Translations under genes and position numbers: made by a program | The notes under the pieces: model-generated | What the model saw: only the letters and a program-made list of their open reading frames with translations | What the model was told of the DNA's origin: nothing | Databases searched by the model: none | Shown: one piece after another, positions 1-64,000 of the stretch | Numbering within the stretch: the first letter of the stretch is position 1 | Layout of the letters: every line of letters starts with the position of its first letter | Source of the DNA: a virus | IMG/VR virus record: IMGVR_UViG_3300020478_000004 | Location: 44,526-108,525 of that record | Reading direction: 5' to 3' (one strand) | DNA: 64,000 nt

Positions 1-513
1 AAAATCTCATTTGCAGATAAGTTAAAAGATAGCGTAGCCGCTATGTTTGATTGGGATCGCGAATTGCTTGACGGTAAAACTGCTGAAAGCAGAGAATGGC
101 GCGAAAAAGTAGACTCATATTGGACTAATGAAATAGGTAGCGAAATTACACCTAGACTAGTACTACAAAAATTTGGTACAGAGTGTATGCGTAATGGATT
201 TTATGATGGTATATGGGTTAGCTTAACTAAAAAGAAAATACTAGATAATCCTGATATTAATTATGTTATTCCAGATACACGTTTCCCAAATGAAGCCAAA
301 ATGTTATATGAAATTAACGGGCAAGTTTGGAGAGTAGTACGTGGTGAAGATCCACAGTGGTTTACAGATTATAAGGATTTTGGTACAGAACCTAAAGATG
401 TACACCCTAGCGAATGGGCTTGGGCACACACAAAATTTAAACATATTATTAACAATAATGGGACTATTGACGAACTTAAAAGTCAGGTACAAGGTCTCCT
501 TGTTTCCAAGTAA
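1..513 (+). CDS. Deoxynucleoside monophosphate kinase (T4 gp1-like), 5' truncated by window edge
   Basis: Frame is open from base 1 (KISFADKLKD...); motifs TPRLVLQKFGTECMR, DTRFPNE, HPSE, NNGTIDEL typical of phage dNMP kinases. Confidence 0.9.
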   Translation, partial: KISFADKLKDSVAAMFDWDRELLDGKTAESREWREKVDSYWTNEIGSEITPRLVLQKFGTECMRNGFYDGIWVSLTKKKILDNPDINYVIPDTRFPNEAKMLYEINGQVWRVVRGEDPQWFTDYKDFGTEPKDVHPSEWAWAHTKFKHIINNNGTIDELKSQVQGLLVSK

Positions 514-814
514 CACCTTCTTTATATAAAATCTTACTACAGTTTGCACAAACAGTTTTTAAGTTTGATGTACGAACATTATTAAGATCTCCATCTATAT
601 AATAAACATGAAATTGCTCGCTATGTTTACTACGAAAGTTACATTTATCGCAAGTATTCTTTTTAAGATAGCCAGCTAACTCATACTTTGATGGTCCACG
701 TTTTTTACCTCCATGCTTGGCACAGTTCTCACAAAGGCTTCTATAATAAGGTACGCCTTCCTTATAATAATTAATTGCTACCGGCTTTTTACCGCATTTG
801 CATAAAGGTCTCAT
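476..814 (-). CDS. Zn-finger/HNH-like protein (degenerate HNH)
   Basis: Several CxxC pairs plus YYIDGDLNN..NL..VCANC; canonical His replaced; start placed at MRPLC. Confidence 0.6.
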   Translation of the reverse strand: MRPLCKCGKKPVAINYYKEGVPYYRSLCENCAKHGGKKRGPSKYELAGYLKKNTCDKCNFRSKHSEQFHVYYIDGDLNNVRTSNLKTVCANCSKILYKEGVTWKQGDLVPDF

Positions 815-896
815 AATAATATTTACCCCTGCCCTTTTCAAATCCCTTTTGTATCCTAAATTAGCGAATCATTCCGTGGTGTTTTTTGGTAAATCA

Positions 897-904
897 TATA
901 AATA
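897..904 (+). promoter_or_regulatory. T4-like late promoter TATAAATA
   Basis: Exact T4 late consensus about 40 nt upstream of the tail sheath ATG; TAAATA core recurs before other structural genes. Confidence 0.75.
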
Positions 905-943
905 CTAACAATAAGATGACTATGTCCAACGGGAGAACATACA

Positions 944-3900
944 ATGGCTAATTTAGTATCACCAGGCGTACAGGTTCAAGTTATAGACGAAAGTTTCTAT
1001 ACACCAGCTGAACCGGGTACAGTACCTATGTTATTCTTTGTATCCGCACAAGATAAGAAAAACGGTGCAGGAACAGGAACAGCTACAGGTACAACTAAAA
1101 AACAAGCAGGAACACCATTCTTGCTAACATCACAAAGAGAATTAACAGAAACGTTTGGAGATCCAACGTTTTATACAGACACTAATAACAATCCAATCAA
1201 TGGAAGTGAGCTTAACGAATACGGTTTACAAGCGGCTTATTCTTACTTAGGTGTAAGCAATAGAGCATTTGTAACAAGAGCAGATATTAATACATCTGAA
1301 CTAATTGCTTCAGCAACAGAGCCTGCGGCAAATCCAGCAGATGGCACACATTGGTTTGATACAAAAAATACATTATGGGGCATTTTTGAGTGGAATTCAA
1401 ATGCGGCGACTGTTACTGGTGGACAGACGTTTACTAATAAAATTCCAACTGTAATTACAGATAGTACAAAAGTAACAGGTGGAGTACCTAAGACATCCGT
1501 TGGCGCTGTAGGTGACTATGCCGTTGTTGCTACTACTACACTAAACAAAGTATATTACAAAAATTCAGCAGGAACATGGGTACAAGTTGGTTCAGCAGAT
1601 TGGATTAAAGCTAATGCAACAGTAATTGGAACAGAAAGTAATCCAACTATTACTAACGCGGCTAGTATGAGCGTTAATGGTACAGTAGTTACATCAGGTG
1701 GAACAGCTTTAGCAGATGTAGTAATTGCACTTAACGCCGCAGGTATTGCCGGTGTAACTTCAGAAGTTGTTGATGGTAAATTTGAAATTTACTCAACAGG
1801 CGTTGATGTTGTATTAGCAACTAACAGTTCAACATTACTTGCAGAAATTGGTTTAACAGCGGCAACACATAAAGCGCCAGCGTTACAAATTTCAGCACAT
1901 ACTGATGTACCAACATTTAAATCTACTGATACAGCACCAAGACCAACAGGGTCGGTTTGGATTAAAACTACACAACCTAACTTAGGTGCTCGCTTTAGAG
2001 TTAAAAAGTTTAATGGAACTACAAATCTTTGGGAAGATGTTGTAGCACCAATGTACACAGATGGACACACGGCATTGTTTAATTTAGATAAAGCAGGCGG
2101 TGGTGTAAATCTTGCAGTTGGTACTTTATACGTTAATTATAATAACGCTGAAGAATCATCAACTGTAGCAGATTTTAAAATTCACAGACGTACTAATACT
2201 GGAAACACAAGTATTAAGAGTTCAATAATTGCGGCACAGCTTACAGCAAACACTTATGCATTTAATATTCAAGAGTCAATTGTTGGTCAAGCGGCTCTTA
2301 GTGCAGACAAAACAGTTAGTGTAACTACAACAGCGGCATCAAGCGATGCTGATGTTATTGCAGGCGCAATTAACGCCGCAGGGTTTACTAACGTTGTTGC
2401 TTCAGTAGACGCTTCAAACAGAATCGTTATTGAACACAATGATGGTGGTGAGTTCCGTATTAAAGATACAGGTGGCGTACTTAACTTGGCAGGATTTAGT
2501 GCTTTTGTAAATGCTAACTCCGGTACACCTAATTTATATACAGCACCAACAGGTGACACAACACACGACTTTGTTGCAAGTAACTGGCAAGTATTAACAT
2601 ATACTGCTTCAGCTACGGCTCCAACTGCTTTAACAACAGATGGTAGACTATGGTATAGTTCAATTGTTGATGAAGTTGATATTATGATACACAATGGTAC
2701 TACTTGGGTAGGATATTTAGATTCAACTAGTCCGTATTTTGCGGCGGCTGATTCAGATAAAACTGACCCAGCTGGACCAATTGTTTCAGCAACAGAGCCA
2801 ACTTTGCAATCAGATGGAACTGCACTTAAAAACGGTGACATTTGGATTTCAACAGCTGATACTGAAAACTATCCAAAAATTTACAAATACAATGGCACAA
2901 CTCTAAAATTTGTACTTGTTGATAACAGCGACCAAACAACTGAAGATGGAGTTGTTTTTGCAGATGCACGTTATAATACAGCAGGTGCAAATTCAGATAA
3001 AGCAGGAACTATTGCTTCATTACTAGTAAGCAACTTTGTTGATATTGATGCTCCAGATCCAGCACTTTATCCAAAAGGAATGTTACTTTACAATCTACGT
3101 AGAAGCGGATTTAATGTTAAGAAATTTGTTCGTAATCACGTAAACACAGCAACAGATAACATTCGATTTGGCGACGAGTCGCAATCAGGTTACTATGCAC
3201 ACCGTTGGGTTACTGAATCAGCTAACCAAACAAACGGTGCAGGTAGCTTTGGACGTAAAGCACAACGCAAAGTTATTGTTCAGGCATTACAAGCTCTAGT
3301 AAATAGTAATCAAAAAATTAGAGATGATGAATCAAGAATCTTTAATTTAATGGCTTGTCCTGGTTATCCAGAACTAATTGGTGAAATGGTTACATTAAAC
3401 ACTGATAGAGGTTTAAGTGCATTTATTATTGGTGACAGTCCATTTAGACTAACACCAGATGCAACTACACTTAATAACTGGGGTAAGAATACTGCTTTAG
3501 CAGTTGAAGATAACGACGATGGACTTGTTACAAGTGACGAATACTTAGGTGTGTTTTATCCAAGTTTATTCACAAGTGATAACGCAGGTAACAATGTAGT
3601 TGTTCCAGCAAGTCACGGTATACTTAGAACATTTGCATTGAGTGATCAAGTTTCGTTTCCATGGTTTGCACCAGCAGGTACAAGACGTGGTGGTATTACA
3701 AACGCTACAGCGGCAGGTTACATTGACAGCGAAGGCGAATTTGTAAGTACTGCACTTAACGAAGGTCAACGTGATACATTATACAGCAATAACGTAAATC
3801 CAATTACGTTCTTAACAGGCGCAGGCCTTTTAAACTTTGGTCAAAAAACAAGAGCCAAAAATGCTTCAGCGTTAGATAGAATTAACGTAGCACGTTTGGT

Positions 3901-4192
3901 AGTTTACTTACGTGGCCAACTTAAAAAACTTGCTAAACCTTATATCTTTGAACCAAATGATAAAATTACGCGAGATGAGATTAAGGCACAAGCAGATACA
4001 TTGTTACTTGAACTAGTTGGGCAAAGAGCACTTTATGACTTCTTAGTAGTGTGTGATGAATCAAACAACACACCATCAAGAATTGATCGTAATGAGCTTT
4101 ATTTAGATATTGCCATAGAACCAGTGAAAGCAGTAGAGTTTATTTACATTCCACTAAGGCTTAAAAATACTGGTGAGATAGCGGGACTGTAG
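944..4192 (+). CDS. Contractile tail sheath protein (gp18-like) with large insertion domains
   Basis: N-terminal LVSPGVQVQVIDES; C-terminal PWFAPAGTRRG, DRINVARL, FEPND, IEPVKAVEFIYI. Confidence 0.95.
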   Translation: MANLVSPGVQVQVIDESFYTPAEPGTVPMLFFVSAQDKKNGAGTGTATGTTKKQAGTPFLLTSQRELTETFGDPTFYTDTNNNPINGSELNEYGLQAAYSYLGVSNRAFVTRADINTSELIASATEPAANPADGTHWFDTKNTLWGIFEWNSNAATVTGGQTFTNKIPTVITDSTKVTGGVPKTSVGAVGDYAVVATTTLNKVYYKNSAGTWVQVGSADWIKANATVIGTESNPTITNAASMSVNGTVVTSGGTALADVVIALNAAGIAGVTSEVVDGKFEIYSTGVDVVLATNSSTLLAEIGLTAATHKAPALQISAHTDVPTFKSTDTAPRPTGSVWIKTTQPNLGARFRVKKFNGTTNLWEDVVAPMYTDGHTALFNLDKAGGGVNLAVGTLYVNYNNAEESSTVADFKIHRRTNTGNTSIKSSIIAAQLTANTYAFNIQESIVGQAALSADKTVSVTTTAASSDADVIAGAINAAGFTNVVASVDASNRIVIEHNDGGEFRIKDTGGVLNLAGFSAFVNANSGTPNLYTAPTGDTTHDFVASNWQVLTYTASATAPTALTTDGRLWYSSIVDEVDIMIHNGTTWVGYLDSTSPYFAAADSDKTDPAGPIVSATEPTLQSDGTALKNGDIWISTADTENYPKIYKYNGTTLKFVLVDNSDQTTEDGVVFADARYNTAGANSDKAGTIASLLVSNFVDIDAPDPALYPKGMLLYNLRRSGFNVKKFVRNHVNTATDNIRFGDESQSGYYAHRWVTESANQTNGAGSFGRKAQRKVIVQALQALVNSNQKIRDDESRIFNLMACPGYPELIGEMVTLNTDRGLSAFIIGDSPFRLTPDATTLNNWGKNTALAVEDNDDGLVTSDEYLGVFYPSLFTSDNAGNNVVVPASHGILRTFALSDQVSFPWFAPAGTRRGGITNATAAGYIDSEGEFVSTALNEGQRDTLYSNNVNPITFLTGAGLLNFGQKTRAKNASALDRINVARLVVYLRGQLKKLAKPYIFEPNDKITRDEIKAQADTLLLELVGQRALYDFLVVCDESNNTPSRIDRNELYLDIAIEPVKAVEFIYIPLRLKNTGEIAGL

Positions 4193-4225
4193 AATGATAA
4201 ATACAGCTAATAGGGAGATATTATA

Positions 4226-4858
4226 ATGAGTATATCAACATTATCAAAACTTACAGTACCTTTAGATTCAAGTGCATCAGCCTCGAATCAAGGGCTGTTA
4301 ATGCCAAAACTCCAGTATCGCTTTAGGGTGACATTGGAAAATTTTGGTAGATCAACACCAACAACTGAATTAACAAAACAAGTTGTTGATGTTACAAGGC
4401 CTAACGTGTCCTTTGAACAAATTACACTTGACGTATACAACTCACGTGTGTTCTTAGCAGGAAAACATACTTGGGAACCAATCACACTTAACTTACGTGA
4501 GGATGTTTCTAATAACGTACAAAAATTAGTTGGTGAGCAACTACAAAAACAATTTGATTTCTTTGAACAATCATCAGCGGCATCAGGTAGCGATTACAAA
4601 TTCGTAACTAGAATTGAAATTTTAGACGGTGGTAATGGTACAAATGCGGCGGCGATTCTTGAAACATTTGAACTTTATGGTTGTTACTGTGAAAGTGCAA
4701 ACTACAATACATTAGCATATAGTACAAACGATCCAGTAACTATTGCATTATCTATTAGATACGATAACGCAATACAAACACCACAAGGTACAGGTATTGG
4801 TACAGCTATTGGTAGAACAGTTAATACTGCGGCTACTGGTGGTGGATCAGCAACTTAA
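4226..4858 (+). CDS. Tail tube protein (gp19-like)
   Basis: Directly follows sheath; PKLQYRFRV, GKHTWEPITL, IRYDNA motifs. Confidence 0.9.
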   Translation: MSISTLSKLTVPLDSSASASNQGLLMPKLQYRFRVTLENFGRSTPTTELTKQVVDVTRPNVSFEQITLDVYNSRVFLAGKHTWEPITLNLREDVSNNVQKLVGEQLQKQFDFFEQSSAASGSDYKFVTRIEILDGGNGTNAAAILETFELYGCYCESANYNTLAYSTNDPVTIALSIRYDNAIQTPQGTGIGTAIGRTVNTAATGGGSAT

Positions 4859-4886
4859 TAAAAATAAATTATAATATTTCCGAGTC

Positions 4887-4920
4887 AAAGGGGGTCTTTT
4901 TAGGCCCCTTTTTTCTTTTT
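4887..4920 (+). terminator. Intrinsic terminator
   Basis: AAAGGGGGTC-TTTTTA-GGCCCCTTT followed by T run. Confidence 0.75.
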
Positions 4921-4983
4921 GTATAACTCTTCAATAATACATTCATGTTAAATACCCACTTATTTTTATAGATAAATAATAGT

Positions 4984-6393
4984 ATGGCTAGCAAATTTCA
5001 AGGATTTTTTGATAACATAATAGCAGGGACTTTAAATCCCAAGGGTAACCTTGGTGACTGGCAACACGCTAGAGCATTATATACTAATGACGATTTTCGT
5101 CTCGCTCCTAAACATAAGTTTTTATATCATGTGGCTTTTACATTAAACGAAAGAGCGGCAAAAGTAATTCCACAATTAAAAACAGAAGAACTTAATATGT
5201 TAGTTAAGTCAGTCGACTTACCTAAGTATAATATAAGCACTACTCTAAAGCACCAATACAATAAAAAACGTAATTTACAAACAAGATTAGATTATGATCC
5301 TGTTAACATTACCTTCCATGATGATAACTGGGGTATAACAACTGCTATGTGGGAAGCATACTATAGATACTACTTTAGAGACGGAACATATTCAGCATTG
5401 TCAGGCGCCGCTCCTGCTTCGTCTTCTAATGCTGGAAAAGATAACAGTGGATTACCACAAGGCGCTTATAACAGAGCTAATACATACTTAGACAGTTCAG
5501 TAAACAGATATCGTTTTGGTATGGACAACGATCAATTTGAAAACTTTTTTGATACAATTCAAATTTTTCAAATGTCAAGACGAAGGTATACTTGTTTTAC
5601 TTTAGTTAATCCTATAATTTCAAGTTGGCAACACGATACTATGGATAATAGCGATAGTGGTGTTGTAGCAAATCAAATGACAGTTCAATATGAAACTGTA
5701 TGGTATGCACGTGGACCAGTTAAAGAAGGTACTGCTCCTAAAATGTTTGGTACTCCATCAGGACACTATGATTCAACTCCGAGTCCAATAACCTTAGAAG
5801 GTGGCGGAGTAGCAAGTTTATTTGGTATTGGTGGTGTAGCTTCAGGTGGTTTAGATGTGCTTGGTGATATTACAAGTGGAAAAGCAACTGGAAGTTTAGG
5901 AGGTTTTCTTGGAACAGTATTAAAAGGTGCTAACGTATTTAAAAATGCAAAAAGTTTATCACGTAGTGGAATACGTCAAGAAGGATTTAATATTTTAAAA
6001 GGAGCTTTGGGTCAAGTAAATAATTCAGCTGTAGGCGGAGTTGCTAATACTTTCTTTCCGAAAGGAAGTGGTACAGGAAGTAGTAGTGCAAGTCTTATCA
6101 ATACAGTTGCAGGTCTCACAGCAGGGGCATCAATTATAAAAACTGTTTCTTCTGGAAGTACATTAGATGCTGTTACCTCGTTAGTTAATAATCCAGGTAA
6201 ACTAGACCAACTAGCCCTAGCAGGAAGTTTCTTAAAAACACATCTTGAAACAGGTGGAAGTGCAGTTATTGATGAAGTCGGAACAGCTTATGCTAATTTA
6301 TCCGAGTCCGCTAAAAATTCATTTAGACAATTAGAATTAGATAATGTACAACAAACATTACAAAATAATTCTAACTTAACATTGGAGGCCTAG
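4984..6393 (+). CDS. Tail tube-like/baseplate protein (gp19/gp54-like N-terminal domain)
   Basis: VKSVDLPKY...YDPVNITFHDD...QMTVQYE tube-fold pattern; Gly-rich C-terminus; TAAATA upstream. Confidence 0.6.
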   Translation: MASKFQGFFDNIIAGTLNPKGNLGDWQHARALYTNDDFRLAPKHKFLYHVAFTLNERAAKVIPQLKTEELNMLVKSVDLPKYNISTTLKHQYNKKRNLQTRLDYDPVNITFHDDNWGITTAMWEAYYRYYFRDGTYSALSGAAPASSSNAGKDNSGLPQGAYNRANTYLDSSVNRYRFGMDNDQFENFFDTIQIFQMSRRRYTCFTLVNPIISSWQHDTMDNSDSGVVANQMTVQYETVWYARGPVKEGTAPKMFGTPSGHYDSTPSPITLEGGGVASLFGIGGVASGGLDVLGDITSGKATGSLGGFLGTVLKGANVFKNAKSLSRSGIRQEGFNILKGALGQVNNSAVGGVANTFFPKGSGTGSSSASLINTVAGLTAGASIIKTVSSGSTLDAVTSLVNNPGKLDQLALAGSFLKTHLETGGSAVIDEVGTAYANLSESAKNSFRQLELDNVQQTLQNNSNLTLEA

Positions 6394-6395
6394 TC

Positions 6396-6806
6396 ATGGG
6401 TGAAGAAATAACAACAAGTATAGTTACACCAGATCCACAACCTACTAATCTACCACGTCAACCAGTTACTGATTCTACTGCACAAGTAAAACAATTTTTA
6501 GATAGATATTTTCAAGCACCTTTAAGTTTTCCTTCTAACCAAGTAGATGCAGTTATTGGATTTTTTGAAAGTAGAGATTTTGATTTGACTAGTGCTCAAA
6601 CTATCGGTACAGTTTTATTGCAACAAGCAAAACTAGATGACGTTAATGTATTTGAACTTTTAGATACACTTAAAGGTTTAGATACACTTCAATTAAGTGC
6701 AGTTGTTACAGAAGTAATCAATTATAATAGATCAAAAATTAGTACCTTAGGATATAAGTTAGACAAATCTGCTAATAAGTTAGAAGTGCGTAATGTATTG
6801 GTTTAA
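6396..6806 (+). CDS. Hypothetical virion-cluster protein
   Basis: Tightly packed ORF in structural operon. Confidence 0.6.
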   Translation: MGEEITTSIVTPDPQPTNLPRQPVTDSTAQVKQFLDRYFQAPLSFPSNQVDAVIGFFESRDFDLTSAQTIGTVLLQQAKLDDVNVFELLDTLKGLDTLQLSAVVTEVINYNRSKISTLGYKLDKSANKLEVRNVLV

Positions 6807-6809
6807 CAA

Positions 6810-7247
6810 ATGGCGAAGTTTGCACAGGGTAGATTTACATTAAAAAATGCTAACAAATACCTAGGTAAAAAAACACCTTTATATAGATCAAGTTGGGAAT
6901 TTGCTTTCATGCGTTTTTGCGATGAAAGTCCTTCAGTTGCCAAATGGGCAAGTGAGTCTGTTAAAATTCCTTACAAAGATCCATTAACAGGAAAACTTAC
7001 TGTATATGTTCCTGACTTTATGATTCAGTATACTGATAAAAATGGTAGAGGTCACGTAGAACTTATAGAAGTTAAGCCAGAAAACCAAATGAAGAAAGAA
7101 CATATTGGGAGAGATAAATTTAGACAAGCTCAATATGTTAGAAATGTAGCTAAATGGGAAGCCGCAAGACATTGGTGTAAAAGACGTAAAATATATTTTA
7201 GAGTAATAAATGAGAATGATATTTTTCATAGAGGTCGAAGAAAATGA
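6810..7247 (+). CDS. Head completion nuclease (T4 gp4/TnsA-like)
   Basis: YRSSWE, WASE, YVPDF, IEVKP and KWEAA motifs. Confidence 0.9.
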   Translation: MAKFAQGRFTLKNANKYLGKKTPLYRSSWEFAFMRFCDESPSVAKWASESVKIPYKDPLTGKLTVYVPDFMIQYTDKNGRGHVELIEVKPENQMKKEHIGRDKFRQAQYVRNVAKWEAARHWCKRRKIYFRVINENDIFHRGRRK

Positions 7248-7417
7248 CGGAGGGCGTAGAAATGCAATCAGATCTTCAAACCATAGTAAGCCTATGGCCT
7301 ATATTTTTAGGATTTATTACATTAGTAATTGTATTAGCCAAAATGCATTCAAGTATTGAGGTATTACGTGAAAAAGTTAAAACTCTTTTTGAATTATGGA
7401 ATGAAAAAGACAAATAA
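7244..7417 (+). CDS. Small membrane-anchored coiled-coil protein (57 aa; not in ORF track)
   Basis: MTEGVEMQSDLQTIVSLWPIFLGFITLVIVLAKMHSSIEVLREKVKTLFELWNEKDK; ATGA overlap with gp4 stop; fills the gap. Confidence 0.6.
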   Translation: MTEGVEMQSDLQTIVSLWPIFLGFITLVIVLAKMHSSIEVLREKVKTLFELWNEKDK

Positions 7418-7429
7418 ATACACGTAGTT

Positions 7430-7918
7430 ATGACAAAGAAATTAGAAGAACTCTTAAACTTACCCGAGTCAAAAGAAATTATTGACGAGGATAAAAAGAA
7501 AGCCAAAATAGAAGCTAAAGAGGAACAAAAAGAAACGTTCCGTGAAATAGCTGAATTTGATAAAATTACGGCCGCTTTACCACAAGTAAAAGGTTTAGGA
7601 GAACTAGGAGACAAAGAGCTTAACGAAGTAGCTGAAAAATCCATGCAGGCTTATGAAGATTTAATGGATTTAGGTATGAACGTTGAATCACGCTATTCAG
7701 GGCGTGTTTTTGAAGTAGCTGGTCAAATGCTTAAAACCAATTTAGATGCTAAAAATGCCAAGCTAGATAAGAAGCTTAAAATGGTAGAATTACAGCTTAA
7801 AAAGGAAAAAATGGACAGAGAAGGGTCTGTCGAAGGCGATACTTTAGTGAACGGTGAAGGATATGTTATAACAGACCGTAATAGCCTTATAGAAAAACTA
7901 AAGAAGATAGATAAATAA
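7430..7918 (+). CDS. Putative terminase small subunit
   Basis: Helical protein with YEDLMDLG..RVFEVAGQML and C-terminal TDRNSLI, upstream of the large subunit; inferred. Confidence 0.5.
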   Translation: MTKKLEELLNLPESKEIIDEDKKKAKIEAKEEQKETFREIAEFDKITAALPQVKGLGELGDKELNEVAEKSMQAYEDLMDLGMNVESRYSGRVFEVAGQMLKTNLDAKNAKLDKKLKMVELQLKKEKMDREGSVEGDTLVNGEGYVITDRNSLIEKLKKIDK

Positions 7919-7941
7919 CAATATAACGGGAAAACAAAGTC

Positions 7942-8529
7942 ATGAGTAAAACATTTGTTGAACATCTAAATGAAGCAAAAAAGAACTATTCTTTTAAAGT
8001 AGGAGTAGCAGGCGATTTGCCAGAAGGCTATGCTGATCACTTAGAAAGCGTATTGCAGAAATTTAAGGTTGAAAATATGAGTGCAGGTAAACGTACTCCT
8101 ATTACTGAAAGACCTTTAGATTTTCCACAGTTACAAAACACCCATGTTCACTACTATGACGTTGAACTAGGTTACCCAACTACACCACAAGTACTTCAAC
8201 AGTATATTGCACAATCCTGTGGCATTCATGAATCTCATGTTATTGTAAGAGATCCAAATGCACCACAAGAGCAATATCAAGAAGACGGAGTTATCGGTGA
8301 GCAGGAATATAACAAAGTTTATACTGCAAACTTAGGTACTGATTTAGAAAGTGCAGACACAGATGCACAAAAACAAGTTGGTGGTGAAAGAATAATGGGA
8401 TTATTAAAAGAACTTGAAAAAGCTCGTGGTGAACGTGAGAATAAACAAGTTCCGGATGGTATATCCGATAAAGATCAAAAACACGATATGGGCGAGCCTG
8501 GTAAAACTAGTCCTGTAGGGAGCAAATAA
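7942..8529 (+). CDS. Hypothetical (likely virion) protein
   Basis: TAAATA upstream; KTFVEHLNEA N-terminus resembles prohead-protease-processed proteins. Confidence 0.6.
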   Translation: MSKTFVEHLNEAKKNYSFKVGVAGDLPEGYADHLESVLQKFKVENMSAGKRTPITERPLDFPQLQNTHVHYYDVELGYPTTPQVLQQYIAQSCGIHESHVIVRDPNAPQEQYQEDGVIGEQEYNKVYTANLGTDLESADTDAQKQVGGERIMGLLKELEKARGERENKQVPDGISDKDQKHDMGEPGKTSPVGSK

Positions 8530-9119
8530 TGAAACTAGAAGACATTTATAAAAAGATCGATTCTCTTAACGAAGTTGCTTCAATGAACATCTCTATGAGC
8601 GGTGAAACTGCTGATGACGTTGGAAAACTTTTGAGATTGATGAAAGACGCAGGCCTAGAAAAAGCTGAGCCTGTTGGAGCAGATCTATTAAACCCTCCAT
8701 CAATGAGAGGTGACATGGATAAATTTAAAGACATCATTGATAAAGGACAACCCGACACTATGGGACCTCCAAGTCCAATGGATAGTCCATGTGGTGCACC
8801 AGACGGTCCAGATGATGGTCCAGATGACGGTCCAGGTGATATGAAAATTATTAAACTTGACGGTCCAGATGGCCCAGAAAAAGATGATGATGACGAAAAA
8901 GAATCCGGCTATGCTAACGAACCAGACGAAAAGTATGGTACTACAGATTTAATGACTAAAGATTTAGCAGGTGGATTAAATGGACCTAAAAAATCTTATC
9001 CTAAAGTAGCAGGCGGTGACAATCCAATGTCAATTCGTGCAGAATTAACTCGCTTAGAAAATTCTATTAAAGACGAACTAGCGGCTTCTTTAGCAGAAAA
9101 AATGAGTGGAGATAAGTAA
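8529..9119 (+). CDS. Acidic hypothetical protein with DGPD repeats
   Basis: Coupled ORF; low-complexity PDGPDDGPDDGP. Confidence 0.6.
   Translation: MKLEDIYKKIDSLNEVASMNISMSGETADDVGKLLRLMKDAGLEKAEPVGADLLNPPSMRGDMDKFKDIIDKGQPDTMGPPSPMDSPCGAPDGPDDGPDDGPGDMKIIKLDGPDGPEKDDDDEKESGYANEPDEKYGTTDLMTKDLAGGLNGPKKSYPKVAGGDNPMSIRAELTRLENSIKDELAASLAEKMSGDK
8799..8840 (+). repeat. Imperfect 12-bp in-frame tandem repeat (CCAGATGAYGGT)
   Basis: Encodes PDGPDDGPDDGPGD. Confidence 0.7.
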
Positions 9120-9472
9120 TGGTTAGCGTAACGAGAGTAACAGGTTTAGGCGTAACAGCAGGAACACTTTACGGTCATAATGCAAAGGCAATGTTAGTTA
9201 CTGTAAAAAATGCAGGTGCAACAGCAATTGACTTACGTGCAGAAGACGATGCAGTAGGTGAAGCGGCTGAAGTAGTACTAGGCGAAATTAGTCCTTTAAT
9301 GTATTTGGTAACTAATTCAAACGCAGGTACAATTTCAGTTATTACTGACATTAGTGCTAACGCGGCAGACTTACAAGCGAAGATTAGAGCATTAGGAACA
9401 GCAGTAGGACCAAACGATATTGACGTATCAGGTACAACTGTAGCTGATGGTACTTCAGTAGTTGTATCATAA
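9119..9472 (+). CDS. Small Ala/Val/Thr-rich virion (decoration-like) protein
   Basis: Composition and structural-gene codon style; followed by a terminator. Confidence 0.55.
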   Translation: MVSVTRVTGLGVTAGTLYGHNAKAMLVTVKNAGATAIDLRAEDDAVGEAAEVVLGEISPLMYLVTNSNAGTISVITDISANAADLQAKIRALGTAVGPNDIDVSGTTVADGTSVVVS

Positions 9473-9510
9473 ACAATAATACAATATTTCCTCCCCATAT
9501 TGTAAACTCA

Positions 9511-9535
9511 AATAGGACTTTCGGGTCCTATTTTT
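9511..9535 (+). terminator. Intrinsic terminator
   Basis: AATAGGACT-TTCG-GGTCCTATT followed by T run. Confidence 0.8.
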
Positions 9536-9551
9536 GCCAATAAATACTATC

Positions 9552-11144
9552 ATGAGCGTAAAAAGTCTAGATGGTGTTTTAACTAAAAAAGCCCACCAAC
9601 GTGAAAAGTTTGGTGAGGCAGAGATAGAACATCTTAAAAAATGTATGGATGACGATACAGGGTATCTTCATTTTGCACGAAATTTCTTTTATATTCAACA
9701 CCCTGTTGAAGGTAAGATGTTATTTAATCCCTTTAAATATCAAGAAGAACTTTTAAGTGCTTACCACCAACATAGATTTAATGTTAATATGTTACCACGA
9801 CAAAGTGGTAAAACAACTTGTGCTTCTGCATATCTTTTATGGTATGCTATGTTTCATCCTGATCAAACAATATTAATTGCCGCACATAAATTTGCTGGTG
9901 CTCAAGAAATTATGCAACGTATTCGTTATGGATATGAATTATGTCCTGACTTTATTCGTGCAGGAGTTACAAACTATAACAAAGGTTCGATGGAATTTGA
10001 AAATGGTAGTAGATTAATAAGTGCTACTACTACAGGAAATACTGGTAGAGGTATGTCTATATCTTTACTATATTGTGATGAGTTTGCATTTGTTAATCCT
10101 AGTATTGCAGATGAATTTTGGACTTCAATGTCACCTACACTAGCAACAGGTGGTCGTGCAATTATTACTTCAACACCAAACTCAGATGAAGATACGTTTG
10201 CAATTATATGGAAAGAATCACAAAATAAATTTGACGAAAACGGAATTGAAAAAGACGTAGGCATTAATGGATTTCATGGATATACTGCTGGATGGGACGA
10301 ACATCCTGACCGAGATGATGAATGGATGAAAGCAGAAATAGGTCGTATTGGTGAAGAAAGATTTAGACGTGAATATGGTTGTGAGTTTTTAGTTTACGAT
10401 GAAACATTAATTAACGCAATTAAATTATCTACAATGGAGGGAGTAGATCCTATACTTAATATGGGGCAGACTCGTTGGTATGGAACTCCAACTGGAGATA
10501 AAACTTATGTAATTGCTTTAGATCCATCAATGGGTACAGGTGGAGATTTTTCAGCGATACAAGTTATTGAGTTACCTACTTATAAACAAATAGGCGAGTG
10601 GAGACATAATACAACTCCAATTCCGACTCAAGTTAGAATTATGAAAGATATTTGCATTTATATTAGAGATAAATGTGGAACTCACGGGCAAAATATATAT
10701 TGGAGTGTAGAAAATAATGCTGTAGGAGAAGCCGCACTTATTGTTATTAATGACTTTGGTGAAGAAAATATTCCAGGAATGTTTGTAAGCGAGCCTATTA
10801 AAAAAGGACATATACGTAAATTTCGTAGAGGGTTTAATACAACACATATGACTAAAGTTAGTGCTTGTGCTAAACTAAAAACTATGATTGAAAATGATAG
10901 ATTACAAATAAACAGCAAATTATTAATAACTGAGCTTAAAGGGTTTATTGCATCTGGATCTAGTTATAAAGCAAAACCAGGAGAAACTGATGATTTAGTT
11001 ATGGCGGCTATACTAACAATGCGTATAATTACTGTACTAAAAGCCTGGGATCCTAGAGTATATGATACATTTAACCAAGCTGACGAAGAACCTGAAGATT
11101 ACGTGCCGCCTATGCCGATCATGGTTACCACGTTTCCAAGATAA
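9552..11144 (+). CDS. Terminase large subunit (gp17-like)
   Basis: Walker A PRQSGKTT, LLYCDEFAFV, ITSTPN, FRREYGCEF, RNase-H DPSMGTGGD, TDDLVMA; start at MSVKSL after TAAATA. Confidence 0.95.
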   Translation: MSVKSLDGVLTKKAHQREKFGEAEIEHLKKCMDDDTGYLHFARNFFYIQHPVEGKMLFNPFKYQEELLSAYHQHRFNVNMLPRQSGKTTCASAYLLWYAMFHPDQTILIAAHKFAGAQEIMQRIRYGYELCPDFIRAGVTNYNKGSMEFENGSRLISATTTGNTGRGMSISLLYCDEFAFVNPSIADEFWTSMSPTLATGGRAIITSTPNSDEDTFAIIWKESQNKFDENGIEKDVGINGFHGYTAGWDEHPDRDDEWMKAEIGRIGEERFRREYGCEFLVYDETLINAIKLSTMEGVDPILNMGQTRWYGTPTGDKTYVIALDPSMGTGGDFSAIQVIELPTYKQIGEWRHNTTPIPTQVRIMKDICIYIRDKCGTHGQNIYWSVENNAVGEAALIVINDFGEENIPGMFVSEPIKKGHIRKFRRGFNTTHMTKVSACAKLKTMIENDRLQINSKLLITELKGFIASGSSYKAKPGETDDLVMAAILTMRIITVLKAWDPRVYDTFNQADEEPEDYVPPMPIMVTTFPR

Positions 11145-11152
11145 ATAATAAC

Positions 11153-13072
11153 ATGAGCACAATGGATAAAATATCTGAGAATTTATTTGCTAAAATTAGG
11201 GGTCGTTTCCCATCAATTACATTGGGCGACGAAACAGGCGTAGTTACAGATGAGCCTAAATTAGCACGATATTTTGACTTTGATTTTAAAGATGGCGAAG
11301 AAACATTAGGAAAAGTAAGTATAACACTTAATGATGATGCTGGTGTAGTAGTAACATTTAATAATGATTTTGTTACTAATGAAAACGAAGATGTTAAAAA
11401 CAAATGGTACGACTTTTTAAAAGAGTTACGAGTATTTGCTAAGAAAAATATGTTAAATTTTGATACACGCGATATTACAAAATCAAATCTCGATAAACGA
11501 GATTATGCCCACTTAACTAAAACTAGTTCCGGAGACAACACAATGAGAGAATCAACAATGTACGGAACGAGTAGAACAAGCTATGAAGATGTTGGAACTG
11601 CTCGTTTAGTATTAAAACATAATCAGGCGGTTAATACAGAAATTCCTGGTTCAAGAACCCAACACGTTCATAGCATTTATATTGAAAGCGACAATGGTGA
11701 AAGATTTATGTATCCATATAGGCACTTAAATGGTGCGAGAGCATTAGCACGTCATGTCTCCGAAGGTGGTAATCTCTATGATGATTTTGGTAAACACATT
11801 GTTGGGTTAAGTGAAGAATTAGCAAAGTTACGTCAATTTAAAACATACATGAATCGTTCAGCAGTAATGGCAGAAGGTTTAAAACAATATATTGATGTTG
11901 TTAACGAAAGACTAGAATCTGTTAAAAAAGAATGTTTAAAATTACAACGTGAAACATATTATAAAGAAGCGTTTAAAGATTATAAACAAGAAGTTTTAGA
12001 AGAAGTTCCAGAAGATGTTACTAATAGTTGGATTGATGAATTAACTGTTAGATCATTTAATGAAGAATTAAAAAGTGTATTTCCTTACATTTATAAACTT
12101 ATTAACGACTCTAAGAAGGTTGAAGAGATTGATACAGTTGAAGGAATTAGTAAAGTAGTCGAAGATCACGGACCGAATGTTGATGAGTTCTTAACTAAAA
12201 TTGCAAATAGTGATGATTGGTTTCAATTAATAGATCAAGGTCTAACAGGAAAACACGGTCCTGAGATTGAAAAAGCATTACAAGATATGTACGATGGTGT
12301 TGCCGCTGATCATGGATTCCATGGCAAAGACGACCATGAAGAAATTTTTAATCGAATGCAGATGGATATCGAAGATGCATATGGCACTAAAGAAGAATTA
12401 GAACCACAAGCATTTGATCCAGTAGCAGAATACGAAAAAGTTGTTGACTATATTGTTGGTGAACAAGAAAATGCATTAACAGATGGGTCAGACGAAGATA
12501 AAGCTCAAGCAATTGATAGACTTAATGAATTGATGGGACAACATTTTCCAGCAGGTGTTAATGGTACAAACGCAATTGAAAGTTTAGCTGGAATAATTGA
12601 TGATCCAAAATTACAAGAAATGTTCCGCAAAGTTGGACAAAAAGATTCCGACATTTGTGTAAGACCACTTGTAATGAAATGGATTAAAGCACACGCACCA
12701 GACGTAACATCACAAATTAATACAGGTGATATGGACGGTGGAGCAGAAGTACCTGCAGAGGCGGCACCATTAGATCATCCAAAAACTTATATGGATCCAG
12801 AGCTAGTCAAAAAAATTGTCAAACAAAAAGGCGCAGAACGAGATAAAGAAAAAGGCGACAACAAAAAACCATCGGAAAGATTAGAAGAGCTAATCAAAAG
12901 TTATTATGATTACACAACTAATAAATTTCCAAAAGGCGAAACAGCAGTATTAACGGCTGTTGAAAAAGAATTTGGTGAGAAAAGTCTACCATATGCAGAA
13001 AAAATGATTGAGAAACTATTTTACGGCCAAGATGCAGAAATGGAACGTATAAAAAGTTTAGCAGGCGTATAA
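11153..13072 (+). CDS. Large acidic hypothetical protein (probably late/virion)
   Basis: 639-aa ORF with TAAATA upstream; ends RIKSLAGV. Confidence 0.7.
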   Translation: MSTMDKISENLFAKIRGRFPSITLGDETGVVTDEPKLARYFDFDFKDGEETLGKVSITLNDDAGVVVTFNNDFVTNENEDVKNKWYDFLKELRVFAKKNMLNFDTRDITKSNLDKRDYAHLTKTSSGDNTMRESTMYGTSRTSYEDVGTARLVLKHNQAVNTEIPGSRTQHVHSIYIESDNGERFMYPYRHLNGARALARHVSEGGNLYDDFGKHIVGLSEELAKLRQFKTYMNRSAVMAEGLKQYIDVVNERLESVKKECLKLQRETYYKEAFKDYKQEVLEEVPEDVTNSWIDELTVRSFNEELKSVFPYIYKLINDSKKVEEIDTVEGISKVVEDHGPNVDEFLTKIANSDDWFQLIDQGLTGKHGPEIEKALQDMYDGVAADHGFHGKDDHEEIFNRMQMDIEDAYGTKEELEPQAFDPVAEYEKVVDYIVGEQENALTDGSDEDKAQAIDRLNELMGQHFPAGVNGTNAIESLAGIIDDPKLQEMFRKVGQKDSDICVRPLVMKWIKAHAPDVTSQINTGDMDGGAEVPAEAAPLDHPKTYMDPELVKKIVKQKGAERDKEKGDNKKPSERLEELIKSYYDYTTNKFPKGETAVLTAVEKEFGEKSLPYAEKMIEKLFYGQDAEMERIKSLAGV

Positions 13073-13096
13073 ATCACTTTTTCGGCAACATAGAAC

Positions 13097-13125
13097 TTGA
13101 CTTACTAAATAAAAGATAGTAGTAT
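13097..13125 (+). promoter_or_regulatory. sigma70-type promoter with nested late TAAATA
   Basis: TTGACT-17 nt-TAGTAT; TAAATA lies in the spacer. Confidence 0.65.
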
Positions 13126-13191
13126 ATACGATATGTGCTACTGCTTAAGGCACTAAAGCGATAGGCTTAAAAATATAAGGAGGCTTAAATT

Positions 13192-14154
13192 ATGGCTACA
13201 TTAGCAGAAATTCGTGCAAAACTTAAAGAACAAGAGAATCGCTCTTCTGGCGGTTCAGGCGGCGGCGACAACGCCATTTACCCATTTTGGAATTTGAAAG
13301 AAGGAGAATCGGCAACGATTCGTTTCTTACCAGACGGAGATGAAAATAACACTTTCTTCTGGCAGGAACGTTTGATGATCAAACTACCTTTTGCAGGTGT
13401 TAAGAATGAATCCGATTCTAGACCTGTACAAGTTCAAGTACCATGTATGGAAATGTATGGTGAAACTTGCCCTGTATTAAGTGAAGTACGTGGTTGGTTC
13501 AAAGATAAAAATTTGGAAGACATGGGACGTAAATATTGGAAGAAACGTTCATATGTGTTTCAAGGCTTTGTAACTGATAACCCTCTTAAAGAGGACAATT
13601 CACCAGAAAACCCAATTCGTAGGTTTATCATTGGTCCGCAAATTTTTCAAATCATAAAGGGTGCATTAATGGATCCTGACATGAATGAATTACCAACAGA
13701 CTATACCGCAGGTGTAGACTTTAGAATTTCTAAAACTTCTAAAGGTGGTTATGCAGACTATTCAACTTCAACATGGGCTCGTAAAGAGCGTCCTTTGAAC
13801 GAAGACGAGTATAAGGCAATCGAAAATCATGGATTGTTTACTCTTAGCGACTACTTACCTAAGAAACCTAGTGAAGTAGAAGTTGAAGCTATCAAAGAGA
13901 TGTTTGAAAAATCTGTTGATGGTGAAGCATACGATATGGACAAATTTGGAAATTATTTCCGTCCAGCGGGAATGTCAGCTCGTACAGGTGATCCTGTAAA
14001 GGCGACTACTCCAAGTCCAAAAGCAACTCCAACTCCAGAAGCAACTGTAACTGAGAGTGTTGCAACTGAAACAGCAGAAGCACCAAAAACTGACAACAAT
14101 AAAGCGGAAGACATTTTAGCAATGATCCGCAATCGTCAGAACGACGCTAGTTAA
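13192..14154 (+). CDS. Single-stranded DNA-binding protein (T4 gp32-like)
   Basis: IRFLPD, CMEMYGETCPV, YWKKRSY, YADYSTS; upstream of uvsX. Confidence 0.9.
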   Translation: MATLAEIRAKLKEQENRSSGGSGGGDNAIYPFWNLKEGESATIRFLPDGDENNTFFWQERLMIKLPFAGVKNESDSRPVQVQVPCMEMYGETCPVLSEVRGWFKDKNLEDMGRKYWKKRSYVFQGFVTDNPLKEDNSPENPIRRFIIGPQIFQIIKGALMDPDMNELPTDYTAGVDFRISKTSKGGYADYSTSTWARKERPLNEDEYKAIENHGLFTLSDYLPKKPSEVEVEAIKEMFEKSVDGEAYDMDKFGNYFRPAGMSARTGDPVKATTPSPKATPTPEATVTESVATETAEAPKTDNNKAEDILAMIRNRQNDAS

Positions 14155-14159
14155 AGTAT

Positions 14160-14183
14160 AAAGGGGGGCTTCGGTCCCCCTTT
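14160..14183 (+). terminator. Hairpin/terminator after SSB gene
   Basis: AAAGGGGGGC-TTCG-GTCCCCCTTT. Confidence 0.65.
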
Positions 14184-14205
14184 CAATTTGGATTAAGGAG
14201 ATATA

Positions 14206-15258
14206 ATGACCAATAAAGTATTCGACGTTTCTAAGTTTCGTAAAAACTTAACTAAATCAATAACCGGTATGAGTCATGGGTTTCATGATCCAACTGATTG
14301 GATCAGCACAGGAAACTTTGCACTCAATTATCTTATTAGTGGCGACTTCCATAAAGGCGTACCGCTAGGTAAGGTTACAGTTCTGGCCGGTGAATCAGGT
14401 TCAGGTAAATCATTTATAGCGGCAGGTAATTTAGTACGAGCCGCACAAGAACAAGGTATCTATGTTATTCTAATTGATTCAGAAAATGCATTAGATGAAA
14501 CATGGTTACAGGCATTAAATGTAGACACCGACGATAAAAAATTACTCAAATTAGGTATGAGTATGGTTGATGATGTTGCAAAAACAGTATCAACTTTTAT
14601 GACAGACTACAGAGAAATGCCAGAAGAAGAACGCCCAAAAATATTATTTGTTATTGATAGTTTAGGTATGTTATTAACACCTACTGATGTTGATCAATTT
14701 ACAAAAGGTGATATGAAGGGTGATATGGGACGTAAACCAAAGGCATTAACAGCTCTTGTTAGAAATTGTGTTAATATGTTTGGTAGTCATAATGTAGGGC
14801 TTGTAGCAACTAATCACACGTATGCATCGCAAGATATGTTTGATCCAGACGATAAGATTAGTGGTGGACAAGGCTTTATATATGCAAGTTCAATAGTTAT
14901 AGCAATGAAAAAGCTAAAACTAAAAGAGGACGAAGACGGTAAAAAGGTTACTGATGTACGTGGTATTAGAGCCGCTTGTAAGGTAATGAAAACACGTTAC
15001 GCCAAGCCTTTTGAATCTGTACAAGTTAAAATTCCATATGAAACTGGAATGGATCCATACTCGGGGCTAGTTGACTTATTTGAGAAGAAAGGCCTACTAA
15101 AACAACAAGGCAATCGACTTAAATACGTTGATTCTTCAAAACAGGAGCATCTGCATTATCGGAAAGACTGGGACGGTGAGAAGTTAGAGATAATTATGAA
15201 TGACTTCAAGAACCTTAATGTAGACGAGGCAGTTGAAGATGAAAACACTGAGGAGTAA
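14206..15258 (+). CDS. uvsX: RecA-like recombinase UvsX
   Basis: GESGSGKS Walker A, IDSENALD, VIDSLGML, SGGQGFIYASS. Confidence 0.93.
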   Translation: MTNKVFDVSKFRKNLTKSITGMSHGFHDPTDWISTGNFALNYLISGDFHKGVPLGKVTVLAGESGSGKSFIAAGNLVRAAQEQGIYVILIDSENALDETWLQALNVDTDDKKLLKLGMSMVDDVAKTVSTFMTDYREMPEEERPKILFVIDSLGMLLTPTDVDQFTKGDMKGDMGRKPKALTALVRNCVNMFGSHNVGLVATNHTYASQDMFDPDDKISGGQGFIYASSIVIAMKKLKLKEDEDGKKVTDVRGIRAACKVMKTRYAKPFESVQVKIPYETGMDPYSGLVDLFEKKGLLKQQGNRLKYVDSSKQEHLHYRKDWDGEKLEIIMNDFKNLNVDEAVEDENTEE

Positions 15259-15265
15259 AAATCTT

Positions 15266-15502
15266 ATGGAAAGTGGTTCACAAATTAGTGAAATCTGGTC
15301 ATGCTTTAAAGAATATGTTGATAAAAAACATATTGAAACAGTAGCAGAACGTTTTGTTGACTTATGTGCAGACTATGGCACACCAGATGAAGCATTTAGA
15401 GATGCACTAGGCGTAGATAACGAACTAGACAAGGCAATAACATATTACTTAGATGAGGATTTTGATGACAACGACGATTGGACTGAAGACGAGGACTTTT
15501 AA
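15266..15502 (+). CDS. Small acidic hypothetical protein
   Basis: GAGGAG RBS; lies between uvsX and uvsY. Confidence 0.65.
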   Translation: MESGSQISEIWSCFKEYVDKKHIETVAERFVDLCADYGTPDEAFRDALGVDNELDKAITYYLDEDFDDNDDWTEDEDF

Positions 15503-15957
15503 TGGGCTGGTATTCTGATATTGCCAAAGATGTTGGCAAGATACCTGCGGCAATTGGTTATTTTGAACATGAATTAGAAGAAGCAAAAGCTGAGGTAAGA
15601 ATTAGAGGAAATGTAGAAAAATCTGCGGCGGAAATGCCGGGGATTGTTGAACATCGATTTAATCAACTTCAAGAATTAGAAGCAATATTAGAATATTTAA
15701 ACATTGAATTGCGTAGGCTAAGAAGTAGATATTTTAGAAAATATTTGGAAAATTATCAAAGAGCATTAAGTAGTCGTGACGTAGAAAAGTATGTTGACGG
15801 CGAAGCAGACGTAGTTGACTACGAAAAAATTATAAATGAGTTTGCATTAATGCGTAATAAATGGTTAGGAGTCACAAAAGCACTCGACCAAAAACAATGG
15901 CAACTAACTAATATAGTAAAACTTCGTGTTGCAGGAATGGAAGATGCTAGACTGTAG
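15502..15957 (+). CDS. uvsY: Recombination mediator UvsY-like
   Basis: FRKYLENYQRALSSRDVEKYVDGE, KQWQLTNIVKLRVAGMED. Confidence 0.85.
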   Translation: MGWYSDIAKDVGKIPAAIGYFEHELEEAKAEVRIRGNVEKSAAEMPGIVEHRFNQLQELEAILEYLNIELRRLRSRYFRKYLENYQRALSSRDVEKYVDGEADVVDYEKIINEFALMRNKWLGVTKALDQKQWQLTNIVKLRVAGMEDARL

Positions 15958-15969
15958 AGAGGAAAATGA

Positions 15970-16671
15970 ATGAAACTAACAGATACACAATTAGGTAAAC
16001 AAATACAAGATCAATATGGTGGTAATCACCGAGGTACTGATCATAAAGAGGAAAAGGCCGAATCTAATAGATTACCTACACCTCAAGAATATGCAGAAAT
16101 GTATAAAGAAAAATACGAAAGAACAGGACATCCTGCTTTGCCAGGATCTATTCAAAAAATAGAACGATATGATCGTATGCCTAAAGCTACATTTGTTAAT
16201 AGAGTAATGGGCGACTTCCAAAAAATTAGTACTGAAGAAATTTTTCCAAATAAAAAAGTTGTATTGTTTGGTTTACCAGGTGCATTTACACCAACGTGTT
16301 CAACTAAACAATTACCAGCATATGACGAAGCATATGATAGGTTTAAAGGTCTAGGTGTTGACGAAGTTTATTGTGTATCAATGAATGATGGCTTTGTTAT
16401 GAATGCTTGGGGTGAACAACTTGGTATTAAAAATGTAAAATTACTTGCTGACGGCAATGGTGATTTTACACAATCCTTAGGAATGAGTGTTAATAAAAGA
16501 CATCTCGGCTTTGGTCCACGTTCGTGGCGTTATTCAATTTATGTTATTAATAGCATTGTTGATAAAGCATTTATTGAACCGGGATTTAATCAAACAGGTG
16601 AAGACAATGATCCTTATGAATGTACTGATCCTGAAACAATAATCAATTATATCCAAACAACATTACGTTAA
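15970..16671 (+). CDS. Peroxiredoxin (Prx5 family) with N-terminal extension
   Basis: GLPGAFTPTCS, SMNDGFVMNAW, LADGNGDFT, RSWRY. Confidence 0.92.
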   Translation: MKLTDTQLGKQIQDQYGGNHRGTDHKEEKAESNRLPTPQEYAEMYKEKYERTGHPALPGSIQKIERYDRMPKATFVNRVMGDFQKISTEEIFPNKKVVLFGLPGAFTPTCSTKQLPAYDEAYDRFKGLGVDEVYCVSMNDGFVMNAWGEQLGIKNVKLLADGNGDFTQSLGMSVNKRHLGFGPRSWRYSIYVINSIVDKAFIEPGFNQTGEDNDPYECTDPETIINYIQTTLR

Positions 16672-16689
16672 TTATTAAATACAGTTGTA

Positions 16690-17448
16690 ATGACAATTGT
16701 ATTAGTAACCGGTGGATTCGATCCAATTCACTCTGGCCATATAGCATACTTCGAAGAAGCAAAAAAGCTCGGCGATGAACTATGGGTTGGAATTAATTCT
16801 GACGCATGGCTAATGCGTAAAAAAGGTAGAGCGTTTATGCCTTTTAACGAACGTGCTACAATAGTAAAAAATCTTAAAATGGTAGATAGAGTTATTGACG
16901 TCCCAAATGACGACAAAGTTGATAATTCTGGAGGAGCTATTTTTAAATCATTTGCCGTCGGTGCTAAAAAAATTATTTTTGCTAACGGAGGTGATAGAAC
17001 TAAAGAAAATATTCCCGAAATGAAACATTGGGGTGATAATCCGAATGTAAAATTTGTATTTGGTGTAGGAGGTGATAAACAAAATTCTAGTAGTTGGATA
17101 TTAGAAGAATGGAAAAGTCCTAAAACAGTACGCAATTGGGGATGGTATAGAGTATTAGATGACAAGCCTGGTTACAAAGTTAAAGAACTAGTAATAGAAC
17201 CTGGCAAAAGTTTAAGTATGCAACGACATGAATATAGGTCCGAACATTGGTACGTATTAAAAGGCAAGTGTTTAATTAGAACAGAATGGGAAGATAGAGT
17301 AGACGAACATAGTATTGATGAAAATAATACATATACAATTGGTAGAGCTGTATGGCATAGAGGAATTAATGAAACATCAAAACCGTGTCATATACTAGAA
17401 GTGCAGTACGGTGAAAAATGTATAGAGGAAGATATAGAACGTAAATGA
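16690..17448 (+). CDS. Cytidylyltransferase fused to mannose-6-phosphate-isomerase-like cupin
   Basis: TGGFDPIHSGH (HxGH), FANGGDR; C-terminal SLSMQRHEYRSEHW, LEVQYG. Confidence 0.88.
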   Translation: MTIVLVTGGFDPIHSGHIAYFEEAKKLGDELWVGINSDAWLMRKKGRAFMPFNERATIVKNLKMVDRVIDVPNDDKVDNSGGAIFKSFAVGAKKIIFANGGDRTKENIPEMKHWGDNPNVKFVFGVGGDKQNSSSWILEEWKSPKTVRNWGWYRVLDDKPGYKVKELVIEPGKSLSMQRHEYRSEHWYVLKGKCLIRTEWEDRVDEHSIDENNTYTIGRAVWHRGINETSKPCHILEVQYGEKCIEEDIERK

Positions 17449-18164
17449 AAACAAAAAAAGAATTAGCCTGGGAACGTAAATTACAACAAGATATTGATCA
17501 TTCGCACTTAACTGATGAAGAATGGTATATGGTAGGAGTGTGTAAACCATATACTATGACAAGCGGTAAAAGACTTTTACATACATTTAATACTGTTAAA
17601 GAACTAGATAAAAATAATATTAAAGGTGATATAGTAGAATGTGGAGTATGGCGTGGCGGACAAATAATTAGTGCCTGGTTAGCAAATAAAACAACAAATA
17701 GAAATTTTTGGTTGTTTGATACATTTGAAGGAATGACTCCTCCAACAACTAATGATTATAAAATTAATCCAGATGGATCAAAAGGATTTGCTCATGACAG
17801 TGGTAAAGCAAAAGCAGGTTATGATCAATGGTGTAGAGCAGAATTACAAGAAGTTGTAAACAATTTAAATCCATATATTCCACAAAAGCAAACACATTAC
17901 GTTGTTGGAGATATATGTGAAACACTTAAAAATCCAAAAAATATTCCTGATCAAATTGCATTACTTCGTTTAGATACCGACTGGTATGACAGTACAATGG
18001 CCGAATTAACACATTTATGGCCTAAAGTAGTGTCAGGCGGTATATGTGTACTAGATGATTATAACAGTTGGCAAGGTAGTAAAAAAGCCTTTCATGACAC
18101 CTTTGGAGATACAATAAAGATACATACTATTGACCAGGTGGCAGTCTGGTTTCAGAAGGAGTAA
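17445..18164 (+). CDS. TylF/MycF-family O-methyltransferase
   Basis: GDIVECGVWRGG, FDTFEGM, LRLDTDWYDST, LDDY. Confidence 0.9.
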   Translation: MKTKKELAWERKLQQDIDHSHLTDEEWYMVGVCKPYTMTSGKRLLHTFNTVKELDKNNIKGDIVECGVWRGGQIISAWLANKTTNRNFWLFDTFEGMTPPTTNDYKINPDGSKGFAHDSGKAKAGYDQWCRAELQEVVNNLNPYIPQKQTHYVVGDICETLKNPKNIPDQIALLRLDTDWYDSTMAELTHLWPKVVSGGICVLDDYNSWQGSKKAFHDTFGDTIKIHTIDQVAVWFQKE

Positions 18165-18165
18165 T

Positions 18166-18915
18166 ATGGGTACAAGAGGCATGAGACAATTAAAAAATCC
18201 TAATCAGCTACAACTTTCGGAGTTGGCAACAAATAAAGTCTTTATAGGATATGATGTTAGAAGTGATATTCCTTGGCAGGTTTGTGAGCATAGTATTAAA
18301 CGATTTAATAATAACATTGAAGTCCAACCATTAGCACAAAAGGATTTACGAGAACGTAAGTTATATTGGAGAGATGAAGATAAACTTGCTTCAACGGAAT
18401 TTACATTTACAAGATTTTTAGTGCCTGCATTAATGAATTATAACGGTTGGGCATTATTTTGTGATGATGATATTATATTTTTAGAAGATGTACAAAACTT
18501 ATTCGATTTAGCTGACAACAAATATGCAGTTATGTGTGTACAACACGATCATAATCCATCACCGGGTATGAAAATGGATGGTCGAGTACAAACACAATAT
18601 CCAAGAAAAAACTGGAGTTCGGTAGTATTATGGAACTGTGGACATCCAAGTAATCAAAAAATTACAGTTGATTTAATTAACAATCCTGACACAACAGGAA
18701 AATATTTACATAGATTTTCTTGGCTTAAAGATGAAGAAATAGGTAAGATTTCAAACGAATGGAATTGGTTAGTTGGTTGGTATAAAGAACCACAAGACGG
18801 TACACCTAAGGCATTACATTATACAGAAGGTGGACCTTGGTTTAAAAATTATCGTGACTGTGAGTATAATCAAGTTTGGAAAGATGTACTTGCAGAAACA
18901 ATGCAAGGGAAATAA
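18166..18915 (+). CDS. Glycosyltransferase (GT-A, GT8-like)
   Basis: VFIGYD, STEFTFTRFLVP, FCDDD, YPRKNWSS, HYTEGGPW. Confidence 0.85.
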   Translation: MGTRGMRQLKNPNQLQLSELATNKVFIGYDVRSDIPWQVCEHSIKRFNNNIEVQPLAQKDLRERKLYWRDEDKLASTEFTFTRFLVPALMNYNGWALFCDDDIIFLEDVQNLFDLADNKYAVMCVQHDHNPSPGMKMDGRVQTQYPRKNWSSVVLWNCGHPSNQKITVDLINNPDTTGKYLHRFSWLKDEEIGKISNEWNWLVGWYKEPQDGTPKALHYTEGGPWFKNYRDCEYNQVWKDVLAETMQGK

Positions 18916-18917
18916 AA

Positions 18918-19970
18918 ATGGAATGGGACCCCAGACATTTGAAACCCGAATTAAAAAATTTAGTTAATAACATTTTAGCCGCAGTTGCACAAGGCAAAGC
19001 TAAAGATGCCGTTAATGCTGTAACTGAAGCATTTGAAGATGTTAAATCTCCTGAATTAATTTGTGTTGATAGTGGAATTAAAAAAGTAGAGAAAAAAGAA
19101 AAAGCACCATTTGGATTAGTAGATTCATTTGTAATGGCAATGGCTTTAGGTTCCAATGGAAAATATATTAGAGCAGATGATTTAGACTGGAACGATAAAA
19201 CTCCTTTATTAGTTAGAGGTTTAGGCAAAACTAAAATTATTAAAAGATGTATTGAAGAAGGTAGAGATTTTTACTTTATGGATACAGGGTATATAGGAAA
19301 TAATCCTAGTCCTTTAAATCCTAATGGTAAAAAGATGTATCATAGAATAGTTAAAAATGCATTACAAAATCTTCATATGCCGGCAAGAGATAGAATTGAA
19401 GATAAAGGAAAAGATCCTCGTGATGATGATCAAACTGCACAAAGAAAATTAGACGCTAACTTATTAATAAAAGCTCCCGAACATTATAGTGGTGAAAGAT
19501 GGAAACGTCTTGGTATACAATTTAAAGACGTTACAAATGGTAGAAAAATACTTGTTGTTCCTCCTAGTGAAAAAGTTATGAAATTCTTTGAATTAGATTT
19601 AGACGTATGGATTGAAAATACTATTCTAGAAATTAAAAAGCACACACAACGTCCAGTAGAACTTAGAAGAAAACCAAGTAGAGAAGCTAGAGTTTCTACA
19701 CAAACAATGGAACAAGCATTAGATGAAGATGTACATTGTATGGTTACATTTAATAGTATTGCGGCTTTAGAAGCAATGATTTATGGTAAACCTGCGTTAG
19801 TATTAGGTCCTAATTGTGCTCAAGATCTTTGTGAGAAAAAGATTGAACGAATTGAATTTATAAAACATCCTGGACGAAAACAACTTACATGGCTTTGTCG
19901 TTATTTGGCTAATAATCAATTTACGTATGACGAAATGCTTAATGGATATGCTTGGAGTAAAATAAAATGA
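18918..19970 (+). CDS. Capsule-synthesis-like (GT-B) protein, paralog 1
   Basis: DTGY...; C-terminal VTFNSIAALEAMIYGKP. Confidence 0.6.
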   Translation: MEWDPRHLKPELKNLVNNILAAVAQGKAKDAVNAVTEAFEDVKSPELICVDSGIKKVEKKEKAPFGLVDSFVMAMALGSNGKYIRADDLDWNDKTPLLVRGLGKTKIIKRCIEEGRDFYFMDTGYIGNNPSPLNPNGKKMYHRIVKNALQNLHMPARDRIEDKGKDPRDDDQTAQRKLDANLLIKAPEHYSGERWKRLGIQFKDVTNGRKILVVPPSEKVMKFFELDLDVWIENTILEIKKHTQRPVELRRKPSREARVSTQTMEQALDEDVHCMVTFNSIAALEAMIYGKPALVLGPNCAQDLCEKKIERIEFIKHPGRKQLTWLCRYLANNQFTYDEMLNGYAWSKIK

Positions 19971-20893
19971 GAGTAGTTGGATATACAAAAGTTATTCCTC
20001 CTGGAACTAGAACTAAACCATTAAAGCATAATCATAAAGAACAAATTATTCGTAATTTTGTTGCAGGTGTTAGACAATGTGGAGATAACGGTTTAGTATA
20101 TGATGGATTTAATTTATTAGATTGTGATGTTGCAATTATGCAAGGCTTTATACATGATGGAAGTGCCCATGTACCTCATATACAATTAAGAAGATCTATT
20201 TCTGAAAATACTGCCAATAAAGCATTTATAACAGCAGATAGTAATTTATTTTTATATAAAGCAGTAACGAACGAACCACATCATTATTTACGATATAGTA
20301 TTAACGGTGTATTCAATGATACTGGCAATTATTGTAATACTAATTCAGACGACACACAATGGAAAAAAATACAAAGAGATTTACGAGTTACTTTACAACC
20401 TTGGTCATTAAATCAAAGAGAATGCATACTATTATGTTTGCAACGTAATGGCGGTTGGTCAATGAAAGGTAAAGATGTTGTACAATGGGCTAATTTAAAA
20501 ATAGCAGAAATTAGAACATTTAGTAATAGACCAATTATAGTTAGACCACATCCTGGTGATAAGAAAGCACCAGAGTATACAAAAAATATTCACGGGCCTG
20601 ATGTACGTATAAGTTTTGAACCACGTATAGAACATGATTTAGCAAAAAGTATGGTCACAATAGTTTATAATAGTAGCCCGGCAGTGGCCAGCGTAATAGA
20701 AGGAGTACCAGTAATCGTGGAAGATCCAGTATCTAGTCAAGTATCTGAAGTATGTCACCGCAAGTTAGCTGACATAAATGATTTACAACCATTTAATAGA
20801 GACCAATGGATTAAAAATATTGCACAATGCCATTGGAGTTTTGCAGATTTAACATCAGGAGAAGCATGGAACCATATGCGAAAGTTTTTATAA
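19967..20893 (+). CDS. Capsule-synthesis-like (GT-B) protein, paralog 2
   Basis: RPIIVRPHP, YNSSPAVASVIEGVPV. Confidence 0.65.
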   Translation: MRVVGYTKVIPPGTRTKPLKHNHKEQIIRNFVAGVRQCGDNGLVYDGFNLLDCDVAIMQGFIHDGSAHVPHIQLRRSISENTANKAFITADSNLFLYKAVTNEPHHYLRYSINGVFNDTGNYCNTNSDDTQWKKIQRDLRVTLQPWSLNQRECILLCLQRNGGWSMKGKDVVQWANLKIAEIRTFSNRPIIVRPHPGDKKAPEYTKNIHGPDVRISFEPRIEHDLAKSMVTIVYNSSPAVASVIEGVPVIVEDPVSSQVSEVCHRKLADINDLQPFNRDQWIKNIAQCHWSFADLTSGEAWNHMRKFL

Positions 20894-20894
20894 A

Positions 20895-21050
20895 ATGGCT
20901 ATGTCCCCGGCAGAATTTGACCGAGAGCTGGCAAATAGGATATGGTGGATGATAAAGGGCAAAGCAATACCTGACCAATATACAGATGAAGATTGTAAAG
21001 CAATAGTAAAACGTTATTGGCACAGAGCAATGGAACAAGGAAATGGATAA
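20895..21050 (+). CDS. Small hypothetical protein (51 aa; not in ORF track)
   Basis: MAMSPAEFDRELANRIWWMIKG... fills the gap exactly. Confidence 0.5.
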   Translation: MAMSPAEFDRELANRIWWMIKGKAIPDQYTDEDCKAIVKRYWHRAMEQGNG

Positions 21051-21308
21051 ATGAAAATATTAAAAATTATAATGTGGCCATTTATAATGGTAAAGAATAT
21101 ATTAGATGGTAATTACTGGGCAGAAAAAATTGGTAATAAAACTGGTGCATATGATAAAGCACATAACAGTAAACTTGCACAATGGTCGCGTAGCCTTACA
21201 GGATGGAAATGGTGGGCATGGCAAATAGGTGGCGGTTTAGTATTTGTTGTTGTAATAGAGATGTTATTAAATTTTATAGGCCTTAGTATGTTGCCTTGGA
21301 GATGGTAA
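21051..21308 (+). CDS. Small membrane protein
   Basis: Trp-rich with C-terminal TM segment. Confidence 0.6.
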   Translation: MKILKIIMWPFIMVKNILDGNYWAEKIGNKTGAYDKAHNSKLAQWSRSLTGWKWWAWQIGGGLVFVVVIEMLLNFIGLSMLPWRW

Positions 21309-21781
21309 TGAAAATTATTGAGAATTGGTTAGAACCAGAGTTAATAGAGTATCTACATGAACAATTTTTGTATAATACTCCGCATTATTATACTGAACGC
21401 TCAAGTACTGATACATTATTTTATTCTCATGATTTTAATAGTCGCGATCTTTTACTTGGACATTTAGAACTTAAACTTAGAACAAATTATCTTACACCAG
21501 CTCATGAAATTAATAGAATATTTTTTAATGTACAGCATCCTGGGATGAATGGATCTTTTCATGTAGATTCTAACCAAGATGATAGTGTAACTGCTATTTT
21601 AAATCTTAGCCCTGAGGATGAAGGCGGAGATTTTGTTTATTTAGAAAATGATATAGAAAAAAGAATAAAATATAAACGCAATAATTTAATATTACTTAAT
21701 AGTACTATGCCACATTACGGCGAAGCATTTAAAAAGGATCCAAGACTTACATTGGTGTTTCATACTTATGTCAGACATTAA
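21308..21781 (+). CDS. 2OG-Fe(II) oxygenase
   Basis: HVD...GGD...H...R pattern. Confidence 0.8.
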   Translation: MKIIENWLEPELIEYLHEQFLYNTPHYYTERSSTDTLFYSHDFNSRDLLLGHLELKLRTNYLTPAHEINRIFFNVQHPGMNGSFHVDSNQDDSVTAILNLSPEDEGGDFVYLENDIEKRIKYKRNNLILLNSTMPHYGEAFKKDPRLTLVFHTYVRH

Positions 21782-22610
21782 ATTTGTAACTACATTTCAT
21801 AATCCAGGAATGGTGGAATACGGGCAACGCTTTATTGATAGCTTTGCAGAGCGTGTTGATAAAAATATACATTTAGTTGTATATGCAGAAGACTGTTGGC
21901 CTGATAATCCGGATCCTTTACAAATTATTATTAAAGATCAAAAAGAAGTACCAAAGCTAATAGCATTTAAAGAACGTTGGAAAGACGTTCCTAAAGCAAA
22001 TGGAAAATGTCCTTGGCCTGAAAGACGACCTCGTGATCATCATAAAGAATTTAAATGGCACGCCGTAAGGTTTGCTAATAAAACGTATACAGTATTTCAA
22101 GAAGCACTAGATCCAACTATTAATTGGTTAGTATGGATTGACGCAGATACATTTGTGCATAGTGATTGGAGTTATGAGCAAATTAAAAATTTACTACCTA
22201 GAGATAAATGGATAACTTATGTAGGTAGAGGTATAGGATCACAAACTTGGCCTGAGTGCGGATTTTATGGATTAAATGTTAAAGACAGAATGTGTAAACA
22301 ATTTTTAACAGAATTTGAAAGATATTATGAAGATGCTGACAATGGTATCTTTACACTAGATGAATGGCATGATTCATTTGTTTTCGGTCATATACTAAAT
22401 CAAATGAAAGCAAAATATCCTAATGTATTAGATTATAGTGCTAACATTTATAATAATACAGCAAAGACTGGGGGTGGCGGTCATCCTCTAATTAATTCTG
22501 TTTTAGGAACATGGCTCGATCATATGAAAGGTGTTCGTAAGTCAGAAGGTAGTAGTAGAAAAAAAGATCTTCTAGTACCTAGAAATGAGAAGTACTGGAA
22601 TGAAGTTTAG
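21768..22610 (+). CDS. Glycosyltransferase (GT-A)
   Basis: AVRFANK, VWIDAD, ECGFY, EWHDSFVF, DHMKG. Confidence 0.8.
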   Translation: MSDIKFVTTFHNPGMVEYGQRFIDSFAERVDKNIHLVVYAEDCWPDNPDPLQIIIKDQKEVPKLIAFKERWKDVPKANGKCPWPERRPRDHHKEFKWHAVRFANKTYTVFQEALDPTINWLVWIDADTFVHSDWSYEQIKNLLPRDKWITYVGRGIGSQTWPECGFYGLNVKDRMCKQFLTEFERYYEDADNGIFTLDEWHDSFVFGHILNQMKAKYPNVLDYSANIYNNTAKTGGGGHPLINSVLGTWLDHMKGVRKSEGSSRKKDLLVPRNEKYWNEV

Positions 22611-23451
22611 TTTATGGACAAACTATGGTGCAAAAAATAGTAAACCTGTTTTTGATAGTTTTGCTAGTGGTGTTCGTATTGCCGGCCACTCTGTTACTTA
22701 CAATGAGTTTAGTGGTGACGTGGGTGTTATTTGGTCTATTTTGTGGAACGGCAGAATGGCTGACAACAGGAAAGTCTGGGACTATTACCGTTCGCAAGAT
22801 AAACCGGTTATAGTACTAGAAGTTGGTGGCATTAAACGAGGCACTACTTGGAAAGTTGGAATTAACGGAATTAATAATGAAGCAAACTTTGGTCCTAAAG
22901 GTAATGGTCCTGAACGTGCAAAATTATTAAATCTAGAATTACAACCTTGGCGTACTAATGGACGCGACATTATTATTTGCGGACAACACGACAAAAGTCA
23001 TCAATGGCGTCATATGCCACCAATGGCTGAATGGATTTTTCAAACAATTAGTGCAATACGAGAACATACATCAAGAAGACCTATTATCGTTCGACCCCAT
23101 CCTAGATGTACAGTAACTACCGAACTTAATAAATTTGAAAATGTAACAATAGAATTTCCTCGCCAAATTCCAAACACATATGATGACTTTGATTTTGATT
23201 TCCATAATGCATGGGCAGTAGTGAATTGGTCAAGTAATCCTGCTACCCAGGCCGTAATTGGAGGAGTTCCAGTTTTTGTTGGGCCTAGTAGTTTAGCTTG
23301 GGATGTTGGAAACGATTCATTAAAAGATATTAATAATCCAGTTATGCCTGACCGGCAACAATGGTTAAATGATCTAGCATATACTGAGTGGACAACGGAA
23401 GAAATTTCTCAAGGAATTCCGCTTAAACGATTGACATTTGACATAGAATAA
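22600..23451 (+). CDS. Capsule-synthesis-like (GT-B) protein, paralog 3
   Basis: IVRPHP, VNWSSNPATQAVIGGVPVF. Confidence 0.65.
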   Translation: MKFSLWTNYGAKNSKPVFDSFASGVRIAGHSVTYNEFSGDVGVIWSILWNGRMADNRKVWDYYRSQDKPVIVLEVGGIKRGTTWKVGINGINNEANFGPKGNGPERAKLLNLELQPWRTNGRDIIICGQHDKSHQWRHMPPMAEWIFQTISAIREHTSRRPIIVRPHPRCTVTTELNKFENVTIEFPRQIPNTYDDFDFDFHNAWAVVNWSSNPATQAVIGGVPVFVGPSSLAWDVGNDSLKDINNPVMPDRQQWLNDLAYTEWTTEEISQGIPLKRLTFDIE

Positions 23452-23459
23452 AGTATAAT
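23431..23459 (+). promoter_or_regulatory. sigma70 promoter
   Basis: TTGACA-17 nt-TATAAT, perfect consensus; ATG follows about 6 nt later, so possibly leaderless. Confidence 0.8.
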
Positions 23460-23465
23460 AGTTTT

Positions 23466-24740
23466 ATGATTGAGAAATCGTTAACTATTGAAGATTGTTT
23501 AGAATTGGTTGCTGGTATTAGTCAATTAAAATATCATAACGACCCTGACCTTTCCAAACTCCAAAATTTTAAATTACACGAAGACAATCATAAAATAATG
23601 TTTAGTATTGCTAAACAAGTTATGAAAGGTACTGCTTTAACCCAAAGACAATACAATTTAGTTAAAAAGTTATTAATCGAATATTATGAACCCCAATTTA
23701 AAGCTCACGAAATTGAGCTTAAAGATTGTCTTGGGAAGTTAAGAACTCCTTTAAGAAAAATTAACGACGAGCATTGGATTAAACTTTTGGATTATAAGGA
23801 AATGAAAATGCTTGTTATTCGTTTTCCTTTTAATAAAAAGGTTATAAAGTATATTGAAGAATTAAAAAATAGTGTTGATAAAGAATACTTTTATGAAGCT
23901 CATAAACATTTCTTCCCATACGAAGAAAAGTATGTTTGGAAACTTGTTACTATAGCTAATAAGTTTGAAAGGAAATTTAACATTGAAAAACAAGTATTAG
24001 ACATTTATAATAAATTACTTGAATTCAATAATAATAAAACTGATTATATTCCGGGCATATACAACTATAAAATACGTAATATGCCGCAACGTGGTATTGA
24101 TTATTGTATTAATACTTTAGGAGAACCTTGTAAGGAAAACTTCTACAAGTATTATGATAGACGTCTTATGTTTGGCTTTGAACATATGGATCCAGATAAT
24201 TTAATAGAAAGCCAAGGATATCTTTCAATCTTATCACGTAAGATTATAAACAGACGAACTACTACAGTTCTTATTAATAGTAAGTCTTGGACAATAGATC
24301 AAATACTAACTAGTATTCACGAACTAGATAGATATCCATTATTAATTGTTTTAGATAAACATCATGCTATGGATGAGATATCACAGTTGCATCGTCGTTT
24401 TAGAAATTATATTGCACCAACAGAAATGTCTGTTATGTTTAGATTAGATTCTAATCCAAAAGGAAACTTATTTAACCATTTCGTCAGAGATGAGAGATTA
24501 AATAATATAGTTGACAAGCAAACTAAAATAGTGTATATTAGTACTAATAAGGTTCCTAAACCTTTAATAAAAACAAATTGGCGACCTATTGCTACATTTA
24601 CTTTAGGCAGTAAAAGGAACTATACTAAAGTAGACGGCTTTATATCAGGTACTGATTTGTATATGCAGTATGATGAAGATGCATCACCTTATTTGACACA
24701 TTCGAATCATTTTGCGGATAACAAAATAGAAAAAATATAA
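23466..24740 (+). CDS. Hypothetical protein upstream of uvsW
   Basis: 424-aa ORF abutting uvsW. Confidence 0.7.
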   Translation: MIEKSLTIEDCLELVAGISQLKYHNDPDLSKLQNFKLHEDNHKIMFSIAKQVMKGTALTQRQYNLVKKLLIEYYEPQFKAHEIELKDCLGKLRTPLRKINDEHWIKLLDYKEMKMLVIRFPFNKKVIKYIEELKNSVDKEYFYEAHKHFFPYEEKYVWKLVTIANKFERKFNIEKQVLDIYNKLLEFNNNKTDYIPGIYNYKIRNMPQRGIDYCINTLGEPCKENFYKYYDRRLMFGFEHMDPDNLIESQGYLSILSRKIINRRTTTVLINSKSWTIDQILTSIHELDRYPLLIVLDKHHAMDEISQLHRRFRNYIAPTEMSVMFRLDSNPKGNLFNHFVRDERLNNIVDKQTKIVYISTNKVPKPLIKTNWRPIATFTLGSKRNYTKVDGFISGTDLYMQYDEDASPYLTHSNHFADNKIEKI

Positions 24741-26198
24741 ATGGTAAGTTGCAGAATAGTAATTCAAGACGAAGTTAATGTAAAGGTCGAAAATCTACCG
24801 GTAGAATACCGACGTAAGATTGCAAACAAGTTAAAGTTTGCTGTCCCGTATGCTCGATACTTACCTAAATATAAATTAGGTCGATGGGACGGTAAGATTA
24901 ACTTTTTTGGAATTGGAGGAACTGGGTATGTTAACCATCTCGATATTATTGTTAATACTCTTGTAGATTCAGGAGTTGAAATTGCAGAAATAAAAGATCA
25001 TAGAGTAAAGCATGATCTTTCATTTAAACAAATTACTAAAAATTATTGGAGTCATAAAACATGGCCTAAAGGACATATTGCTGAAGGCGAAAAAATTATA
25101 TTACGTGACTACCAAGTTGAAGTTGTTAATAACTTTTTAAAAAATCCACAAGCATTACAAGAAGTTGCCACAGGTGCAGGCAAAACAATTATTACTGCAA
25201 CATTATCACATCTTTGTGAGAAGTATGGGCGTACACTTGTTATTGTTCCTAATAAAAATTTAGTTACACAAACAGAAGAAGACTATGTTAACTGTGGATT
25301 AGACGTTGGTGTATACTTTGGCGATAGAAAAGAATTAGGTAAAACACATACTATTTGTACTTGGCAAAGTTTGAATATACTTGATAAGAAAAGTAAAAAC
25401 TATGAAGATACATTAACACTTGCAGAATTTTTAGATGGAGTAGAAACATTAATTGTTGATGAAGTACACCAAGCTAAAGCTGAAGTATTAAAAAAATTAC
25501 TAACACAGAATTTAAAACACGCACCTATTAGATGGGGACTAACTGGAACTGTACCTAAAGAAGATTTTGAATTTCAGGCTATACTTGCTAGTTTAGGTCC
25601 AGTAATAGGAAAAATAAGTGCTAAAGAATTACAAGATAAAGGAGTGCTATCTAATTGTCATGTTAATGTTGTACAATTAATTGATACACCGATACATACC
25701 AATTATCAAGAAGAATTAAAATATCTTGTTACAAATAAAGATAGAGTAAAATATATAGGCAAAATGATTAAAACAATTAGGGATTCAGGTAATACACTAG
25801 TCCTTATTGATAGAATTTCTTCAGGCGAAAAATTACAAGAACAAATACCAGATTCAGTTTTTATTAAAGGCGATGTAAAATTAGCAGATAGAAAAGAACA
25901 ATATGACGAAGTTAAAGAAGCAACTAATAAAGTACTTATTGCTACCTATGGCGTTGCTAGTGTTGGCATTAACATACCAAGAATATTTAATTTAATACTA
26001 ATAGAACCAGGCAAATCATTTGTGAGAGTAATTCAATCTATAGGCAGAGGTGTACGTAAGGCAGAAGATAAAGACTTTGTACAAATATGGGATATTACTT
26101 CTACGTGTAAGTTTGCAAAGCGACATTTAACACAACGTAAGAAGTTTTACAAGGAAGCACAATATCCCTTTACTATTGAAAAAATAGACTGGAATTAA
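24741..26198 (+). CDS. uvsW: SF2 DNA helicase UvsW
   Basis: LRDYQ, ATGAGKT, DEVH, GLTGT, QSIGRGVR. Confidence 0.92.
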   Translation: MVSCRIVIQDEVNVKVENLPVEYRRKIANKLKFAVPYARYLPKYKLGRWDGKINFFGIGGTGYVNHLDIIVNTLVDSGVEIAEIKDHRVKHDLSFKQITKNYWSHKTWPKGHIAEGEKIILRDYQVEVVNNFLKNPQALQEVATGAGKTIITATLSHLCEKYGRTLVIVPNKNLVTQTEEDYVNCGLDVGVYFGDRKELGKTHTICTWQSLNILDKKSKNYEDTLTLAEFLDGVETLIVDEVHQAKAEVLKKLLTQNLKHAPIRWGLTGTVPKEDFEFQAILASLGPVIGKISAKELQDKGVLSNCHVNVVQLIDTPIHTNYQEELKYLVTNKDRVKYIGKMIKTIRDSGNTLVLIDRISSGEKLQEQIPDSVFIKGDVKLADRKEQYDEVKEATNKVLIATYGVASVGINIPRIFNLILIEPGKSFVRVIQSIGRGVRKAEDKDFVQIWDITSTCKFAKRHLTQRKKFYKEAQYPFTIEKIDWN

Positions 26199-26200
26199 TT

Positions 26201-26428
26201 ATGAAGGAATTCTTAATAAAGGTGAAAGTCGGAGATGAAATTGAGGTAGGAAGGTTTAGAAACGTTTCAACAAAAATCAAAGCTATTGAATTTGATGAAT
26301 ACGGACAACCTGTTGTAGTAACTGATAAAGGAAAGAAAAAACTTTTAAGTTGTAGGCTATCAAAATTAAATCCTGGCAATAAAACACCAAAAGAAATCCT
26401 AGCAGACGCTAGAAGGAAAAAGAAATAA
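26201..26428 (+). CDS. Small basic hypothetical protein
   Basis: Packed ORF; VGDEIEVGRF...DEYGQP. Confidence 0.6.
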   Translation: MKEFLIKVKVGDEIEVGRFRNVSTKIKAIEFDEYGQPVVVTDKGKKKLLSCRLSKLNPGNKTPKEILADARRKKK

Positions 26429-26935
26429 ATGAAGATATTAACCCTGGAAAATAAATGTTTTCTCTTGAATAACCTACCAGAAGAACTAACAGATGATGTA
26501 AGATTTGCAGTATTAGATAACTCTAATCCAAAAGAACCTGACTTCTTTTTTATACCGCTAATCTTTCTAGAAAGTTTTAGTTCACCAGCAATGGTATTAG
26601 AAATAGGTGGCAAAGAAATAACAATGCCTGTAGATTGGAGTTTAGCAGTAGGCGATAGTAACGGAGCAGGTGAAATAGAAATACTACCTTTAACAAGTTT
26701 AAATGATAGAGGTTTTGAAGCATTTTTATTTAATCCGTTAACCAGTTATACTTTAAATTGGGGACCTGTTAAGATAACTAATTTTTATAACGATGTGAAA
26801 TGGTACTTTCCTAAAATGAAAAATGGACAGCTTCTAGCTACTCCGATTACCGAAGGTGAGAATCCATTATGTGCATACTTTGTTAAAGATATTAGTAGAC
26901 AAAGTGAAATGATTGATTACGGTGCATTAATATAA
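26429..26935 (+). CDS. Hypothetical protein
   Basis: Packed ORF. Confidence 0.65.
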   Translation: MKILTLENKCFLLNNLPEELTDDVRFAVLDNSNPKEPDFFFIPLIFLESFSSPAMVLEIGGKEITMPVDWSLAVGDSNGAGEIEILPLTSLNDRGFEAFLFNPLTSYTLNWGPVKITNFYNDVKWYFPKMKNGQLLATPITEGENPLCAYFVKDISRQSEMIDYGALI

Positions 26936-27693
26936 TGTGGGACGGATCTCAGTATAATTATATGTTTTGGAAAAAGAAAAATACAATCGTATTAGACGCA
27001 TATACTGATAGGAAAGAAATATTCGAAGCCTATCAACCTATGTTAGCAAGGAAATTTATTCCCGACTGGTGGAAAAATTTACCACAGTACAGAGAAACAG
27101 ATATGCCTGGCTATGATAAAATGCCAGTTGCAACTTTAAGACAATGTCCAGCAATTAATGATATACTTAAAACAGGAATTATAGTCCCGGCTTGGTGTCA
27201 AGTTCATGCAAAAATAGATATGGGCGGTAATAAAGAAATCCATATGGTTCCTAACTATACTCAAGTAAGTCAACATGACGAGCGTGACTTTGGTCATCAT
27301 AAACCTGATATGGTGCATTTAAAAATTACATCTCGTTGGGCGTTTGTAGAAAAAACAGGTGTTAAGTTTGTTTGGGTTAAACCTGATTGGCATCATAAAA
27401 ACCCATTAGCATATTGGACAGTTCCTGGTATAATAGAATACAAATATCAACACGCCGTTCTACATAATTTAATGGTTCCATATAATACTAAATTACAAAT
27501 TGATACTGGAACTCCGTGGTTACAATTAATACCTTTATCTGAAAAGCCAATAGAAGTAAAATGTCATTTAGTTTCCACACAAGAATTAGAACAGATAATG
27601 AATGCAAATGCACAAATTTCAACAACAGGGGGCTATTTAAAAAAAATAAAAGATATTAGAAAACAGCAGGAGAGACTAGATGAAAACGATTAG
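26935..27693 (+). CDS. Hypothetical beta-rich protein; paralog of 34188..34910
   Basis: Shared P-[DE]-W...CP...G..I.P.W...GTP/GMPL.Q.IP pattern. Confidence 0.6.
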   Translation: MWDGSQYNYMFWKKKNTIVLDAYTDRKEIFEAYQPMLARKFIPDWWKNLPQYRETDMPGYDKMPVATLRQCPAINDILKTGIIVPAWCQVHAKIDMGGNKEIHMVPNYTQVSQHDERDFGHHKPDMVHLKITSRWAFVEKTGVKFVWVKPDWHHKNPLAYWTVPGIIEYKYQHAVLHNLMVPYNTKLQIDTGTPWLQLIPLSEKPIEVKCHLVSTQELEQIMNANAQISTTGGYLKKIKDIRKQQERLDEND

Positions 27694-28240
27694 TGAAGAA
27701 TATATATTACAATTATCTAGATTGCATGATCAAAAAGCATCATTTGGTGATGCTAAAGGATTAAAACAGTCAGAGAAATATATTAAAAAATATAATCCAG
27801 AGAGTGTAATTGATTACGGGTGTGGTAAAGGTGGAGTAACCTTAGCATTACAAGAAGCATATCCGGATATGAAAGTAGTAGGATATGATCCAGGTAATCC
27901 TACTTATGCGGCTAAACCTGAAGGAACATTTGATATGCTTATATCAACAGATGTATTAGAGCATATTGAACCACAGTTTTTAGAAAATGTTTTACGGCAT
28001 ATGAACGAACTATTTACTAAAGTTGCTTTTTTAATTATTGCAACAAGCCCTGCTAAAAAGTTTTTACCAGATGGGCGTAACGCACATCTTATTGTTGAAA
28101 ACCCAGGATGGTGGAAACCTTTATTAGAAAAGTATGTTGGTGGTAAAATTGTGCATCATGAATTTGTAGAAAAAACTAGAACAGATAAAAAAGGTATTGT
28201 TCATCCTAATAACAAATATATTGTAGTACTGGAAAAATAA
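27680..28240 (+). CDS. Class I SAM methyltransferase
   Basis: IDYGCGKG, DVLEHIEP. Confidence 0.88.
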   Translation: MKTISEEYILQLSRLHDQKASFGDAKGLKQSEKYIKKYNPESVIDYGCGKGGVTLALQEAYPDMKVVGYDPGNPTYAAKPEGTFDMLISTDVLEHIEPQFLENVLRHMNELFTKVAFLIIATSPAKKFLPDGRNAHLIVENPGWWKPLLEKYVGGKIVHHEFVEKTRTDKKGIVHPNNKYIVVLEK

Positions 28241-28737
28241 TGGTTACAAAAGCAGATTACACTATCACAGAAAACTTCTTAGATGAAGAAGCATTTAAGT
28301 TTATTGAACAACAACTTATGGGTACACAATTTCCTTGGTTCTTTCAACCAGGAGTTGTTGAAGAAAACGATGACGGACTATGGACTTATTTTGCTCATCA
28401 GTTCTTTGCAGAAAATAGACCACAATCAAATTATATACAAATACTTCAACCTTTATTTGATAGGCTTAACCCTAAAGCACTTGTAAGAGCAAAAGCAAAC
28501 TGTTATATACGTTCTGAAAAATTACATCAACATAACTTCCATATTGATGGTGATTACGATCATAATTTAGCAATATTATCTATTAATACTTGTAACGGAT
28601 TTACTGTCCTTGAAGATGGAACAAAAATAGAAAGTAAACGGAATCGTTTATTAATAATTAATGGTTCACAAAAACACGCCAGTACTACTTGTACAGATGC
28701 TCAAATGCGAGTAAACATAGGAGTTAATTTTTTCTAA
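28240..28737 (+). CDS. 2OG-Fe(II) oxygenase
   Basis: HID...NTCNGFT...NRLL...HASTTCTD..R. Confidence 0.82.
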   Translation: MVTKADYTITENFLDEEAFKFIEQQLMGTQFPWFFQPGVVEENDDGLWTYFAHQFFAENRPQSNYIQILQPLFDRLNPKALVRAKANCYIRSEKLHQHNFHIDGDYDHNLAILSINTCNGFTVLEDGTKIESKRNRLLIINGSQKHASTTCTDAQMRVNIGVNFF

Positions 28738-29468
28738 TGTCTTTTACAAACTTAATGACTATAGCCCTTGATTCTATATTAGATGAAGTTACTTGCAATG
28801 GTAAGTGTGCTCCTAATGTAGTTGAACTTGGTAACCAAAGATTAAAAAATAATAAGTCACGTGCTAAAATGTACCTAAAATTAAACACTACTGGTACTGA
28901 AGGACTGTCAACAACAAAAGAATTTTATAAAGACATTGGCTTTAGGAGTTATCTAGCGATCGATGTAAACACCGATAATGATGCAGTTGCGTTAGATCTT
29001 AATATGGATTTAGAAAAGCATTACGGATTTAAAGACAAATTTGATTTAGTAACTAACAACGGTACTGGTGAACACGTTTTTAATCAGTATATGGTATTTA
29101 GAAATGTTCATAACTTATGCCAAGTTAAAGGTTTTATGATTCATGTATTGCCTTTTTATAGATGGGTTGATCACGGATTTTATAATTTTCAACCTAATTT
29201 ATTTCCGTGTTTAGCATTACAAAACAATTATAAATTAAATGGTTTATGGATAGGATCAAGCGATGGTCAAAGAATAGAAAAACTATCTGGAAAATTATCT
29301 CGTGATAAAGGATATAGAAATGACTATAATTTAGATAGTTGGGAACGTGATCCAATGATAGTTGCTATTATGCAAAAGAAAGAAGATAACGAATTTACTT
29401 CTCCACAACAACATTTATATAATAACGATAATATTACTAGTGAGGAAATATCTGAAAGATACAAATGA
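28737..29468 (+). CDS. SAM methyltransferase-like protein
   Basis: ELGNQ, DLVTNNGTGEHVFNQ, HGFYNF. Confidence 0.7.
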   Translation: MSFTNLMTIALDSILDEVTCNGKCAPNVVELGNQRLKNNKSRAKMYLKLNTTGTEGLSTTKEFYKDIGFRSYLAIDVNTDNDAVALDLNMDLEKHYGFKDKFDLVTNNGTGEHVFNQYMVFRNVHNLCQVKGFMIHVLPFYRWVDHGFYNFQPNLFPCLALQNNYKLNGLWIGSSDGQRIEKLSGKLSRDKGYRNDYNLDSWERDPMIVAIMQKKEDNEFTSPQQHLYNNDNITSEEISERYK

Positions 29469-30214
29469 ACCTGTCAGTATTACAAAACTTTAAACCTGAA
29501 CATTTTAAAATGGATCCGTTCCCACATATCCATATACCACAGGTATTACCATGGGGGTTATATAAAGAATTAGAAGAAACTTATCCCGAAGAACTTATGC
29601 TTAAAGGTGAAACTAAAGGCTTTGGCGATATGCGTTATCAACAAAAAGATTTTGATTACTCAGCTATTACTCCTTTATGGAAAGCATTTGCAGATTATAA
29701 TACTAGTAAGTGGTTTAAAGATGAAGCCGTACAAGCATTACAAGAAGGAATAAAATATCACTATGGTGATAAGTTATATACAAAATATGCCCGAGCTGAT
29801 GTAAAACCTAGATATGAAAAAGGCCCTGCTGATGCTATGAAAATGGAAATGCAATTTGTTATTAATGCAATTGATGTTAAACAAATTAGAACACCACACG
29901 TTGATCAAGCACGTGAATTATTTGCATTTTTATTTTATTTTAAAAAGTTTGCTGACAAAAAAGAAGACGGTGGATTAAATCTTTATAAGAAAAAAACAAC
30001 AGGACAATGGCGAAGATCCGGCGGTCGTGTTGCATTACCTGATGATATTGAACCTGTAGCTCATATTCAATATCGCCAAAATACTATGGTAGGTTTCTTA
30101 AATACAGTTAACAGTTTGCACGGTGTAACACCTAGAGAAAATCCTACTAATATTAGACGATATGTTAATATTGATTGCCATGTGCAGGAAAAATTATTTA
30201 AATTTCAAGATTAG
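29465..30214 (+). CDS. 2OG-Fe(II) oxygenase (prolyl-hydroxylase-like)
   Basis: PHVD, GGLNLY, SLHGVTPR, RRYVN. Confidence 0.82.
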   Translation: MNLSVLQNFKPEHFKMDPFPHIHIPQVLPWGLYKELEETYPEELMLKGETKGFGDMRYQQKDFDYSAITPLWKAFADYNTSKWFKDEAVQALQEGIKYHYGDKLYTKYARADVKPRYEKGPADAMKMEMQFVINAIDVKQIRTPHVDQARELFAFLFYFKKFADKKEDGGLNLYKKKTTGQWRRSGGRVALPDDIEPVAHIQYRQNTMVGFLNTVNSLHGVTPRENPTNIRRYVNIDCHVQEKLFKFQD

Positions 30215-30329
30215 GAGAAATTATGTTTGAAAACGAATGGGTATCTTGGATATTAGGATATAAGTTACAATATTGGTATTGTAAAAATTATGATTTCGTT
30301 AATAAAAGATGTAAAAAGTGGGAGTGGAG

Positions 30330-30692
30330 ATGACAGTTAAAGCAGGAAAGATATGGGGACAAACGGAATTAATTCATGCTAATGGTGTGTTAGAATTCCA
30401 TCGTATCGAATTTAAAAAAGGTTTTAAATGTTCAGAACATGAACACTTATATAAGTTTAATGGATTCTTTGTTGAACGTGGCAAGATGCTTGTTCGCGTT
30501 TGGCAAGATGATGATCAAGAAGGTTTAATAGACGAAACTATTCTTGAAGCAGGAGACTTTACTGTAGTTAAACCCGGTAAAGTTCATCAGTTTGAAGGCA
30601 TAGAAGATGGCGTAGCCTTTGAACTATATTGGGCTGAATTTGATCATAACGATATAGTTCGTAGAACAGTCGGCTCAAAAGTTAACCCTTAA
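30330..30692 (+). CDS. Cupin-domain protein
   Basis: KIWGQT, CSEHEH, VKPGKVHQF, FELY. Confidence 0.8.
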   Translation: MTVKAGKIWGQTELIHANGVLEFHRIEFKKGFKCSEHEHLYKFNGFFVERGKMLVRVWQDDDQEGLIDETILEAGDFTVVKPGKVHQFEGIEDGVAFELYWAEFDHNDIVRRTVGSKVNP

Positions 30693-30705
30693 CCAGAGGT
30701 ATAAA

Positions 30706-30996
30706 ATGAAGTTTACAGTATTAGTTTTATTGAGTTTTATGTTTATGGGATGTGTAGGATTATATGCTGATTCAGATATTAATACACGATTGGATCAGGC
30801 AAGTAAAACAAAATGGCGTTCTCAATCCTGGCCGTTCATGCAATATCCAGCAGATGAGAAAAAGCTCACAAAGTTTTTAGCTAGTACATCTTTGTATAAA
30901 GATTGCGTAGCTAAGAAAGGTCATGTAACACAAATGTACCAGGATGGTATGATTGGTGACTTAACTCTTATTTGTGAAGAGAAAGTTGGAAGATAA
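30706..30996 (+). CDS. Putative lipoprotein
   Basis: Signal peptide with lipobox-like FMGC. Confidence 0.5.
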   Translation: MKFTVLVLLSFMFMGCVGLYADSDINTRLDQASKTKWRSQSWPFMQYPADEKKLTKFLASTSLYKDCVAKKGHVTQMYQDGMIGDLTLICEEKVGR

Positions 30997-31188
30997 ATGC
31001 CTTTATATCCATATCTATGTCGCAGGTGTTGTTGGACTGAAACACTTGACATAGAAGTTAAGGATAGGGATAAAAAGCAATGGTGTGATTCTTGTCGGGA
31101 ACATACGCTAGACAGGACGTCATGGCGTATAAAACCCGAAGGATGGTACACAAACGAACATGGTGTAGTAACTATTAGAAAGGAATAG
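30997..31188 (+). CDS. FmdB-like zinc-ribbon protein
   Basis: MPLYPYLCRRC...CDSC. Confidence 0.6.
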   Translation: MPLYPYLCRRCCWTETLDIEVKDRDKKQWCDSCREHTLDRTSWRIKPEGWYTNEHGVVTIRKE

Positions 31189-31331
31189 ATGTTTGGAATA
31201 TGTAAAAAAATATGTCGTTGGTTATGTCCAGAGAAACCTCTGGTATTAAAAAACGAAGTAAAAACAAAGAAAAAGAAAAAGTATAAACGTAAAGCTAACC
31301 CTTATGGTGGCAAATGGAATGGGAGGTTATA

Positions 31332-31526
31332 ATGTCAAAAGAACTTAACGAAAACGAAACACGCCCTAGAATTTATGAGCGTAATCCTGATACAGGAGTT
31401 ATTCGTTGGAGATATGTTGGTGAAAGTCCTGACGATTATGGATGGCCAAATTATGGCAACATTCTTACTAAAGAGGAAGAGAAAGAGTTGGATAAAGATT
31501 GTAAAGATGGAGGTTGTAAGTTGTGA
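31332..31526 (+). CDS. Small hypothetical protein
   Basis: GGAGG RBS before MSKEL; IYERNPDTG..RWR. Confidence 0.55.
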   Translation: MSKELNENETRPRIYERNPDTGVIRWRYVGESPDDYGWPNYGNILTKEEEKELDKDCKDGGCKL

Positions 31527-31648
31527 GAAGCAAAGATGAATATCAAGATTTAGCTGATTGTATTCGTTCTGATCAATTATCTGCTAGACAAGTAGTAGAT
31601 GAAATGGAGGCTGATCCGGAATTTGCAAAATGGTATAAAAAGAAGTAC

Positions 31649-31677
31649 TTGACAAATAATGAAGAATAAAGTATACT
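31649..31677 (+). promoter_or_regulatory. sigma70 promoter
   Basis: TTGACA-17 nt-TATACT. Confidence 0.75.
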
Positions 31678-31683
31678 AGTACT

Positions 31684-32139
31684 ATGTATAATAAAGAACT
31701 ATTCATGGCGCTTGACAAAGATAGTAAAGGCGTATGGGACGAATATACTGATGACGAGCGTACACAAATTATTAAAGAAAAGTTTTGGTTACTAAATCGT
31801 TATATGAGTTTAGTCAACGGCACACAGGCAGAAGAAGAATTTGCTGTTACGGCTACAAACGAACTGTATAATATAAATTGGGCTATAGTTAGTAAACATC
31901 CTAAATTACTTTGGCAATTGTTATGTTGTACACATAATCCAGAAAGAAAAGAACGAAGTCATGGTTGGATAGCCTTAAAGAAAAAAGGTAGCAAAGATCC
32001 AAAAACAAAGTTCTTATTAGAACTATATCCAAATAAAAAACAAGACGAGGTTGAATTACTTGCTAGAATATCTACAAAAGCGGAACTTAAACAACTCGCC
32101 CAAGATTTGGGATACGAGAAAAAAGATGTCAAGTTCTAA
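31684..32139 (+). CDS. Putative clamp-loader small subunit (gp62-like)
   Basis: WLLNRYMS...NE..N...HPKLLWQLL pattern; replication context. Confidence 0.45.
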   Translation: MYNKELFMALDKDSKGVWDEYTDDERTQIIKEKFWLLNRYMSLVNGTQAEEEFAVTATNELYNINWAIVSKHPKLLWQLLCCTHNPERKERSHGWIALKKKGSKDPKTKFLLELYPNKKQDEVELLARISTKAELKQLAQDLGYEKKDVKF

Positions 32140-32812
32140 ACCATATATTTGTAAATACTGTGGAACAGGATACACAAGAGAAAAAACTCTTGCTGTTCAT
32201 ATGTGCGAAAAGAAAAGACGCCATATGCAAAAAGACGAGAAAAGAGTACAATTAGGATACTTAACGTTTAATAGGTTCTATCAATTGTGCCAAAAGTTTG
32301 AAGGAAATAAAACTTATGAAGAATTTTGTGATAGCCCTTATTATAATGCTTTTGTTAAGTTTGGGAGTTTTCTCAATAACGTGCGACCTCTTTATCCTGA
32401 CAAATACATCGATTATGTCGTAACAAGTGGTGTTAAACTTGATCATTGGTGCAGAGACGAATTATATGAAAAGTATGCATTGAATTTAATTCTTAAAGAA
32501 AGTGTTGAAACTGCACTTGAAAGAAGTATTAAAACAATGATGGATTGGTCAGAAGAAAAAGAAGCTCCTTGGCAACATTATTTTTCTTATGTTAGTTTAA
32601 ATCGTGCTTGCCAAGATATTAAAGATGGGAAAGTAAGTCCGTGGCTAATACTTAATACTAAGAGCGGAAAAGAAATGTTAGCAAAATTTAGTGACGAACA
32701 ATTACAAATTGTATTTCACGTTATGAATCCACAACATTGGGCTATGAGATTTAAAAGACACGTAGCTGATGTAGAGCTAGTTAAGGAAGTAGCAAAAGAA
32801 AGTAATTTATGA
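32126..32812 (+). CDS. C2H2/C2HC zinc-finger hypothetical protein
   Basis: YICKYCGTGYTREKTLAVHMC. Confidence 0.65.
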   Translation: MSSSKPYICKYCGTGYTREKTLAVHMCEKKRRHMQKDEKRVQLGYLTFNRFYQLCQKFEGNKTYEEFCDSPYYNAFVKFGSFLNNVRPLYPDKYIDYVVTSGVKLDHWCRDELYEKYALNLILKESVETALERSIKTMMDWSEEKEAPWQHYFSYVSLNRACQDIKDGKVSPWLILNTKSGKEMLAKFSDEQLQIVFHVMNPQHWAMRFKRHVADVELVKEVAKESNL

Positions 32813-33042
32813 AAAAAGACGATAAATTTAAAGCACATGGTATTATAATAGAAGATATTCAAGCACAAGTTAGTATTGAAAAAGATGACTCTGTAACTAT
32901 TAAATTTGTTGGGTTTAAATCTAATGGCTCTGCACAAGAATATGCAAATAGAATTCTTGCTAACATGGGATTTATATTAGAAATGATAGAAGAAAATGCT
33001 CCTAATGAACCTAAAGGGCAAATTAAAAAGACGATACACTAA
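32809..33042 (+). CDS. Small hypothetical protein
   Basis: Overlap-coupled ORF. Confidence 0.5.
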   Translation: MKKDDKFKAHGIIIEDIQAQVSIEKDDSVTIKFVGFKSNGSAQEYANRILANMGFILEMIEENAPNEPKGQIKKTIH

Positions 33043-33632
33043 TGCCAGATATTGATATAGACTTTGCTAATAGAGATGTTATATTAGAAAAAATAAAACA
33101 TCGAGTAGCAAGATTAAACAAAGAAAAGAAACATAATACAGGAGTTTACTTTACAGAAATTCCAAGCAATCCTGTAGATAATATGTCAACTGTTGATTAT
33201 AAGACTGCTGAAAATCGTGGCTATTTCAAATTAGATTTTCTAAATGTAAGTCTGTATAAAGACATAAAAAATGAAGATCATCTAAATACGTTAGTACATA
33301 AGGAACCGTTATGGACACTTCTAGAACACGAAGATTTCGTCAAAAAATTATTTCACGTAGGCGAACATTTTTCAATTTTAAAAAGCATGAAACCAAAGTC
33401 AGTAGAACAACTCGCTATGGTCCTAGCAGTAATACGACCAGGGAAACGTCACCTACTAGGGAAGACGTGGAACGATATGAAAGAGACAATATGGGAGAAA
33501 CCGAAAAACAATGAATACTATTTCAAAAAAGCTCACGCAGTTGCCTACGCTATGGCAATTGTGGTACAAATAAATTTGATATGTGAGCAATTGAATGAAG
33601 GGAGCAACACTAATCCAGTGTCAACGATGTAG
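33042..33632 (+). CDS. Minimal DNA polymerase III alpha (DnaE)-like catalytic core
   Basis: PDIDIDF, KHNTGV, FKLDFL, IRPG, FKKAHAVAYA within 196 aa. Confidence 0.85.
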   Translation: MPDIDIDFANRDVILEKIKHRVARLNKEKKHNTGVYFTEIPSNPVDNMSTVDYKTAENRGYFKLDFLNVSLYKDIKNEDHLNTLVHKEPLWTLLEHEDFVKKLFHVGEHFSILKSMKPKSVEQLAMVLAVIRPGKRHLLGKTWNDMKETIWEKPKNNEYYFKKAHAVAYAMAIVVQINLICEQLNEGSNTNPVSTM

Positions 33633-33688
33633 AGTTGGTAGCTTGATATATATTAAAGAGAATATATGGAAGTGTAATACGTGCAAAC

Positions 33689-34204
33689 ATGAATTCAGAA
33701 AATTTTGGCAAAGTAAAAATAATAGACAATTGGATAGATAAAGATTTTATTGATCATTTATCCGATCAATTTTTGTATAGTTATCCACATTACTTTGTTG
33801 AAAGCTCATTGAACACAAAACCTAATATGTACTCGCATGATTTCCCGCCAGGAAATCCTATAATTAGTATGCTATCAGAAAAGATACAAAAACAATTCGG
33901 ACCTAAACTTAATTTTACTAGAGTTTATTTTAATGTTGCACACCCAGGAATGAACGGAAGTTTTCATGTAGACTCTAAAGATCCAAATGCTGGTCCTTCT
34001 ATAATGTTAATGGTTACACCTAAAGGCGAAGGAGGTGAATTTTTTTATAAACCCGACCCAACCGATAACTTATGTATAGAAAAAATAGAATATGAACAGA
34101 ATAGATTGCTCGTATTTAATTCACACATGGAACACTACGGACAATCATTTACTAACAAACCTCGAATAACTTTGGTATTTAAAACTTATGTCGAACCCAA
34201 TTAA
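33689..34204 (+). CDS. 2OG-Fe(II) oxygenase; close paralog of 21308..21781
   Basis: HPGMNGSFHVDS and PR[IL]TLVF.TYV shared by both. Confidence 0.8.
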   Translation: MNSENFGKVKIIDNWIDKDFIDHLSDQFLYSYPHYFVESSLNTKPNMYSHDFPPGNPIISMLSEKIQKQFGPKLNFTRVYFNVAHPGMNGSFHVDSKDPNAGPSIMLMVTPKGEGGEFFYKPDPTDNLCIEKIEYEQNRLLVFNSHMEHYGQSFTNKPRITLVFKTYVEPN

Positions 34205-34910
34205 AGTTAAATTTTTTACACCTTTTGCTGAATTACAAGAAACATTACCACCAGTTCCAGCTAGTAAGTTTTGGCCTGAATGGTTTAAAAATGCACCAGG
34301 AACACGACCCGGTACTGAAGGATACCACAAAGATTCTAGAACTGTAAAGAGCTGTCCAGGCATATTAGATATGCTTAATATGGGATATATTATTCCACTA
34401 TGGGCGGATTATAAAGTTACTAGACAAGAAGATGGAAATGTAAACTGGCAAGTACCTTCATTAAGCAACGGTCGTTCTATGTATGGAGCAGGAATTCATC
34501 CACATGATCAAATAGAAAGTTATCCTTTTGAAGAAGATACTTATAAAGGTTCATTTAAGTTTCAAAATCCTTGGGAAGTAAAAACTCCTAAAGGATATAG
34601 TTGTATTATGATTCATCCTTTTTATAATAAACATCCTAACTTACAAGTTTTAACTGGAAATGTTGATACTGATTATTATCATGAACTTCATGTAAATTCT
34701 TTCTTTACTGCTCCAGTAAATAAAACAATTTTATTTGAGTATGGTATGCCACTAGTGCAAATTATTCCTTATAAAAGAGACGAATATGAAATGGAAGCAT
34801 TAGCTGGAGATCATCGTACAAGAGATAATATTCTAACACAGTTTATACACAATTCTATATTTGCTCCTCAGCATTATAGAAAAAATCTATCTCCTAAACG
34901 ATACAAATAG
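34188..34910 (+). CDS. Hypothetical beta-rich protein; paralog of 26935..27693
   Basis: TVKSCPG, GYIIPLW, KFQNPW.VKTPKGYS, GMPLVQIIP. Confidence 0.65.
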   Translation: MSNPIKVKFFTPFAELQETLPPVPASKFWPEWFKNAPGTRPGTEGYHKDSRTVKSCPGILDMLNMGYIIPLWADYKVTRQEDGNVNWQVPSLSNGRSMYGAGIHPHDQIESYPFEEDTYKGSFKFQNPWEVKTPKGYSCIMIHPFYNKHPNLQVLTGNVDTDYYHELHVNSFFTAPVNKTILFEYGMPLVQIIPYKRDEYEMEALAGDHRTRDNILTQFIHNSIFAPQHYRKNLSPKRYK

Positions 34911-35282
34911 TTAAGATTTTGGCTTTCTAATTAATTGGACACTCTTTCGTTTAACTCGCTTTACAGATAAGTTACCTAAATTTACAATAGGTCCTACTGT
35001 TACTTTAACATCTTTGCTATTCATAGTAACTAAGGCGTGTTTAAATCTAGTGAATTCTTTAGGTAAGAAGATACTTATAGGAATAGTTCTATTGCTTTCA
35101 AACCACCAAGTCTCTCCCATGCGTATAAAATGCTCTTTTTCTTCAGCTTCTCTGAGCATAGTATATACGTACATGGAAGTAACGTGTTGATCTTGATTAG
35201 CAATTATACCTATATATTCGTCACCCCCGTATTGTACAACACTTAAAAAGGGGAAATTTGTTTCTATATCTTTTAATAGCAT
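34911..35282 (-). CDS. Hypothetical protein
   Basis: Lone - strand ORF abutting the previous stop; WWFESNR.IPI. Confidence 0.7.
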   Translation of the reverse strand: MLLKDIETNFPFLSVVQYGGDEYIGIIANQDQHVTSMYVYTMLREAEEKEHFIRMGETWWFESNRTIPISIFLPKEFTRFKHALVTMNSKDVKVTVGPIVNLGNLSVKRVKRKSVQLIRKPKS

Positions 35283-35322
35283 CTTTCAAATAAATACACT
35301 TATATAAAATAGTGAGAACATT

Positions 35323-36111
35323 ATGCAGTTAACACCTAGATATTTATCAACCAATAAAGCCATAGTCATAGCAGATTTGGCTAATAACATAACGGAGTAT
35401 AGACCAGTGTACCAGAGAAATTTACAAGTATATAAAGGCATAGATAACGTATTGACCTTTGAGATTCAGAATCCAGATCAGAAACCTTTAAGTATATTAA
35501 ACATTTACACGCCTAAATTTGTGGCGTTTGATGAAAATAACAATCTTGTCATTGAACATGATGGAACAATTAAAGAAACATCTACTCCTTCATTTAAAGG
35601 ACAATTTACTGTAACAGTGACAGAAAACGATCTATTAGATTTAAAATCGCAATACCTAAGCTATAACATTTATCTTATAAAAACTGCGGATTTATCAAAA
35701 GTATTAACGTATGCAAACACTCACTATAACGCACACGGAACTATATTTGTAAGTGCTGAAGCATTCCCTGGTCCTTCTACAACTTATACTGTAAAAACAT
35801 TTAGTGAAACTGCTGTAGATAGCAAAGTATTTGTAAGTGAATCTGTTACTGCCGAGCCGGCTAAAAATGGAAACGAAGCATTACATACTGCGGCATTTTA
35901 TACAACTGGTTTTGAAGGAACAGTACATATTGATGCTACATTGGATAATGCAGTTACACTTGCTACTAAATGGGGCGAAGTTGCCCAACTTACTTTGGAC
36001 AGTCCAACACAACCACAATACGTAAATTTTAATGGCGTATTCTCACACATAAGAGCTAGATATCAAAACAAAGTATCAGGTACAATTGATCAAGTATTGA
36101 TAAAAAACTAG
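35323..36111 (+). CDS. Virion/baseplate-associated protein (BppU-like N-terminus)
   Basis: VYKGIDNVLTFEIQN.DQKP; beta-rich; TAAATA upstream. Confidence 0.5.
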   Translation: MQLTPRYLSTNKAIVIADLANNITEYRPVYQRNLQVYKGIDNVLTFEIQNPDQKPLSILNIYTPKFVAFDENNNLVIEHDGTIKETSTPSFKGQFTVTVTENDLLDLKSQYLSYNIYLIKTADLSKVLTYANTHYNAHGTIFVSAEAFPGPSTTYTVKTFSETAVDSKVFVSESVTAEPAKNGNEALHTAAFYTTGFEGTVHIDATLDNAVTLATKWGEVAQLTLDSPTQPQYVNFNGVFSHIRARYQNKVSGTIDQVLIKN

Positions 36112-36140
36112 TTGACTTTTTCGCTAGTTTCTCATATAAT
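36112..36140 (+). promoter_or_regulatory. sigma70 promoter for primase
   Basis: TTGACT-17 nt-TATAAT. Confidence 0.75.
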
Positions 36141-36146
36141 AGTAAT

Positions 36147-37127
36147 ATGAGTAATCTAGTTCATGATACATTATTTTCGCACTTACCGGCAAAACGGAAA
36201 ACCACTCCGAGTGGATGGACTAGTTTTAATGCACCATGTTGTCACCATAATGGTGAAACTCAAGATAAAAGAGCAAGAGGCGGATTAATAACAAACGGTG
36301 ATGGTGGAATTAGCTTTCATTGTTTTAATTGTGGATTCAAAGCAAGTTATCAAAAAGGTCGTAAACTTTCTAGAAAGATGCGTAATCTTTTAGAATGGTT
36401 AGGAGCATCTGATAGCGTTATAACTTCACTTGCATTACAAGTTTTAGAATTTAATGAAAGCAATCCAGATTATAAAGTATTACCAGAACTTCCAAAATTT
36501 AAAGATGTAGAATTACCAAAAGGTGCAAAACCTATTACAGAATATAGCGATAATAATTTTACTAATAAGGTACTAGACTATATGAAACAACGTCAATTAA
36601 ATGTTGACGATTATAATTTTCATTGGAGTCCCGAACTTGGTTATCGTGATAGATTAATTATTCCGTTTTATTACAATGAAAGAATTGTTGGTTGGACAGC
36701 AAGAAAAATTACAGATGGCAGACCCAAATATATGTCCGAACAACAACCTGGTTATGTATTCAATTTAGATAATCAGGACTATAGAAGGTTATTTGTAATA
36801 CTTGTAGAAGGTCCAATAGATGCAATAAACATTGACGGTTGTGCATTAATGGGTAGCGAAGTCAGAGATCAACAAGCACTATTGGTGAATAGTTTAAATA
36901 AGCAAGTAATAGTTTTGCCAGATAGAGACAAAGCAGGTATTAAACTAGTTGAAGAATCTATAGAGTTAGGTTGGTCAGTTAGTATGCCAGAATGGGAAGA
37001 TGACGTGAGAGATGTTAATGATGCAATCCAAAAATATGGAAGAATGTTTACACTACACACCATTGTTTCTTATGCAGAAGAAAACGAATTAAAAATTAAA
37101 TTAAGGAGCAAAAAATGGTTTGGTTAA
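36147..37127 (+). CDS. DNA primase (gp61-like)
   Basis: Zn finger CCH...HCFNCG; TOPRIM VEGPIDA, PDRDKAG, DVND. Confidence 0.92.
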   Translation: MSNLVHDTLFSHLPAKRKTTPSGWTSFNAPCCHHNGETQDKRARGGLITNGDGGISFHCFNCGFKASYQKGRKLSRKMRNLLEWLGASDSVITSLALQVLEFNESNPDYKVLPELPKFKDVELPKGAKPITEYSDNNFTNKVLDYMKQRQLNVDDYNFHWSPELGYRDRLIIPFYYNERIVGWTARKITDGRPKYMSEQQPGYVFNLDNQDYRRLFVILVEGPIDAINIDGCALMGSEVRDQQALLVNSLNKQVIVLPDRDKAGIKLVEESIELGWSVSMPEWEDDVRDVNDAIQKYGRMFTLHTIVSYAEENELKIKLRSKKWFG

Positions 37128-37237
37128 AAAAACTTTGGACTAAAGTTTGTACACCGTTCAAACAATGGCGAGAAAATCGTCGCTTTAAAAAAAGAATAAA
37201 AGAACTCCAGAAAAAGGATCCTTTTATTTACAAGTAG
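37115..37237 (+). CDS. Small basic protein (40 aa; not in ORF track)
   Basis: MVWLKKLW...RIKELQKKDPFIYK with GGAG RBS. Confidence 0.55.
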   Translation: MVWLKKLWTKVCTPFKQWRENRRFKKRIKELQKKDPFIYK

Positions 37238-37247
37238 GAAAGGTAGC

Positions 37248-37493
37248 ATGATGTTAGGACACGAACAAGACGAAGAAAAATTAGAAATTGCATATAGAAA
37301 GTTTGAAAAACTAACAGAAGAATTATGTAAGAACGGCCAACATGGACCATTAGAAGTTGCAGGAGTTATGATGGCACAAGCTATGCGAATCTATAAAACT
37401 GCACTTAAAGAAGAAGACTTTGATCATCTTATTGAAACTATTTTAGAGAGTAGACATGGAATTACTCCGATACAGAAACCTACAATAAACTAA
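37248..37493 (+). CDS. Hypothetical protein
   Basis: Packed ORF. Confidence 0.6.
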   Translation: MMLGHEQDEEKLEIAYRKFEKLTEELCKNGQHGPLEVAGVMMAQAMRIYKTALKEEDFDHLIETILESRHGITPIQKPTIN

Positions 37494-37494
37494 T

Positions 37495-37818
37495 ATGCCT
37501 AAGAAGAGAGAAAAACTGGATGACAAAATCAAAGCCCTAGATTCAACAAGAGTTTTTAAAAAAATAACACCGAAGGGAGACCTTAGCTGGTACGTTAAGT
37601 GGACAGCTAGTGTTATTATTTTACAGGGGATGGTGTTAACAAGTATCGGAGGATTAGAACCTTGGAACTTGGTACTACACTTTATTGGAGTAACAGGTTG
37701 GTTAGTAGTTGGTTTGTTATGGCATGATAGAGCTTTAATTTTTATTAATACAGCGGCCGCAGTTATATTTGGTACAGGTATATTAAGAATTATATTGGAG
37801 AATTATAATGGCGTTTGA
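37495..37818 (+). CDS. Small multi-TM membrane protein
   Basis: WYVKW...GWLVVGLLWHDRAL. Confidence 0.65.
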   Translation: MPKKREKLDDKIKALDSTRVFKKITPKGDLSWYVKWTASVIILQGMVLTSIGGLEPWNLVLHFIGVTGWLVVGLLWHDRALIFINTAAAVIFGTGILRIILENYNGV

Positions 37819-38449
37819 TATATTAAGACCTTTTGGTCCTTCAATCTATCATTCAACAATGTCTGATGAGATGTTAAACACTTGTAAAAAAATTGCAGAA
37901 GACAGTCGTAGTGACGGTGCAGATATGCGTCAGAGACTAGCAGGCAATATCGCTAGAGAACGTCGATGGGTAGTTGACGATGAAGTACAACATACCTTTT
38001 ATTATCAGTTAAAAGAACATCTTCATAACTTTTCTGAAGCAGAAAATAAAAGATTTCAGAATCAATTAATTAATCCAGGAGTCATGCCTGATCTTGATAA
38101 AATGGAATATCAGTTTATTACTGACCCGTGGATTAATTATCAATTAGCTAACGAGTTTAATCCAATTCATTCTCATCATGGACAATATAGTGCAGTCTTA
38201 TATATTAATGTGCCAGAAGTAATTGCAGAAGAAAATATACACAGCCAAAGTAATATGGCGTGTAGCGGACAAATAGAATTTGTCGGCGATGCAAGTGATA
38301 GAGTAGGAGCAAACGGAACACACAAAATTATTCCGAAGACTGGAGACATATTACTATTTGATGCTAAATTAAAACATTGTGTATATCCGTTTAAAAGTGA
38401 AGTAGAAAGAATCAGTATGAGTTTTAATATTGCAGTTAATTTTCAATAA
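37808..38449 (+). CDS. Putative 2OG-Fe(II) oxygenase
   Basis: EFNPIHSH, SAVLY, GDILLF..LKHCVYPF, RISMSFN. Confidence 0.82.
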   Translation: MAFDILRPFGPSIYHSTMSDEMLNTCKKIAEDSRSDGADMRQRLAGNIARERRWVVDDEVQHTFYYQLKEHLHNFSEAENKRFQNQLINPGVMPDLDKMEYQFITDPWINYQLANEFNPIHSHHGQYSAVLYINVPEVIAEENIHSQSNMACSGQIEFVGDASDRVGANGTHKIIPKTGDILLFDAKLKHCVYPFKSEVERISMSFNIAVNFQ

Positions 38450-38460
38450 GGAGGGTGTTT

Positions 38461-38808
38461 ATGTTAGATGGACATTTTATAGATCCAGCAGACGCATATG
38501 ACAATCAGAACATTAAAGATTTTATAATGGTGTATTGTCCTAAATGCCAAGAAAGAGTTGAGTTTCCAATTACTCATAGTGGAGCAAATGGAAATTTTTT
38601 TCAAGCAATTAATATTCCTGTCGAGATTGCAACTGTTATGAAATGGGATAAGAAAGACGTTTTTTGTGAAAATTGTAATTTACAATTAGATGTCGAAAAA
38701 GAATTCGAACAACCAAAACGTGTCGAATTAAAGGTACGTATAGATTGTTCAGATATGGACCCAGGAATGGATTCATGGTATGATGAACACGGAAGAGGAT
38801 ATGATTAA
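38461..38808 (+). CDS. Zinc-ribbon hypothetical protein
   Basis: CPKC...CENC. Confidence 0.55.
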   Translation: MLDGHFIDPADAYDNQNIKDFIMVYCPKCQERVEFPITHSGANGNFFQAINIPVEIATVMKWDKKDVFCENCNLQLDVEKEFEQPKRVELKVRIDCSDMDPGMDSWYDEHGRGYD

Positions 38809-38817
38809 GGAGAAAAA

Positions 38818-39405
38818 ATGTCGCAATTAATACCGATGGTCGTAGAGTCGACTAACAAAGGCGAACGTGCATATGACATTTATAGTAGGCTATTAAAAGA
38901 TAGAATTATCTTTTTAACAGGACCTATTGATGAGAATGTTGCCGCATCAGTTTGTGCCCAACTACTATTTTTAGAATCAGTTAGTAAGGATAAAGATATC
39001 TCAATGTACATACAATCGCCAGGAGGATATGTTCATTCTGGATTAGCAATTTATGATACAATGCAATATATTAAACCTGATGTAACAACTGTTTGTATAG
39101 GTATGGCGGCATCAGCTGGCTCTATGTTATTAATGGCAGGAGCAAAAGGAAAACGTATTGCATTACCTAATAGTAAAATAATGATTCACCAACCGTCAGG
39201 TGGCTTTAAAGGACAAGCAACTGATATGGAGATTCATGTTAAAGATATTATGGAAACGAAAGATCGTTTGAACAAACTGTATGCTAAACATACAGGAACA
39301 GAACTTAAAGTTATTCAAGATGCTATGGAACGTGATAATTTTATGTTACCTCAGGAGGCAATTGAGTTTGGTCTTATTGATCGAATTGAGGAGAATCGTA
39401 AGTGA
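38818..39405 (+). CDS. clpP: ATP-dependent Clp protease proteolytic subunit
   Basis: [27 protein letters not shown] (Ser), IMIHQP (His), ERDNF (Asp). Confidence 0.96.
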
Positions 39406-40385
39406 TAACTTGGGGAATGGTCGGTAATAGTCACGATGCCAGTATAGCAGTTTTTAAAGACGAAACGCTAGTATGGTCGGCTCTGGCTAAAGACTTTTCT
39501 AAAATAGACAACGATCCGCATTTAAATCCAGAACTTATTAATGCCGCCAAACAAGCTGGTGGCTGGCGAGATCCTGACGAAATTGTATGGTACGAAACAC
39601 CGTGGCTTAAAACTTTAAGACAATGGTGGGCTGGACAAGGTTGGTTAGGAAAAGAAAATAATATTGAAAAATATTTAAAACAATGGAATTTAAAATGTCC
39701 TATTAAGTATGCTATACATCATCACAGCCATGCCGCCTACGGATGGTACACTAGTGGATTTGAAGATGCTACTATATTAGTTCTAGATAGTATAGGTGAG
39801 TTTGAAACATTTACTATATGGCGTGCCACAGATCATCTTAAAAAAATTTATACACAAAGATATCCACATAGTGTTGGATTATTTTATTCTGCTATGACTC
39901 AACGTTTAGGCTTCAAAGCAAACAGAGATGAATATAAAGTTGCTGAACTAGGTGCTCCTATTAGAACTGAAGAAAATTTACACTTAATAAATGACATGGT
40001 AGAAACTTTCGTTGAACCTGAATTAGGTGGAGAAATGCCTGGAGTTCATTTCAAAGTTAATATGCATAAAGGGTGTGATTGGTATAAACCTGAATTAACA
40101 TCAGATATGGATTTGGCAAGACTTGCAAATGCAACACAATTTGTATTTGAATTAATGCTCAAATCAAATAGTAAATGGTGTTTAAAACATCTTCCAAGTC
40201 GTAATCTTATTATTACAGGCGGATGTGCATTGAATAAACAAGCGGTTAATTTAATTCAAAAAGAATGGGATAATATTTGGGTACCACCAAATCCAGGCGA
40301 CCCTGGATCATGTATTGGAGCAGTATTATCAAGAACAAAAAAACATATTGACTTTAACCCTAAAGTATGGTATAATAATAACTAA
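39402..40385 (+). CDS. Carbamoyltransferase (NodU/CmcH) N-terminal-type domain
   Basis: [39 protein letters not shown]; no C-terminal YrdC-like domain. Confidence 0.85.
40348..40376 (+). promoter_or_regulatory. sigma70 promoter for helicase
   Basis: TTGACT-17 nt-TATAAT with extended TG. Confidence 0.75.
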
Positions 40386-41821
40386 TGGCTACAAAACAAA
40401 ATATAGATTACGGATATAATATACAAAAAACTTATCTAGAAATTATGTTAAGTGATGCACAAACTTTTGTGCGTTGTCAAGGCATATTCGATCCATCTTT
40501 ATTTGATCGTAAGTTACAAAGTACTGCACAATTTTTACAAGACTTTGTTGCTGAACATAACGTATTGCCAACACAAGACATTATAAACAGTTCTTGTGAT
40601 GTAAAATTAGAACCTTCTAAAGATTTAAATGAACAACATTATGATTGGTTATTAAATGACTTTGAAACTTTTTGTAGACATAAAAGTTTAGAGAAAGCTA
40701 TACTTGAAAGTGCTGACTTATTAGAAAAAGGCGAGTATGGACCAGTAGAAGATTTAGTTAAGAAAGCAGTACAAATAGGTTTACAAAAAGACCTAGGTAT
40801 TGATTATTTTAAAAGTCCTAAAGAAAGATTACTAGCATTAAAAGATAATAACGGACAAGTAAGTACAGGTTGGGAAACATTAGATAAAAAATTATTTGGT
40901 GGCTTTAACAAAGGTGAACTTAATATATTTGCAGGTGGTTCAGGTGCAGGTAAATCTTTGTTCTTAGCTAACATGGGTGTTAACTGGGTACTACAAGGAC
41001 TTAATGTTGTATACTTAACATTAGAACTTTCTGAGTCATTAGTTGCTATGCGTTTAGATAGTATGATGACTGAAATACCAACTAGGGAAATATTTAAAGA
41101 CTTAGATGGTGTTGAAATGAAAGTTAGACTAGTAGGTAAAAAAGCAGGAAACTTTCAAATTAAGTATATGCCAAGTGGTAAAAATGCAAACGATATTAGA
41201 AGCTTTGTTAAAGAATATGAAATTAAAACAGGACATAAAATTGATGTACTGTTAGTAGATTATTTAGATTTATTAATGCCGTTAAGTAAAAAAGTATCAC
41301 CTAGTGATTTATATGTTAAAGATAAATTTGTATCAGAAGAACTAAGAAATTTATCAATGGAATTAGGAATTATATTTGTAACTGCATCACAGTTAAACAG
41401 ACAAAGTGTTGAAGAAATAGAATTTGATCACTCACATATAGCAGGTGGTTTAAGTAAAATCCAAACAGCAGATAATGTTATAGGGATCTTTACAAGTAGG
41501 GCTATGCGTGAACGTGGACGTTATCAAGTACAGTTAATGAAAACTAGATCATCAAGTGGTATAGGAAGTAAAATTGATTTAATGTTTGACATTGATAGTT
41601 TACGTATTTCAGACTTAGATGAAGAAGAATCATATAGTTCTAGTAGTAGTAATTCTCCTATATTAGCAGGACTTAAGAAAACAACTACAGTAAGTGATGC
41701 ACCTGAAGAAATAAAAGAACCAGACGAAGGTAAACCTATACCTAAGATTCATGCAGAAACAGATTCTACAAAATTAAGAGAGTTTTTAAATAATCTTAAT
41801 ACAGAAAAAGACTCAGACTAG
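40385..41821 (+). CDS. Replicative DnaB-like helicase (gp41-like)
   Basis: GGSGAGKS, LELSE, VDYLDL, TASQLNR, MKTRSS. Confidence 0.93.
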   Translation: MATKQNIDYGYNIQKTYLEIMLSDAQTFVRCQGIFDPSLFDRKLQSTAQFLQDFVAEHNVLPTQDIINSSCDVKLEPSKDLNEQHYDWLLNDFETFCRHKSLEKAILESADLLEKGEYGPVEDLVKKAVQIGLQKDLGIDYFKSPKERLLALKDNNGQVSTGWETLDKKLFGGFNKGELNIFAGGSGAGKSLFLANMGVNWVLQGLNVVYLTLELSESLVAMRLDSMMTEIPTREIFKDLDGVEMKVRLVGKKAGNFQIKYMPSGKNANDIRSFVKEYEIKTGHKIDVLLVDYLDLLMPLSKKVSPSDLYVKDKFVSEELRNLSMELGIIFVTASQLNRQSVEEIEFDHSHIAGGLSKIQTADNVIGIFTSRAMRERGRYQVQLMKTRSSSGIGSKIDLMFDIDSLRISDLDEEESYSSSSSNSPILAGLKKTTTVSDAPEEIKEPDEGKPIPKIHAETDSTKLREFLNNLNTEKDSD

Positions 41822-41832
41822 GAGCTCTTACC

Positions 41833-42633
41833 ATGAGAACTTTACATATCTTTGGCGATAGTTTTACAGAACCATTCGAAGAAGATTGGGTATGGACTAA
41901 ACAATTAGCCACTAAATTAAAAGTTGAAGCATTACGTAATCACTCGTGTATTGGTGTTAGCAATGATTGGATCTTTTCAAACATTCGTACAGCAATACTT
42001 GAACAACGTTTACGAAAAGATGATATAGCTGTTGTAGTAATAACATCTCCCTACCGGTATTGGTTCTTTGAAGACAAACCTGAACTATCTAATTATATGA
42101 TTACTAACTGGGATGAATTTGCTACAGAAACAGATAAATCTATAGTTGATGCTGTCAAAGGCTATGTTAATCATATACAAAGAGACGATTTAGATCAGAT
42201 TAGGACAGAATTCCAAGTAGGTTGGCTTAAACAAATGCGTAATCAAATTGGATTTAATTTGTTATTAATTCCTGGATTTGCTATGACTATTGACTTTAGC
42301 GGTATTCCTGAAGTGCTAGGAGACTTAACAGGATCAGTATCTAATGCAGAATTTGTCAGTCCTAAAGATGATACTCTTTGGTATAGGCAAGGTATTGATA
42401 CTCGCTATAATCATTTATGTAAAGACAATCACGAAATACTAGCTGATAAGTGTGTACATACTTTATTAACTAATAATCCTTTAGATTTATGTGTAGGATT
42501 TAAACGACATTTTTTAAGAGCTGACGAAAGAAATACTAATAAACAAGTCGGATCTAGTTTAATTAAAAAATCTCAAAAATTAAAAGTAGAGTCGCTTAGG
42601 CGCACCAATACAAAACACTGGTTAAAAGAATAA
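41833..42633 (+). CDS. SGNH/GDSL-like hydrolase
   Basis: FGDSF, G.SN, NHL...H. Confidence 0.7.
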   Translation: MRTLHIFGDSFTEPFEEDWVWTKQLATKLKVEALRNHSCIGVSNDWIFSNIRTAILEQRLRKDDIAVVVITSPYRYWFFEDKPELSNYMITNWDEFATETDKSIVDAVKGYVNHIQRDDLDQIRTEFQVGWLKQMRNQIGFNLLLIPGFAMTIDFSGIPEVLGDLTGSVSNAEFVSPKDDTLWYRQGIDTRYNHLCKDNHEILADKCVHTLLTNNPLDLCVGFKRHFLRADERNTNKQVGSSLIKKSQKLKVESLRRTNTKHWLKE

Positions 42634-42644
42634 GTAATACTATC

Positions 42645-43139
42645 ATGAGAATTATAGATAACTTTCGAGACTGGATTAATCCACAATGGATTGAACATTG
42701 TACAGAAGTTAAAGGATTAAAACAAGAAGGTAATAAAGGAATTGACCATGTTCCATTCGAAGGCTTTGAGTGGGAATTGTACGATAGGCATAATACAAAT
42801 TTTAATGTAGCACCACCATTTGATTTTGGTACACATAATTGGGATTGGTGGATTAAAAAATTATTACCTAGTGACGGATTTCCAGTAGTAACATTAACTG
42901 AATCAACTAGACGTCTTTGGATGCCTTTAACTGACTATGAAATGGGGCATATTTTTATATACGACGAAAGAATGATAGCTCCATATCTAGCTGGTGATTT
43001 ATTTGAGTTTGAGCATAATGCTCCTTATGCCGCAGTTAATTTAGGTACTACACCTTTCTATATGATGATGTTTTCTGTTAGCAAAAAACAACAATGGGAC
43101 AGCGGCAAAGTCCACGGCATAAGTAACCTTCACGAATAA
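42645..43139 (+). CDS. Degenerate 2OG-oxygenase/cupin-fold protein
   Basis: WWIKKLLP...RLWMPL.DY..GHIF...GDLFEF; metal ligands not evident. Confidence 0.5.
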   Translation: MRIIDNFRDWINPQWIEHCTEVKGLKQEGNKGIDHVPFEGFEWELYDRHNTNFNVAPPFDFGTHNWDWWIKKLLPSDGFPVVTLTESTRRLWMPLTDYEMGHIFIYDERMIAPYLAGDLFEFEHNAPYAAVNLGTTPFYMMMFSVSKKQQWDSGKVHGISNLHE

Positions 43140-43221
43140 ATCATAAGATAAATATACAGACGTAACGTGCAGTTTCAGACGTAATTCCTGAACTGGAATA
43201 AACGCTGTATAAGGATAATAC

Positions 43222-43566
43222 TTGAAACTCTGTTCGATCATAATAATGTCGATGTTACTCCTTCAAGGGTGTGCGTTGATTCCCTGGCAAATATCCGTAG
43301 CTCTACAAACCGCTGATGTTATATCCGCATCATCTTCAAATAAGACTTTAGTTGAACATGGAATGAGTAGTATAACAGGACAGGATTGTCAATGGTATAG
43401 ATTACTAGATGGTGCAGAAATATGTATGACTCAAGAAGAAGAAATAGCATACCTTAAAGAACATAAGTGCAAAGTTCATGCTTGGAACATATTAGCTATT
43501 CCATACTGTAAAGATTTATTACTACCTATTCAAAATCCTATGTTACCTACGCCTACTCTAGAATAA
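43222..43566 (+). CDS. Putative lipoprotein
   Basis: LLLQGC lipobox; SSITGQDC; TAAATA upstream. Confidence 0.6.
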   Translation: MKLCSIIIMSMLLLQGCALIPWQISVALQTADVISASSSNKTLVEHGMSSITGQDCQWYRLLDGAEICMTQEEEIAYLKEHKCKVHAWNILAIPYCKDLLLPIQNPMLPTPTLE

Positions 43567-43647
43567 GAAAGACGAACACGACACTATTCGGACATGGCCG
43601 CAAAATCATGTTCAAACCATTAAGACACCGCTTTTTATATCATTTGA

Positions 43648-43653
43648 TAAATA
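43648..43653 (+). promoter_or_regulatory. Late-type TAAATA promoter for the leader/aaRS-like/tRNA unit
   Basis: GATAAATACT 10 nt before ATG 43664, the same geometry as at 4984, 9552 and 11153. Confidence 0.6.
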
Positions 43654-43663
43654 CTACTTTAGT

Positions 43664-43936
43664 ATGCCGAGAGAACTCTTAAATACTAAAAACCACAAAA
43701 CACCAACACATACCATCTCCAATACACAATATCAAGACGTAGAATTAGTCAAACTTATGACTGAAGCATTAACGAATAAGAACAAGTATACTGTTCGTGT
43801 AGAAGGTTGGAATATAGAGTACAAACGGCATTGGACCTCTAGCATTAACAGTATCACTAATTGGGACAATTTAAACTTTAATTACAACCAAAAAGCTGAT
43901 ACATTTGTCTTTCAACATAGGAGCAACGGACAATGA
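43664..43936 (+). CDS. Asn-rich 90-aa ORF (candidate leader peptide or partner subunit)
   Basis: 13 Asn in 90 aa, 6 of them in NSITNWDNLNFNYN; ATGA overlap with the next gene. Confidence 0.6.
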   Translation: MPRELLNTKNHKTPTHTISNTQYQDVELVKLMTEALTNKNKYTVRVEGWNIEYKRHWTSSINSITNWDNLNFNYNQKADTFVFQHRSNGQ

Positions 43937-44847
43937 CCCAACTAATTAACCCACAAGCCTTTACCGAAACTGTCGGCCGTTTACGGTCGTTTTTTTTGGA
44001 CAAGGGATTTTACGAAGTACACACTCAAAACAGATTAAGCATACTAGCCGCTTGTGAAGACCCGTTTAACGTAGCAACATACAATTACGCAGACCAAGTA
44101 TGGCCTTTACCCCAAACAGGCCAGATGTGGCTTGAACACGAATTATTAAGTAGCCCCTCTTCGAAGGGGTTTTTTTGTGTCTCCACATCCTATAGGCAGG
44201 AACCAAATGCAATACCAGGAAGACATGATATCATCTTTCCAATGTTTGAATTTGAGATGCCTGGTGATATAGATGACCTTAAGAAGATGGAGTATGAATT
44301 ATGTGAACACTTGGGCTTTAAAAAGCCTACTGAAAAAACTTATGCTGAATGGCAAAAGCATTACGGTCATGCTGAAGACTATGAAATGACTGCGGAAGAA
44401 GAAACCAAGATGCACCAAGAGTTTGGTACAACCATGATAACAGACTTTCCTGAAATGACATCACCTTTTTGGAACATGAGTAGAAATGATGATGGCAAAA
44501 CTGCAAAGAAGATAGATGTTATACTAGGTGGTATGGAAACAATAGGAAGTGCGGAACGTTCATGCGATGTAGAAATGATGCGTGATACATTCCATAGCAT
44601 TACAGACGGAGAGTACAGTAAGCTACTTTATAAACTGTTCAGTCAGGAACGTGTTGAAGCAGAGCTAGAAAAGTTTCTAGAGTTTGACTTCTTTCCGAGA
44701 GTTGGTGGCGGAATAGGATTAACTCGTTTGTTAAGAGCAGTTGAAGATTATAAAAGTAAAAAAGTAAAAACTGATGATGACCGTGAAATTTTATATAATA
44801 AACGCCGAGAGATGAATAGGCAAAGCGTACACGGAATACTTCAATAA
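43933..44847 (+). CDS. Class IIb (Asn/Asp) aminoacyl-tRNA synthetase paralog, catalytic domain only
   Basis: Motif 1 RSFFLDKGFYEVHT at residue ~18, motif 2 SYRQE...RH..FPMFEFE, ETIGSAER, motif 3 GGGIGLTRL; no N-terminal OB anticodon-binding domain. Confidence 0.9.
   Translation: MTQLINPQAFTETVGRLRSFFLDKGFYEVHTQNRLSILAACEDPFNVATYNYADQVWPLPQTGQMWLEHELLSSPSSKGFFCVSTSYRQEPNAIPGRHDIIFPMFEFEMPGDIDDLKKMEYELCEHLGFKKPTEKTYAEWQKHYGHAEDYEMTAEEETKMHQEFGTTMITDFPEMTSPFWNMSRNDDGKTAKKIDVILGGMETIGSAERSCDVEMMRDTFHSITDGEYSKLLYKLFSQERVEAELEKFLEFDFFPRVGGGIGLTRLLRAVEDYKSKKVKTDDDREILYNKRREMNRQSVHGILQ
43974..43997 (+). terminator. Intragenic terminator-like hairpin 1
   Basis: CGGCCG-TTTA-CGGTCG followed by T8. Confidence 0.5.
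44152..44176 (+). terminator. Intragenic terminator-like hairpin 2
   Basis: AGCCCCT-CTTCGA-AGGGGTT followed by T run (7 T in total). Confidence 0.55.
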
Positions 44848-44853
44848 GGCTTT

Positions 44854-44940
44854 TCCGGGGTGGTGGAAACGGTAGACACGATAGCCTGTTTAGCTATTGC
44901 TTGGGAGAGCGTGAAGGTTCGAATCCTTCCCCCGGAGCCA
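44854..44940 (+). tRNA. tRNA-Asn(GUU) with long variable arm (type II body), encoded CCA
   Basis: Acceptor TCCGGGG/CCCCGGA, G73, CCA; D arm GTG-GAAACGGTAGA-CAC; anticodon stem ATAGC/GCTAT with loop CT-GTT-TA; V arm GCTT-GGGA-GAGC; T arm GAAGG-TTCGAAT-CCTTC. Confidence 0.92.
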
Positions 44941-45097
44941 CTGGTCTTGTAAGATGATCTAGTGTGATTGTTTGATGTAGAGGGATCATAGTAGTATCTC
45001 CCTCTGAATTAATATTTTTAGGCTTTGCTTGATATTTAAGTTTTTTAGCCAACTTCTTTTGTTGTCTCATTATATGTCTATCAGAATGTTTAGCCAT
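44894..45097 (-). CDS. Small basic protein whose 3' end runs antisense into the tRNA
   Basis: Overlaps the stop of the upstream - gene; the last ~15 codons are the tRNA complement. Confidence 0.45.
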   Translation of the reverse strand: MAKHSDRHIMRQQKKLAKKLKYQAKPKNINSEGDTTMIPLHQTITLDHLTRPVAPGEGFEPSRSPKQ

Positions 45098-45797
45098 CAC
45101 TTGTCTCTATATAAGCCCATACCTTTTTAAGTAATTTTTTTATTACAGGATGGTTAGTATCAAAATCAAATGCCGCAAAATATCCAAATAAGTTAGGTGA
45201 TAATAATTTTTCTTTGTCTCTATATTGTGCAGTTTTTCCTGCCATACGTAATAAAGTAAGAGCAGTTTCTTTATCTGTTTTACGTACTAATTCACTAGCA
45301 ATATTTTTAGCATACGCTTCTATTTCATCGTCATTACCTAAGTATTCTCTAGTTCGTCTTATTTTATCAGATAATCCTTTTTTAGGTTTAAACTCACGTT
45401 GCTTTTTAAACCCTCTACCTCGATATTGGCTTTGATGAATTAACTCGTGTTCTAATACATCAATGATTCTATTCTTAATATTTTCAACACCTTCAGGACT
45501 AAAAGCAATTGTTTTATCTTCTTTAGAAAATATTAATTCAATTTCAAAATGTTCAAAGCCTTCTTGGTCATCAATAGGATCATATGAAGCATTCATATTC
45601 ATATCTCCTACTTCTACATTTTTAGAACGTAGAACATTTACTTCGTCAACTCCAATAGGTTTGGTATCAATTTCTAATTTTTTAGCAATATCTTTAAGGG
45701 GGATTTCTTCACCTGATGCTATAAATGTAAGGAACGGAGCAAGAGACTTTTCAATCTCTTTACGACTTGCAGGTTTTGTAAACTCCATTATTAACAT
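45090..45797 (-). CDS. Putative zinc metallopeptidase-like protein
   Basis: HELIH (HExxH) followed by YL...DEIEAYA. Confidence 0.65.
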   Translation of the reverse strand: MLIMEFTKPASRKEIEKSLAPFLTFIASGEEIPLKDIAKKLEIDTKPIGVDEVNVLRSKNVEVGDMNMNASYDPIDDQEGFEHFEIELIFSKEDKTIAFSPEGVENIKNRIIDVLEHELIHQSQYRGRGFKKQREFKPKKGLSDKIRRTREYLGNDDEIEAYAKNIASELVRKTDKETALTLLRMAGKTAQYRDKEKLLSPNLFGYFAAFDFDTNHPVIKKLLKKVWAYIETSDG

Positions 45798-46021
45798 TAT
45801 GCACCGCCATCATCTTTGTGTACAGCATGACCATCTTTACGACCATCTTCTTCTACTTTACGTTCAGGTCCTTCACCTTTAAGACTAGCGGCTAAAAAAC
45901 TTGCGGCCGCTAACATAGGTATAGTATATACCATCTTTTCTGTAAAAAAAGCTACAGCATAAGTTGGTACTAAGACTACTAATCCTTGTAAAAGGGCTAT
46001 ACGTATATTACTTATTTTCAT
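45797..46021 (-). CDS. Small 2-TM membrane protein
   Basis: Two hydrophobic segments. Confidence 0.6.
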   Translation of the reverse strand: MKISNIRIALLQGLVVLVPTYAVAFFTEKMVYTIPMLAAASFLAASLKGEGPERKVEEDGRKDGHAVHKDDGGA

Positions 46022-46116
46022 AATTTATCTAACAATTTTTGCAACTTATAACCCATTAACCATACAAAGTTATATATTTTAGCTTTAATAATCCATAGTT
46101 TCATATTATATTTATT

Positions 46117-46413
46117 CTACCCTATACTGCCGGCATCTTCGATATAATCCACTACTTTCTTTTTATTAGGCGGAATAAACGACTCATATGCGTTAGATTG
46201 TTGTAGCTGTTTAATAAGAACATCTTTGTTCTCTAAATCTTCACGTAATTTAGAAATAGTAGCATTACTCAATCCAAGTTCTGATTCTAGGTTACTAATC
46301 TTTCCATCACGTACTTGTAATTGAGATTCTAAAATTGCGATTTGTGTCATAAGCATTGACTCGTTATCTTGAGTCCACATCTCTTTTCTCCTTTGTACAA
46401 GCCCACTTATCAA
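46117..46413 (-). CDS. Coiled-coil hypothetical protein
   Basis: Heptad pattern; true start uncertain. Confidence 0.5.
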   Translation of the reverse strand: MISGLVQRRKEMWTQDNESMLMTQIAILESQLQVRDGKISNLESELGLSNATISKLREDLENKDVLIKQLQQSNAYESFIPPNKKKVVDYIEDAGSIG

Positions 46414-46488
46414 CCCAAGACATTATGGGATTATTTGTAAAAACAATCAAAATATACAGTGGTGCTAATATAAAAATTAAATATTCCA

Positions 46489-46683
46489 TTAAGCGTATAT
46501 GTTTACCATACTCCCTTTACCAACCTCAGGCACTACGGGAGCAGAAGCAGAAGCAGGTCCAGGGGCTGGTGTATTCATAGTACCTGATAACTGCTCTGTC
46601 ATGTTTTCGCCAACAAATCTATCTTGTTGGATAGGTGCTGAGTTTAATGGTTGTGCTGTTGAACTTAACCCTGTTACTTCCAT
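46489..46683 (-). CDS. Small hypothetical protein
   Basis: GGAGAGGGC RBS; ends GKGSMVNIYA. Confidence 0.55.
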   Translation of the reverse strand: MEVTGLSSTAQPLNSAPIQQDRFVGENMTEQLSGTMNTPAPGPASASAPVVPEVGKGSMVNIYA

Positions 46684-46854
46684 GCCCTCTCCTATATTTG
46701 ATTAACTGCCCAAATAATACCAATTAAAAATACTATCCAACCTATGATAATTACTTTAGTTCGTTTACTCATAGGCTTTTCTTTTTCATTCTGTTTAGCA
46801 ATTCTACTATAATGATCTTCGCAATTACCCCATCCCATAATTGCCTCCTCTCGG

Positions 46855-47151
46855 TTACGTCATACTCTTGGCAATAAATTCACACCCTTTTATTACCCCA
46901 TCTACGAATTCTCGTTCTGTATCAAATTTCTCGTGACACGTATTAAAACTAACTTTCATCGAAGTTCCATTATCAACCATATAATGATTTGCTTCTACTC
47001 TAGTTCTACCTAATTCTACAGTATTTGATTCGCAAGTAATTACAGACTCACACCAATCACGGAGTTGATTTGCAATTGCAACTGCGTGTAATAACGGTAT
47101 TCGTACGTAATATGTTTTGACTAATGGATTTCCGGTTAAGGAACACTCCAT
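46855..47151 (-). CDS. Hypothetical protein
   Basis: ORF with RBS. Confidence 0.55.
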   Translation of the reverse strand: MECSLTGNPLVKTYYVRIPLLHAVAIANQLRDWCESVITCESNTVELGRTRVEANHYMVDNGTSMKVSFNTCHEKFDTEREFVDGVIKGCEFIAKSMT

Positions 47152-47169
47152 AACTAGCCCCTTAAAGAA

Positions 47170-47781
47170 TTATATATCGGTAGATTTATAGTCTTTATCG
47201 ACCACGCACATAACCATATGAATTCTGTCTGCTTCACTACCATTAAATTGCGAATGATAAAAACGTGTATCAGTAAACCAGCAAGTTCCAGTTTTCATAT
47301 GATGTACTTCATCTTCGATAATCATTTTTGATCCAATTAACGTTCTTATAGGAACGTGTATTCTTGGCTCTGGATCACGATGCCAAGACAAAGCTCTTCG
47401 TGGACTAGATAGTACTAAACGTACTCTACCAATTCTCCAGTCCGCTGAAATTGTATCATAAACTTCTTTAAAATATGTATGAGCAAACTCTGGAATAAAC
47501 TTTGTATACTCACTTTCGCATATATCTTGTAAACGACTTACTTCTTTACCGGTAGCATCAAACGTATCATAATGCCCGCCAAGTCCTCCACGAAATGCTT
47601 TTTCTTCTTCTTCTTTTTCTGTTAAACAAATTTGTGGAGAGTAAATATCGTTTCTTCCAAACTTGTTTACATTCCCTCCTGACATCTTATCGCCCCAGGG
47701 GCATATTTGCAAGACATCATGCATACCTTGTTCTAGCTTTTCAGCATCGAACTCGTACGTTAATTTTTTAAAATACTTCAC
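47170..47781 (-). CDS. Aspartyl/asparaginyl beta-hydroxylase-like 2OG oxygenase
   Basis: GRVRL...LSWHRD...RIHVP...HSQFNG...RIH. Confidence 0.8.
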   Translation of the reverse strand: MKYFKKLTYEFDAEKLEQGMHDVLQICPWGDKMSGGNVNKFGRNDIYSPQICLTEKEEEEKAFRGGLGGHYDTFDATGKEVSRLQDICESEYTKFIPEFAHTYFKEVYDTISADWRIGRVRLVLSSPRRALSWHRDPEPRIHVPIRTLIGSKMIIEDEVHHMKTGTCWFTDTRFYHSQFNGSEADRIHMVMCVVDKDYKSTDI

Positions 47782-47923
47782 GAAACATATTACCTATTGC
47801 CATTTTTACTTGAACATACCAAGGTGCCATGGCTGGACAACCACTTGGCATATTAATCCATATTAAACCTATCATGGCTCCAACAACAAACGCTCCCATT
47901 CCTACTTTCCAAAATGTTGTCAT
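47768..47923 (-). CDS. Small membrane protein
   Basis: AAGGAG RBS; one TM segment. Confidence 0.5.
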   Translation of the reverse strand: MTTFWKVGMGAFVVGAMIGLIWINMPSGCPAMAPWYVQVKMAIGNMFREVF

Positions 47924-48046
47924 GCTATGCTCCTTTAATAAAGTGTAAAGCAACTAAAGTGCCTATAATAAACACTATCCAAACTACTGTCATTAATACT
48001 CTTTCTTTAGTCTTTGACTTAAAAAGATAATGATGTTCTTGCATTG

Positions 48047-49168
48047 TTATTTCATTATAAACATACTTCCAAACGTTGTTTCGATTGCGTCATTTAATGA
48101 AACGTCTTCTTGTTTATAATAGCCCTTCGGTTTAAGTTTACCCTTTAAAAATAATTCAACCATTGTTAATAATCCTGATGCTGTAGTTAACTCTATTGCT
48201 GTATAATATCTGCCGTTTTCTCTAATAGGATAAAAGAATTTTTTATAACATCTTTCTTTATGGTTACCGTTTTCGTCCCATCCACCAACTACAACATAAA
48301 TGATTACAAGATCACGTCTTGTAGTTGATACACCTCGTTTAATAATGTCAATTAATTCATTTTTAGGAATTCTTAAATCATTCATTAAAAAGTCTATAAG
48401 GTTATGATGTCCTTTATATCTTATTGTTTTATAATTTAAATCTACATTTTCAAATCGTTCATATGGGTGAGAATTAGATATTGTTTTTGCAAACGACCCT
48501 AACCCTCCACTTGTATTAAATGCTTCATATGTATTACCGTCAATCATTAATTCTTCATATCCTGTAAGTGTTGGCACTTTATAATAGCTTCCATTTCTAA
48601 CAATTTCACAGTCGCCACTATATTCATTTATTAATCCATCGGGGCTCCACATCAAATGATACTTTAATTTATTAGTAGAATCTTGTGATAATGAACCTAC
48701 ACGTATTTTAATATAATCAACCTTTTCCATATCATGCATTAGATGGTTAGCAATTACTGTACTCATGCCAGGTGCTAACCCACAATGTGGCATTGTAAAT
48801 GGTAATGGTTTGTTTAGATCAATGTTATGAATAAAGTCATTTAATTCAGCATCTTCTGAGAAATCAAAATAAGGAATGTTATGTTCCAAACAAGCACTAT
48901 ATATAACTACATTTTCAGTATATGGAAGTGCATTAATAACAAGTGTTTTATCAGCTATAAACATCTTAAGCATATTATTGTTAGTGCCCGGATGTCTAGT
49001 ATCTATTTGTTGATAGTGTTCTTCAGCAATTGCTTTAGGATGGAGGTCTTTATAATCACGCATATCCGCTACTGTAACGCTGTATGTTGTACGATCTCTT
49101 AATAGATCGTATACAGCACTACCTATAGCGCCTGCTCCAAATATTGCAATTTTGACTTGATCGGACAT
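48047..49168 (-). CDS. Saccharopine-dehydrogenase-family oxidoreductase (lysine 6-dehydrogenase-like)
   Basis: GAGAIG Rossmann, INALPY, CGLAPG, WSPDGLINEY, YEAFNTSGG, YKTIRYKGH. Confidence 0.85.
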   Translation of the reverse strand: MSDQVKIAIFGAGAIGSAVYDLLRDRTTYSVTVADMRDYKDLHPKAIAEEHYQQIDTRHPGTNNNMLKMFIADKTLVINALPYTENVVIYSACLEHNIPYFDFSEDAELNDFIHNIDLNKPLPFTMPHCGLAPGMSTVIANHLMHDMEKVDYIKIRVGSLSQDSTNKLKYHLMWSPDGLINEYSGDCEIVRNGSYYKVPTLTGYEELMIDGNTYEAFNTSGGLGSFAKTISNSHPYERFENVDLNYKTIRYKGHHNLIDFLMNDLRIPKNELIDIIKRGVSTTRRDLVIIYVVVGGWDENGNHKERCYKKFFYPIRENGRYYTAIELTTASGLLTMVELFLKGKLKPKGYYKQEDVSLNDAIETTFGSMFIMK

Positions 49169-49179
49169 AGTATTATTAC

Positions 49180-50028
49180 TTATCTAGCAAAGTACTCCTT
49201 TAGGATATTAATACCTACAAATTTAAGATTCTTAAACTCCATTAAACGTCTTGTTACATAGGGCATCCAATTATCACCATACGGCACGTATGTTCTAACT
49301 TTATACCCATCTTCTAATAATCGTTTAGCTAAATCTCTTCTAATACCAAATAACATCTCAAAATAAAACTTTGTTTTACAAGCATATTGAGTAGCTAATT
49401 CTTTTATGTTTTCAATAAGGTATTCGTCATGTGTTGCTAATGATACTAATTCTTGTTGATAACTTTTATGATAAAAATATCCGCTTCTAAATAATTCCTC
49501 TACTAACTCTAAGTACGCAAACCTTATTTTAGTCATATTCGTTATATCGCCTTTGTATGCTCCTTTACATATTCTTACTCTACGAAACCTTTCAATTACA
49601 TCAGCTAAATCAGTATATGACCGTTCCATATTAGCTTGTAGCACAATACCTACATCATTAAAACAACGGGAAAATTTTATCGTATCATCAATTAAGTCTG
49701 CCTTTTCCATATCAAATTTAATTTTAATTCTTGGATTATCTTTTATTGCATTAACTATTTGTTCTACAGGCTCTTTCCATTGATATGGTGCATTACCAAA
49801 TTGACTTAACTTAATTGATATTTCATATTGTCTAACAGCCCACGTACCTTTTAGATAATCAATTAAATGTAAATATTCTGTTAAGTTTTTTAATCTTTGT
49901 AAATCTGTAGTAGCAGTTTCACCTACATAATTAATAGTTACTAAATCATAATAAACAATATTATGTATCATAGACTTAACATCATCGCCTGCTATAAATC
50001 TTTTAGCCAACGGATATAATAGTTTCAT
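49180..50028 (-). CDS. Monofunctional proline dehydrogenase
   Basis: RFIAG, SIKLSQ, DME, VLQA, CKGAY, ATHD, EMLFGIR, YVPYG..W.PY..RRL.E. Confidence 0.92.
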   Translation of the reverse strand: MKLLYPLAKRFIAGDDVKSMIHNIVYYDLVTINYVGETATTDLQRLKNLTEYLHLIDYLKGTWAVRQYEISIKLSQFGNAPYQWKEPVEQIVNAIKDNPRIKIKFDMEKADLIDDTIKFSRCFNDVGIVLQANMERSYTDLADVIERFRRVRICKGAYKGDITNMTKIRFAYLELVEELFRSGYFYHKSYQQELVSLATHDEYLIENIKELATQYACKTKFYFEMLFGIRRDLAKRLLEDGYKVRTYVPYGDNWMPYVTRRLMEFKNLKFVGINILKEYFAR

Positions 50029-50504
50029 TATCTCACTTCTTTAAAATATTTTAATTCGTTTTCCATTACACCAAATTTTAATTGCATATCTTTTAATGGA
50101 ATATCCCAATCTTCTTTATGCCAGGGCCATTCGCCTATACGTTTAACACCTTTACGAGTTTTTCCATAATAAAACCCTCTTTGAAATATTTGTATTTGTT
50201 CTTTTGTAAATTTATTTTCTTCTGGATATAAGTAACGTGAAATGAATTTAAATAATGTTACTTCCCAACTTTTAATTCGATCGTCTGTACCCATAGTGAA
50301 TCCGATTACAAATGCTTCTGAATCATTTGATTGATCACACTCTAGTAATACGTGAACAGCATCATGATCACGTAGACTAGCTGACCCGTGTAAACAAAAT
50401 GGAGACATTGGATTCTCCATTAACCATATCATGAAAGGTATTGCCTCTGGCTCTACCGTTTTGTATCCTTGCATGAACCTTTCGAATGCCTGACGAAAAG
50501 TCAT
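50028..50504 (-). CDS. Coq4-like protein
   Basis: HDAVHVL-x8-E motif. Confidence 0.6.
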   Translation of the reverse strand: MTFRQAFERFMQGYKTVEPEAIPFMIWLMENPMSPFCLHGSASLRDHDAVHVLLECDQSNDSEAFVIGFTMGTDDRIKSWEVTLFKFISRYLYPEENKFTKEQIQIFQRGFYYGKTRKGVKRIGEWPWHKEDWDIPLKDMQLKFGVMENELKYFKEVR

Positions 50505-50517
50505 AACTTACCCTCTT

Positions 50518-50796
50518 TTATAAAAACAACATTTTGTATATTCCAAACAATGTAACACATATAACGATTATATTTAACACTACTAAATTAATACTTTGTC
50601 GCATATAAGCATTAACTGAATGTAATAAAGATCCAGCAAGTGTTAAAAGGAACACAAGCATGACTTTAGCATCATCGCCAAACCATGCTAGTACAACATA
50701 AACAGATATAAAACATAATGCACCGGCTGTTTCTATTACTAGTCTTACTCTGTTATTTTCCCAGTCATCTTTTAACCATTGCTGGATACTTTTCAA
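50518..50796 (-). CDS. Small multi-TM membrane protein
   Basis: Three hydrophobic segments. Confidence 0.6.
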   Translation of the reverse strand: MKSIQQWLKDDWENNRVRLVIETAGALCFISVYVVLAWFGDDAKVMLVFLLTLAGSLLHSVNAYMRQSINLVVLNIIVICVTLFGIYKMLFL

Positions 50797-51188
50797 ATAC
50801 TGTCTCCGTCGGGTTTAGGAGCAAATAATTTTGCTCTGTTACCGCCAACAATACAAGCTAAATCTTTATGCTTATAGAAAAATACAATAGCCCATGTGTC
50901 GTTATTTGGATTCATCCACATTTCAACAGACATAAGCTCTTTATAGAATTCGTTATGCACTAGTCCTTCCATGGCTTTATGCATTTTATAATCACTTTCT
51001 GCCATCTCACGCATTTTATCTCTAGTATCACAATACGTAAGAATATTATCTAACTTTTTTAAGTTAGGTTCGTGCTCTTGACTTTCGTGTGCTTTAGCTG
51101 AATTCATACTACATAAAGTTATAGCACACATAATGACAAATAAGAATAATAATCTAAAAAAACCTATATTAGGTTTATACATTGTCAT
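50793..51188 (-). CDS. Secreted/periplasmic hypothetical protein
   Basis: Signal peptide (AKA), two Cys. Confidence 0.6.
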   Translation of the reverse strand: MTMYKPNIGFFRLLFLFVIMCAITLCSMNSAKAHESQEHEPNLKKLDNILTYCDTRDKMREMAESDYKMHKAMEGLVHNEFYKELMSVEMWMNPNNDTWAIVFFYKHKDLACIVGGNRAKLFAPKPDGDSI

Positions 51189-51189
51189 T

Positions 51190-51891
51190 TTACCTCCTTT
51201 CTTCTAAGAGTTGCTCAGAGCCTTTATTAACAATCATGGAACAAGGCATCCATACCTGTTCTTTTGCATGATAGTGAATATTTGATCCACAGTCTAAAAA
51301 CTCAGCGGCCTGTAATGCTTTTTGCGGAGTATTATACGTATGATCAAAAATATTATCTGAATCTATTACTCCATCTGGAACATAACGCTTTAATTCCAAA
51401 TGTTTACCTCCATGGGAACCTTCAGGAAATGGTATTTCTCCAGGAACAGTACCTGGTATTTCTCCACCTTGTCCTGGCCATTGATCTTTATTTTGCTTTC
51501 CTAAAAACTGTTGGTTGTTCCCATGTATTAATGCTTGATGATCTCTCATAAAAGTTTCTATGATTTCATAAAAATCATTTGCATTCTTATATCCAACCCA
51601 GCGTGTAACTTCATGGTCTGTCCATATTATAAATGTAGGAGTTCCAGTTATTTTACCTATACGTTTTTCTTTAAACGCTTGAACATACCAATCTGGTACA
51701 GGTTTATTCATATTAATAATACGTAATGGTATAACTTCACCTGCTGGTGAATCTTTATACGTAGGTTCAACCTCTTTTAAAAAGTTTTGACAGTAACCAC
51801 AGTTGGGATTACTGAACATCAATAATTCTATTGCTTGACTCGGTGATGCGAATAGCAAGACGAATGCTACTGCTATGAATAGCTTTTTCAA
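51190..51891 (-). CDS. Secreted SoxS-like thioredoxin with C-terminal DUF3721-like module
   Basis: Signal peptide, CGYC, GTPTF; tail ALQAAEFLDC...H...WMPC. Confidence 0.7.
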   Translation of the reverse strand: MKKLFIAVAFVLLFASPSQAIELLMFSNPNCGYCQNFLKEVEPTYKDSPAGEVIPLRIINMNKPVPDWYVQAFKEKRIGKITGTPTFIIWTDHEVTRWVGYKNANDFYEIIETFMRDHQALIHGNNQQFLGKQNKDQWPGQGGEIPGTVPGEIPFPEGSHGGKHLELKRYVPDGVIDSDNIFDHTYNTPQKALQAAEFLDCGSNIHYHAKEQVWMPCSMIVNKGSEQLLEERR

Positions 51892-51917
51892 ATCCTTCTC
51901 CTTATAGCTAGTTTTAT

Positions 51918-53441
51918 TTAATCGTCTATTTGAGCTTTCTGCAAAGTACCACTGTAATCAACAAATACTGATTTCCATTCAGTACAATTATCAATCATAC
52001 TATGCCCAGCTTCACGATGCCCGTTACCAGTTCCTTTAGTACCACCGAACGGTAATTGTATTTCTGCACCGATTGTAGACGAATTAATGTAAGTAATGCC
52101 TGTATCAATTTCATGTAATGCTTTAAAGGCAAAATTTACATTCGCCGTATAGACAGCGGCCGATAATCCGTACTTACTATTATTAACCATATCTATGACT
52201 TCATCTGTATCACTAAATGATACTATAGCTACTACAGGACCAAATACTTCTTCCTGGGCTATCATATCATTTTGATCTACATCTGTTATTACTGTAGGTG
52301 TATAGAACCAACCATATGTTTCTGTAAACGTACCATACTTTTCATCTATATCATTAGTTGGATATTGATTTATTTTACCCCCACATAATACTTTATTGTT
52401 AACTGATGCTTCTGTTACCATTGTATGAATCTTCTTTAATGCTTTCTCATTAATAACAGGACCCATATCAACTTTATCATCTAAGCCGTCGCCTATGAAC
52501 AACGACTCTGCTCGTTTAACAAGTTTATCTGTAAAGTCAGCTTTAAGACTGTCGTGTACAAATACTCTAGAACACGCTGTACAACGCTGACCTGATGTGC
52601 CGAATGCACCCCATACAACACCATCTACTGCTAGATCAATATCAGCATCTTCCATTACAACTATTGCATTTTTACCACCCATCTCTAATGAGTATGGTAC
52701 CATACGTTCTGAACATCTAGTTGCAATTTGATAACCTGTTACAGTTGATCCTGTAAATGATACAAACTTAACAGTAGGATTATCTACTAATGGTTGTCCA
52801 GCTGATGGTCCATATCCTGTAACTACATTAAACACTCCTGCTGGAAGTCCTGCTTCTTCGAATACCATTGCTAGTCTGCATACACTTAATGGTGTATCCT
52901 CTGCAGGTTTAATAACCATTGTGTTACCGGCTACAAGGGCAGGGAAGGCCTTCCATGACGGAATGGCTATTGGAAAATTCCAAGGAGTAATTGCTCCAAT
53001 GACGCCTATCGGCATCCTCATGGACATACAGAACTTATCGTTCAGTTCTGAAGGAACAACTTGTCCTCCTAATCTCCGACCTTCACCTGCCGCATAGTAA
53101 CCCATGTCAATTGCTTCTTGGACATCGCCTCGTGTTTCAGATAATGGCTTACCCATTTCTTGGGTCATTACTTTTGCTATATCTTCTTTATCACGCAACA
53201 GAATTTCTGCCGCTTTAAACATTATTTCACCCCGTTTGGGTGCTGGCATCTTACGCCACGTTTTGAATGCCTTCGCGGCCGCCTCAACCGCATTATCTAT
53301 ATCTTCTTTGTTACTGTCTTGTACAGTAGCGATTACTTTAGTACAGTGAGCGGGATTGGTGACTTCAAAAGTCTTGCCAGAAGCCGAGTCTACCCATTGC
53401 CCACCAATGTAATTTTTATAATCAGTTCTGAATATATTCAT
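51918..53441 (-). CDS. NAD-dependent aldehyde dehydrogenase
   Basis: TPWNFP, KPAE, FTGS, LEMGGKN, GQRCTA, EEVFGP, PFGG. Confidence 0.95.
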   Translation of the reverse strand: MNIFRTDYKNYIGGQWVDSASGKTFEVTNPAHCTKVIATVQDSNKEDIDNAVEAAAKAFKTWRKMPAPKRGEIMFKAAEILLRDKEDIAKVMTQEMGKPLSETRGDVQEAIDMGYYAAGEGRRLGGQVVPSELNDKFCMSMRMPIGVIGAITPWNFPIAIPSWKAFPALVAGNTMVIKPAEDTPLSVCRLAMVFEEAGLPAGVFNVVTGYGPSAGQPLVDNPTVKFVSFTGSTVTGYQIATRCSERMVPYSLEMGGKNAIVVMEDADIDLAVDGVVWGAFGTSGQRCTACSRVFVHDSLKADFTDKLVKRAESLFIGDGLDDKVDMGPVINEKALKKIHTMVTEASVNNKVLCGGKINQYPTNDIDEKYGTFTETYGWFYTPTVITDVDQNDMIAQEEVFGPVVAIVSFSDTDEVIDMVNNSKYGLSAAVYTANVNFAFKALHEIDTGITYINSSTIGAEIQLPFGGTKGTGNGHREAGHSMIDNCTEWKSVFVDYSGTLQKAQIDD

Positions 53442-53483
53442 TGGATCTCCTAGCTTGAATAATTATGTACGTATTTAACTCTT

Positions 53484-53831
<348 letters not shown>

Positions 53832-53917
53832 TTATGTTATTAAATGATATAATAGTCCACCAACTATATACACTACTGTTGGTGCACCTACAAAAAATAA
53901 TGCAACTTCTAATCCAG

Positions 53918-54862
53918 TCATGTTGATACCAACTCCTTTGCTTTGGCTTGTTTAGCCATTTGGTCAGCTTTGAGCTTTTCCTTCATAGCTAACTTCCGTT
54001 CCTTCTTCTCTGTTTTTAATCTATCAATTACTACTTGTGCTTCTTCAGTTATATACTCACGCTGAACAAAGCGTCCACCTATCTGTTCACTATCCTTCAT
54101 TTCATCTAGACCTTCCATACTCTGTTTGCCAATCTCTAATATACATGGTGTATACAATTGTACAAACGTAGGTCCAACTTCACGTGCAATATGAACAGCA
54201 TTCTTAATAACTTCTTCAACTCTATTAGGTTTACTTACTGTAAGCATAGTAGAGTAATGACAGCCTGCTTCTTTGGCTATCTCAACTAAACGGACCTTAT
54301 CAAAGTTCTTACCCTTTGGAGCCATTTTAGCAACAAAGCCTTTTTGCATAAGTCCACTCTCTTGACCACCTGTATTAGCATACAACTCGTTATCAAAACA
54401 TATAGTTGTAAAGCGTTCTTGCCTAAACCATGATTGCATAGTCATATCTAATCCAATATCAACTGTAGCACCATCACCAGCTAGAACTATTACATCTTTA
54501 ATCTTATCTGGAAAACGACATCGTAATGCACGGACTAGTCCACTAGCAATAGCATTTTGATTACCAAACAAGCTGTGGATATTATTAACAGCTACATGGG
54601 GGAATACTAAACTAGTACAGCCAGTTGATCCTACAAATACTGTATCTTCTGGGTTTGGTATACTAGCCATAATATAACGAAACGCTATACTCTCTGGACA
54701 ACCCGCACATAAGCTATGTTGTTCAATTAATTCTTTACTTGAGCCTATATCTTTCCACCCTCTATCTTCTTTACCATACGTAGCATTATCAACTAAATCT
54801 TGATATTCAGGTGGCATAATATCAGCTAAATCTTCACATAATACAATCTTCTCTTTTGACAT
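53918..54862 (-). CDS. 2-oxoacid:ferredoxin oxidoreductase beta (TPP-binding) subunit
   Basis: LCAGC, STGC, AGDG-x26-DN TPP motif, YANTGGQES, YTPC. Confidence 0.9.
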   Translation of the reverse strand: MSKEKIVLCEDLADIMPPEYQDLVDNATYGKEDRGWKDIGSSKELIEQHSLCAGCPESIAFRYIMASIPNPEDTVFVGSTGCTSLVFPHVAVNNIHSLFGNQNAIASGLVRALRCRFPDKIKDVIVLAGDGATVDIGLDMTMQSWFRQERFTTICFDNELYANTGGQESGLMQKGFVAKMAPKGKNFDKVRLVEIAKEAGCHYSTMLTVSKPNRVEEVIKNAVHIAREVGPTFVQLYTPCILEIGKQSMEGLDEMKDSEQIGGRFVQREYITEEAQVVIDRLKTEKKERKLAMKEKLKADQMAKQAKAKELVST

Positions 54863-55034
54863 AATAGTTTTCCTTAATGTAACAGAATAACGTGATTCTG
54901 TTATCTATCGCCACATATACCTTTTGCTAAGATTACCATCAGTACTAATCCGATAACTGTAACCGCTAATGTCATGTGTTCTCCAAAGTGTTACTGCGGG
55001 CCCTGTCAAAGCGACCCACATCACAAAGCACTCG

Positions 55035-55256
55035 TTACTTACGAGTAAAGATAGCATAGATCACGCCCACGGATGCCAATCCAACAACACCTTGAGCTCC
55101 TAAGGTAGTAATAATAGCACTAATACCACCTATGATATCGCCACCAATAAATGGTACAGCTTTACCAAATATGACCTGCATAACAATACCTAAAGCTAGT
55201 AAGCTAATACCAGCTTCAGTTAACTTTTTGATCCATCCTATAATTTGATCAAACAT
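55035..55256 (-). CDS. Small 2-TM membrane protein
   Basis: AAGGAG RBS; hydrophobic. Confidence 0.7.
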   Translation of the reverse strand: MFDQIIGWIKKLTEAGISLLALGIVMQVIFGKAVPFIGGDIIGGISAIITTLGAQGVVGLASVGVIYAIFTRK

Positions 55257-55281
55257 TCAATTTGCTCCTTTCGTAATTGAG

Positions 55282-55364
55282 CCGCGAAGCGGATCGCTCC
55301 GCATTAAGCCGAGAATCGGTAAGCTAGATTTTTATACTAGTACGAAGTACTTGCGGTTACGCAA
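55282..55364 (+). other. Cluster of GAA-triloop DNA mini-hairpins
   Basis: CCGC-GAA-GCGG, CCGA-GAA-TCGG, AGTAC-GAA-GTACT, TTGCG-GTTA-CGCAA. Confidence 0.6.
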
Positions 55365-56169
55365 AAAACGGTACCTCCGATTTGGCCTTCTACTGTAACT
55401 CTACCCTATAAAATAGCCTGCATTTACGATGCCTTAAATTGCCCTAAAAACGCTCTAAATGGCTCTTAAACGTCGAATAAGCATCTAACTGCTACTCTGA
55501 CACACAAACGCCTTATAAAGACGTCTATGCACGTTTAAAGCACCATATAAACTACAAGCTAGGACTAACGTCTAGCCTGCATAGCATAGGCGGAAAGACA
55601 AAGCTAACAATATATGCATAATAAAGGGTAGGTGCTCAATAACCAAACAATGCACGGAATCAATAATGCTATGATCCCTACCCAAATTGTGATGTTTAGT
55701 AATATTCTCTTGTAATTCTGTTCCATACTGTTATTAGCCCTATCAAACAGCCTATAACTACGTTAAACTGTAATTCTACATTAAGTAGTTACTGTAGTAC
55801 CTGGATCACACATTACTGCACCAAAGTATACAGATACTACGACAATGGCTATAATCATCCACCATTTCATTTTCATAGTAGTCTCCTTTACAAGTATAAC
55901 GCTTAAGATAGCGAAGGGAATACTCCGCTTATGTGCTACGATGAAGCTGTAGCTACTCACAATATGTTGTGTAATACACGAAGCATATTGCATATATTAC
56001 TTATCTGTTTTACAGTCCGAAATGGGTATTTAGGGCTAAAAATTTGGGCTACGATTTTTTTAATAGAAGTACTTAGGCTTTTGAGGTGGTGATTTTACCC
56101 CTGCTCAACTGCTAAACTGCTACTTCATTTTTAATTACTACGCCCCGTGCCCCTCGCCTCAAGATTATT

Positions 56170-56370
56170 TTAAAATTTATGTTTCTTTCTGAGAATTTTT
56201 AATTTCTTCATCACCTTCTCGAACTCGGGATGATCGCTGTTTCGTACGCCTAGATTTCTTTGTAGCCACGCAACGTTGCTCGCGAACATATCGCTACACT
56301 CGTCTAGGTTACGCCTACTGTTGGGTACGTCCATGTCTAAGGGTATCACCCTAGTAACTCTTAAGCTCAT
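56170..56370 (-). CDS. Small hypothetical protein
   Basis: GGAGG RBS; WLQRNLGVRN..HP. Confidence 0.55.
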   Translation of the reverse strand: MSLRVTRVIPLDMDVPNSRRNLDECSDMFASNVAWLQRNLGVRNSDHPEFEKVMKKLKILRKKHKF

Positions 56371-56546
56371 GCTGGGCCTCCATCGTTATCGTTGTCGTTA
56401 CGGAACCACCATGTAAGCCATGCGGCTAAACATAAGGTCCCTATAATCTGTAATGTCTGTGCTAGTCCTACCATAGTGTTGTCCTATGATGTGTTATAAA
56501 TGAACATAGGGCCCGGAGGCCCTATGCATCCTCCCTATACGATACT

Positions 56547-56906
56547 CTATGTAGTGTATCGCTCCCCAGTGAATATGTTAACCATATCAACGCCGGGACC
56601 CATAGCCGCCCTCGCTTCGAATCTCTCCTCAGCTATTTGCTCTGGGCTTCTTAGCTTTTGTGCCTTCTTGTATGCTTCAATAGCCTCAGCATCTTCTATT
56701 GCTCTTACTTCGATGCTCTTGTCTACTACTGCTTGAGTAATAAGACCTAACGCACAAAAGTCATTCAGCATATCACTGAATGGTATCCTGCCATTGCTAT
56801 CCCAACGGAATACTGTATCCTGGCCGGTCTTGCTATTGTGCATGACCATCCCACTGTTGAAATGCTCTTTGATTTTGTTGATTGTGTAGCCCGTCTGTGT
56901 CTTCAT
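56547..56906 (-). CDS. Early hypothetical protein
   Basis: GAGGG RBS and own sigma70 promoter. Confidence 0.7.
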   Translation of the reverse strand: MKTQTGYTINKIKEHFNSGMVMHNSKTGQDTVFRWDSNGRIPFSDMLNDFCALGLITQAVVDKSIEVRAIEDAEAIEAYKKAQKLRSPEQIAEERFEARAAMGPGVDMVNIFTGERYTT

Positions 56907-57160
56907 CTGTATACCCTCTCGTCTAATTATATATACAGTATAGTCTCAAAGGGCTACAATGTCAACCTTTTTTTGGTCCTGTAACCCTTTGAATTGCTTG
57001 GGCTATTAAGTGGCTATTAGAATAATCACTATGATCACAGCCGCGATCACGCCGATCTTGCCTAATTTTGAGCCCCAGATATTGCTTATGAAGTCCATAA
57101 GTCCTCCTCTATTATGTATATATTAGCATCTAATTTGGGTGGTGTCAATGGTGGATCCGC

Positions 57161-57209
57161 CAAAAAAAGCCCCCTGGTAAAAGTCGAGGGCACAACTCTA
57201 CCAGGGGGT
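57161..57209 (-). terminator. Long-stem intrinsic terminator after the ATPase gene
   Basis: CCCCCTGGTAGAGTTG-TGCCCT-CGACTTTTACCAGGGGG followed by C and T7. Confidence 0.75.
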
Positions 57210-57262
57210 CGGGTCCAACTAAATGGACCCTATCACAGTATACGGAGCTTCTTTTGAGGGCA

Positions 57263-58267
57263 TTAGCTTCGACGTAGTACTGTGTTCTCGGCCATCGCTT
57301 GCCAGTTGTCTGGAAATGCTTTAGCCAAGTCTGCTACCTTTAAGACAGTCCTTAAAGATAATTCTCTTAAGCCCTTCTTATTAATGTCGATGAAGTCCAC
57401 AACCTCTTCGTGTACTCCCTCGGAAAGCTGATGTTCTTTCAGCATACCATCACCGACAATCTGTTTAATACGTAACATCTTCTCACGTTCGGTATCAATT
57501 GTAAGGTCGATGTAATGACATCTACTCTCAATCGCCATTAAGTGATCTCGCAACTTCTTCGACTTAACATTGTCGAACTTAATATTAGTTATGAAGATCG
57601 CTGAACCCTTGAACTCGAAGTGATCCGGAACACCCTCGTTACGCAACTTGAATGAATCTGTGTTCCAACAAATCCTACGTGACTTCTTAGAATCCAAAGC
57701 CGCTTTTAAAATGTTAAGACTTAGATCGTCCTGTAACACTGAGTCACAATCGTCAAAGACTAAAACGTTATCCTTGTCCGCATAGTTGAACAGTTTACAG
57801 TACAACCCAATCGCCGACATCGCACCCTTAACAAATTCGAACTTCTTCGGACGGTCATCGTTTGCGATCTCATGTACAAGATCATGCTTGGCAAGTACTT
57901 TCTCTACACCGAAGCTCTTACCAACGCCTGGAGGGCCTGTTACGATCATCGCACGTACAGTTCCCTTCTTGCAAGCCTTCGTCATATCCTCTAGGATATC
58001 GAAACGCTCACGTATACGCTCAACGGTCTCTTCATCCGTCTCTTCACGTTTAGTTGCTTTCGCTTTGGTTGCCTCGTAGTCATCTGCAGAGTCAACCTTG
58101 ATCTTAATGTTACGATCAGGGAAGCCTGCAATTGCACGACCATCGACTGTTACGTAGCCGCCTTGAGCACCTACTTTGAATTCTTCCACTAGTGGAAAAA
58201 CCATTCCGGCAAGCTCTACGTCTTTGCCGCGGATTTTATAAGATCCAGTTTTTATTCTGATTTGCAT
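57263..58267 (-). CDS. AAA-type P-loop ATPase
   Basis: GPPGVGKS, LVFDDCD, IFITN, SR finger. Confidence 0.85.
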   Translation of the reverse strand: MQIRIKTGSYKIRGKDVELAGMVFPLVEEFKVGAQGGYVTVDGRAIAGFPDRNIKIKVDSADDYEATKAKATKREETDEETVERIRERFDILEDMTKACKKGTVRAMIVTGPPGVGKSFGVEKVLAKHDLVHEIANDDRPKKFEFVKGAMSAIGLYCKLFNYADKDNVLVFDDCDSVLQDDLSLNILKAALDSKKSRRICWNTDSFKLRNEGVPDHFEFKGSAIFITNIKFDNVKSKKLRDHLMAIESRCHYIDLTIDTEREKMLRIKQIVGDGMLKEHQLSEGVHEEVVDFIDINKKGLRELSLRTVLKVADLAKAFPDNWQAMAENTVLRRS

Positions 58268-58491
58268 ATTGCCCTCTATCTGTTGTGGTTAATTTCTAAC
58301 TGTTAACTATAGTATACTCTCATGCATACGTAAAGTCAACCCCTAAATTAAAATATTTCCTATTGTTTGAATGACCCCGCCCAGGAACACAATAAGAACT
58401 CCCAGGATGTGAATGAGCATCGAAAGGATACCGAAGTACCATAACACCCATACCGCACAAGCTATCGCGAACCACTTCCATATCGTTCTCA

Positions 58492-58725
58492 TTAGCCCTC
58501 CTGGTTGGTTTCAAGTTTCTGGAGTTCCTTAACCATGTCAAGGAATTTGTTGAACATCAGATCGATCCTGGATTCTTGCTCCGTGAATCTGTAGTCTTCT
58601 CCCTTGGGGATACAAATTGCTTCGTAGCCTGCCTTCTGGATAGAAGCTGATGCTTTGTTGCAGGTATCCAGGTCGCCATAGACCACCTGGAGATTCAGCG
58701 CCGCCGCTATAAGGAGAAACTTCAT
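58492..58725 (-). CDS. Small hypothetical protein
   Basis: GAGGA RBS; TAATG coupling to the upstream ORF. Confidence 0.55.
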   Translation of the reverse strand: MKFLLIAAALNLQVVYGDLDTCNKASASIQKAGYEAICIPKGEDYRFTEQESRIDLMFNKFLDMVKELQKLETNQEG

Positions 58726-58979
58726 TAGTATTCCTCCCCGTAGTAGCCGTAGTCTTCGTCGGTACCCCAACCAGCACTGGCCAACGCACTCTCGTGGTCA
58801 CCATCCATGCTGTCGTCGAAATCGTCTTCCATGAAACGATCTGACAATTCGTTGCTGTCCATCATGTCAGCAACATCGTCCTCACTCATGTACTTCACGC
58901 ACATAGTGACAGCGTCGATCGGATTGATCAACCCTTCTTCTACCATTTCCAGGAATTTGTTTGTTTGTTCTCTTGCCAT
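58725..58979 (-). CDS. Very acidic early protein
   Basis: Ends DGDHESALASAGWGTDEDYG; GAGGGC RBS. Confidence 0.7.
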   Translation of the reverse strand: MAREQTNKFLEMVEEGLINPIDAVTMCVKYMSEDDVADMMDSNELSDRFMEDDFDDSMDGDHESALASAGWGTDEDYGYYGEEY

Positions 58980-59352
58980 TTTGCCCTCGCTTTGTTAATT
59001 GTTAAGTATATAATAGCACCTAATATCCACAATGTCAACCATTTTTTTTCTTCAATGATTTCAATGACTTACGTCTTTGATCCAACATGGCCAATGACAC
59101 TCGGTCTCCTTTACGGCCCAAGTCGCTAACTCATTGATATTACTGCGGAAATACTCAACAACTGTGGGATCCTGGTAAGCCAGAGTGGCTCCGACCCCTA
59201 TTAGAATTCCTACCCAAATTCTCATTATATTAAGCTCGTTAATGCAATTAAAATTTCGTTAATTATCTGTCCCATAATGTACCCCCTTAATTAATTGTTA
59301 ACTACATTATAGCAAATTGGATTGGTTTTGTCAACCGAAAAAGATGTGTCGC

Positions 59353-59503
59353 CTCGGGGGCCGATCATGGTTCCCCCGAGACTTGGGACGGTACCCGTCC
59401 CTAAATTTGGGCCTGACGCCTGCCCACTACATATACCGCGGGATTCTAGCGCCAGGCCCGAATCAGGTCTCCTCTCACCATAGAGGATGAGTCACCCGAC
59501 TCT
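59353..59503 (-). ncRNA. Candidate multi-hairpin structured RNA
   Basis: Five consecutive GC-rich stem-loops in an intergenic region. Confidence 0.4.
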
Positions 59504-59510
59504 GCGTTAT

Positions 59511-59843
59511 TTAAGCGTCTGCTTCAGCTTCAGCTTTAACTAGATCGTTAATAGCTGGCTCAGGTGTTTCAACCTTAGCTGGTTTAGAAACCTTCACATT
59601 ACGCACCACGAACTCAGCGATAGCCGATTGGCTAGCCTCATCCTGGAACTTCTCGTGAGTTGAAAGGAACTTACAAACGTCAGCCTTGCTCATAGCTGTT
59701 TCCAGCTCGAGTAAATTGACATCGGTATGTCCGTTTTTGGTTAAGATTTTGAAACGACTTACATAGTCGTTCGCGAATCTTACTTTGGTTTTGCCGTTTG
59801 ATGTAGAAACACCAGCGACCGTGTAAGTTTTGCTTGTTGACAT
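59511..59843 (-). CDS. Early hypothetical protein
   Basis: VAGVS...KVRFAND...K.L.K.GHTD; GGAGG RBS. Confidence 0.75.
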   Translation of the reverse strand: MSTSKTYTVAGVSTSNGKTKVRFANDYVSRFKILTKNGHTDVNLLELETAMSKADVCKFLSTHEKFQDEASQSAIAEFVVRNVKVSKPAKVETPEPAINDLVKAEAEADA

Positions 59844-59940
59844 AATTTTGGCCTCCTTTAGCCTGTTCATTAAGTATGTATATAATAGCACTCTTTGGCC
59901 GAAATGTCAACCATTCCATTTACCAAAATGTGCCGCCTGC

Positions 59941-60156
59941 CTATCGAACATTTCGGTGATAACCGAAAACATTCTTAACGCCCGTATTCAATTCTTCAAT
60001 CACCCCGGGCTTGGTGATCATAGTGACATTTCTGGCACCATTTATGATTTTGATTGTATCCTTCCCTGATAGGGTAGTTCCGCCAATTTGCATAGTCGAG
60101 CAAGCCGACATCGAAATAGCGACAACCAAAGCCAAAAATACTCTAGTTATTCTCAT
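59941..60156 (-). CDS. Putative lipoprotein
   Basis: MSAC lipobox. Confidence 0.55.
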   Translation of the reverse strand: MRITRVFLALVVAISMSACSTMQIGGTTLSGKDTIKIINGARNVTMITKPGVIEELNTGVKNVFGYHRNVR

Positions 60157-60325
60157 CTTGAGTCCTAATAGTTAAGATCCCAAAAACAATCATCATGCCT
60201 GCCATCGTAAAGCACAATCCCCAATTGTCTTGTTCGTAGCCTGTAGGACCGTCAATCGCCCCTACTGCCATAATCGCTGATAGAATAAATCCTATTGCGA
60301 AGATCGTGTTCAAAATACTTTTCAT
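60143..60325 (-). CDS. Small 2-TM protein
   Basis: GAGGGC RBS; own promoter. Confidence 0.6.
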   Translation of the reverse strand: MKSILNTIFAIGFILSAIMAVGAIDGPTGYEQDNWGLCFTMAGMMIVFGILTIRTQDENN

Positions 60326-60392
60326 CGTTTTAGCCCTCTCTTTCATTATGTGTATATAATACACTCAAAAGCTGAGCTTGTCAACCATTTAT

Positions 60393-61058
60393 TTACCGCA
60401 GAAATGTGTGGTTTCCTATGGTAGTGATATAGGTATATGACCCTGCCCAGCTAGGATTCACCAAATTGTGGTTATAATAGAAGACAGCCCCGTCTGTATT
60501 GTCCCTTAAATCAATGTAGTTCCCATACCCTAGGGTCCAGGCCGCTACGGTTAGAGAGTCTGCCCAAGCCTTAGCATTAGATTCAATAGTGACTCCAGTC
60601 TTCTCTTTGTTAGCCCAGATCTTGTCAGCTTTCCCATCACAGTACCAGCTGAACTGACATTTGTGTTTTATAGGGTAATAAATTGCATCGTCTTCTGGGG
60701 TTTGCTTGGTCTTCCAGCTCTCCCTCTTGGGACCTTGCTGAACTACCATACAATATGTCTCAGGCCATCTCTTATCTTTAACACGATTCCTTGTGACGTT
60801 CGCCACAGCCGCCTTACCTTCGATTGATTCTGCTCTCGCTTCGAAGTAGATGTTTTCAGCAAGACATACCAAGTCAGAAACATTGTCCACCTTAAATTCG
60901 TTGATCTTATCGAACAGAATCATTTGAGCTTGGCCTGTAAGTTCAGCCGCCCCAAGCTTCTGTTCATAGACCATATCGGTCTTTGCTGGCGAGGCGGTAT
61001 ATATCGCCGCCCCTACCATTGTTGCGAGCATAAACTTATTCACGGATAGTTGCTCCAA
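60393..61058 (-). CDS. Cell wall hydrolase (SleB/Hydrolase_2)
   Basis: CLAENIYFEARAE, AVANV..NRV, CQFSWYCDG, TDGAVFY, IGNHTF. Confidence 0.92.
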   Translation of the reverse strand: MEQLSVNKFMLATMVGAAIYTASPAKTDMVYEQKLGAAELTGQAQMILFDKINEFKVDNVSDLVCLAENIYFEARAESIEGKAAVANVTRNRVKDKRWPETYCMVVQQGPKRESWKTKQTPEDDAIYYPIKHKCQFSWYCDGKADKIWANKEKTGVTIESNAKAWADSLTVAAWTLGYGNYIDLRDNTDGAVFYYNHNLVNPSWAGSYTYITTIGNHTFLR

Positions 61059-61246
61059 ATTTCATTCCACATCTCACCAAGCTGATCTTCAATCTCGTCG
61101 TTGTCATCTTGGATCGCAGGATAGGTTAGTTTCTCTCTGATCGTGCCCAATGCTTCAGCAAACGATTCTGACTCTTTCATAATGTCTTCAGCATCGCTCC
61201 AGAATTTCTCTTCTAGATCCATAAGCCAATTTTTAACTGCACCCAT
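61040..61246 (-). CDS. Small acidic protein
   Basis: MGAVKNWLMDLEE; GGAGG RBS. Confidence 0.6.
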   Translation of the reverse strand: MGAVKNWLMDLEEKFWSDAEDIMKESESFAEALGTIREKLTYPAIQDDNDEIEDQLGEMWNEIWSNYP

Positions 61247-61617
61247 TACGCCACCTCCTCTGGAAATGGCATAGCAACGTCATCCTTCGCGTCGCCCTGT
61301 TGCCTGTTCAATGCTTCGTTGACCAAGTCAACTGCTGACATATTAAATCCACCAATATGCCAATCATATGTGTGATATGGAGTTTCGTCTAACTTCCAAT
61401 CATATATTGTAGCCGGAATCATTACTTCGTCGCCATACTCGTCTACAACCGTAAACTCAATATGCCATTCACAAGTGGTTTTGTCGCCTCTTTCTAAAAT
61501 CGGCTCGCCAAAACATTCAATCAACGAATTGTAATCCGTTTTGACATAGCCCATCAGCGACGTACCGCTAATCGACATATTATCGTTGCTTCTGTTTTCT
61601 ATGTTTATTATTTGCAT
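61246..61617 (-). CDS. Early hypothetical protein
   Basis: GTSLMG...FGEP..DKT.CEW...ATIYDWK...WHIGG. Confidence 0.7.
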   Translation of the reverse strand: MQIINIENRSNDNMSISGTSLMGYVKTDYNSLIECFGEPILERGDKTTCEWHIEFTVVDEYGDEVMIPATIYDWKLDETPYHTYDWHIGGFNMSAVDLVNEALNRQQGDAKDDVAMPFPEEVA

Positions 61618-61816
61618 TTCGCCCTCGCTTTGTTAAGTTTATATTACTACTATACTACCAAAATATCAGTTTGTCAACCTTTTTTTGGTTCCCGCCCAAC
61701 CTTGCTTTTATAACGCATTTTGGTTGGGCGATGTTTGTTGGGAGCTTCAGTCTGTGACCAGTATTCCCAACGGCCGTTAATATTATACTACAACCAAATT
61801 AGGAGTTTGTCAACCC

Positions 61817-62182
61817 CTAATCTGCTCTACTTGCCCCGTATGCTGAAATGCCATATTGCTCTAAAACCTTAGCATAAGCATCAGCACCAATTTCTTTGCA
61901 ATCCATCGACTGACCGTGATGATCACCTGGGTTCCAAAGTGTCAAGCCTCGTCTATAGCTCTTCTTGAATCCCACTTGAGCGAACGCCTTACCCAGCTTC
62001 GTGCTCAATTTCATTGTAGGTAGCTCTACCCAAGCAAAACCACAATACATAGGTTCGCCGTATTCGTTGCCACCCGTCTTAGCATTCCAATCAGCTAACC
62101 AATCAGCGATCGCTGTTTTGGCTACCAATGATGCTTTGTGGTGAATTTCCGGAACCATTTCCGGTGTTATAGTTGTCTGCAT
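61817..62182 (-). CDS. Early hypothetical protein
   Basis: CGFAWV...QSMDCKE.GA.AYA.VL...SRAD; GAGGGC RBS. Confidence 0.7.
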   Translation of the reverse strand: MQTTITPEMVPEIHHKASLVAKTAIADWLADWNAKTGGNEYGEPMYCGFAWVELPTMKLSTKLGKAFAQVGFKKSYRRGLTLWNPGDHHGQSMDCKEIGADAYAKVLEQYGISAYGASRAD

Positions 62183-62280
62183 ATTGCCCTCCGTTGTGTT
62201 CATACTATTATAATACCACCTTTGCTCCGAAATGTCAACCCCTAATTTCCAAAAAATTCGAATTATTTTTGGCTGAGCAC

Positions 62281-62304
62281 AAGTGTTGCAAAAATGCAAC
62301 ACTT
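62281..62304. repeat. Perfect inverted repeat (terminator or operator)
   Basis: AAGTGTTGCA-AAAA-TGCAACACTT. Confidence 0.7.
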
Positions 62305-62325
62305 TTTTTGTGCTGTAAATAGTTG

Positions 62326-62736
62326 TTATAATTGCTCGTCCATATCACTTGCTAAACTTATAACTTCTTCATTATTATATTTGTATTTTTCACTAAATGC
62401 ATTTAGCTCAGCTAAACAAAGCATAAACTCAAGCTCATTTTCATGTAAATGCAAAGCTTCGTAAAATGCTTCTGTTTCGCCTTCTTCATCACTTATTAAA
62501 TGCTTTAAATTTTTATTAATGTAATCCACATCTTTTCTACTATATGCATCACTCATAATTCCGCTATCACACATATAATGTGCAATACCGCCAATTAATG
62601 TAGCACAATAATCTCCAACTACTTCTTTATATTTGTTTACTATTGTTTGCAATTCTGCTTTTTCACTTGCATTAATTGTATTAATTGCATAGTACCACTC
62701 GTTTGTATATTTGCATTGTATTAGTTTTTTAAGCAT
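62326..62736 (-). CDS. Acidic, proline-free early protein encoded without TC/CC dinucleotides
   Basis: GAGGGC RBS; promoter TTGCAT-17-TACAAT; extreme dinucleotide bias. Confidence 0.75.
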   Translation of the reverse strand: MLKKLIQCKYTNEWYYAINTINASEKAELQTIVNKYKEVVGDYCATLIGGIAHYMCDSGIMSDAYSRKDVDYINKNLKHLISDEEGETEAFYEALHLHENELEFMLCLAELNAFSEKYKYNNEEVISLASDMDEQL

Positions 62737-62858
62737 AAGCCCTCACATTTTTTAAGTATTAATAACATTATAATAATTGTAGCATAAGCTGTTCCAAAAT
62801 GCAAGCCACAAAATGCACTATTCTAAAAATAAATCTGCTTTCAAAATGCATTTTTTGG

Positions 62859-62887
62859 TTGACAACGTCTCCAAAATATGTTATAAT
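62859..62887 (+). promoter_or_regulatory. Divergent sigma70 promoter
   Basis: TTGACA-17 nt-TATAAT with TG; a second promoter TTGACT-17-TATTAT at 62988-63016. Confidence 0.8.
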
Positions 62888-63278
62888 AAACTACGGCTCT
62901 GGTGCCTGAAGGTCCATATATGTCTTTTGGCCCCCCTGGCCACTATATCTAGTCTAAAAAAAGATGGGGCCAAACCGTCTTTTTTGGTTGACTTCTACCC
63001 CGAAAGATCGTATTATAATAATACAACCGGAGCAAGAGACGGCGCTCACCAAAAAAAGAGTAAGGTTAAGTCAAACCAGCCGCAGAAAAACTTCGTTACT
63101 CAAAGGCTGGGCCGAACTCTGACCTGAGACTCAGAGCCCTAAGTCATTGAAATCATTGGAGAATTTTGGAAGGCACCTTCAGGCCACCGAACGACCCCAA
63201 GAGGCCCCTCATCCAATCCATTAAATCGGCGACATAAGTCATTGGAATCATTAGACTTTTCTGCTATAATAATTAGAT

Positions 63279-63473
63279 ATGAGACTTAGAAATCCTAAAT
63301 TCAAGAAAAGTATTCGAGATGATCTGCTGAAAAAACCTCAGGTAAATTCTGAAGAAAGTATAGCTAAATTAAAGCCCGAAGAAAATGCTATTAAAGTTCC
63401 GCCAAAAAATGAAGTTAAAAAATTATGGTGGAGCAAATACGAAGCAAACCTCAAAAATCCAAAATCCAAATAA
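63279..63473 (+). CDS. Small basic hypothetical protein
   Basis: TGCTATAAT immediately upstream, so possibly leaderless. Confidence 0.45.
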   Translation: MRLRNPKFKKSIRDDLLKKPQVNSEESIAKLKPEENAIKVPPKNEVKKLWWSKYEANLKNPKSK

Positions 63474-63619
63474 CAGTGAAGAGGCGGTCAGTGAAAACCC
63501 AATTGACCTAAACCTAGTGAAGGCCAAAAACCTAGTGAGCCTTCAGTTAGCCCACAGTGAGAACCCAGTGACCTTATACAGTGAGAGGCCTAGTGATCTA
63601 TATAGTGAGGACCTAGTAA
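63474..63619 (+). repeat. Helically phased YAGTGA repeats (11 copies)
   Basis: Starts at 63474, 63489, 63515, 63533, 63544, 63555, 63566, 63579, 63591, 63603, 63614. Confidence 0.75.
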
Positions 63620-64000
63620 AGGCTGAGGCATCCCTTCATTGCTCCCCTCAGCCACTATAGAGAGAACTATACCCCTATGGTTCAGAAGCGAGCAATCCCT
63701 AATACGCCACAGGCGAGCGAGAGAAGGCCGGAGGCCTGATCGAATACCACCACGCCTACTATATAGGGGCGGCTATTCAAGGATATCAGATCATGGCCTC
63801 ACGGTTTTGGATCATTCTGTGTAGGTTTTTTACACAATTCAAAATCTCTGAGAAAGGTGAGAGGAGGGTGGCGAGAGGCATAGTTTGAATACTCCCACAT
63901 AGCCGAAAGGATTCATCCAATCAACGCCACTTCTTTCCAAACCATACTATACTCACTACCAGGAGGACCAAGAATGCGAGGTGCTCGTAAGGTGTCATAA

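Follow-up and report, generated by a model that had tools for sequence, protein, structure and literature searches.

A conserved enzyme-tRNA(GUU) module of marine phages built on a stand-alone AsnRS-like catalytic core with cellular relatives linked to pyrimidine synthesis

What use does a phage have for a class IIb synthetase core that lacks an anticodon-binding domain and is encoded directly ahead of a tRNA with an asparagine anticodon? The pair lies in the IMG/VR record of a marine cyanobacterial virus (IMGVR_UViG_3300020478_000004), of which a stretch of 64,000 nucleotides (positions 44,526 to 108,525 of the record) was analysed; this stretch is called the window below, and the coordinates of features refer to it. 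The original prediction was that enzyme and tRNA may be an orthogonal charging pair, with a long variable arm of the tRNA recognised in place of the anticodon.

The enzyme gene (43933..44847, + strand) encodes a 304-aa protein that Pfam, an AlphaFold2 model and a family profile describe as a stand-alone class IIb AsnRS-like catalytic core. The class II D/K/N core family PF00152 matched the protein with 65 bits over profile positions 28-293 of 308. Motifs 1-3 of the D/K/N-type core are present, as judged from PF00152 and from the AsnRS folds, and the protein starts about 12 residues ahead of the motif 1 helix. The AlphaFold2 model (mean pLDDT 93) is that of a class IIb catalytic domain, with AsnRS and AspRS as the best fold matches. 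The Pfam search gave no PF01336 match, i.e., the OB-fold anticodon domain is absent, as had been predicted. Every NCBIfam model stayed below its own cut-off, including the asnS equivalog models TIGR00457 (31.3 bits, cut-off 342.6) and NF003037 (30.6 bits, cut-off 414), the asparagine synthetase A (AS-AR) model NF005053 (12.5 bits, cut-off 322) and the EpmA/GenX model TIGR00462 (20.4 bits, cut-off 286.9).

Two further features had been named in the original prediction. A basic tail is indeed present at the C-terminus (residues about 272-304; 44746..44844, + strand), but it is peculiar to this phage, since relatives are typically 273-276 aa long, and it was modelled with low confidence (pLDDT 52-65). 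The Asn-rich 90-aa ORF upstream (43664..43936, + strand), which ends in an ATGA overlap with the start codon of the enzyme, had been suggested for co-folding with enzyme and tRNA. Because tblastn found homologs of this ORF at only three other loci (L012, L013 and L064), and because Pfam gave neither a family nor an OB-fold match, the ORF was dropped both as a split OB-fold anticodon domain and as a conserved partner.

Judged by its sequence, the 304-aa protein is a member of an uncharacterised family of AsnRS-derived stand-alone catalytic cores that is also found in cells. The family comprises 686 representative clusters, a typical member having 270-300 aa, and the best PDB match of its profile is AsnRS. 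Its motifs are of the AsnRS type (QTGQMxLE, SYRxE and ExE), the arginines of motifs 2 and 3 are retained, and so is the flipping-loop Glu, the binder of the free alpha-amino group. A search of the literature on the function of the family found nothing, the sole mention being a "tRNA ligase" entry, T4-GC 194 (PMC3037559).

The tRNA begins 6 nt past the enzyme's stop codon. It is 87 nt long (44854..44940, + strand), was called tRNA-Asn GTT by ARAGORN, and scored 51.4 bits with the Rfam tRNA model (RF00005) vs a gathering score of 29. The encoded CCA, U1:A72, G73, a Leu-type D arm (3-bp stem and one extra D-loop base) and a variable region of 16 nt with a short stem (44898..44913, + strand) bear out the earlier description of this gene. 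Among phages its best blastn matches were tRNA-Leu genes, and the 108.5-kb record contains no other tRNA. A set of 49 distinct relatives shares the cloverleaf, with compensatory changes in 17 of its 24 pairs. The anticodon GTT (44888..44890, + strand) was invariant in 49/49 of these relatives, as were U1:A72 and G73. The length of the variable arm was not conserved, ranging from about 12 to about 38 nt, with a conserved YGCAA loop often found in the longer ones; this finding tells against the proposal that the arm is read in place of the anticodon. The anticodon loop of this phage, CUGUUUA, places a U at position 37, an oddity missing from the earlier description.

In decoding tRNAs, positions 33 and 37 are held fixed, as U33 and a purine 37. 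Among the relatives of the phage tRNA, position 33 was U, C or G, and position 37 was U, A or C. In sum, the phage tRNA has the GUU anticodon, U1:A72 and G73 of canonical bacterial tRNA-Asn and lacks the purine (t6A) 37, the 4-5-nt variable loop and the standard D arm, with U33 not fixed in the relatives. One phage contig (G110) encodes this tRNA(GUU) plus a canonical tRNA-Asn with U33 and A37. U1-A72 is an identity element for bacterial GatCAB (PMC1635274; PMC2330236), and an extra D-loop base is a GatCAB anti-determinant on tRNA-Asp (PMC1635274). The extra D-loop base of the phage tRNA is of this blocking kind, which makes loading through host enzymes less likely.

The enzyme and the tRNA are a real, tightly conserved module in marine phages. 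The module is kept in the phages P-SSM2, P-SSM5 and P-SSM7 and in hundreds of marine phage contigs, with a spacing of 4-10 nt in the three named phages and in about 76/80 IMG/VR loci (about 95%). The enzyme was directly upstream of the tRNA in 85/85 sampled cases, these being the real tRNA pattern matches with enough upstream DNA. The original prediction had asked whether such tRNAs are consistently adjacent to homologs of the enzyme, and in marine phages they are. Two pattern matches without the enzyme (L181 and L187) proved to be chance matches within coding DNA. The enzyme was present without the tRNA in a few phage loci (L028, L029 and L056), and the huge phages LR756501 and LR756508 had no tRNA within 5 kb of their enzyme genes. 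In the window, the tRNA is the last gene of a + strand unit, towards which a minus-strand gene is transcribed.

Cellular homologs of the phage enzyme, at 44-61% identity, have no such tRNA beside them. That the family enzyme might be the housekeeping AsnRS of the cells that carry it was rejected, since full-length AsnRS coexists with it in 3/5 tested carrier genomes (G002, G003 and G004). AsnA (TIGR00669) was not found in the five carrier genomes searched; AsnB is present in G001 and G002, and neither AsnA nor AsnB was found in G003 and G004. What the cellular homologs do have beside them are pyrimidine genes. pyrD and pyrE-pyrF adjoin the enzyme gene in Bacteroidota, Alphaproteobacteria, Myxococcota and Chlamydiota, four-gene operons occur among these contexts, and the enzyme is in some cellular members fused to PyrD (PyrD+enzyme) or to PyrF (enzyme+PyrF). 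In a tree of the family, the marine phage members form a monophyletic group that lies nested among the pyr-linked clades.

The presence of the enzyme is largely complementary to that of the first enzymes of the pyrimidine pathway. Among 48 enzyme-bearing genomes, PyrB was over the cut-off in 3 and missing in 45, the same numbers were obtained for PyrC, and CarB was over the cut-off in 9 and missing in 38 or 39. The best PyrC-like matches in these genomes were dihydropyrimidinase or allantoinase by motif. In same-order controls, PyrB was present in 54/59 enzyme-less genomes vs 0/2 enzyme-bearing ones, and PyrC in 4/4 vs 0/2; PyrB and CarB were both present in 14/14 named control genomes. PyrD matches were obtained in 28/48 enzyme-bearing genomes and were strong in about 24, among them all the large genomes but one. 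In about 20 carriers with small genomes (CPR, DPANN, Dependentiae and some Chlamydiota), PyrD was not matched at E<=1e-15, perhaps because the family has a second function in these organisms or because their genomes are incomplete. Three genomes (G074, G080 and G090) have the enzyme together with canonical pyrB, and in G074 and G090 pyrC was over the cut-off too.

For the cellular members, then, linkage or fusion to pyr genes goes together with absence of the enzymes that the family appears to displace. Because the relatives stand where the first pyrimidine enzymes are missing, the phage protein is probably a nucleotide-precursor enzyme and not a private tRNA charger. We infer this role for the phage member from the 44-61% identity and from the nested position of its clade in the tree. 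A search for a pyrE-type phosphoribosyltransferase was negative in the phage record, whose completeness is only 31%. A simpler proposal, that only PyrC is displaced, by ATP-driven cyclisation of carbamoyl-aspartate, was weakened by the fact that PyrB and CarB are missing too, and further by retention of the flipping-loop Glu.

The phage genes carry a second feature that may bear on pyrimidine synthesis. Within the enzyme ORF are two terminator-like hairpins, each followed by a T run, one at codons about 14-22 (43974..43997, + strand; T8) and the other at codons about 74-82 (44152..44178, + strand; T7). Both elements are kept across the marine phage clade, being found in 167/180 phage loci vs 4/76 cellular loci, and compensatory codon choices preserve the stem. 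The 108.5 kb contain four hairpin+T7 elements in all, two of them being those inside the enzyme ORF. A terminator hairpin with a U tract inside the translated region of a putative pyr gene is the anatomy of the pyrBI/pyrE-type attenuators, and the two hairpins resemble UTP-sensing pyr attenuators. They would probably act by translation-coupled, UTP-sensitive attenuation, like the pyrBI and pyrE leaders.

The explanation that we favour, with modest confidence, is that the phage enzyme forms dihydroorotate independently of carbamoyl phosphate and has a captive tRNA that may carry asparagine. The anatomy, the linkage and the gene-presence patterns are observed, whereas the reaction, the role of the tRNA and the attenuation are proposals. 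In cells the family would replace the carbamoyl-phosphate branch (CarAB, PyrB and PyrC) and supply PyrD, the most likely reaction being the ATP-dependent conversion of an asparagine-type substrate to dihydroorotate or to the compound immediately before it. Dihydroorotate can be written as the cyclic ureide of asparagine. In one hypothetical but chemically plausible route, Asn-AMP and CO2 would give an N-carboxyanhydride, and the side-chain amide would close the ring. In the marine T4-like cyanophages, the gene would boost the nucleotide supply for DNA replication, and there it would have acquired the co-transcribed, captive tRNA(GUU). This tRNA retains the marks that Asp/Asn charging and amidation enzymes of the host read (GUU, G73 and U1:A72) and has lost those of good decoding (U33 and purine 37). 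It therefore probably supplies the enzyme with asparagine as a carrier or donor, charged either by the host's enzymes or by the phage enzyme, and it probably has no role in translation. The fullest version of this proposal combines an Asn-loaded, non-decoding tRNA(GUU), an enzyme that closes Asn + CO2 to dihydroorotate, and two UTP-sensing attenuators, with the Asn either synthesised on the tRNA by the host's ND-AspRS and GatCAB or joined to it by the phage enzyme; taken with all its parts together, this version is doubtful.

Three other explanations were weighed. Closest to the original prediction is the possibility of a minimalist, anticodon-blind AsnRS that acts on no tRNA but the co-encoded tRNA(GUU), via the acceptor end and/or the variable arm, and thereby provides private Asn-tRNA for AAY codons. 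The conserved module, the AsnRS-type pocket with intact adenylation motifs, and the lack of an anticodon domain are parts of the charging-pair proposal that stood, and Asn makes up 6% of the codons in this phage. The invariance of U1:A72 and G73 is likewise consistent with charging, and so are the encoded CCA and the strict dependence of the tRNA on the enzyme; these last two, which weigh against the favoured explanation, would also agree with an enzyme that charges the tRNA itself. An anticodon that is invariant beside an enzyme without an anticodon domain would fit selection on the ribosome. The part that did not hold up was a dedicated AsnRS: the cellular homologs lack the tRNA, some of their carriers have full-length AsnRS, and the marine phage clade falls within a family tied to pyrimidine genes. 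Further, a pyrimidine 37 and a non-U 33 are poor for decoding, the variable arm differs in length from phage to phage, and one phage has a canonical tRNA-Asn as well. We consider this explanation unlikely. We give similarly low credence to a second one, in which the tRNA-like gene functions chiefly in cis as an RNA element of the enzyme transcript, protecting its 3' end, directing its processing or serving as a regulatory decoy. The tRNA would then have no part in amino-acid chemistry, and the enzyme would use free substrates, as in cells. Such a role would suit a tRNA that follows a stop codon by 4-10 nt, closes a + strand unit facing a minus-strand gene and has relaxed decoding positions, and it would suit the enzymes of cells and of a few phage loci that do without the tRNA. 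A stabilising structure, however, needs neither invariant GUU, U1:A72 and G73 nor an encoded CCA, nor a full cloverleaf with 17 covarying pairs, and an Asn anticodon is unlikely to lie beside an AsnRS-like enzyme by chance.

The original prediction had a fallback, that the enzyme makes free Asn or amidates Asp-tRNA; both activities leave the pyrimidine linkage unexplained. The related explanation of an ammonia-dependent AS-AR-type asparagine synthetase, with the tRNA-Asn partner simply raising the supply of Asn and Asn-tRNA, is in our view very improbable. The architecture, an AsnRS core without an anticodon domain, is shared, 12/36 family members weakly matched asparagine synthetase A models, and G003 and G004 have AsnRS and neither AsnA nor AsnB. 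The phage protein, however, is far under the AS-AR model cut-off, AS-AR structures were absent among the profile or fold matches listed, and two carriers (G001 and G002) already have AsnB. The explanation also does not account for the PyrD and PyrF fusions, the four-gene operons, or the missing PyrB, PyrC and CarB.

If the dihydroorotate proposal is true, the CarAB/PyrB/PyrC steps of a pathway that textbooks treat as universal have an undescribed bypass, one that spans Bacteroidota, Proteobacteria, Chlamydiota, candidate phyla and very abundant ocean viruses. Synthetase-like enzymes would gain a new reaction, and the genome-based prediction of pyrimidine auxotrophy would change. If the tRNA does serve as a cofactor, it would be the first tRNA cofactor for nucleotide synthesis, in a new metabolic reaction. 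The phage tRNA, apparently built for non-decoding work, would be a testable metabolic-partner tRNA. Experiments are feasible, because the module is present in the cultured phages P-SSM2, P-SSM5 and P-SSM7, which grow on cultured Prochlorococcus.

Comparison with known systems shows what the module shares with each and where it departs. The class IIb domain of AsnRS (human 8H53/8TC8, P. horikoshii 1X54 and Brugia 2XGT/2XTI) has the same fold, with a TM of about 0.7 normalised to the query, and the phage enzyme has in common with AsnRS motifs 1-3, the flipping-loop Glu, and the QSSQLYLE-like, SYRxE and ExE motifs of the asparagine pocket. Unlike AsnRS, the phage enzyme has no OB-fold anticodon domain, identity is only 17-20%, and the family coexists in cells with true AsnRS in a context of pyrimidine synthesis, not translation. 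AS-AR and E. coli AsnA, both amide-forming, are stand-alone class II cores in metabolic use that do not bind a tRNA anticodon. The phage enzyme is predicted to resemble them in using adenylate chemistry on an Asp/Asn-type substrate, but the context and fusions of its family point to supply of dihydroorotate and not of free Asn, and we know of no tRNA partner for AS-AR or AsnA. The ND-AspRS + GatCAB route is a precedent for a tRNA as cofactor in amino-acid synthesis, and the phage tRNA has both the AspRS marks (GUU and G73) and the GatCAB mark (U1-A72) of its substrate. Unlike that substrate, it combines a body of the Leu type with a long variable arm and one additional D-loop base, and channelling of the product into nucleotide synthesis would be new. 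In E. coli, the leaders of pyrBI and pyrE bring about UTP-sensitive attenuation through an intrinsic-terminator hairpin and U tract inside a translated region, ahead of or in a gene of pyrimidine synthesis; the phage has two such elements, and they lie in the enzyme's own ORF rather than in a leader peptide. Finally, HisZ, EpmA (GenX) and YadB (GluQRS) are, like the phage enzyme, truncated synthetase cores that have no anticodon domain and do new work. HisZ has lost its catalytic residues, whereas the family of the phage enzyme retains them, and to our knowledge none of the three is accompanied by a dedicated tRNA gene.

The 304-aa enzyme is encoded by an open frame on the plus strand of the window (43933–44847). 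In a Pfam search the protein matched PF00152, the class II D/K/N synthetase core, with 65 bits over nearly the whole profile, and no anticodon-binding OB fold was found, as expected from the original prediction of a class IIb core without that domain. All curated NCBIfam models scored far below cut-off for the protein, including asnS (31 bits; cut-off 343), non-discriminating aspS (33; 353), EpmA (20; 287) and archaeal asparagine synthetase A (12.5; 322). An AlphaFold2 model, built on an alignment of 36 diverse relatives, was confident (pLDDT 93), and its top fold matches were AsnRS catalytic domains (human 8TC8/8H53, P. horikoshii 1X54, Brugia 2XGT) and those of AspRS from eukaryotes or archaea, at 17–20% identity. 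An exhaustive search defined a discrete family of 686 representative clusters, whose profile matched AsnRS best among solved structures (E = 4e-14), followed by archaeal/eukaryotic AspRS and then by LysRS and EpmA. The family alignment contains AsnRS-type pocket motifs (QTGQMxLE corresponding to QSSQLYLE, and SYRxE to SYRAE), with ExE in the place of the AspRS DxE, and retains the flipping-loop Glu, the motif 2 and motif 3 arginines and the GE...R strand. Judged by sequence, the adenylate-forming machinery of the family is intact and its pocket is of an asparagine-like kind. The basic C-terminal tail noted originally is present in the window but is not a family feature, because the more than 8000 enzyme clusters of the protein collection are mostly 273–276 aa. 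Upstream, the stop of a 90-aa ORF with 13 Asn codons (43664–43936, plus strand) overlaps the enzyme's ATG (ATGA); it had homologs at only three other loci (L012, L013 and L064) and matched no known family. A convergent 235-aa ORF (45090–45797, minus strand) gave a weak SprT-like/zinc-peptidase HExxH match (E = 0.04).

Six bases after the enzyme's stop codon lies an 87-nt tRNA (44854–44940, plus strand), called tRNA-Asn GTT by ARAGORN and scoring 51.4 bits with the Rfam tRNA model. It is the sole tRNA in the source record, an IMG/VR phage fragment of 108.5 kb and 35.6% G+C. The predicted complete GUU tRNA was borne out, with U1:A72, G73, an encoded CCA, a Leu-type D arm and an enlarged variable region of 16 nt; its nearest phage matches were tRNA-Leu genes, and its anticodon loop, CUGUUUA, places U at position 37. 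Prochlorococcus phages P-SSM2, P-SSM5 and P-SSM7 have enzyme homologs 64–66% identical, annotated "tRNA ligase", each followed within ~10 nt by a tRNA(GUU) of 87–89 nt. Full-text literature searches returned no account of the family's function, only an entry for "tRNA ligase" (T4-GC 194) among the sporadic genes of P-SSM2 and P-SSM7 (PMC3037559). At least 592 IMG/VR contigs bear the enzyme, and among the 80 best loci ~76 had the same tRNA after the stop, at a spacing of 4–10 nt and rarely up to ~130 nt; forms with long variable arms were missed or mislabelled by ARAGORN. In a tRNA-anchored scan, the enzyme was directly upstream of 85/85 real tRNAs with enough upstream DNA, and two pattern matches without the enzyme were chance matches within coding DNA. 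The converse fails, since the enzyme stands without the tRNA at a few phage loci, in two huge phages and at every cellular locus. The adjacency predicted for homologs thus held at most marine phage loci but not at truly cellular ones. ARAGORN also made asterisk-flagged, tmRNA-like calls, with tag peptides ending ...ALAA, within 1–2 kb of the enzyme on several marine phage contigs (L009:1101–1483, L021:1097–1478, L065:2480–2895, L074:1018–1382 and L079:1635–1970).

Among 49 distinct sequences of the tRNA, U1, A72, G73 and G34-U35-U36 were invariant, compensatory changes occurred at 17 of 24 cloverleaf pairs, position 33 was U, C or G, and position 37 was U, A or C. The anticodon and G73 are read by bacterial AspRS or AsnRS, and U33 and a purine at 37 are needed on the ribosome. 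U1-A72 is read by GatCAB (PMC1635274, PMC2330236). The invariant elements are thus those read by AspRS/AsnRS and GatCAB, and the ribosomal elements drift. The original prediction was of an anticodon-blind synthetase charging its neighbour through the variable arm. The linked module stands in phages, and it is possible that the enzyme itself charges the tRNA, but the variable region ranges from ~12 to ~38 nt, so the arm cannot serve as a length-specific identity element. The long arms (e.g., L006:3838–3938 and L058:1669–1769) keep a common loop, YGCAA(A/T)nTATTTA, on a 7–10-bp stem; sequence is kept, length is not. An extra D-loop base blocks GatCAB on tRNA-Asp (PMC1635274), and the D loop of the odd tRNA has such a base, which counts against loading by the host route. 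Phage contig G110 carries both the odd tRNA behind the enzyme (56953–57049) and, in a tRNA cluster, a canonical tRNA-Asn of 76 nt whose anticodon loop reads CUGUUAA and whose variable loop is short (L289:1663–1738, i.e., G110 ~101265–101337, minus strand). A plain decoding role therefore does not account for the odd tRNA. Taken with how strictly the tRNA depends on the enzyme, this suggests that it acts as the enzyme's partner, perhaps by carrying or donating asparagine or by serving as a substrate.

In a species-representative genome collection, 76 enzyme loci were found at 44–80% identity. The few above ~62% were contigs resembling marine phages that had been binned into genome assemblies. 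Truly cellular homologs (44–61%), some on megabase contigs, occur in Bacteroidota, Alphaproteobacteria, Myxococcota, Chlamydiota, candidate phyla radiation bacteria, DPANN archaea and Dependentiae, and none of these loci has the odd tRNA. Only one cellular locus, with a divergent homolog from a bacterial genome assembly (L159, 44% identity), has any Asn tRNA nearby, a normal 73-nt tRNA-Asn(GTT) ~230 nt downstream (L159:4027–4099). A role as the carriers' housekeeping AsnRS was ruled out, because full-length AsnRS coexists in 3 of 5 carrier genomes tested. The cellular context is pyrimidine synthesis: two family representatives join the enzyme to a pyrimidine protein (PyrD+enzyme and enzyme+PyrF), loci from four phyla place the enzyme next to pyrD and a pyrE-pyrF fusion, and compact enzyme/pyrD/pyrE/pyrF operons are frequent in pyr-linked loci, Chlamydiota included. 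Among 48 enzyme-bearing genomes, many of them incomplete assemblies, PyrB and PyrC exceeded cut-off in three each and CarB in nine; PyrD matched in 28, strongly in ~24, including all larger genomes but one. The carriers' best PyrC-like matches bear dihydropyrimidinase/allantoinase motifs. Named control genomes had PyrB and CarB in 14/14 and PyrC of the searched type in 11/14. In the order of carrier G002, where 2 of 61 genomes have the enzyme, PyrB was present in 54/59 enzyme-less genomes vs 0/2 carriers, and PyrC in 4/4 enzyme-less genomes tested, exceeding cut-off in 0/2 carriers. Five genomes of this order (G018, G022, G049, G061 and G065; 4–6 Mb) lacked both a PyrB match (E ≤ 1e-50) and an enzyme-family match (E ≤ 1e-20), and may be incomplete, auxotrophic, or users of another bypass.

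Sequence, context and gene presence make it most likely that the family supplies PyrD with dihydroorotate by a carbamoyl-phosphate-free route. The AsnRS-type pocket fits this product, since dihydroorotate is asparagine's cyclic ureide. On chemical grounds, Asn-AMP could plausibly react with CO2 to give an N-carboxyanhydride, whose C2 would then be attacked by the side-chain amide to close the ring. The replacement rule has exceptions, as ~20 small-genome carriers lack a PyrD match at E ≤ 1e-15 and three carriers keep PyrB, two of these with PyrC over cut-off; the family could conceivably have a second role besides dihydroorotate supply. A quick maximum-likelihood tree placed the enzymes of marine phages in one clade with short stems, nested among pyr-linked cellular clades. 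Within the window's enzyme ORF are two terminator-like hairpins on the plus strand, followed by T8 (43974–43997) and T7 (44152–44178); the 108.5-kb record has only four such elements in all, these two included. Both were retained in 167/180 marine phage loci vs 4/76 cellular homologs, and their stems are preserved through synonymous and amino-acid changes by compensatory codon choices. In enterobacteria, the UTP-sensitive attenuators of pyrBI and pyrE likewise place a hairpin and U tract within a translated region. By this analogy, the hairpins may be translation-coupled, UTP-sensing attenuators, a layout that would fit a pyrimidine enzyme.

Follow-up and report, generated by a model that had tools for sequence, protein, structure and literature searches.

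We identified two RNA hairpins, each adjoining a U tract, within the coding sequence of an aminoacyl-tRNA synthetase (aaRS)-like gene in a 64,000-nt stretch of DNA (hereafter the window) whose source is a T4-like cyanophage. Both elements have the two-part architecture of intrinsic terminators, and we are confident that they are functional RNA elements under selection. On balance, the sequence evidence makes it probable that they act as intrinsic terminators within the gene and reduce the transcription that reaches the rest of the aaRS-like gene and the tRNA gene behind it. What appears to be new here is the conservation of terminator-type elements inside the coding sequence of a catalytic core, where the Phe-Phe codons of class II motifs 1 and 2 supply the U tracts.

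Gene content of the locus

The features of the locus are listed in Table 1. The 304-amino acid protein was matched by PF00152 over residues 13-271 (E = 6e-18) and by phrog_29758 (E = 2e-128); only a catalytic core was matched, and an anticodon-binding domain is absent. Among the NCBIfam models, AspRS, AsnRS, and EpmA matched the protein weakly, far under their equivalog cut-offs, and a search of solved structures returned AspRS alone, again weakly, and was uninformative. The nearest named relatives of the gene, with 64-66% amino acid identity, are those of Prochlorococcus phages P-SSM2, P-SSM5, and P-SSM7, which carry the annotation 'tRNA ligase'. A gap of 6 nt separates the stop codon of the aaRS-like gene from the tRNA(GUU) gene, which is the last gene downstream of both hairpins; likewise, a tRNA gene lies 4-12 nt past the aaRS-like stop codon in 157 of the 161 related loci with an ARAGORN-detected downstream tRNA. 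The neighborhood of this gene-plus-tRNA cassette varies by phage: in P-SSM7 it has gp23 on one side and gp3 on the other and follows three tRNA genes, and in P-SSM2 it is found elsewhere. No consistent terminator was seen 3' of the tRNA gene among the relatives. A scan of positions 43500-45100 against Rfam (E<=1) returned the tRNA and a chance match to IS009 and nothing else, and our literature search found no paper on the aaRS-like/tRNA(GUU) gene pair or on its hairpins.

Table 1. Features of the locus, in window coordinates
Feature	Position	Strand	Description	Basis
Putative T4-type late-promoter-like box	43646..43653	+	GATAAATA, 10 nt before the upstream-ORF ATG	Read from the sequence
Upstream ORF	43664..43936	+	90 aa, 13 Asn (7 AAT, 6 AAC); overlaps the aaRS-like gene by ATGA	
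aaRS-like gene	43933..44847	+	304 aa; paralog of the class II (Asp/Asn/Lys-type) aaRS catalytic core	PF00152 and phrog_29758
Hairpin 1	43974..43989	+	CGGCCG-UUUA-CGGUCG; 6 bp (5 GC), 4-nt loop; codons 14-19	Folding and terminator scan
U8 tract	43990..43997	+	Abuts hairpin 1; Phe20-Phe21 and first two bases of Leu22, class II motif 1	
Hairpin 2	44152..44171	+	7 bp, 6-nt loop; codons 74-80; -9.5 kcal/mol	Folding and terminator scan
U7 tract	44170..44176	+	Tract of hairpin 2; Phe80-Phe81 and first base of Cys82, class II motif 2 (GFFCVSTSYRQE)	
tRNA-like gene	44854..44940	+	87 nt, anticodon GUU, long variable arm	ARAGORN; Rfam tRNA, 51 bits

Both hairpins are maintained by selection

The sequence-only reading of this DNA had pointed to two hairpins with U tracts at 43974-97 and 44152-76. 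Both are present and were picked up by the terminator scan. It had also cautioned that the U tracts coincide with Phe codons; they do so at Phe20-Phe21 and Phe80-Phe81, and the choice of TTT at Phe20 and Phe21 is itself selected (165/165). To study the elements in relatives, homologous loci were collected from IMG/VR with the window, P-SSM2, and P-SSM7 proteins as queries, which gave 213 usable coding sequences representing 165 distinct cyanophage sequences (61.5-100% amino acid identity). In both elements a G+C-rich hairpin, within the dimensions of intrinsic terminators (~5-14 bp with a loop of 3-8 nt), is directly abutted by a U8 or U7 tract, where an intrinsic terminator would have ~7-8 U starting 0-2 nt from the stem, and the structure is selected on the transcribed strand.

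Several measures agree that pairing is kept. In a gap-free alignment of 150 sequences used for pair counts, 85.6% of stem cells are paired, compared with 74.7% in shuffles (0/500), and the sequences show compensatory changes, with a covariation score of 0.275 compared with 0.119 when shuffled (0/500) and 0.05-0.105 in slid registers. In the same alignment both sides change in 7 of the 14 stem pairs. Separate counts of pair changes along a tree are upper bounds, as the tree was built from 528 nt and the sequences have probably recombined. A null model of synonymous recoding was rejected for both elements: for hairpin 1 the mean folding energy was -6.6 kcal/mol, compared with -1.4 kcal/mol after recoding, with p<=0.05 in 99% of sequences; for hairpin 2 it was -8.5 kcal/mol, compared with -3.1 kcal/mol, with p<=0.05 in 78%; and each of the window's own hairpins was equaled by 0 of 200 synonymous recodings. 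Twelve control windows in the same coding sequence showed no excess folding in this test. Further, when both strands of the 108.5-kb contig were searched for intragenic sites combining a perfect hairpin with T>=7, hairpins 1 and 2 were the only ones found, and theirs are the only terminator-like positions that recur in the coding sequences of the relatives. Pairs 44-55 and 221-238 are G·U in some sequences and A-U in others; this tolerance of G·U indicates that selection acts on the sense-strand RNA and not on DNA or an antisense RNA. Metagenome contig ends, considered as a proxy for RNA 3' ends, showed no pile-up, which is uninformative because most of these data are DNA assemblies.

Hairpin 1 has a folding energy of -8.2 kcal/mol (z -3.4; 0/200 shuffles fold equally well), and its T8 is one of only two runs of T>=8 on the + strand of the 108.5-kb contig. 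It was found in 99% of the 165 distinct relatives (61-100% amino acid identity), in which at least six versions of the stem occur with pairing retained: UGGCCU/AGGUCA, UGACCU/AGGUCA, UGACCG/CGGUCA (which is register-shifted), GGAGCG/CGCUCC, GGGGCG/CGCUCC, and CGGCCG/CGGUCG. In every version, including the register-shifted one, the 3' arm ends at the U run. Several of the switches between stems require two substitutions, and the commonest stem (UGGCCU/AGGUCA) is two compensated pairs away from that of the window (CGGCCG/CGGUCG). Some of the changes are non-synonymous: most relatives have Leu at codon 16, where the window has Arg, and the 5' arm carries Gly, Asp, Glu, or Thr codons in different sequences. 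The U tract is also under selection. Phe20 and Phe21 are both TTT in 165 of 165 sequences, compared with a TTT/TTC ratio of 102/62 at the nearby Phe26, and Leu22 is encoded by TTG or TTA only and never by CTN.

In hairpin 2, the last two pairs of the stem take up the first two U residues of the tract. The stem was found in 131 of the 165 relatives (~78%) in many versions, among them AGCCCC/GGGGUU, AAGCCC/GGGCUU, AACCCUUC/GAAGGGUU, AAUCCUUC/GAAGGAUU, AACCCUG/CAGGGUU, and AAGCCAG/CUGGCUU, and it is degraded in a P-SSM2-like subclade; P-SSM2 has only hairpin 1, and P-SSM7 has hairpin 1 together with a version of hairpin 2. All 131 sequences with the stem have a run of T>=5, and in 26 of the 34 sequences that lack the stem the U run is broken. 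In independent contrasts, stem and U run changed in the same direction 6-7 times and in opposite directions never (p about 0.016). We conclude that the stem and U run of hairpin 2 are kept or lost as one unit. We also considered a conserved Asn codon (AAC/AAU) opening hairpin 2 and rejected it, many sequences having AGC, AAG, or CAG at this position.

The Asn-rich upstream ORF is not a leader peptide

The sequence-only reading had further proposed a leader-peptide attenuator, in which translation of Asn codons in the upstream ORF would set the pairing between AACGGACA (located at 43925-32) and the 5' arm of hairpin 1 and, hence, transcription into the synthetase-like gene and tRNA. Its description of the ORF was accurate: 13 of the 90 codons encode Asn, 6 of them in codons 62-75, and the ATGA overlap is present. 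We note that the ORF has the highest Asn content (14.4% compared with 5.9%) of the 123 ORFs in the 108.5-kb contig and contains the only 14-residue window with at least 6 Asn among 31,690 such windows. The binomial probability of the enrichment is 2.3e-3, which corresponds to an expectation of 0.28 over 123 ORFs and makes the Asn richness a modest outlier.

Among the first 85 homologous loci, a homologue of the upstream ORF was present in only three, with 4.6-5.7% Asn. Across 22 IMG/VR loci with relatives of the ORF, 12 have it abutting the aaRS-like gene, with the ATGA overlap conserved in these 12, and 10 have it elsewhere. The relatives contain 2.4-9.9% Asn (11%, by hand count, in one close metagenomic homologue), and six close metagenomic homologues are 66-72% identical to the ORF. 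An alignment of the family has 21 invariant columns, which are mostly aromatic, aliphatic, or acidic and none of which is Asn. Members are 83-147 amino acids in length, some with a hydrophobic N-terminal extension; this size and the conserved aromatic and hydrophobic positions point to a folded protein and not to a leader of 14-30 codons. Judged by its sequence and distribution, the upstream ORF is a small conserved protein and not a dedicated leader peptide.

The RNA structures that such an attenuator would use were likewise not seen. The predicted minimum free energy fold does not contain the proposed pairing between AACGGACA and the 5' arm, even when the 3' arm is withheld, and the hairpin arms do not covary with upstream sequence. 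In an antiterminator search that compared the 84 nt upstream of hairpin 1 with each arm, matched and mismatched loci gave the same result (mean duplex energies of -4.79 compared with -4.79 and -5.71 compared with -5.65). Within the aaRS-like coding sequence itself, the synonymous sites of codons 2-13 are free of constraint, and codons 1-13 contain no conserved Asn codon.

Taken at face value, the features of this genome that would suit Asn sensing are the unmatched Asn cluster, the translational coupling through ATGA (conserved in the 12 loci), and the identity of the downstream genes, an Asp/Asn-type aaRS paralog and tRNA(GUU). Set against these are the many homologous loci, most of those collected, that lack the ORF yet keep the hairpins, the 10 of 22 family members that do not adjoin the aaRS-like gene, the low Asn content and absence of an invariant Asn column, the protein-like size and conservation of the ORF, the missing pairing even at a stage before the 3' arm exists, and the absence of upstream covariation or conserved early Asn codons. 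We consider Asn-codon control highly improbable; of the original proposal, the hairpins are kept in relatives and the Asn-rich leader is not, and the Asn-rich stretch seems at best a lineage-specific detail. The locus also differs in kind from the trp, his, leu, thr, and pheA attenuators. It resembles them, in this genome only, in having an upstream ORF rich in one amino acid, a downstream terminator, and tRNA-linked genes. It differs in that the ORF encodes a conserved 90-amino acid protein that is absent from most relatives and in which Asn is not conserved, so that no conserved short leader with clustered codons was found; in that the locus has no alternative antiterminator or pause structures and no mutually exclusive antiterminator and terminator; and in that both predicted terminators lie inside the structural gene itself and not ahead of it.

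Alternative explanations for the hairpins

The simplest alternative is that the hairpins and T runs are a by-product of coding, reflecting conserved residues and AT-rich codon usage. The T runs do coincide with a Phe-Phe pair that is invariant in each of motifs 1 and 2, and Phe is more often encoded by TTT than by TTC. A pure by-product is nevertheless excluded in practice: synonymous recoding almost never yields such hairpins, compensatory double changes occur that in some cases cost an amino acid replacement, TTT is invariant at two codons compared with 62% at the neighboring Phe, and two huge-phage homologues (44-50% identity) keep the Phe-Phe and lack both hairpins as well as the adjacent tRNA. 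A post-transcriptional role has a minor but real chance of being correct. The hairpins would then be a binding site for the aaRS-like protein (thrS-like autoregulation) or for another phage or host protein, or they would be determinants of RNase action or mRNA stability. Synthetase autoregulation via mRNA operators is an established theme, as in thrS, and conserved, covarying stem-loops within the mRNA of an aaRS-family gene would suit it. Stem and loop sequences vary freely here, however, and conservation is confined to base pairing and the adjoining U run, which fits a signal to polymerase better than a sequence-specific protein site. Further, an invariant U8 and the joint loss of stem and U run would not be expected of an operator, and the hairpins lie outside the ribosome-binding region. 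By eye, the hairpins have no likeness to the arms of the adjacent tRNA, and mimicry of tRNA was set aside on this visual comparison.

Hairpin-stimulated transcriptional slippage or ribosomal frameshifting on U8 and U7, producing truncated peptides or tuning the yield of enzyme, has a slim chance. A hairpin beside a homopolymer is also the design of a slippage stimulator, which counts against the terminator reading. As described in PMC5009743 for Penno et al. 2015, a nascent hairpin directly 5' of a homopolymer stimulates polymerase slippage in a Roseiflexus IS element (IS630 family), and slippage sites share features with terminators. The phage elements share with the Roseiflexus case a GC-rich hairpin directly upstream of a slippage-prone homopolymer, and they differ in that the full protein is encoded without any slip and the shifted frames lead nowhere. 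The run U UUU UUU is a slippery heptamer, and the P-SSM5 record reads T7 rather than T8 and carries a frameshifted annotation. On the other hand, the zero frame is unbroken in 213 of the 214 loci, the P-SSM5 record being the exception and its T7 possibly a homopolymer sequencing error; the shifted frames end within ~1-20 codons of the U runs and encode nothing conserved, so that a conserved alternative frame of the kind that marks programmed slippage was not found; and no downstream frameshift stimulator was seen. We note that an older table gives 741 bp for the P-SSM2 gene (PMC3037559); this is the length of the truncated P-SSM5 annotation, and the current P-SSM2 record has 804 bp.

How the predicted intragenic terminators may act in the cassette

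Returning to transcription attenuation, the terminator anatomy and the selection on it make it plausible that the hairpins limit transcription into the synthetase-like gene and tRNA. There would be two predicted terminators, in codons 14-22 and 74-82, for which the Phe-Phe codons of motifs 1 and 2 serve as U tracts. Judging by this anatomy, host RNA polymerase would pause or terminate prematurely at the U tracts, and only part of the transcripts would reach the rest of the enzyme gene and then the tRNA(GUU) gene. The net effect would be an attenuator carried in the enzyme-coding part of a mobile gene-plus-tRNA cassette that is found behind differing upstream sequences, and it may set the expression of the cassette, low or conditional, at any insertion site. 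We note that stems of only 6-8 bp (-6 to -10 kcal/mol) may give a low efficiency of termination.

Because no RNA antiterminator was found, the plausible modulators are a closely following ribosome or a phage-modified late transcription complex. The first candidate for bringing about read-through would be a ribosome close behind the polymerase that melts the hairpins, and the second would be the phage-modified polymerase itself. In the window, ATGA coupling may deliver ribosomes early and could raise read-through. Suppression by ribosomes is an established fate of intrinsic terminators internal to ORFs (PMC5021804). The 5' flanks of the relatives bear on whether a ribosome would arrive in time. 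Of 98 distinct flanks of the P-SSM2/P-SSM7-like type, 63 have a late-promoter-like (C/T)TAAATA box in the interval -45..-15 relative to the aaRS-like ATG; it is placed about 25-30 nt before the ATG and often follows a strong canonical terminator. In closer relatives of the window, a variable hairpin with A2-5 and T7-10 ends 20-30 nt before the ATG (32/55). With a P-SSM2-like late promoter ~20-30 nt before the ATG, a ribosome would hardly reach hairpin 1 (nt 42-57) in time, and gating by translation is thus uncertain; pausing of the polymerase at U8 would be an exception to this difficulty.

We also considered whether the terminators are a self-contained checkpoint that travels with the cassette and is gated by its own anticodon-blind aaRS-like enzyme, by charged or uncharged long-arm tRNA(GUU), or by ribosome traffic, and we regard this as having a small chance, slightly less than a post-transcriptional role. 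If true, the checkpoint would be a tRNA-linked attenuator contained entirely in coding sequence, with no leader RNA, T-box, or antiterminator.

Relation to known systems

Like intrinsic terminators, the elements combine a 6-8 bp stem rich in G+C with a 4-8 nt loop and a U7-8 tract starting from the last stem pair; in hairpin 2, 5' A residues pair with the first U residues, and stem and U tract are kept or lost together. They differ in lying inside a coding region, 42 and 220 nt past the start codon, instead of at the end of a transcription unit, and in being two in series with weaker stems than those of typical strong terminators. In the attenuation of Escherichia coli pyrBI, a terminator in a translated leader ORF is suppressed by a tightly coupled ribosome. 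The phage hairpins, like that of pyrBI, lie in translated sequence and have no need of an RNA antiterminator, which makes ribosome proximity a natural modulator. In contrast to pyrBI, they lie in the catalytic core of the enzyme itself, there is no separate leader peptide, and no U-rich pause cluster was seen upstream of hairpin 1. The anatomy, with hairpins that are translated and ATGA coupling in 12 loci, is compatible with translation-coupled gating of the pyrBI type.

T-box riboswitches are similar in that a predicted transcription attenuation would be tied to an aaRS-family gene and a tRNA. They differ in that the phage locus has no specifier, T-box sequence, or conserved leader RNA (there was no Rfam T-box match in 43500-45100 at E<=1) and its elements lie in coding sequence. 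T-box-like pairing of the tRNA 3' end (GCCA) with UGGC in the 5' arm of hairpin 1 was also considered and was rejected, the arm having UGAC in about half of the relatives.

Implications

Selection normally removes intrinsic terminators from coding regions. Here, several hundred contigs of marine cyanophages keep two predicted terminators in the catalytic core of a synthetase-like gene, at a cost that includes amino acid changes and a choice of one synonymous codon alone at two Phe positions. If the terminator reading is true, this would be a clear natural case of a protein code overlapping a transcription-signal code, and it would show a mobile gene-plus-tRNA cassette carrying its own expression control to any landing site. 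It would also offer a concrete handle on the timing of expression of an unusual aaRS-like/tRNA(GUU) pair. Terminator predictions for these phages were limited to intergenic DNA in the comparative genomics paper that names the gene cluster (Sullivan et al. 2010, PMC3037559), and intragenic elements such as these would therefore have been missed. The element is carried by the cultured phages P-SSM2 and P-SSM7 and is thus directly testable.

Hairpins and T runs around the aaRS-like gene

The 110 nt preceding the ATG of the aaRS-like gene, compared across homologous loci L006-L215, fall into two alternative conserved types of flank. In the type resembling P-SSM2 and P-SSM7, a (C/T)TAAATA box lies 5' of a conserved AGTTT(T)G, and a strong canonical terminator often lies immediately 5' of these elements. 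In the closer relatives of the window, the flank consists of a covarying hairpin, followed by A2-5 and T7-10, then AAAGGAAAAAGAA and the ATG; among the versions of the hairpin arms are GCTCAA/TTGAGC, GGTCAA/TTGACC, and GCTAC/GTAGC. This flank hairpin and its T run may represent a third hairpin/T-run signal, in addition to the two within the CDS.

The T run abutting hairpin 1 inside the CDS is T8 in P-SSM2 and 213 other loci versus T7 in P-SSM5 (L003, around 2455-2520), and, because of the shorter run, the annotated start of the P-SSM5 CDS has been moved downstream to a TTG. The T7 could reflect an error in sequencing the homopolymer or a genuine indel at a slippery run. The P-SSM2 gene was listed as 741 bp, the truncated length, by Sullivan et al. 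2010 (PMC3037559).

The + strand of the window has only two other strong terminator-like hairpins with T runs; both are listed in the table and look like ordinary unit-end terminators. The strong stem-loop 3' of the tRNA has no adjoining U run, and the two hairpins in 44941-45010 jointly amount to -16 kcal/mol; in the relatives, we found no consistent canonical terminator 3' of the tRNA.

Features of the window discussed in this section
Feature	Window position	Strand	Location or basis
Strong stem-loop AGAGGGAUC...UCUCCCUCU	44978-45006		3' of the tRNA, between convergent genes
Terminator-like hairpin and T run	62281-62304	+	Outside any same-strand ORF
Terminator-like hairpin and T run	4887-4912	+	Within the 4193-4983 gap between called ORFs (ORF list inspected)
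C-terminal extra stretch, ~30 residues	44749-44847		Length versus most relatives

The C terminus, the tRNA(GUU)-like gene and the small upstream ORF

The aaRS-like protein has 304 aa in the window versus 273-280 aa in most relatives, and a few relatives (L072, L077, and L085) also reach 296-301 aa. The C-terminal extension in the window is both basic and acidic and ends 6 nt 5' of the tRNA.

The tRNA(GUU)-like gene occupies 44854-44940 in the window. In many loci, ARAGORN overlooks or misnames it; of the 161 loci among L001-L215 in which ARAGORN found a downstream tRNA, 157 have the tRNA(GUU)-like gene at a distance of 4-12 nt from the stop codon. No such gene is seen within 125 nt 3' of the stop in the huge-phage homologs L004 and L005 or in L028/L029. 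The variable arm is of great and variable length, giving gene sizes of ~83-103 nt across L001-L215. The anticodon loop is CUGUUUA in the window, with U at position 37, and CUGUUAA in some of the relatives shown.

The small upstream ORF (43664-43936) belongs to an uncharacterized phage protein family (P0003-P0005; L216-L237), some members of which carry a hydrophobic N-terminal extension of ~57 aa. Relatives of this ORF are located away from the aaRS-like gene in 10 of the 22 loci.

Follow-up and report, generated by a model that had tools for sequence, protein, structure and literature searches.

A class II tRNA with asparagine identity elements encoded beside an AsnRS-like gene in marine phages

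Results

A single class II tRNA with the anticodon GUU

The stretch of DNA analyzed here, referred to as the window, has 64,000 nt and corresponds to positions 44,526 to 108,525 of the IMG/VR virus record IMGVR_UViG_3300020478_000004. The record is a phage fragment with an estimated completeness of 31%, and the helicase of this phage shares 55% identity with PA5oct-like jumbo phages. ARAGORN found only one tRNA in the window and likewise in the entire 108.5-kb record, on the plus strand and with the anticodon GTT (Table 1). The Rfam tRNA model gave this gene 51.4 bits (E 1.3e-9; gathering score 29), and the covariance model R1, which was built on its own family, hereafter tRNA(GUU), gave 88.6 bits. 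The tRNA begins 6 nt past the stop codon of an open reading frame (ORF) of 304 amino acids, which in turn overlaps a small upstream ORF.

Table 1. Coordinates of genes and tRNA elements at the locus, numbered from the first letter of the window
Feature	Position	Strand	Details and evidence
Upstream ORF, 90 aa, overlapping the enzyme start (ATGA)	43664–43936	+	tblastn; Pfam; PHROG
Putative standalone AsnRS-type class IIb catalytic core, 304 aa	43933–44847	+	Pfam PF00152; predicted structure; profile
Class II tRNA, GUU anticodon, CCA encoded, 87 nt	44854–44940	+	ARAGORN; Rfam; R1 model; cloverleaf covariation
Acceptor stem, 5′ strand UCCGGGG	44854–44860	+	7 of 7 pairs with CCCCGGA (44930–44936); first pair U1-A72 = 44854/44936
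D arm, 3-bp stem, tRNA-Leu-like GGUAGAC loop	44863–44879	+	G10-C26, U11-A25, G12-C24; compensatory changes (alignment columns)
Anticodon arm	44881–44897	+	Stem AUAGC/GCUAU (44881–44885/44893–44897), all 5 pairs covary; loop 44886–44892; G34-U35-U36 = 44888–44890; U37 = 44891
Long variable arm (short flavor), 15 nt	44898–44912	+	4-bp stem 44899–44902/44907–44910; GGGA loop
T arm, canonical UUCGAAU loop	44913–44929	+	100% paired; T-loop invariant bar position 59
Discriminator and encoded CCA	44937–44940	+	G73 = 44937; CCA = 44938–44940

The initial annotation had singled out positions 44881–44912, which correspond to the anticodon arm and the variable arm of tRNA(GUU), and its structural reading held. 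The anticodon loop C32-U33-G34-U35-U36-U37-A38 can be read directly from the sequence, and t6A37 cannot form since position 37 is U and not A. The variable arm and the 3-bp D stem give a class II body, as in tRNA-Leu and tRNA-Ser, and the discriminator is G73 in the window as in all 48 homologs that we aligned. tRNA(GUU) thus combines features of different tRNA families. With tRNA-Asn it shares the anticodon GUU, G73 and the U1-A72 pair, but it has neither the class I body of a tRNA-Asn, with a variable loop of 4–5 nt and a 4-bp D stem, nor the site for t6A, an A37 in the context U36-A37-A38. Long variable arm, 3-bp D stem and GGUAGAC D loop are those of a class II tRNA-Leu, but A73 and a Leu anticodon are replaced by G73 and GUU. 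A tRNA-Ser would have a defined arm length and no C2-G71 pair, and the window's tRNA carries C2-G71.

A conserved cloverleaf with a drifting position 37

Across the alignment of 48 distinct homologs, 97.6% of the cells in the cloverleaf were paired, and 19 of 29 pairs showed compensatory change on both sides. None of 500 shuffles and no slid register came near the observed covariation. The cloverleaf is hence far beyond chance, and tRNA(GUU) is a genuine, structured and conserved tRNA. In the acceptor stem, the pairs 2-71, 3-70 and 4-69 covary beside an invariant U1-A72; in the variable arm, the pairs 46-82, 47-81 and 48-80 do so (columns of alignment A1). G34-U35-U36, G73 and U1-A72 are fixed in 48 of 48 sequences together with the usual tertiary nucleotides, and C2-G71 is present in 42 of them. 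The encoded CCA is absent in the tRNAs of the Prochlorococcus phages P-SSM2 and P-SSM7 and present in the other aligned homologs. Variable arms range from 11 to 39 nt across the family, from which it follows that the arm length is not read. Where the variable arm is very long, ARAGORN miscalled or missed the tRNA.

The anticodon loop is less uniform. CUGUUUA, the loop of the window, occurs in 22 of the 48 distinct sequences and CUGUUAA, the exact loop of canonical tRNA-Asn, in 12; the others are UUGUUUC (7 sequences), CUGUUCA (4), CCGUUUA (2) and CGGUUUA (1). Parsimony on the tree of the enzyme protein with 70 tips required about 14 changes at position 37, 9 each at positions 32 and 38, 3 at position 33 and none at positions 34–36, 1, 72 and 73. 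Recombination between enzyme gene and tRNA could inflate these counts, without altering the overall picture.

At position 37, the 70 lineages carry U in 51 cases, A in 15, C in 4 and G in none. The most divergent lineages (P-SSM2, P-SSM7, L145 and L103) have U37, and the closest relatives of the window, at 94% protein identity, have A. U37 is real, and a sequencing error is excluded because the same base is found in P-SSM2 and P-SSM7. The initial annotation had named lack of conservation of U37 as grounds for refutation. As the majority and probably ancestral state of the family U37 stood up to the comparison; as a fixed trait it did not, because A37 and C37 arise repeatedly. Position 37 drifts freely among U, A and C, and U37 itself is no functional signature. 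Its many flips imply that t6A37, or even a purine at position 37, is dispensable in this family.

The adjacent gene encodes a putative AsnRS-type catalytic core

The only Pfam match of the 304-aa protein is PF00152 (tRNA-synt_2, class II D/K/N; 6.3e-18, residues 13–271). The protein shows the class II motifs 1–3 and the fold of an AsnRS, with conserved residues in motifs 2 and 3. It starts at the catalytic domain, and an N-terminal OB-fold anticodon-binding domain is absent; residues 1–275 of the model align with residues 230–531 of AsnRS. Against TIGR00457, the asnS equivalog, it reaches 31.3 bits at a cut-off of 342.6, it stays far under the NCBIfam aspS cut-off as well, and it falls in a PHROG of unknown function.

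An AlphaFold model computed with 40 homologs as input (pLDDT 92.7) was closest to true AsnRS catalytic domains, with VIA Z of 27.3–28.2 and rmsd of 2.0–2.3 over about 250 residues; the best match was human AsnRS 8H53 (Z 28.2, rmsd 2.2, 251 residues). Archaeal-type AspRS followed with Z 26.8, GenX with 24.5 and archaeal AsnA with 23.2–23.8. The family profile ranked PDB entries in a similar way, with E values of 4.7e-16 for AsnRS, 3.4e-11 for archaeal-type AspRS, 5.7e-5 for archaeal AsnA (1NNH) and about 1e-4 for GenX, and Foldseek likewise placed AsnRS at the top. The conserved QTGQMWLE of the enzyme aligns with the AsnRS motif QSSQLYLE and keeps its Q..LE signature, where AspRS carries Q..KQ. 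The AsnA family of Pfam, PF03590, was not matched in the Pfam scan. Model and profiles thus place the enzyme nearest to true AsnRS catalytic domains.

Small class IIb cores of this kind are known. Archaeal AsnA (3P8T, 3REU, 1NNH) and EpmA/GenX (3A5Y) are, like the phage enzyme, proteins of about 280–330 aa that consist of the core only and lack an anticodon-binding domain. However, the phage enzyme appears closer to true AsnRS in sequence and structure, and neither AsnA nor EpmA/GenX is known to be linked with a tRNA gene of its own.

The 90-aa ORF was considered as a split anticodon-binding domain and dismissed. It belongs to no significant Pfam or PHROG family, and tblastn found it in only three of all loci (L008, L009 and L060). 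It probably lies outside the conserved enzyme–tRNA module.

Enzyme and tRNA form a two-gene cassette

Scanning of IMG/VR yielded 592 confirmed relatives of the enzyme gene. Linkage was counted for the best-scoring 80 loci of each scan; among the best 80 of these 592, a tRNA lies a few bases 3′ of the enzyme gene in 78. When P-SSM2 is added, 79 of 81 enzyme loci outside the window carry the downstream tRNA, and P-SSM7 has it too. The class II tRNA starts about 6–20 nt from the enzyme stop codon and is missing behind the gene at three loci (L024, L025 and L052). In P-SSM2 and P-SSM7, the tRNA directly downstream has the loop CUGUUUA on different but compensating stems. In these phages and in P-SSM5 the enzyme gene is annotated as 'tRNA ligase', T4-GC194.

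The same pairing emerged from an independent search, in which the pattern of D arm and T loop alone was scanned over IMG/VR and returned 80 loci. All 18 GUU-type tRNAs recovered, with U1-A72, G73 and CCA, had the enzyme gene directly upstream, and none of the 55 look-alike phage tRNA-Leu genes found with this pattern did. The huge phages LR756501 and LR756508 contain the enzyme gene, and no class II tRNA(GUU) was found anywhere in them. Enzyme and tRNA are hence a fixed two-gene cassette with near-obligate pairing, and they are probably co-transcribed.

Our literature search found T4-GC194 only in PMC3037559, where the 'tRNA ligase' is merely listed for P-SSM2 and P-SSM7, and no functional study. 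Likewise, no paper that we found describes the class II nature of tRNA(GUU), its loop or its pairing with the enzyme.

Cellular orthologs and a possible metabolic role of the enzyme

Clustering of the enzyme family at 90% identity gives more than 8000 groups and at 50% identity 686, and the family extends well beyond the phages that bear the class II tRNA. An atlas search with the enzyme protein returned its own viral clusters only, and viral scans with the distant protein relatives P0205 and P0151 gave no matches. Orthologs with 49–61% identity are encoded in metagenome-assembled genomes of Bacteroidota, Alphaproteobacteria, Myxococcota, Chlamydiota, Dependentiae, CPR and DPANN. They share nearly all conserved motifs with the phage enzymes, including the motif 2 loop. 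No class II tRNA(GUU) was found near them; this tRNA is confined to marine contigs whose enzyme has at least 63% identity. Of 76 cellular loci, at least 13 have pyrD within 3 kb of the ortholog, and several of these have a fused pyrE-pyrF in the same operon. Two proteins contain the core fused to a pyrimidine enzyme, one as PyrD+core and one as core+PyrF.

Cellular orthologs with these motifs, and two huge phages, do without the tRNA, and together with the pyr operons this suggests that the enzyme might act as a metabolic ligase and not as a synthetase. It would then be asparagine-synthetase-like or act in late pyrimidine synthesis, tRNA(GUU) would be an ordinary supplementary tRNA-Asn charged by host enzymes only, and the cassette would merely be co-transcribed. 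The match to class IIb cores with non-tRNA functions, archaeal AsnA and GenX at Z of about 23–24.5, agrees with such a role. However, a metabolic ligase hardly explains why all 18 class II GUU tRNAs recovered independently had the gene upstream, with the tRNA so close to its stop codon. A supplementary tRNA-Asn would need no Leu body, and free Asn would be no help to translation in hosts that lack AsnRS. Archaeal AsnA, moreover, scores about 4 Z units lower than true AsnRS structures, and the missing PF03590 match may speak against an AsnA as well. We regard a metabolic ligase beside an ordinary tRNA-Asn as unlikely.

Three further leads from the orthologs were dropped. A missing dihydroorotase in the genomes with pyrD-linked orthologs was not apparent, as PyrC-like matches of 186–221 bits were found in three of five and no absence was clear. 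Replacement of GatCAB by the enzyme family found no support, as gatB is present in five of five ortholog genomes, broken by stop codons in one (G004). A tRNA-Asn near one bacterial ortholog (L284) is canonical, 73 nt long and set behind a terminator-like hairpin; we treated its proximity as coincidence.

Discussion

A tRNA-Leu body with the identity elements of tRNA-Asn

The 55 ordinary phage tRNA-Leu(UAA) genes from our pattern scan all have A73 and mostly the loop CUUAAAA. Tested with the tRNA(GUU) covariance model, tRNA-Leu genes of huge phages reach 64.5 bits, and the best-matching tRNA-Leu(UAA) shares 76% identity with the tRNA of the window over its whole length. Phage tRNA-Leu(UAA) and tRNA(GUU) have the D arm (TGGTGRAANNGGTARACAYG) and the T loop in common. 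In contrast, UAA is changed to GUU, A73 to G73, and G1-C72 or G1-U72 to U1-A72. These positions, together with the UCC...GGAGCCA acceptor end, are the ones that tRNA(GUU) shares with canonical bacterial tRNA-Asn(GUU), from which it differs by its class II body, its Leu-type D arm and the lack of an obligatory t6A37. A 335-kb contig illustrates both sides: the D arm of its class II GUU tRNA agrees with that of its own tRNA-Leu(UAA) in 18 of 19 aligned bases, and the acceptor end resembles canonical tRNA-Asn. A class II body of the tRNA-Leu(UAA) type thus bears the full bacterial Asn identity set, G34-U35-U36, G73 and U1-A72. This chimeric make-up is most simply read as a tRNA-Leu(UAA) gene that has acquired the identity of a tRNA-Asn.

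Charging with Ser or Leu followed by mistranslation of Asn codons, as proposed in the initial annotation, finds some backing in the class II body with its long variable arm and in G73, which is also the discriminator of tRNA-Ser. The identity rules established in E. coli, yeast and a few other model systems, from which marine hosts may differ, point the other way. Bacterial Asn identity consists of the anticodon and G73 and can be transplanted into another tRNA, and U1-A72 is the determinant by which GatCAB recognizes Asp-tRNA(Asn) for amidation (PMC9976931). G73 is moreover an antideterminant for LeuRS and TyrRS, and C2-G71 for SerRS (PMC9976931). With GUU, G73, U1-A72 and C2-G71 in the window, charging with Ser or Leu is unlikely, and Asn is expected, either directly or via Asp. 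Throughout the family, invariant G73 is opposed to A73 in every sibling tRNA-Leu(UAA), C2-G71 predominates, and the unconstrained arm length does not fit SerRS recognition. The invariant positions equal the bacterial Asn set, and anticodon and AsnRS-like partner agree on Asn. The Ser/Leu mistranslator is thus rejected on these comparative grounds and retains next to no credibility as an explanation; frameshifting by tRNA(GUU), also suggested initially, found no support.

Chimeric class II tRNAs whose body and anticodon come from different families are known from the nev-tRNAs of nematodes and tRNA-Ser(CAG) of Candida. In Streptomyces, a special synthetase paralog is reportedly encoded next to an anomalous tRNA, the ProRSx-tRNAProX pair. 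In all these systems codons are reassigned or mistranslated. In contrast, recoding by tRNA(GUU) is not predicted, because Asn is indicated by the anticodon, by the acceptor identity and by the type of enzyme alike.

Hosts without AsnRS and the need for a further tRNA-Asn

Cultured carriers of the enzyme gene infect Prochlorococcus. None of 81 picocyanobacterial genomes, from the family of a marine Synechococcus, contained an AsnRS above the family cut-off; the weak matches obtained were to AspRS and LysRS only. An AsnB-type synthetase was found in 11 of 25 picocyanobacterial genomes. Without AsnRS, Asn-tRNA in these hosts must arise via AspRS and GatCAB. Judged by sequence, the invariant positions of tRNA(GUU) would satisfy this route, although picocyanobacteria may not be the hosts of the window's phage.

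Codon demand does not account for the tRNA. Asn makes up 5.9% of the codons of the window's phage, behind nine other amino acids; this is unremarkable, implies no special demand for tRNA(GUU) and leaves the sole tRNA in 108 kb unexplained by codon compensation. In addition, the 133-kb phage contig G098 contains a canonical 76-nt tRNA-Asn with A37 besides the class II form with U37, which shows that the class II tRNA does not simply substitute for a missing decoder. In the 335-kb contig mentioned above, the class II form is the only tRNA with an Asn anticodon among 10 tRNAs.

Colicin E5-type nucleases cut the Tyr/His/Asn/Asp group of tRNAs. tRNA(GUU) could in principle be a replacement tRNA-Asn, nuclease-resistant or independent of modification, whose foreign body and drifting loop dodge host anticodon nucleases directed at tRNA-Asn. 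The repeated changes at loop positions 32, 33, 37 and 38 around an otherwise frozen unpaired core would be in agreement with this, as would the coexistence with a canonical tRNA-Asn in G098. However, the anticodon, the site of E5-type cleavage, is unchanged, we know of no nuclease in the hosts concerned, and the obligate AsnRS-like partner is left unexplained. As an explanation in its own right, nuclease evasion seems highly improbable to us; as an add-on, it would be compatible with an Asn-accepting tRNA(GUU) that cooperates with the adjacent enzyme. A precedent is given by phage tRNAs whose substitutions in the anticodon loop are predicted to let them escape host tRNases (PMC10264068). tRNA(GUU) resembles these in being phage-encoded and in a loop that leaves the host consensus outside the anticodon, but it swaps the whole body and has a linked synthetase-like gene.

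How tRNA(GUU) and the enzyme may act

We favor, with about an even chance of being correct on the sequence evidence, that tRNA(GUU) is an acceptor of Asn and functions together with the adjacent enzyme. Two routes of charging with Asn, and not with Ser or Leu, may be considered. The adjacent enzyme might charge the tRNA directly; as it lacks an anticodon-binding domain, it would need to recognize the tRNA by G73 and U1-A72 at the acceptor end. Alternatively, a non-discriminating AspRS of the host together with GatCAB might produce Asn-tRNA, and the known determinants for this route are exactly the invariant positions of tRNA(GUU). The charged tRNA would supply Asn-tRNA at AAY codons without the need for t6A37 and independently of the host tRNA-Asn. 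What speaks against this is the pyrimidine at position 37 in about 80% of the lineages and the C33 or G33 of a few members, which would be odd for an efficient decoder of the weak AAY codons.

Such loops would be less puzzling if tRNA(GUU) served as a dedicated Asn carrier outside the ribosome. ND-AspRS would load Asp, GatCAB would amidate it, and the enzyme would take the residue or reverse the reaction. Precisely the determinants of ND-AspRS and GatCAB are invariant in tRNA(GUU), and the positions relevant chiefly on the ribosome are free, namely 37, the pair of 32 and 38, and even 33. In yeast, t6A37 acts as an antideterminant that shields tRNA-Asn from AspRS (PMC9976931), and its loss would lift this known block to aspartylation. 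The absence of AsnRS and the patchy AsnB in picocyanobacterial hosts, the separate canonical tRNA-Asn in G098 and the link of the cellular orthologs with pyrimidine genes would fit as well. However, a carrier pathway of this kind is an inference only, and the invariance of GUU is equally well explained by codon reading. The cellular orthologs do without a dedicated tRNA, and the 335-kb contig, with the class II form as its sole Asn-anticodon tRNA, looks as expected for a decoder. To our knowledge, no non-ribosomal Asn pathway with a tRNA carrier has been described. We consider the Asn carrier improbable. A wider formulation, in which tRNA(GUU) is a non-decoding carrier for a member of a widespread, uncharacterized family of AsnRS-like cores, appears quite unlikely to us. 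This core would recognize G73 and U1-A72 at the acceptor end only and be either a natural minimal synthetase that relies solely on the 'operational code' or an enzyme for non-ribosomal use of tRNA-bound Asp or Asn, with orthologs that would feed pyrimidine synthesis.

Implications

If a carrier role were true, the pyrD and pyrE-pyrF operons of the orthologs would point to an unrecognized Asn- or Asp-dependent step in pyrimidine synthesis. If the enzyme were metabolic, a new explanation would be needed for why it is so strictly coupled to a tRNA gene. As a candidate synthetase without an anticodon-binding domain, it would recognize its tRNA via the acceptor end alone, in a cassette linked to hosts entirely devoid of AsnRS. 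The presence of this cassette in the cultured Prochlorococcus phages P-SSM2, P-SSM5 and P-SSM7 makes these possibilities accessible at the bench. Natural tRNAs with body and identity from different families are rare, and tRNA(GUU) is abundant in the ocean. It would represent a natural transplantation of tRNA identity from Leu to Asn and a tRNA for ANN codons that dispenses with a purine at position 37 or t6A.

Results

The standalone AsnRS-type catalytic core (304 aa) ends in a basic C-terminal tail, for which a helix is predicted at low confidence; most relatives of the enzyme comprise 273–291 aa and lack this tail. The first 250 nt of the enzyme's coding sequence contain two hairpins that resemble terminators and have T runs; for the region, four such sites were observed versus 1.6 expected from shuffles. 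An AsnRS over the family cut-off was absent from all 81 picocyanobacterial genomes (G006–G086; marine Synechococcus/Prochlorococcus family), and AsnB was found in only 11 of the 25 sampled.

In many relatives (L002, L011, L054, L061 and other loci; columns 46–82 of alignment A1 of the distinct tRNA sequences), the variable arm of the adjoining class II GUU tRNA is roughly 28 nt long and forms a 10-bp stem, and its conserved loop contains GCAA (CUGCAA, UCGCAAA, CGGCAAA). Short variable arms are capped by GNRA tetraloops, and long and short arms have switched repeatedly along the enzyme tree. One phage contig, G098, which holds locus L062, encodes both this tRNA and a canonical type I tRNA-Asn, 44 kb apart. 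In Prochlorococcus phage P-SSM2 (AY939844.2), the GenBank tRNA-Asn feature PSSM2_199 is placed at 164094–164179, within a CDS; the true tRNA position is about 162083–162171, directly after PSSM2_198, and the annotated coordinates seem to derive from a different version of the record.

Just 5′ of the enzyme gene, ARAGORN called tmRNA-like genes in several viral contigs, with the predicted tag ANANRAPEMALAA or ANNNYAPEMALAA. Close to the cassette of enzyme gene and tRNA, phage tRNA arrays held 94-nt "tRNA-Ile(TAT)" and roughly 90-nt "tRNA-Ser(ACT)" calls, which are unusual in length or anticodon and may represent additional atypical tRNAs.

Features in the window, viral loci and cellular loci
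Feature	Location	Strand	Remark
Terminator-like hairpin, T run	window 43974–43989	+	
Terminator-like hairpin, T run	window 44152–44171	+	
Basic C-terminal tail	window 44746–44847		residues 272–304
tmRNA-like genes	L061, L062, L070, L072, L075, ~980–1395	minus	ARAGORN
tRNA-Ile(TAT) and tRNA-Ser(ACT) calls, phage arrays	L011:1319–1412, L055:2864–2957, L416:1664–1757; G098:100706–100796		
Canonical type I tRNA-Asn	G098:101262–101337		loop CUGUUAA; within tRNA array
Class II GUU tRNA	G098:56953–57052		loop CUGUUUA; adjoins enzyme gene
Core orthologue beside pyrimidine genes	L247:1725–3834		
Core orthologue beside pyrimidine genes	L248:2875–6003		
Core orthologue beside pyrimidine genes, further loci	L226, L245, L218, L257, L223, L224, L237		

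Discussion

Cellular orthologues of the AsnRS-like core adjoin pyrD and a fused pyrE-pyrF, often within one operon, and in two proteins (P0125 and P0135) the core is itself fused to PyrD or to PyrF. These neighbours and fusions suggest that the core takes part in late pyrimidine synthesis, or in a step that supplies it, in a capacity so far unrecognised.

What the first reader, a model, noticed from the sequence alone, without database searches (positions are those of the whole stretch)
62277..62856. 580-bp early gene and promoter with no GA or GG on the template strand
Seen: by manual count, about 60 consecutive G residues on the + strand are all followed by C or T, so the coding (-) strand has no TC or CC. 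The 136-aa product therefore has no Pro and only AGY Ser codons. The other strand still contains GA/GG, and flanking DNA has no such bias. The gene is the outermost one at the divergent early-promoter junction and is acidic. Inference: selection has removed a strand-specific target motif from a gene that must be expressed first. Possible reasons are bulky sequence-specific phage base modification (GR or YC context) that blocks host RNA polymerase, a host DNA-modifying toxin (DarT-like ADP-ribosylation), or a UC/CC-specific RNase acting on the mRNA. The product may be the counter-measure, such as an anti-defence protein, DNA mimic or de-modifier.
Basis: partly seen in the sequence, partly recalled or inferred. 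Interest (0 to 1): 0.85.

Follow-up and report, generated by a model that had tools for sequence, protein, structure and literature searches.

The report
Phage early gene written without TC/CC
One complete promoter-to-terminator early gene unit of an uncultured marine giant phage, like its counterparts in 25 other metagenomic phage loci, contains no TC or CC on the message strand (so its protein has no proline), which means something in the infected cell reads that two-letter word one site at a time and this unit must escape it.

Summary
Window 62277-62856 has 60 G on the + strand and none is followed by A or G. The next-longest such run in the 108.5-kb record is 144 bp, and 200 simulated genomes never exceeded 200 bp.

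The gap matches one transcription unit on the - strand: promoter, 136-aa gene and terminator hairpin. Synonymous recoding of the same protein expects 11.8 TC/CC and never gave fewer than 2 in 20,000 trials. The 21 C in the untranslated parts also avoid TC/CC.

The bias is selected. All 20 marine-metagenome loci with a homolog (49-65% identity) and 4 of 5 loci with distant homologs have zero TC/CC. Pooled over 19 islands there are 2179 C and no YC, against 35% YC in other genes. Islands are 0.5-1.6 kb and hold 1-4 genes of different families.

T4, Pelagibacter phage HTVC008M, CAjan and PA5oct have no such island. One related 262-kb record also has a mirror-image gene whose message lacks GA/GG.

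My best reading (about 0.4) is escape from a factor that acts on single YC sites of the mRNA. Rho, whose RNA-binding clefts bind UC/CC, is the main rival. Guanine modification on the template strand is weakened. The protein's fold and function are unknown. Earlier agents of this scan saw the same phenomenon on other DNA.

The parts
62277..62856 (-). YC-free island: no TC or CC on the - (message) strand, which equals no GA or GG on the + (template) strand
   Evidence: 60 G on the + strand, 0 followed by a purine. It is the longest such run in the record by a factor of 4.
62326..62736 (-). 136-aa acidic (pI 4.58), proline-free protein of 'family A'. Conserved core motif: EGDY.ST.L.G.AH..CDSGI.TDA.S..D.
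   Evidence: The AlphaFold model has pLDDT 94.9. No significant fold match was found.
62776..62804 (-). Sigma-70-type promoter of the unit: -35 TTGCAT (62804-62799), a 17-nt spacer, and an extended -10 TGcTACAAT (62784-62776)
   Evidence: The same architecture (TTGCWW-N17-TGnTATAAT) is conserved in front of the islands of 16 related loci. It is a sequence match only; no transcript data exist.
62740..62746 (-). Shine-Dalgarno region GTGAGGG, ending 3 nt before the ATG
62283..62302 (-). Terminator hairpin GTGTTGCA-TTTT-TGCAACAC. Both arms are free of YC and of GR. The first TC on the message strand comes 8 nt after the stem.
   Evidence: The same hairpin closes the island in 14 of 19 related island ends, and there the first YC follows 5-8 nt after the stem. 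On the + strand the same hairpin is followed by T7.
62795..62850 (-). Three direct copies of TGCATTTTG (62795-62803, 62809-62817, 62842-62850) in and upstream of the promoter. They may be a regulator site or a second promoter.
   Evidence: conserved in L001, L002, L013 and L018. Function not tested.
62857..62887 (+). Divergent consensus promoter GGTTGACA-N17-TATAAT that bounds the island on its upstream side
62210..62242 (-). Promoter GGGGTTGACA-N17-TATTAT of the next early unit. That unit is not YC-free, and the promoter's spacer already holds a TC.

Best explanation
The unit is a target-free message. The promoter-to-terminator cassette has been kept free of the dinucleotide pyrimidine-C on its sense strand. 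A factor that reads YC on single-stranded sense nucleic acid, most likely the mRNA, therefore cannot act on it.

Not one YC is tolerated among 2179 C, so each single site must be harmful. That fits an enzyme that cuts or chemically marks RNA at each site: an endoribonuclease, or an mRNA-modifying toxin of the kind exemplified by CmdT, which marks GA in single-stranded RNA. It fits less well a factor that needs several sites at once.

Under either, the island genes are the ones that must still be made while it is active, for instance its inhibitor.

Shown: the imprint, its extent, its conservation, and that it acts at the nucleotide level.
For: 1. Nucleotide-level selection. Recoding expects 11.8 +/- 2.9 YC, with a minimum of 2 in 20,000 trials, against 0 observed. 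The 21 C of the 5' and 3' untranslated parts are also all RC.

2. Strict and old. There is 0 YC in all 20 metagenome loci and in L024-L027 from 45%-GC regions of other phages. Pooled over 16.9 kb there are 2179 C and 0 YC, against 35.5% of C elsewhere. Nearly all 52 family members lack Pro.

3. The extent equals the transcription unit. The island starts 47-135 nt upstream of the conserved promoter's start site and ends 5-8 nt after the terminator hairpin. In L007 two tandem units are separated by 17 untranscribed nt that hold 3 YC. The hairpin stem itself is built without YC.

4. The property belongs to the cassette, not to one protein. Islands hold 1-4 genes of at least 5 families.

5. Only the base before C is restricted; the base after it is free. 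That is typical of single-strand C-binding pockets.

6. There is a precedent for a dinucleotide-specific reader of single-stranded RNA in phage defence: CmdT ADP-ribosylates A in GA of mRNA (PMC11618068). A gene in the related record G001 has a message purged of GA/GG (0 observed, 8.8 expected). So these phages do purge messages of more than one dinucleotide.
Against: 1. No bacterial or phage enzyme with YC specificity on mRNA is known to me or was found in the papers searched.

2. Neighbouring early units with similar promoters are not purged, so a special timing or role must be assumed.

3. The YC-free zone also covers the promoter spacer and 47-135 nt upstream of the predicted start site. 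About 18 C that lie outside fixed promoter motifs are all RC there (my count from the sequences printed). A pure mRNA reader explains this only if an upstream start site exists.

4. In G001 the island runs on into the first codons of the next gene without a terminator.

5. In L028 a homolog keeps 3 TCCG sites (6 YC of 94 C). So the ban can be leaky, which also fits quantitative selection.

Confidence: 0.4

Rival explanations
1. Rho evasion. The nascent RNA has no UC or CC, so the primary binding clefts of termination factor Rho have nothing to hold. The first early unit is then transcribed to its end even when ribosomes do not follow closely. Its product might act against Rho for the rest of the genome.
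For: Rho's primary binding clefts bind 5'-YC (PMC12360218). E. coli Rho recognises up to six CC or UC dinucleotides on nascent RNA. Rho avoidance demonstrably shapes coding-strand composition and is a barrier to phage and other foreign genes (PMC13323073).

The extent fits (start site to intrinsic terminator). YC downstream of the gene is tolerated. Island RNA is 58.5% purine and has less C than other genes (12.9% against 15.2%). The leaky copy in L028 fits quantitative selection.
Against: Rho needs several YC, so single sites should be nearly neutral. Yet 0 of 2179 C are YC. C is not minimised but moved into AC/GC contexts (GC observed/expected 2.4). The neighbouring early units are not purged. 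The mirror GA/GG-free message is not explained, and with 45 YC in 285 nt it would be an ideal Rho target. The host, and whether it has Rho, are unknown.
Confidence: 0.25
2. A clean template strand. The phage modifies G in 5'-GR-3' context. The modified base hinders host RNA polymerase on the template strand, so the first unit read from virion DNA carries no GR on its template.
For: Context-specific G modification exists: CAjan at GA and GGC (PMC7544227) and iggy at GA (PMC10484667). PA5oct is reported to resist enzymes in a way that suggests modified G in GA and/or GG (PMC12191111). PA5oct carries the closest phage homolog (55% identity) of this record's DnaB-like helicase.

The island's own -35 box is TTGCWW, which has no GA/TC on either strand. 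Neighbouring units use TTGACA. The YC-free zone includes the promoter.
Against: CAjan and PA5oct have no GR- or YC-free gene island. Their longest runs are 242 and 311 bp, and the 311-bp run holds no ORF. No TGT/DpdA, PTPS or thymidylate-synthase-like gene was found in G000 or G001. This is weak evidence: both records are incomplete and PA5oct also gives no TGT hit.

In G001 a gene transcribed in the same direction has the opposite strand clean. Internal TTGACA promoters occur inside islands. From my own knowledge, 7-deazaguanine templates are generally transcribed.
Confidence: 0.12
3. Protection of the displaced non-template DNA strand. A single-strand-DNA enzyme that targets C preceded by a pyrimidine attacks the coding strand exposed in transcription bubbles of the earliest, most heavily transcribed unit. 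It could be an APOBEC-like deaminase, a dC-specific endonuclease like T4 endonuclease IV, or a DarT-like transferase. Sites were removed by selection, by the resulting C-to-T hypermutation, or by both.
For: It has the same extent as transcription. Pyrimidine-before-C is the classic preference of single-strand cytosine-targeting enzymes (my knowledge of APOBEC3, DddA and T4 endonuclease IV, which prefers TCA). TT is somewhat enriched on the message strand (observed/expected 1.24).
Against: Other transcribed genes, and the lagging-strand template, would be exposed as well. DarT2's TNTC motif does not explain CC (PMC11543638). No such anti-phage enzyme acting on transcription bubbles is known. 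The mirror class is not explained. The zone extends upstream of the melted region.
Confidence: 0.1
4. A chance or compositional by-product of an AT-rich, helical, proline-free protein.
For: The unit has 29% G+C and the protein is helical.
Against: None of 20,000 recodings of the same protein reached zero YC. The Markov null gave at most 200 bp. The untranslated parts share the ban. The pattern recurs in 45%-GC loci with 72 C per gene.
Confidence: 0.01

Closest known systems
Rho avoidance by coding-strand composition (purine bias; Nat Microbiol 2026, PMC13323073) and the 5'-YC specificity of Rho's primary binding site (PMC12360218)
   Same: The same two dinucleotides (UC, CC), read on nascent single-stranded RNA. 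Selection acts on synonymous sites and amino-acid use. It is a stated barrier for phage and other foreign genes.
   Different: Known Rho avoidance is a genome-wide, graded bias. Here the ban is absolute, limited to one 0.5-1.6 kb cassette per phage record, and costs the proteins all their proline. C is kept but re-contexted.
CmdTAC defence: CmdT ADP-ribosylates A in GA dinucleotides of single-stranded mRNA (Nature 2024, PMC11618068)
   Same: A dinucleotide-specific reader of single-stranded RNA that blocks translation of phage messages. It matches the mirror gene in G001, whose message lacks GA/GG.
   Different: The window's message is rich in GA (26-34 per homolog) and lacks YC instead. CmdT is triggered late, by capsid protein. 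No avoidance of its motif by phages has been described.
Target-site avoidance in phage genomes and toxin-resistant messages (restriction-site avoidance; ACA-less mRNAs that survive MazF). Recalled from my own knowledge, not checked here.
   Same: Sequence purged of the recognition word of a sequence-specific enzyme.
   Different: Those words are 3-8 nt long and mostly strand-symmetric. Here the word is 2 nt, on one strand only, and limited to a transcription unit.
Context-specific 7-deazaguanine DNA modification (CAjan GA/GGC, PMC7544227; iggy GA, PMC10484667; PA5oct suspected GA and/or GG, PMC12191111)
   Same: The same dinucleotide context (G followed by a purine) on DNA. PA5oct shares its replicative helicase lineage with this phage.
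   Different: No modification genes were found here. The modified phages examined have no motif-free early genes.
Promoter-early-stem-loop (PeSL) cassettes of hyperplastic regions in T4-type phages (my recollection of Arbiol, Comeau and Krisch 2010; not checked here)
   Same: Small early ORFs, each with a sigma-70 promoter and a stem-loop, arranged in tandem and shuffled between relatives.
   Different: PeSL cassettes are not known to carry any dinucleotide ban. T4 has no such island.

Membership tests
Rho-evading (rut-free) transcript | No or few YC dinucleotides on the nascent RNA | tested here: met
   0 YC over the whole unit and in 24 related loci
Rho-evading (rut-free) transcript | Purine-rich RNA with C below G | tested here: met
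   Pooled islands: A 39.5, G 19.0, C 12.9, T 28.6%
Rho-evading (rut-free) transcript | Graded depletion, since Rho needs several sites | tested here: not met
   Absolute zero among 2179 C. Only L028 is graded.
Rho-evading (rut-free) transcript | Rho-dependent termination of versions that contain YC in the host | not testable with these tools
   Host unknown; no culture and no transcript data
Escape from a CmdT-like GA-specific mRNA ADP-ribosyltransferase | Message lacks GA | tested here: not met
   On the message strand of the window island GA = 34 and GG = 12 (the + strand's TC and CC). The feature is met only by the separate mirror gene G001 69218-69502.
Phage with DpdA-type 7-deazaguanine DNA modification | DpdA/TGT-family transglycosylase and preQ0 synthesis genes | tested here: inconclusive
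   PF01702 and PF01242 give no hit in G000 or G001. But these records are 31% and 73% complete, and PA5oct gives no PF01702 hit either.
Phage with DpdA-type 7-deazaguanine DNA modification | Modified G in virion DNA | not testable with these tools
   Needs LC-MS or nanopore/SMRT of virion DNA
DarT2 (TNTC) target avoidance | The avoided word is TNTC on single-stranded DNA | tested here: not met
   CC is banned as strictly as TC, and TC is banned regardless of the base two positions upstream. Motif from PMC11543638.
T4-type early (PeSL-like) cassette | Sigma-70 promoter plus stem-loop flanking small ORFs in tandem arrays of a T4-like phage | tested here: met
   Promoters and hairpins. T4-type gp15, sheath, terminase, gp32 and UvsX in the record. 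Sequence level only.
Any described protein family for the 136-aa product | Significant Pfam, PHROG, PDB-sequence or fold match | tested here: not met
   Pfam and PHROGs gave none. The PDB profile search gave E 0.015 only. Foldseek PDB and BFVD gave no hit at E <= 0.001. The best VIA-align Z was 6.4, on 48 residues of a three-helix bundle.

The most novel reading that the evidence does not exclude
Aquatic bacteria, or the giant phages that infect them, possess a still undescribed set of enzymes. Each acts on one dinucleotide of single-stranded RNA: YC here, GR for the mirror gene. The purged early cassettes are their negative imprint. The proline-free proteins of families A and B would then be the inhibitors or partners of the YC-specific enzyme.
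Probability: 0.3. Interest if true: 0.9.

Novelty: new variant of a known kind. Interest (0 to 1): 0.8.

Why it matters
A complete ban on a two-letter word is strong enough to forbid an amino acid, and it has been kept across deeply diverged phages. It is therefore a clean genomic footprint of a sequence-reading factor that decides whether the first phage genes are expressed.

If it is a new RNA-cutting or RNA-marking enzyme, the footprint gives its specificity before the enzyme is found. It also supplies ready-made resistant messages and candidate inhibitors.

The test is simple: native against synonymously recoded genes. Such islands can also be searched for in any phage genome by composition alone.

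Tried and rejected
- **Chance or composition:** rejected.
- **Codon- or tRNA-level cause (no tRNA-Pro or tRNA-Ser-UCN needed):** rejected. Codon junctions, untranslated parts and the terminator stem obey the ban.
- **UV photoproducts at TC/CC, or oxidation-prone 5'-G of GG/GA:** rejected. TT and CT are not avoided, the wrong strand is clean for a polymerase block, and per-site selection would be far too weak.
- **Duplex-level physical property:** rejected. The same base-pair steps are present in the other orientation.
- **First-injected genome end (T5/T7-like):** not supported. The record is a 31% fragment of a T4-like phage, and the contig end is not a genome end.
- **Homologs in cultured phages:** none found by tblastn with three family members or by DNA.
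- **Island scan of reference phages:** HTVC008M, CAjan, T4 and PA5oct have none.
- **Rfam on the junction and on L024:** nothing.
- **Fold searches for families A and B:** no significant match. ESM Atlas gave no usable hit.
- **Family B and the mirror family M:** not found in this record.
- **DarT1:** no consensus motif is reported.
- **Complex prediction:** not used, because the report does not claim that any two proteins bind.

Full report
**Observation.** On the + strand of window 62277-62856 there are 60 G: 35 are followed by C, 25 by T, and none by A or G. The run is bounded by GA at 62275-76 and GG at 62857-58. It is the longest G[AG]-free run in the whole 108,525-bp record, at 582 against 144 for the next. 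No other dinucleotide or pair of dinucleotides gives a comparable outlier on either strand. Two hundred first-order Markov genomes of the same composition gave a longest GR- or YC-free run of 145 on average and 200 at most. The complementary strand does carry GA/GG, because the + strand has 34 TC and 12 CC. The bias is therefore strand-specific.

**Anatomy.** The run coincides with one transcription unit on the - strand:
- a sigma-70-type promoter, with -35 TTGCAT at 62804-62799, a 17-nt spacer and an extended -10 TGcTACAAT at 62784-62776;
- a Shine-Dalgarno sequence at 62740-62746;
- a 136-codon ORF at 62736-62326;
- a hairpin GTGTTGCA-TTTT-TGCAACAC at 62302-62283.

The first TC on the message strand comes 8 nt after the hairpin. 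Upstream, the run ends at the -35 box of a divergent consensus promoter (62859-62887, +).

The protein is acidic (pI 4.58) and has no proline, although other genes of the record have 4.0% Pro. Its Ser codons are 7 AGT and 1 AGC, whereas TCN codons make up 57% of Ser elsewhere. All 12 codons that begin with C follow a codon ending in A or G.

Recoding the same protein with the record's codon usage gives 11.8 +/- 2.9 YC and never fewer than 2 in 20,000 trials. The 21 C of the untranslated parts are also all preceded by a purine. The constraint therefore acts on nucleotides, not on codons or on the protein.

**What the record is.** The record is an IMG/VR contig that CheckV rates 31% complete. 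It carries T4-type gp15, tail sheath, terminase, gp32, UvsX, a DnaB-like helicase and a primase, plus many auxiliary metabolic and sugar-modifying genes. Its helicase is closest to those of giant phages such as PA5oct, at 55% identity. It is therefore a fragment of a large T4-like marine phage. The nearby contig end is not a genome end.

The unit is the first of a series of - strand early cassettes. The others have GGTTGACA-N17-TATAAT-type promoters, and none of them is purged.

**Conservation.** The protein has no Pfam or PHROG family. It does have 16 unnamed metagenomic relatives in one search and 38 cluster representatives in an exhaustive search.
- Twenty marine-metagenome loci encode homologs of 49-65% identity. 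All twenty have zero TC and zero CC on the coding strand, with 17-57 C per match. Their YC-free runs are mostly 660-1636 bp.
- Five IMG/VR loci encode distant homologs in regions of 45% G+C. Four of them are again strictly YC-free, for example 72 C in the gene and a 1359-bp island in L024.
- In L028 the homolog is only strongly depleted: 6 YC of 94 C, in three TCCG sites.
- Pooled over 19 islands (16.9 kb) there are 2179 C and no YC. In the other genes of the record 35.5% of C are YC. The base after C is unrestricted.
- Almost all 52 family members have no proline. One apparent exception has a tail that I read as sequencing-adapter-derived.

**Extent in the relatives.**
- The islands start 47-135 nt upstream of the start site predicted from a conserved promoter (TTGCWW-N17-TGnTATAAT).
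- In 14 of 19 island ends they stop 5-8 nt after the same conserved hairpin. Elsewhere they stop inside the -35 box of the next promoter.
- In L007 two purged units lie in tandem. The 17 nt between the terminator of one and the promoter of the next hold three YC.
- Islands hold one to four genes of at least five families: A; a '..TEYRE..' family B; a small Cys-rich ORF; a 45-aa ORF; and a 22-aa hydrophobic peptide.
- In the 262-kb record G001 the island is the only YC-free run above 300 bp. It consists of three promoter-gene units and runs 18 nt into a fourth gene that is not purged.

The property therefore belongs to particular early cassettes, from about the promoter to the end of the last gene or its terminator.

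**A mirror class.** In G001 another early gene is transcribed in the same direction (69218-69502, 94 aa, very basic). Its coding strand has 38 G and no GA or GG. Recoding expects 8.8 +/- 2.4 and never reached zero in 20,000 trials. All seven Arg codons are CGY. Its 20 homologs almost all lack Asp, Glu, Gly and Trp. Here the purged zone is the coding sequence only, because the Shine-Dalgarno sequence keeps GA/GG. This record (G000) has no such gene. A single 'clean template strand' cannot explain both classes.

**Controls.** No island of either class exists in Pelagibacter phage HTVC008M, T4, CAjan or PA5oct. The last two matter most. CAjan has G modified at GA and GGC (PMC7544227). PA5oct is reported to behave as if G were modified in GA and/or GG (PMC12191111).

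**Mechanism.** The strand specificity and the fit to transcription units call for a process that reads the sense strand as a single strand. That could be the mRNA, the nascent RNA, or the displaced non-template DNA. Alternatively the template strand is read for the complementary word.

- *A single-site RNA reader (about 0.4).* The absolute nature of the ban argues that each single site is harmful. That favours an enzyme that cuts or marks every site. CmdT, which ADP-ribosylates A in GA of single-stranded mRNA and blocks translation (PMC11618068), shows that dinucleotide-specific RNA readers exist in phage defence. Its specificity matches the mirror gene. By analogy I rank escape from a YC-specific RNA-targeting factor first. 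The factor could be a host toxin or the phage's own shutoff enzyme.
- *Rho (about 0.25).* Rho is the only known factor with exactly this specificity. Its primary binding clefts hold 5'-YC (PMC12360218), and Rho avoidance is now known to shape coding strands and to hinder foreign genes (PMC13323073). It explains the extent and the purine richness. It does not explain the absolute zero, the retention of C in AC/GC contexts, or the mirror gene.
- *Template-strand G modification (about 0.12).* This gains from the PA5oct report and from the GA-free -35 box of the island promoter. It loses from the two control phages and from the mirror gene.
- *Attack on the displaced DNA strand (about 0.1).* This shares the geometry but has no known agent.

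One weak point applies to all RNA models: the promoter spacer and upstream region are also purged.

**The proteins.** AlphaFold models of family A (pLDDT 94.9) and family B (pLDDT 91.2) are confident. Neither has a significant match in the PDB, and family A also has none in BFVD. Their function is unknown.

**Earlier notes of this scan.** After I had reached these results, a look-up showed that other agents had found TC/CC-free early genes in uncultured pond and lake giant phages, and CC/GG-free cassettes in other phages. Their notes gave me three leads: CmdTAC, the Rho purine-bias paper and PA5oct. I read the papers and scanned PA5oct myself. The phenomenon therefore recurs on other DNA, and its reader is still unidentified.

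Noticed in passing
G001 69218-69502 (L036 9218-9502, + strand): Mirror-image gene. It encodes a 94-aa very basic protein with no D, E, G or W. Its coding strand has 38 G and no GA/GG (8.8 expected from recoding), and all its Arg codons are CGY. The amino-acid pattern is conserved in 20 homologs. The purged zone is the coding sequence only.
   Followed up: partly
L028 1521-1805 and 2108-2527: A 43.5-kb IMG/VR contig where the family A homolog and an upstream gene are strongly but not fully YC-depleted (6 of 94 C and 2 of 54 C). The three sites in the homolog are all TCCG. This could be a relaxed or weaker version of the ban.
   Followed up: partly
window 62890-63280 and 63480-63620: About 400 bp to the right of the island carry consensus promoters (62859, 62988, 63242) but no convincing ORF. 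The first stretch is conserved in relatives. Further right lies a cluster of (C/T)AGTGA-type repeats. These may be small RNAs or a replication or packaging site. Rfam found nothing.
   Followed up: partly
L005 965-1115, L006 6573-6748, L007 1964-2171, L014 929-1083: Directly after the island terminator some relatives carry tandem copies of a G-free unit (CTATCCTAAAATACAA-like), 150-210 bp long.
   Followed up: no
window 62281-62304 (+): The island's terminator hairpin is followed by T7 on the + strand but only by TTGTG on the - strand. As an intrinsic terminator it looks stronger against antisense transcription coming from the left than for the gene itself.
   Followed up: no
window 26000-45000 (+): Three ORFs match PHROG 274 'DNA endonuclease V'. 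HTVC008M likewise has several copies. The block also holds ClpP and many 2OG-Fe(II) oxygenase, carbamoyltransferase and methyltransferase genes.
   Followed up: no
window 45000-59000 (-): The early-strand block carries metabolic genes: an aldehyde dehydrogenase (E 3e-170), a proline dehydrogenase, a saccharopine dehydrogenase, a TPP-enzyme beta subunit with a 2[4Fe-4S] ferredoxin, and an Asp/Asn beta-hydroxylase.
   Followed up: no
protein P0038 (database relative): Its C-terminal 20 residues (CLLYTSPSPRDRTRSRMPSSA) look to me like a translated sequencing adapter. On that reading its three prolines are an artefact.
   Followed up: no
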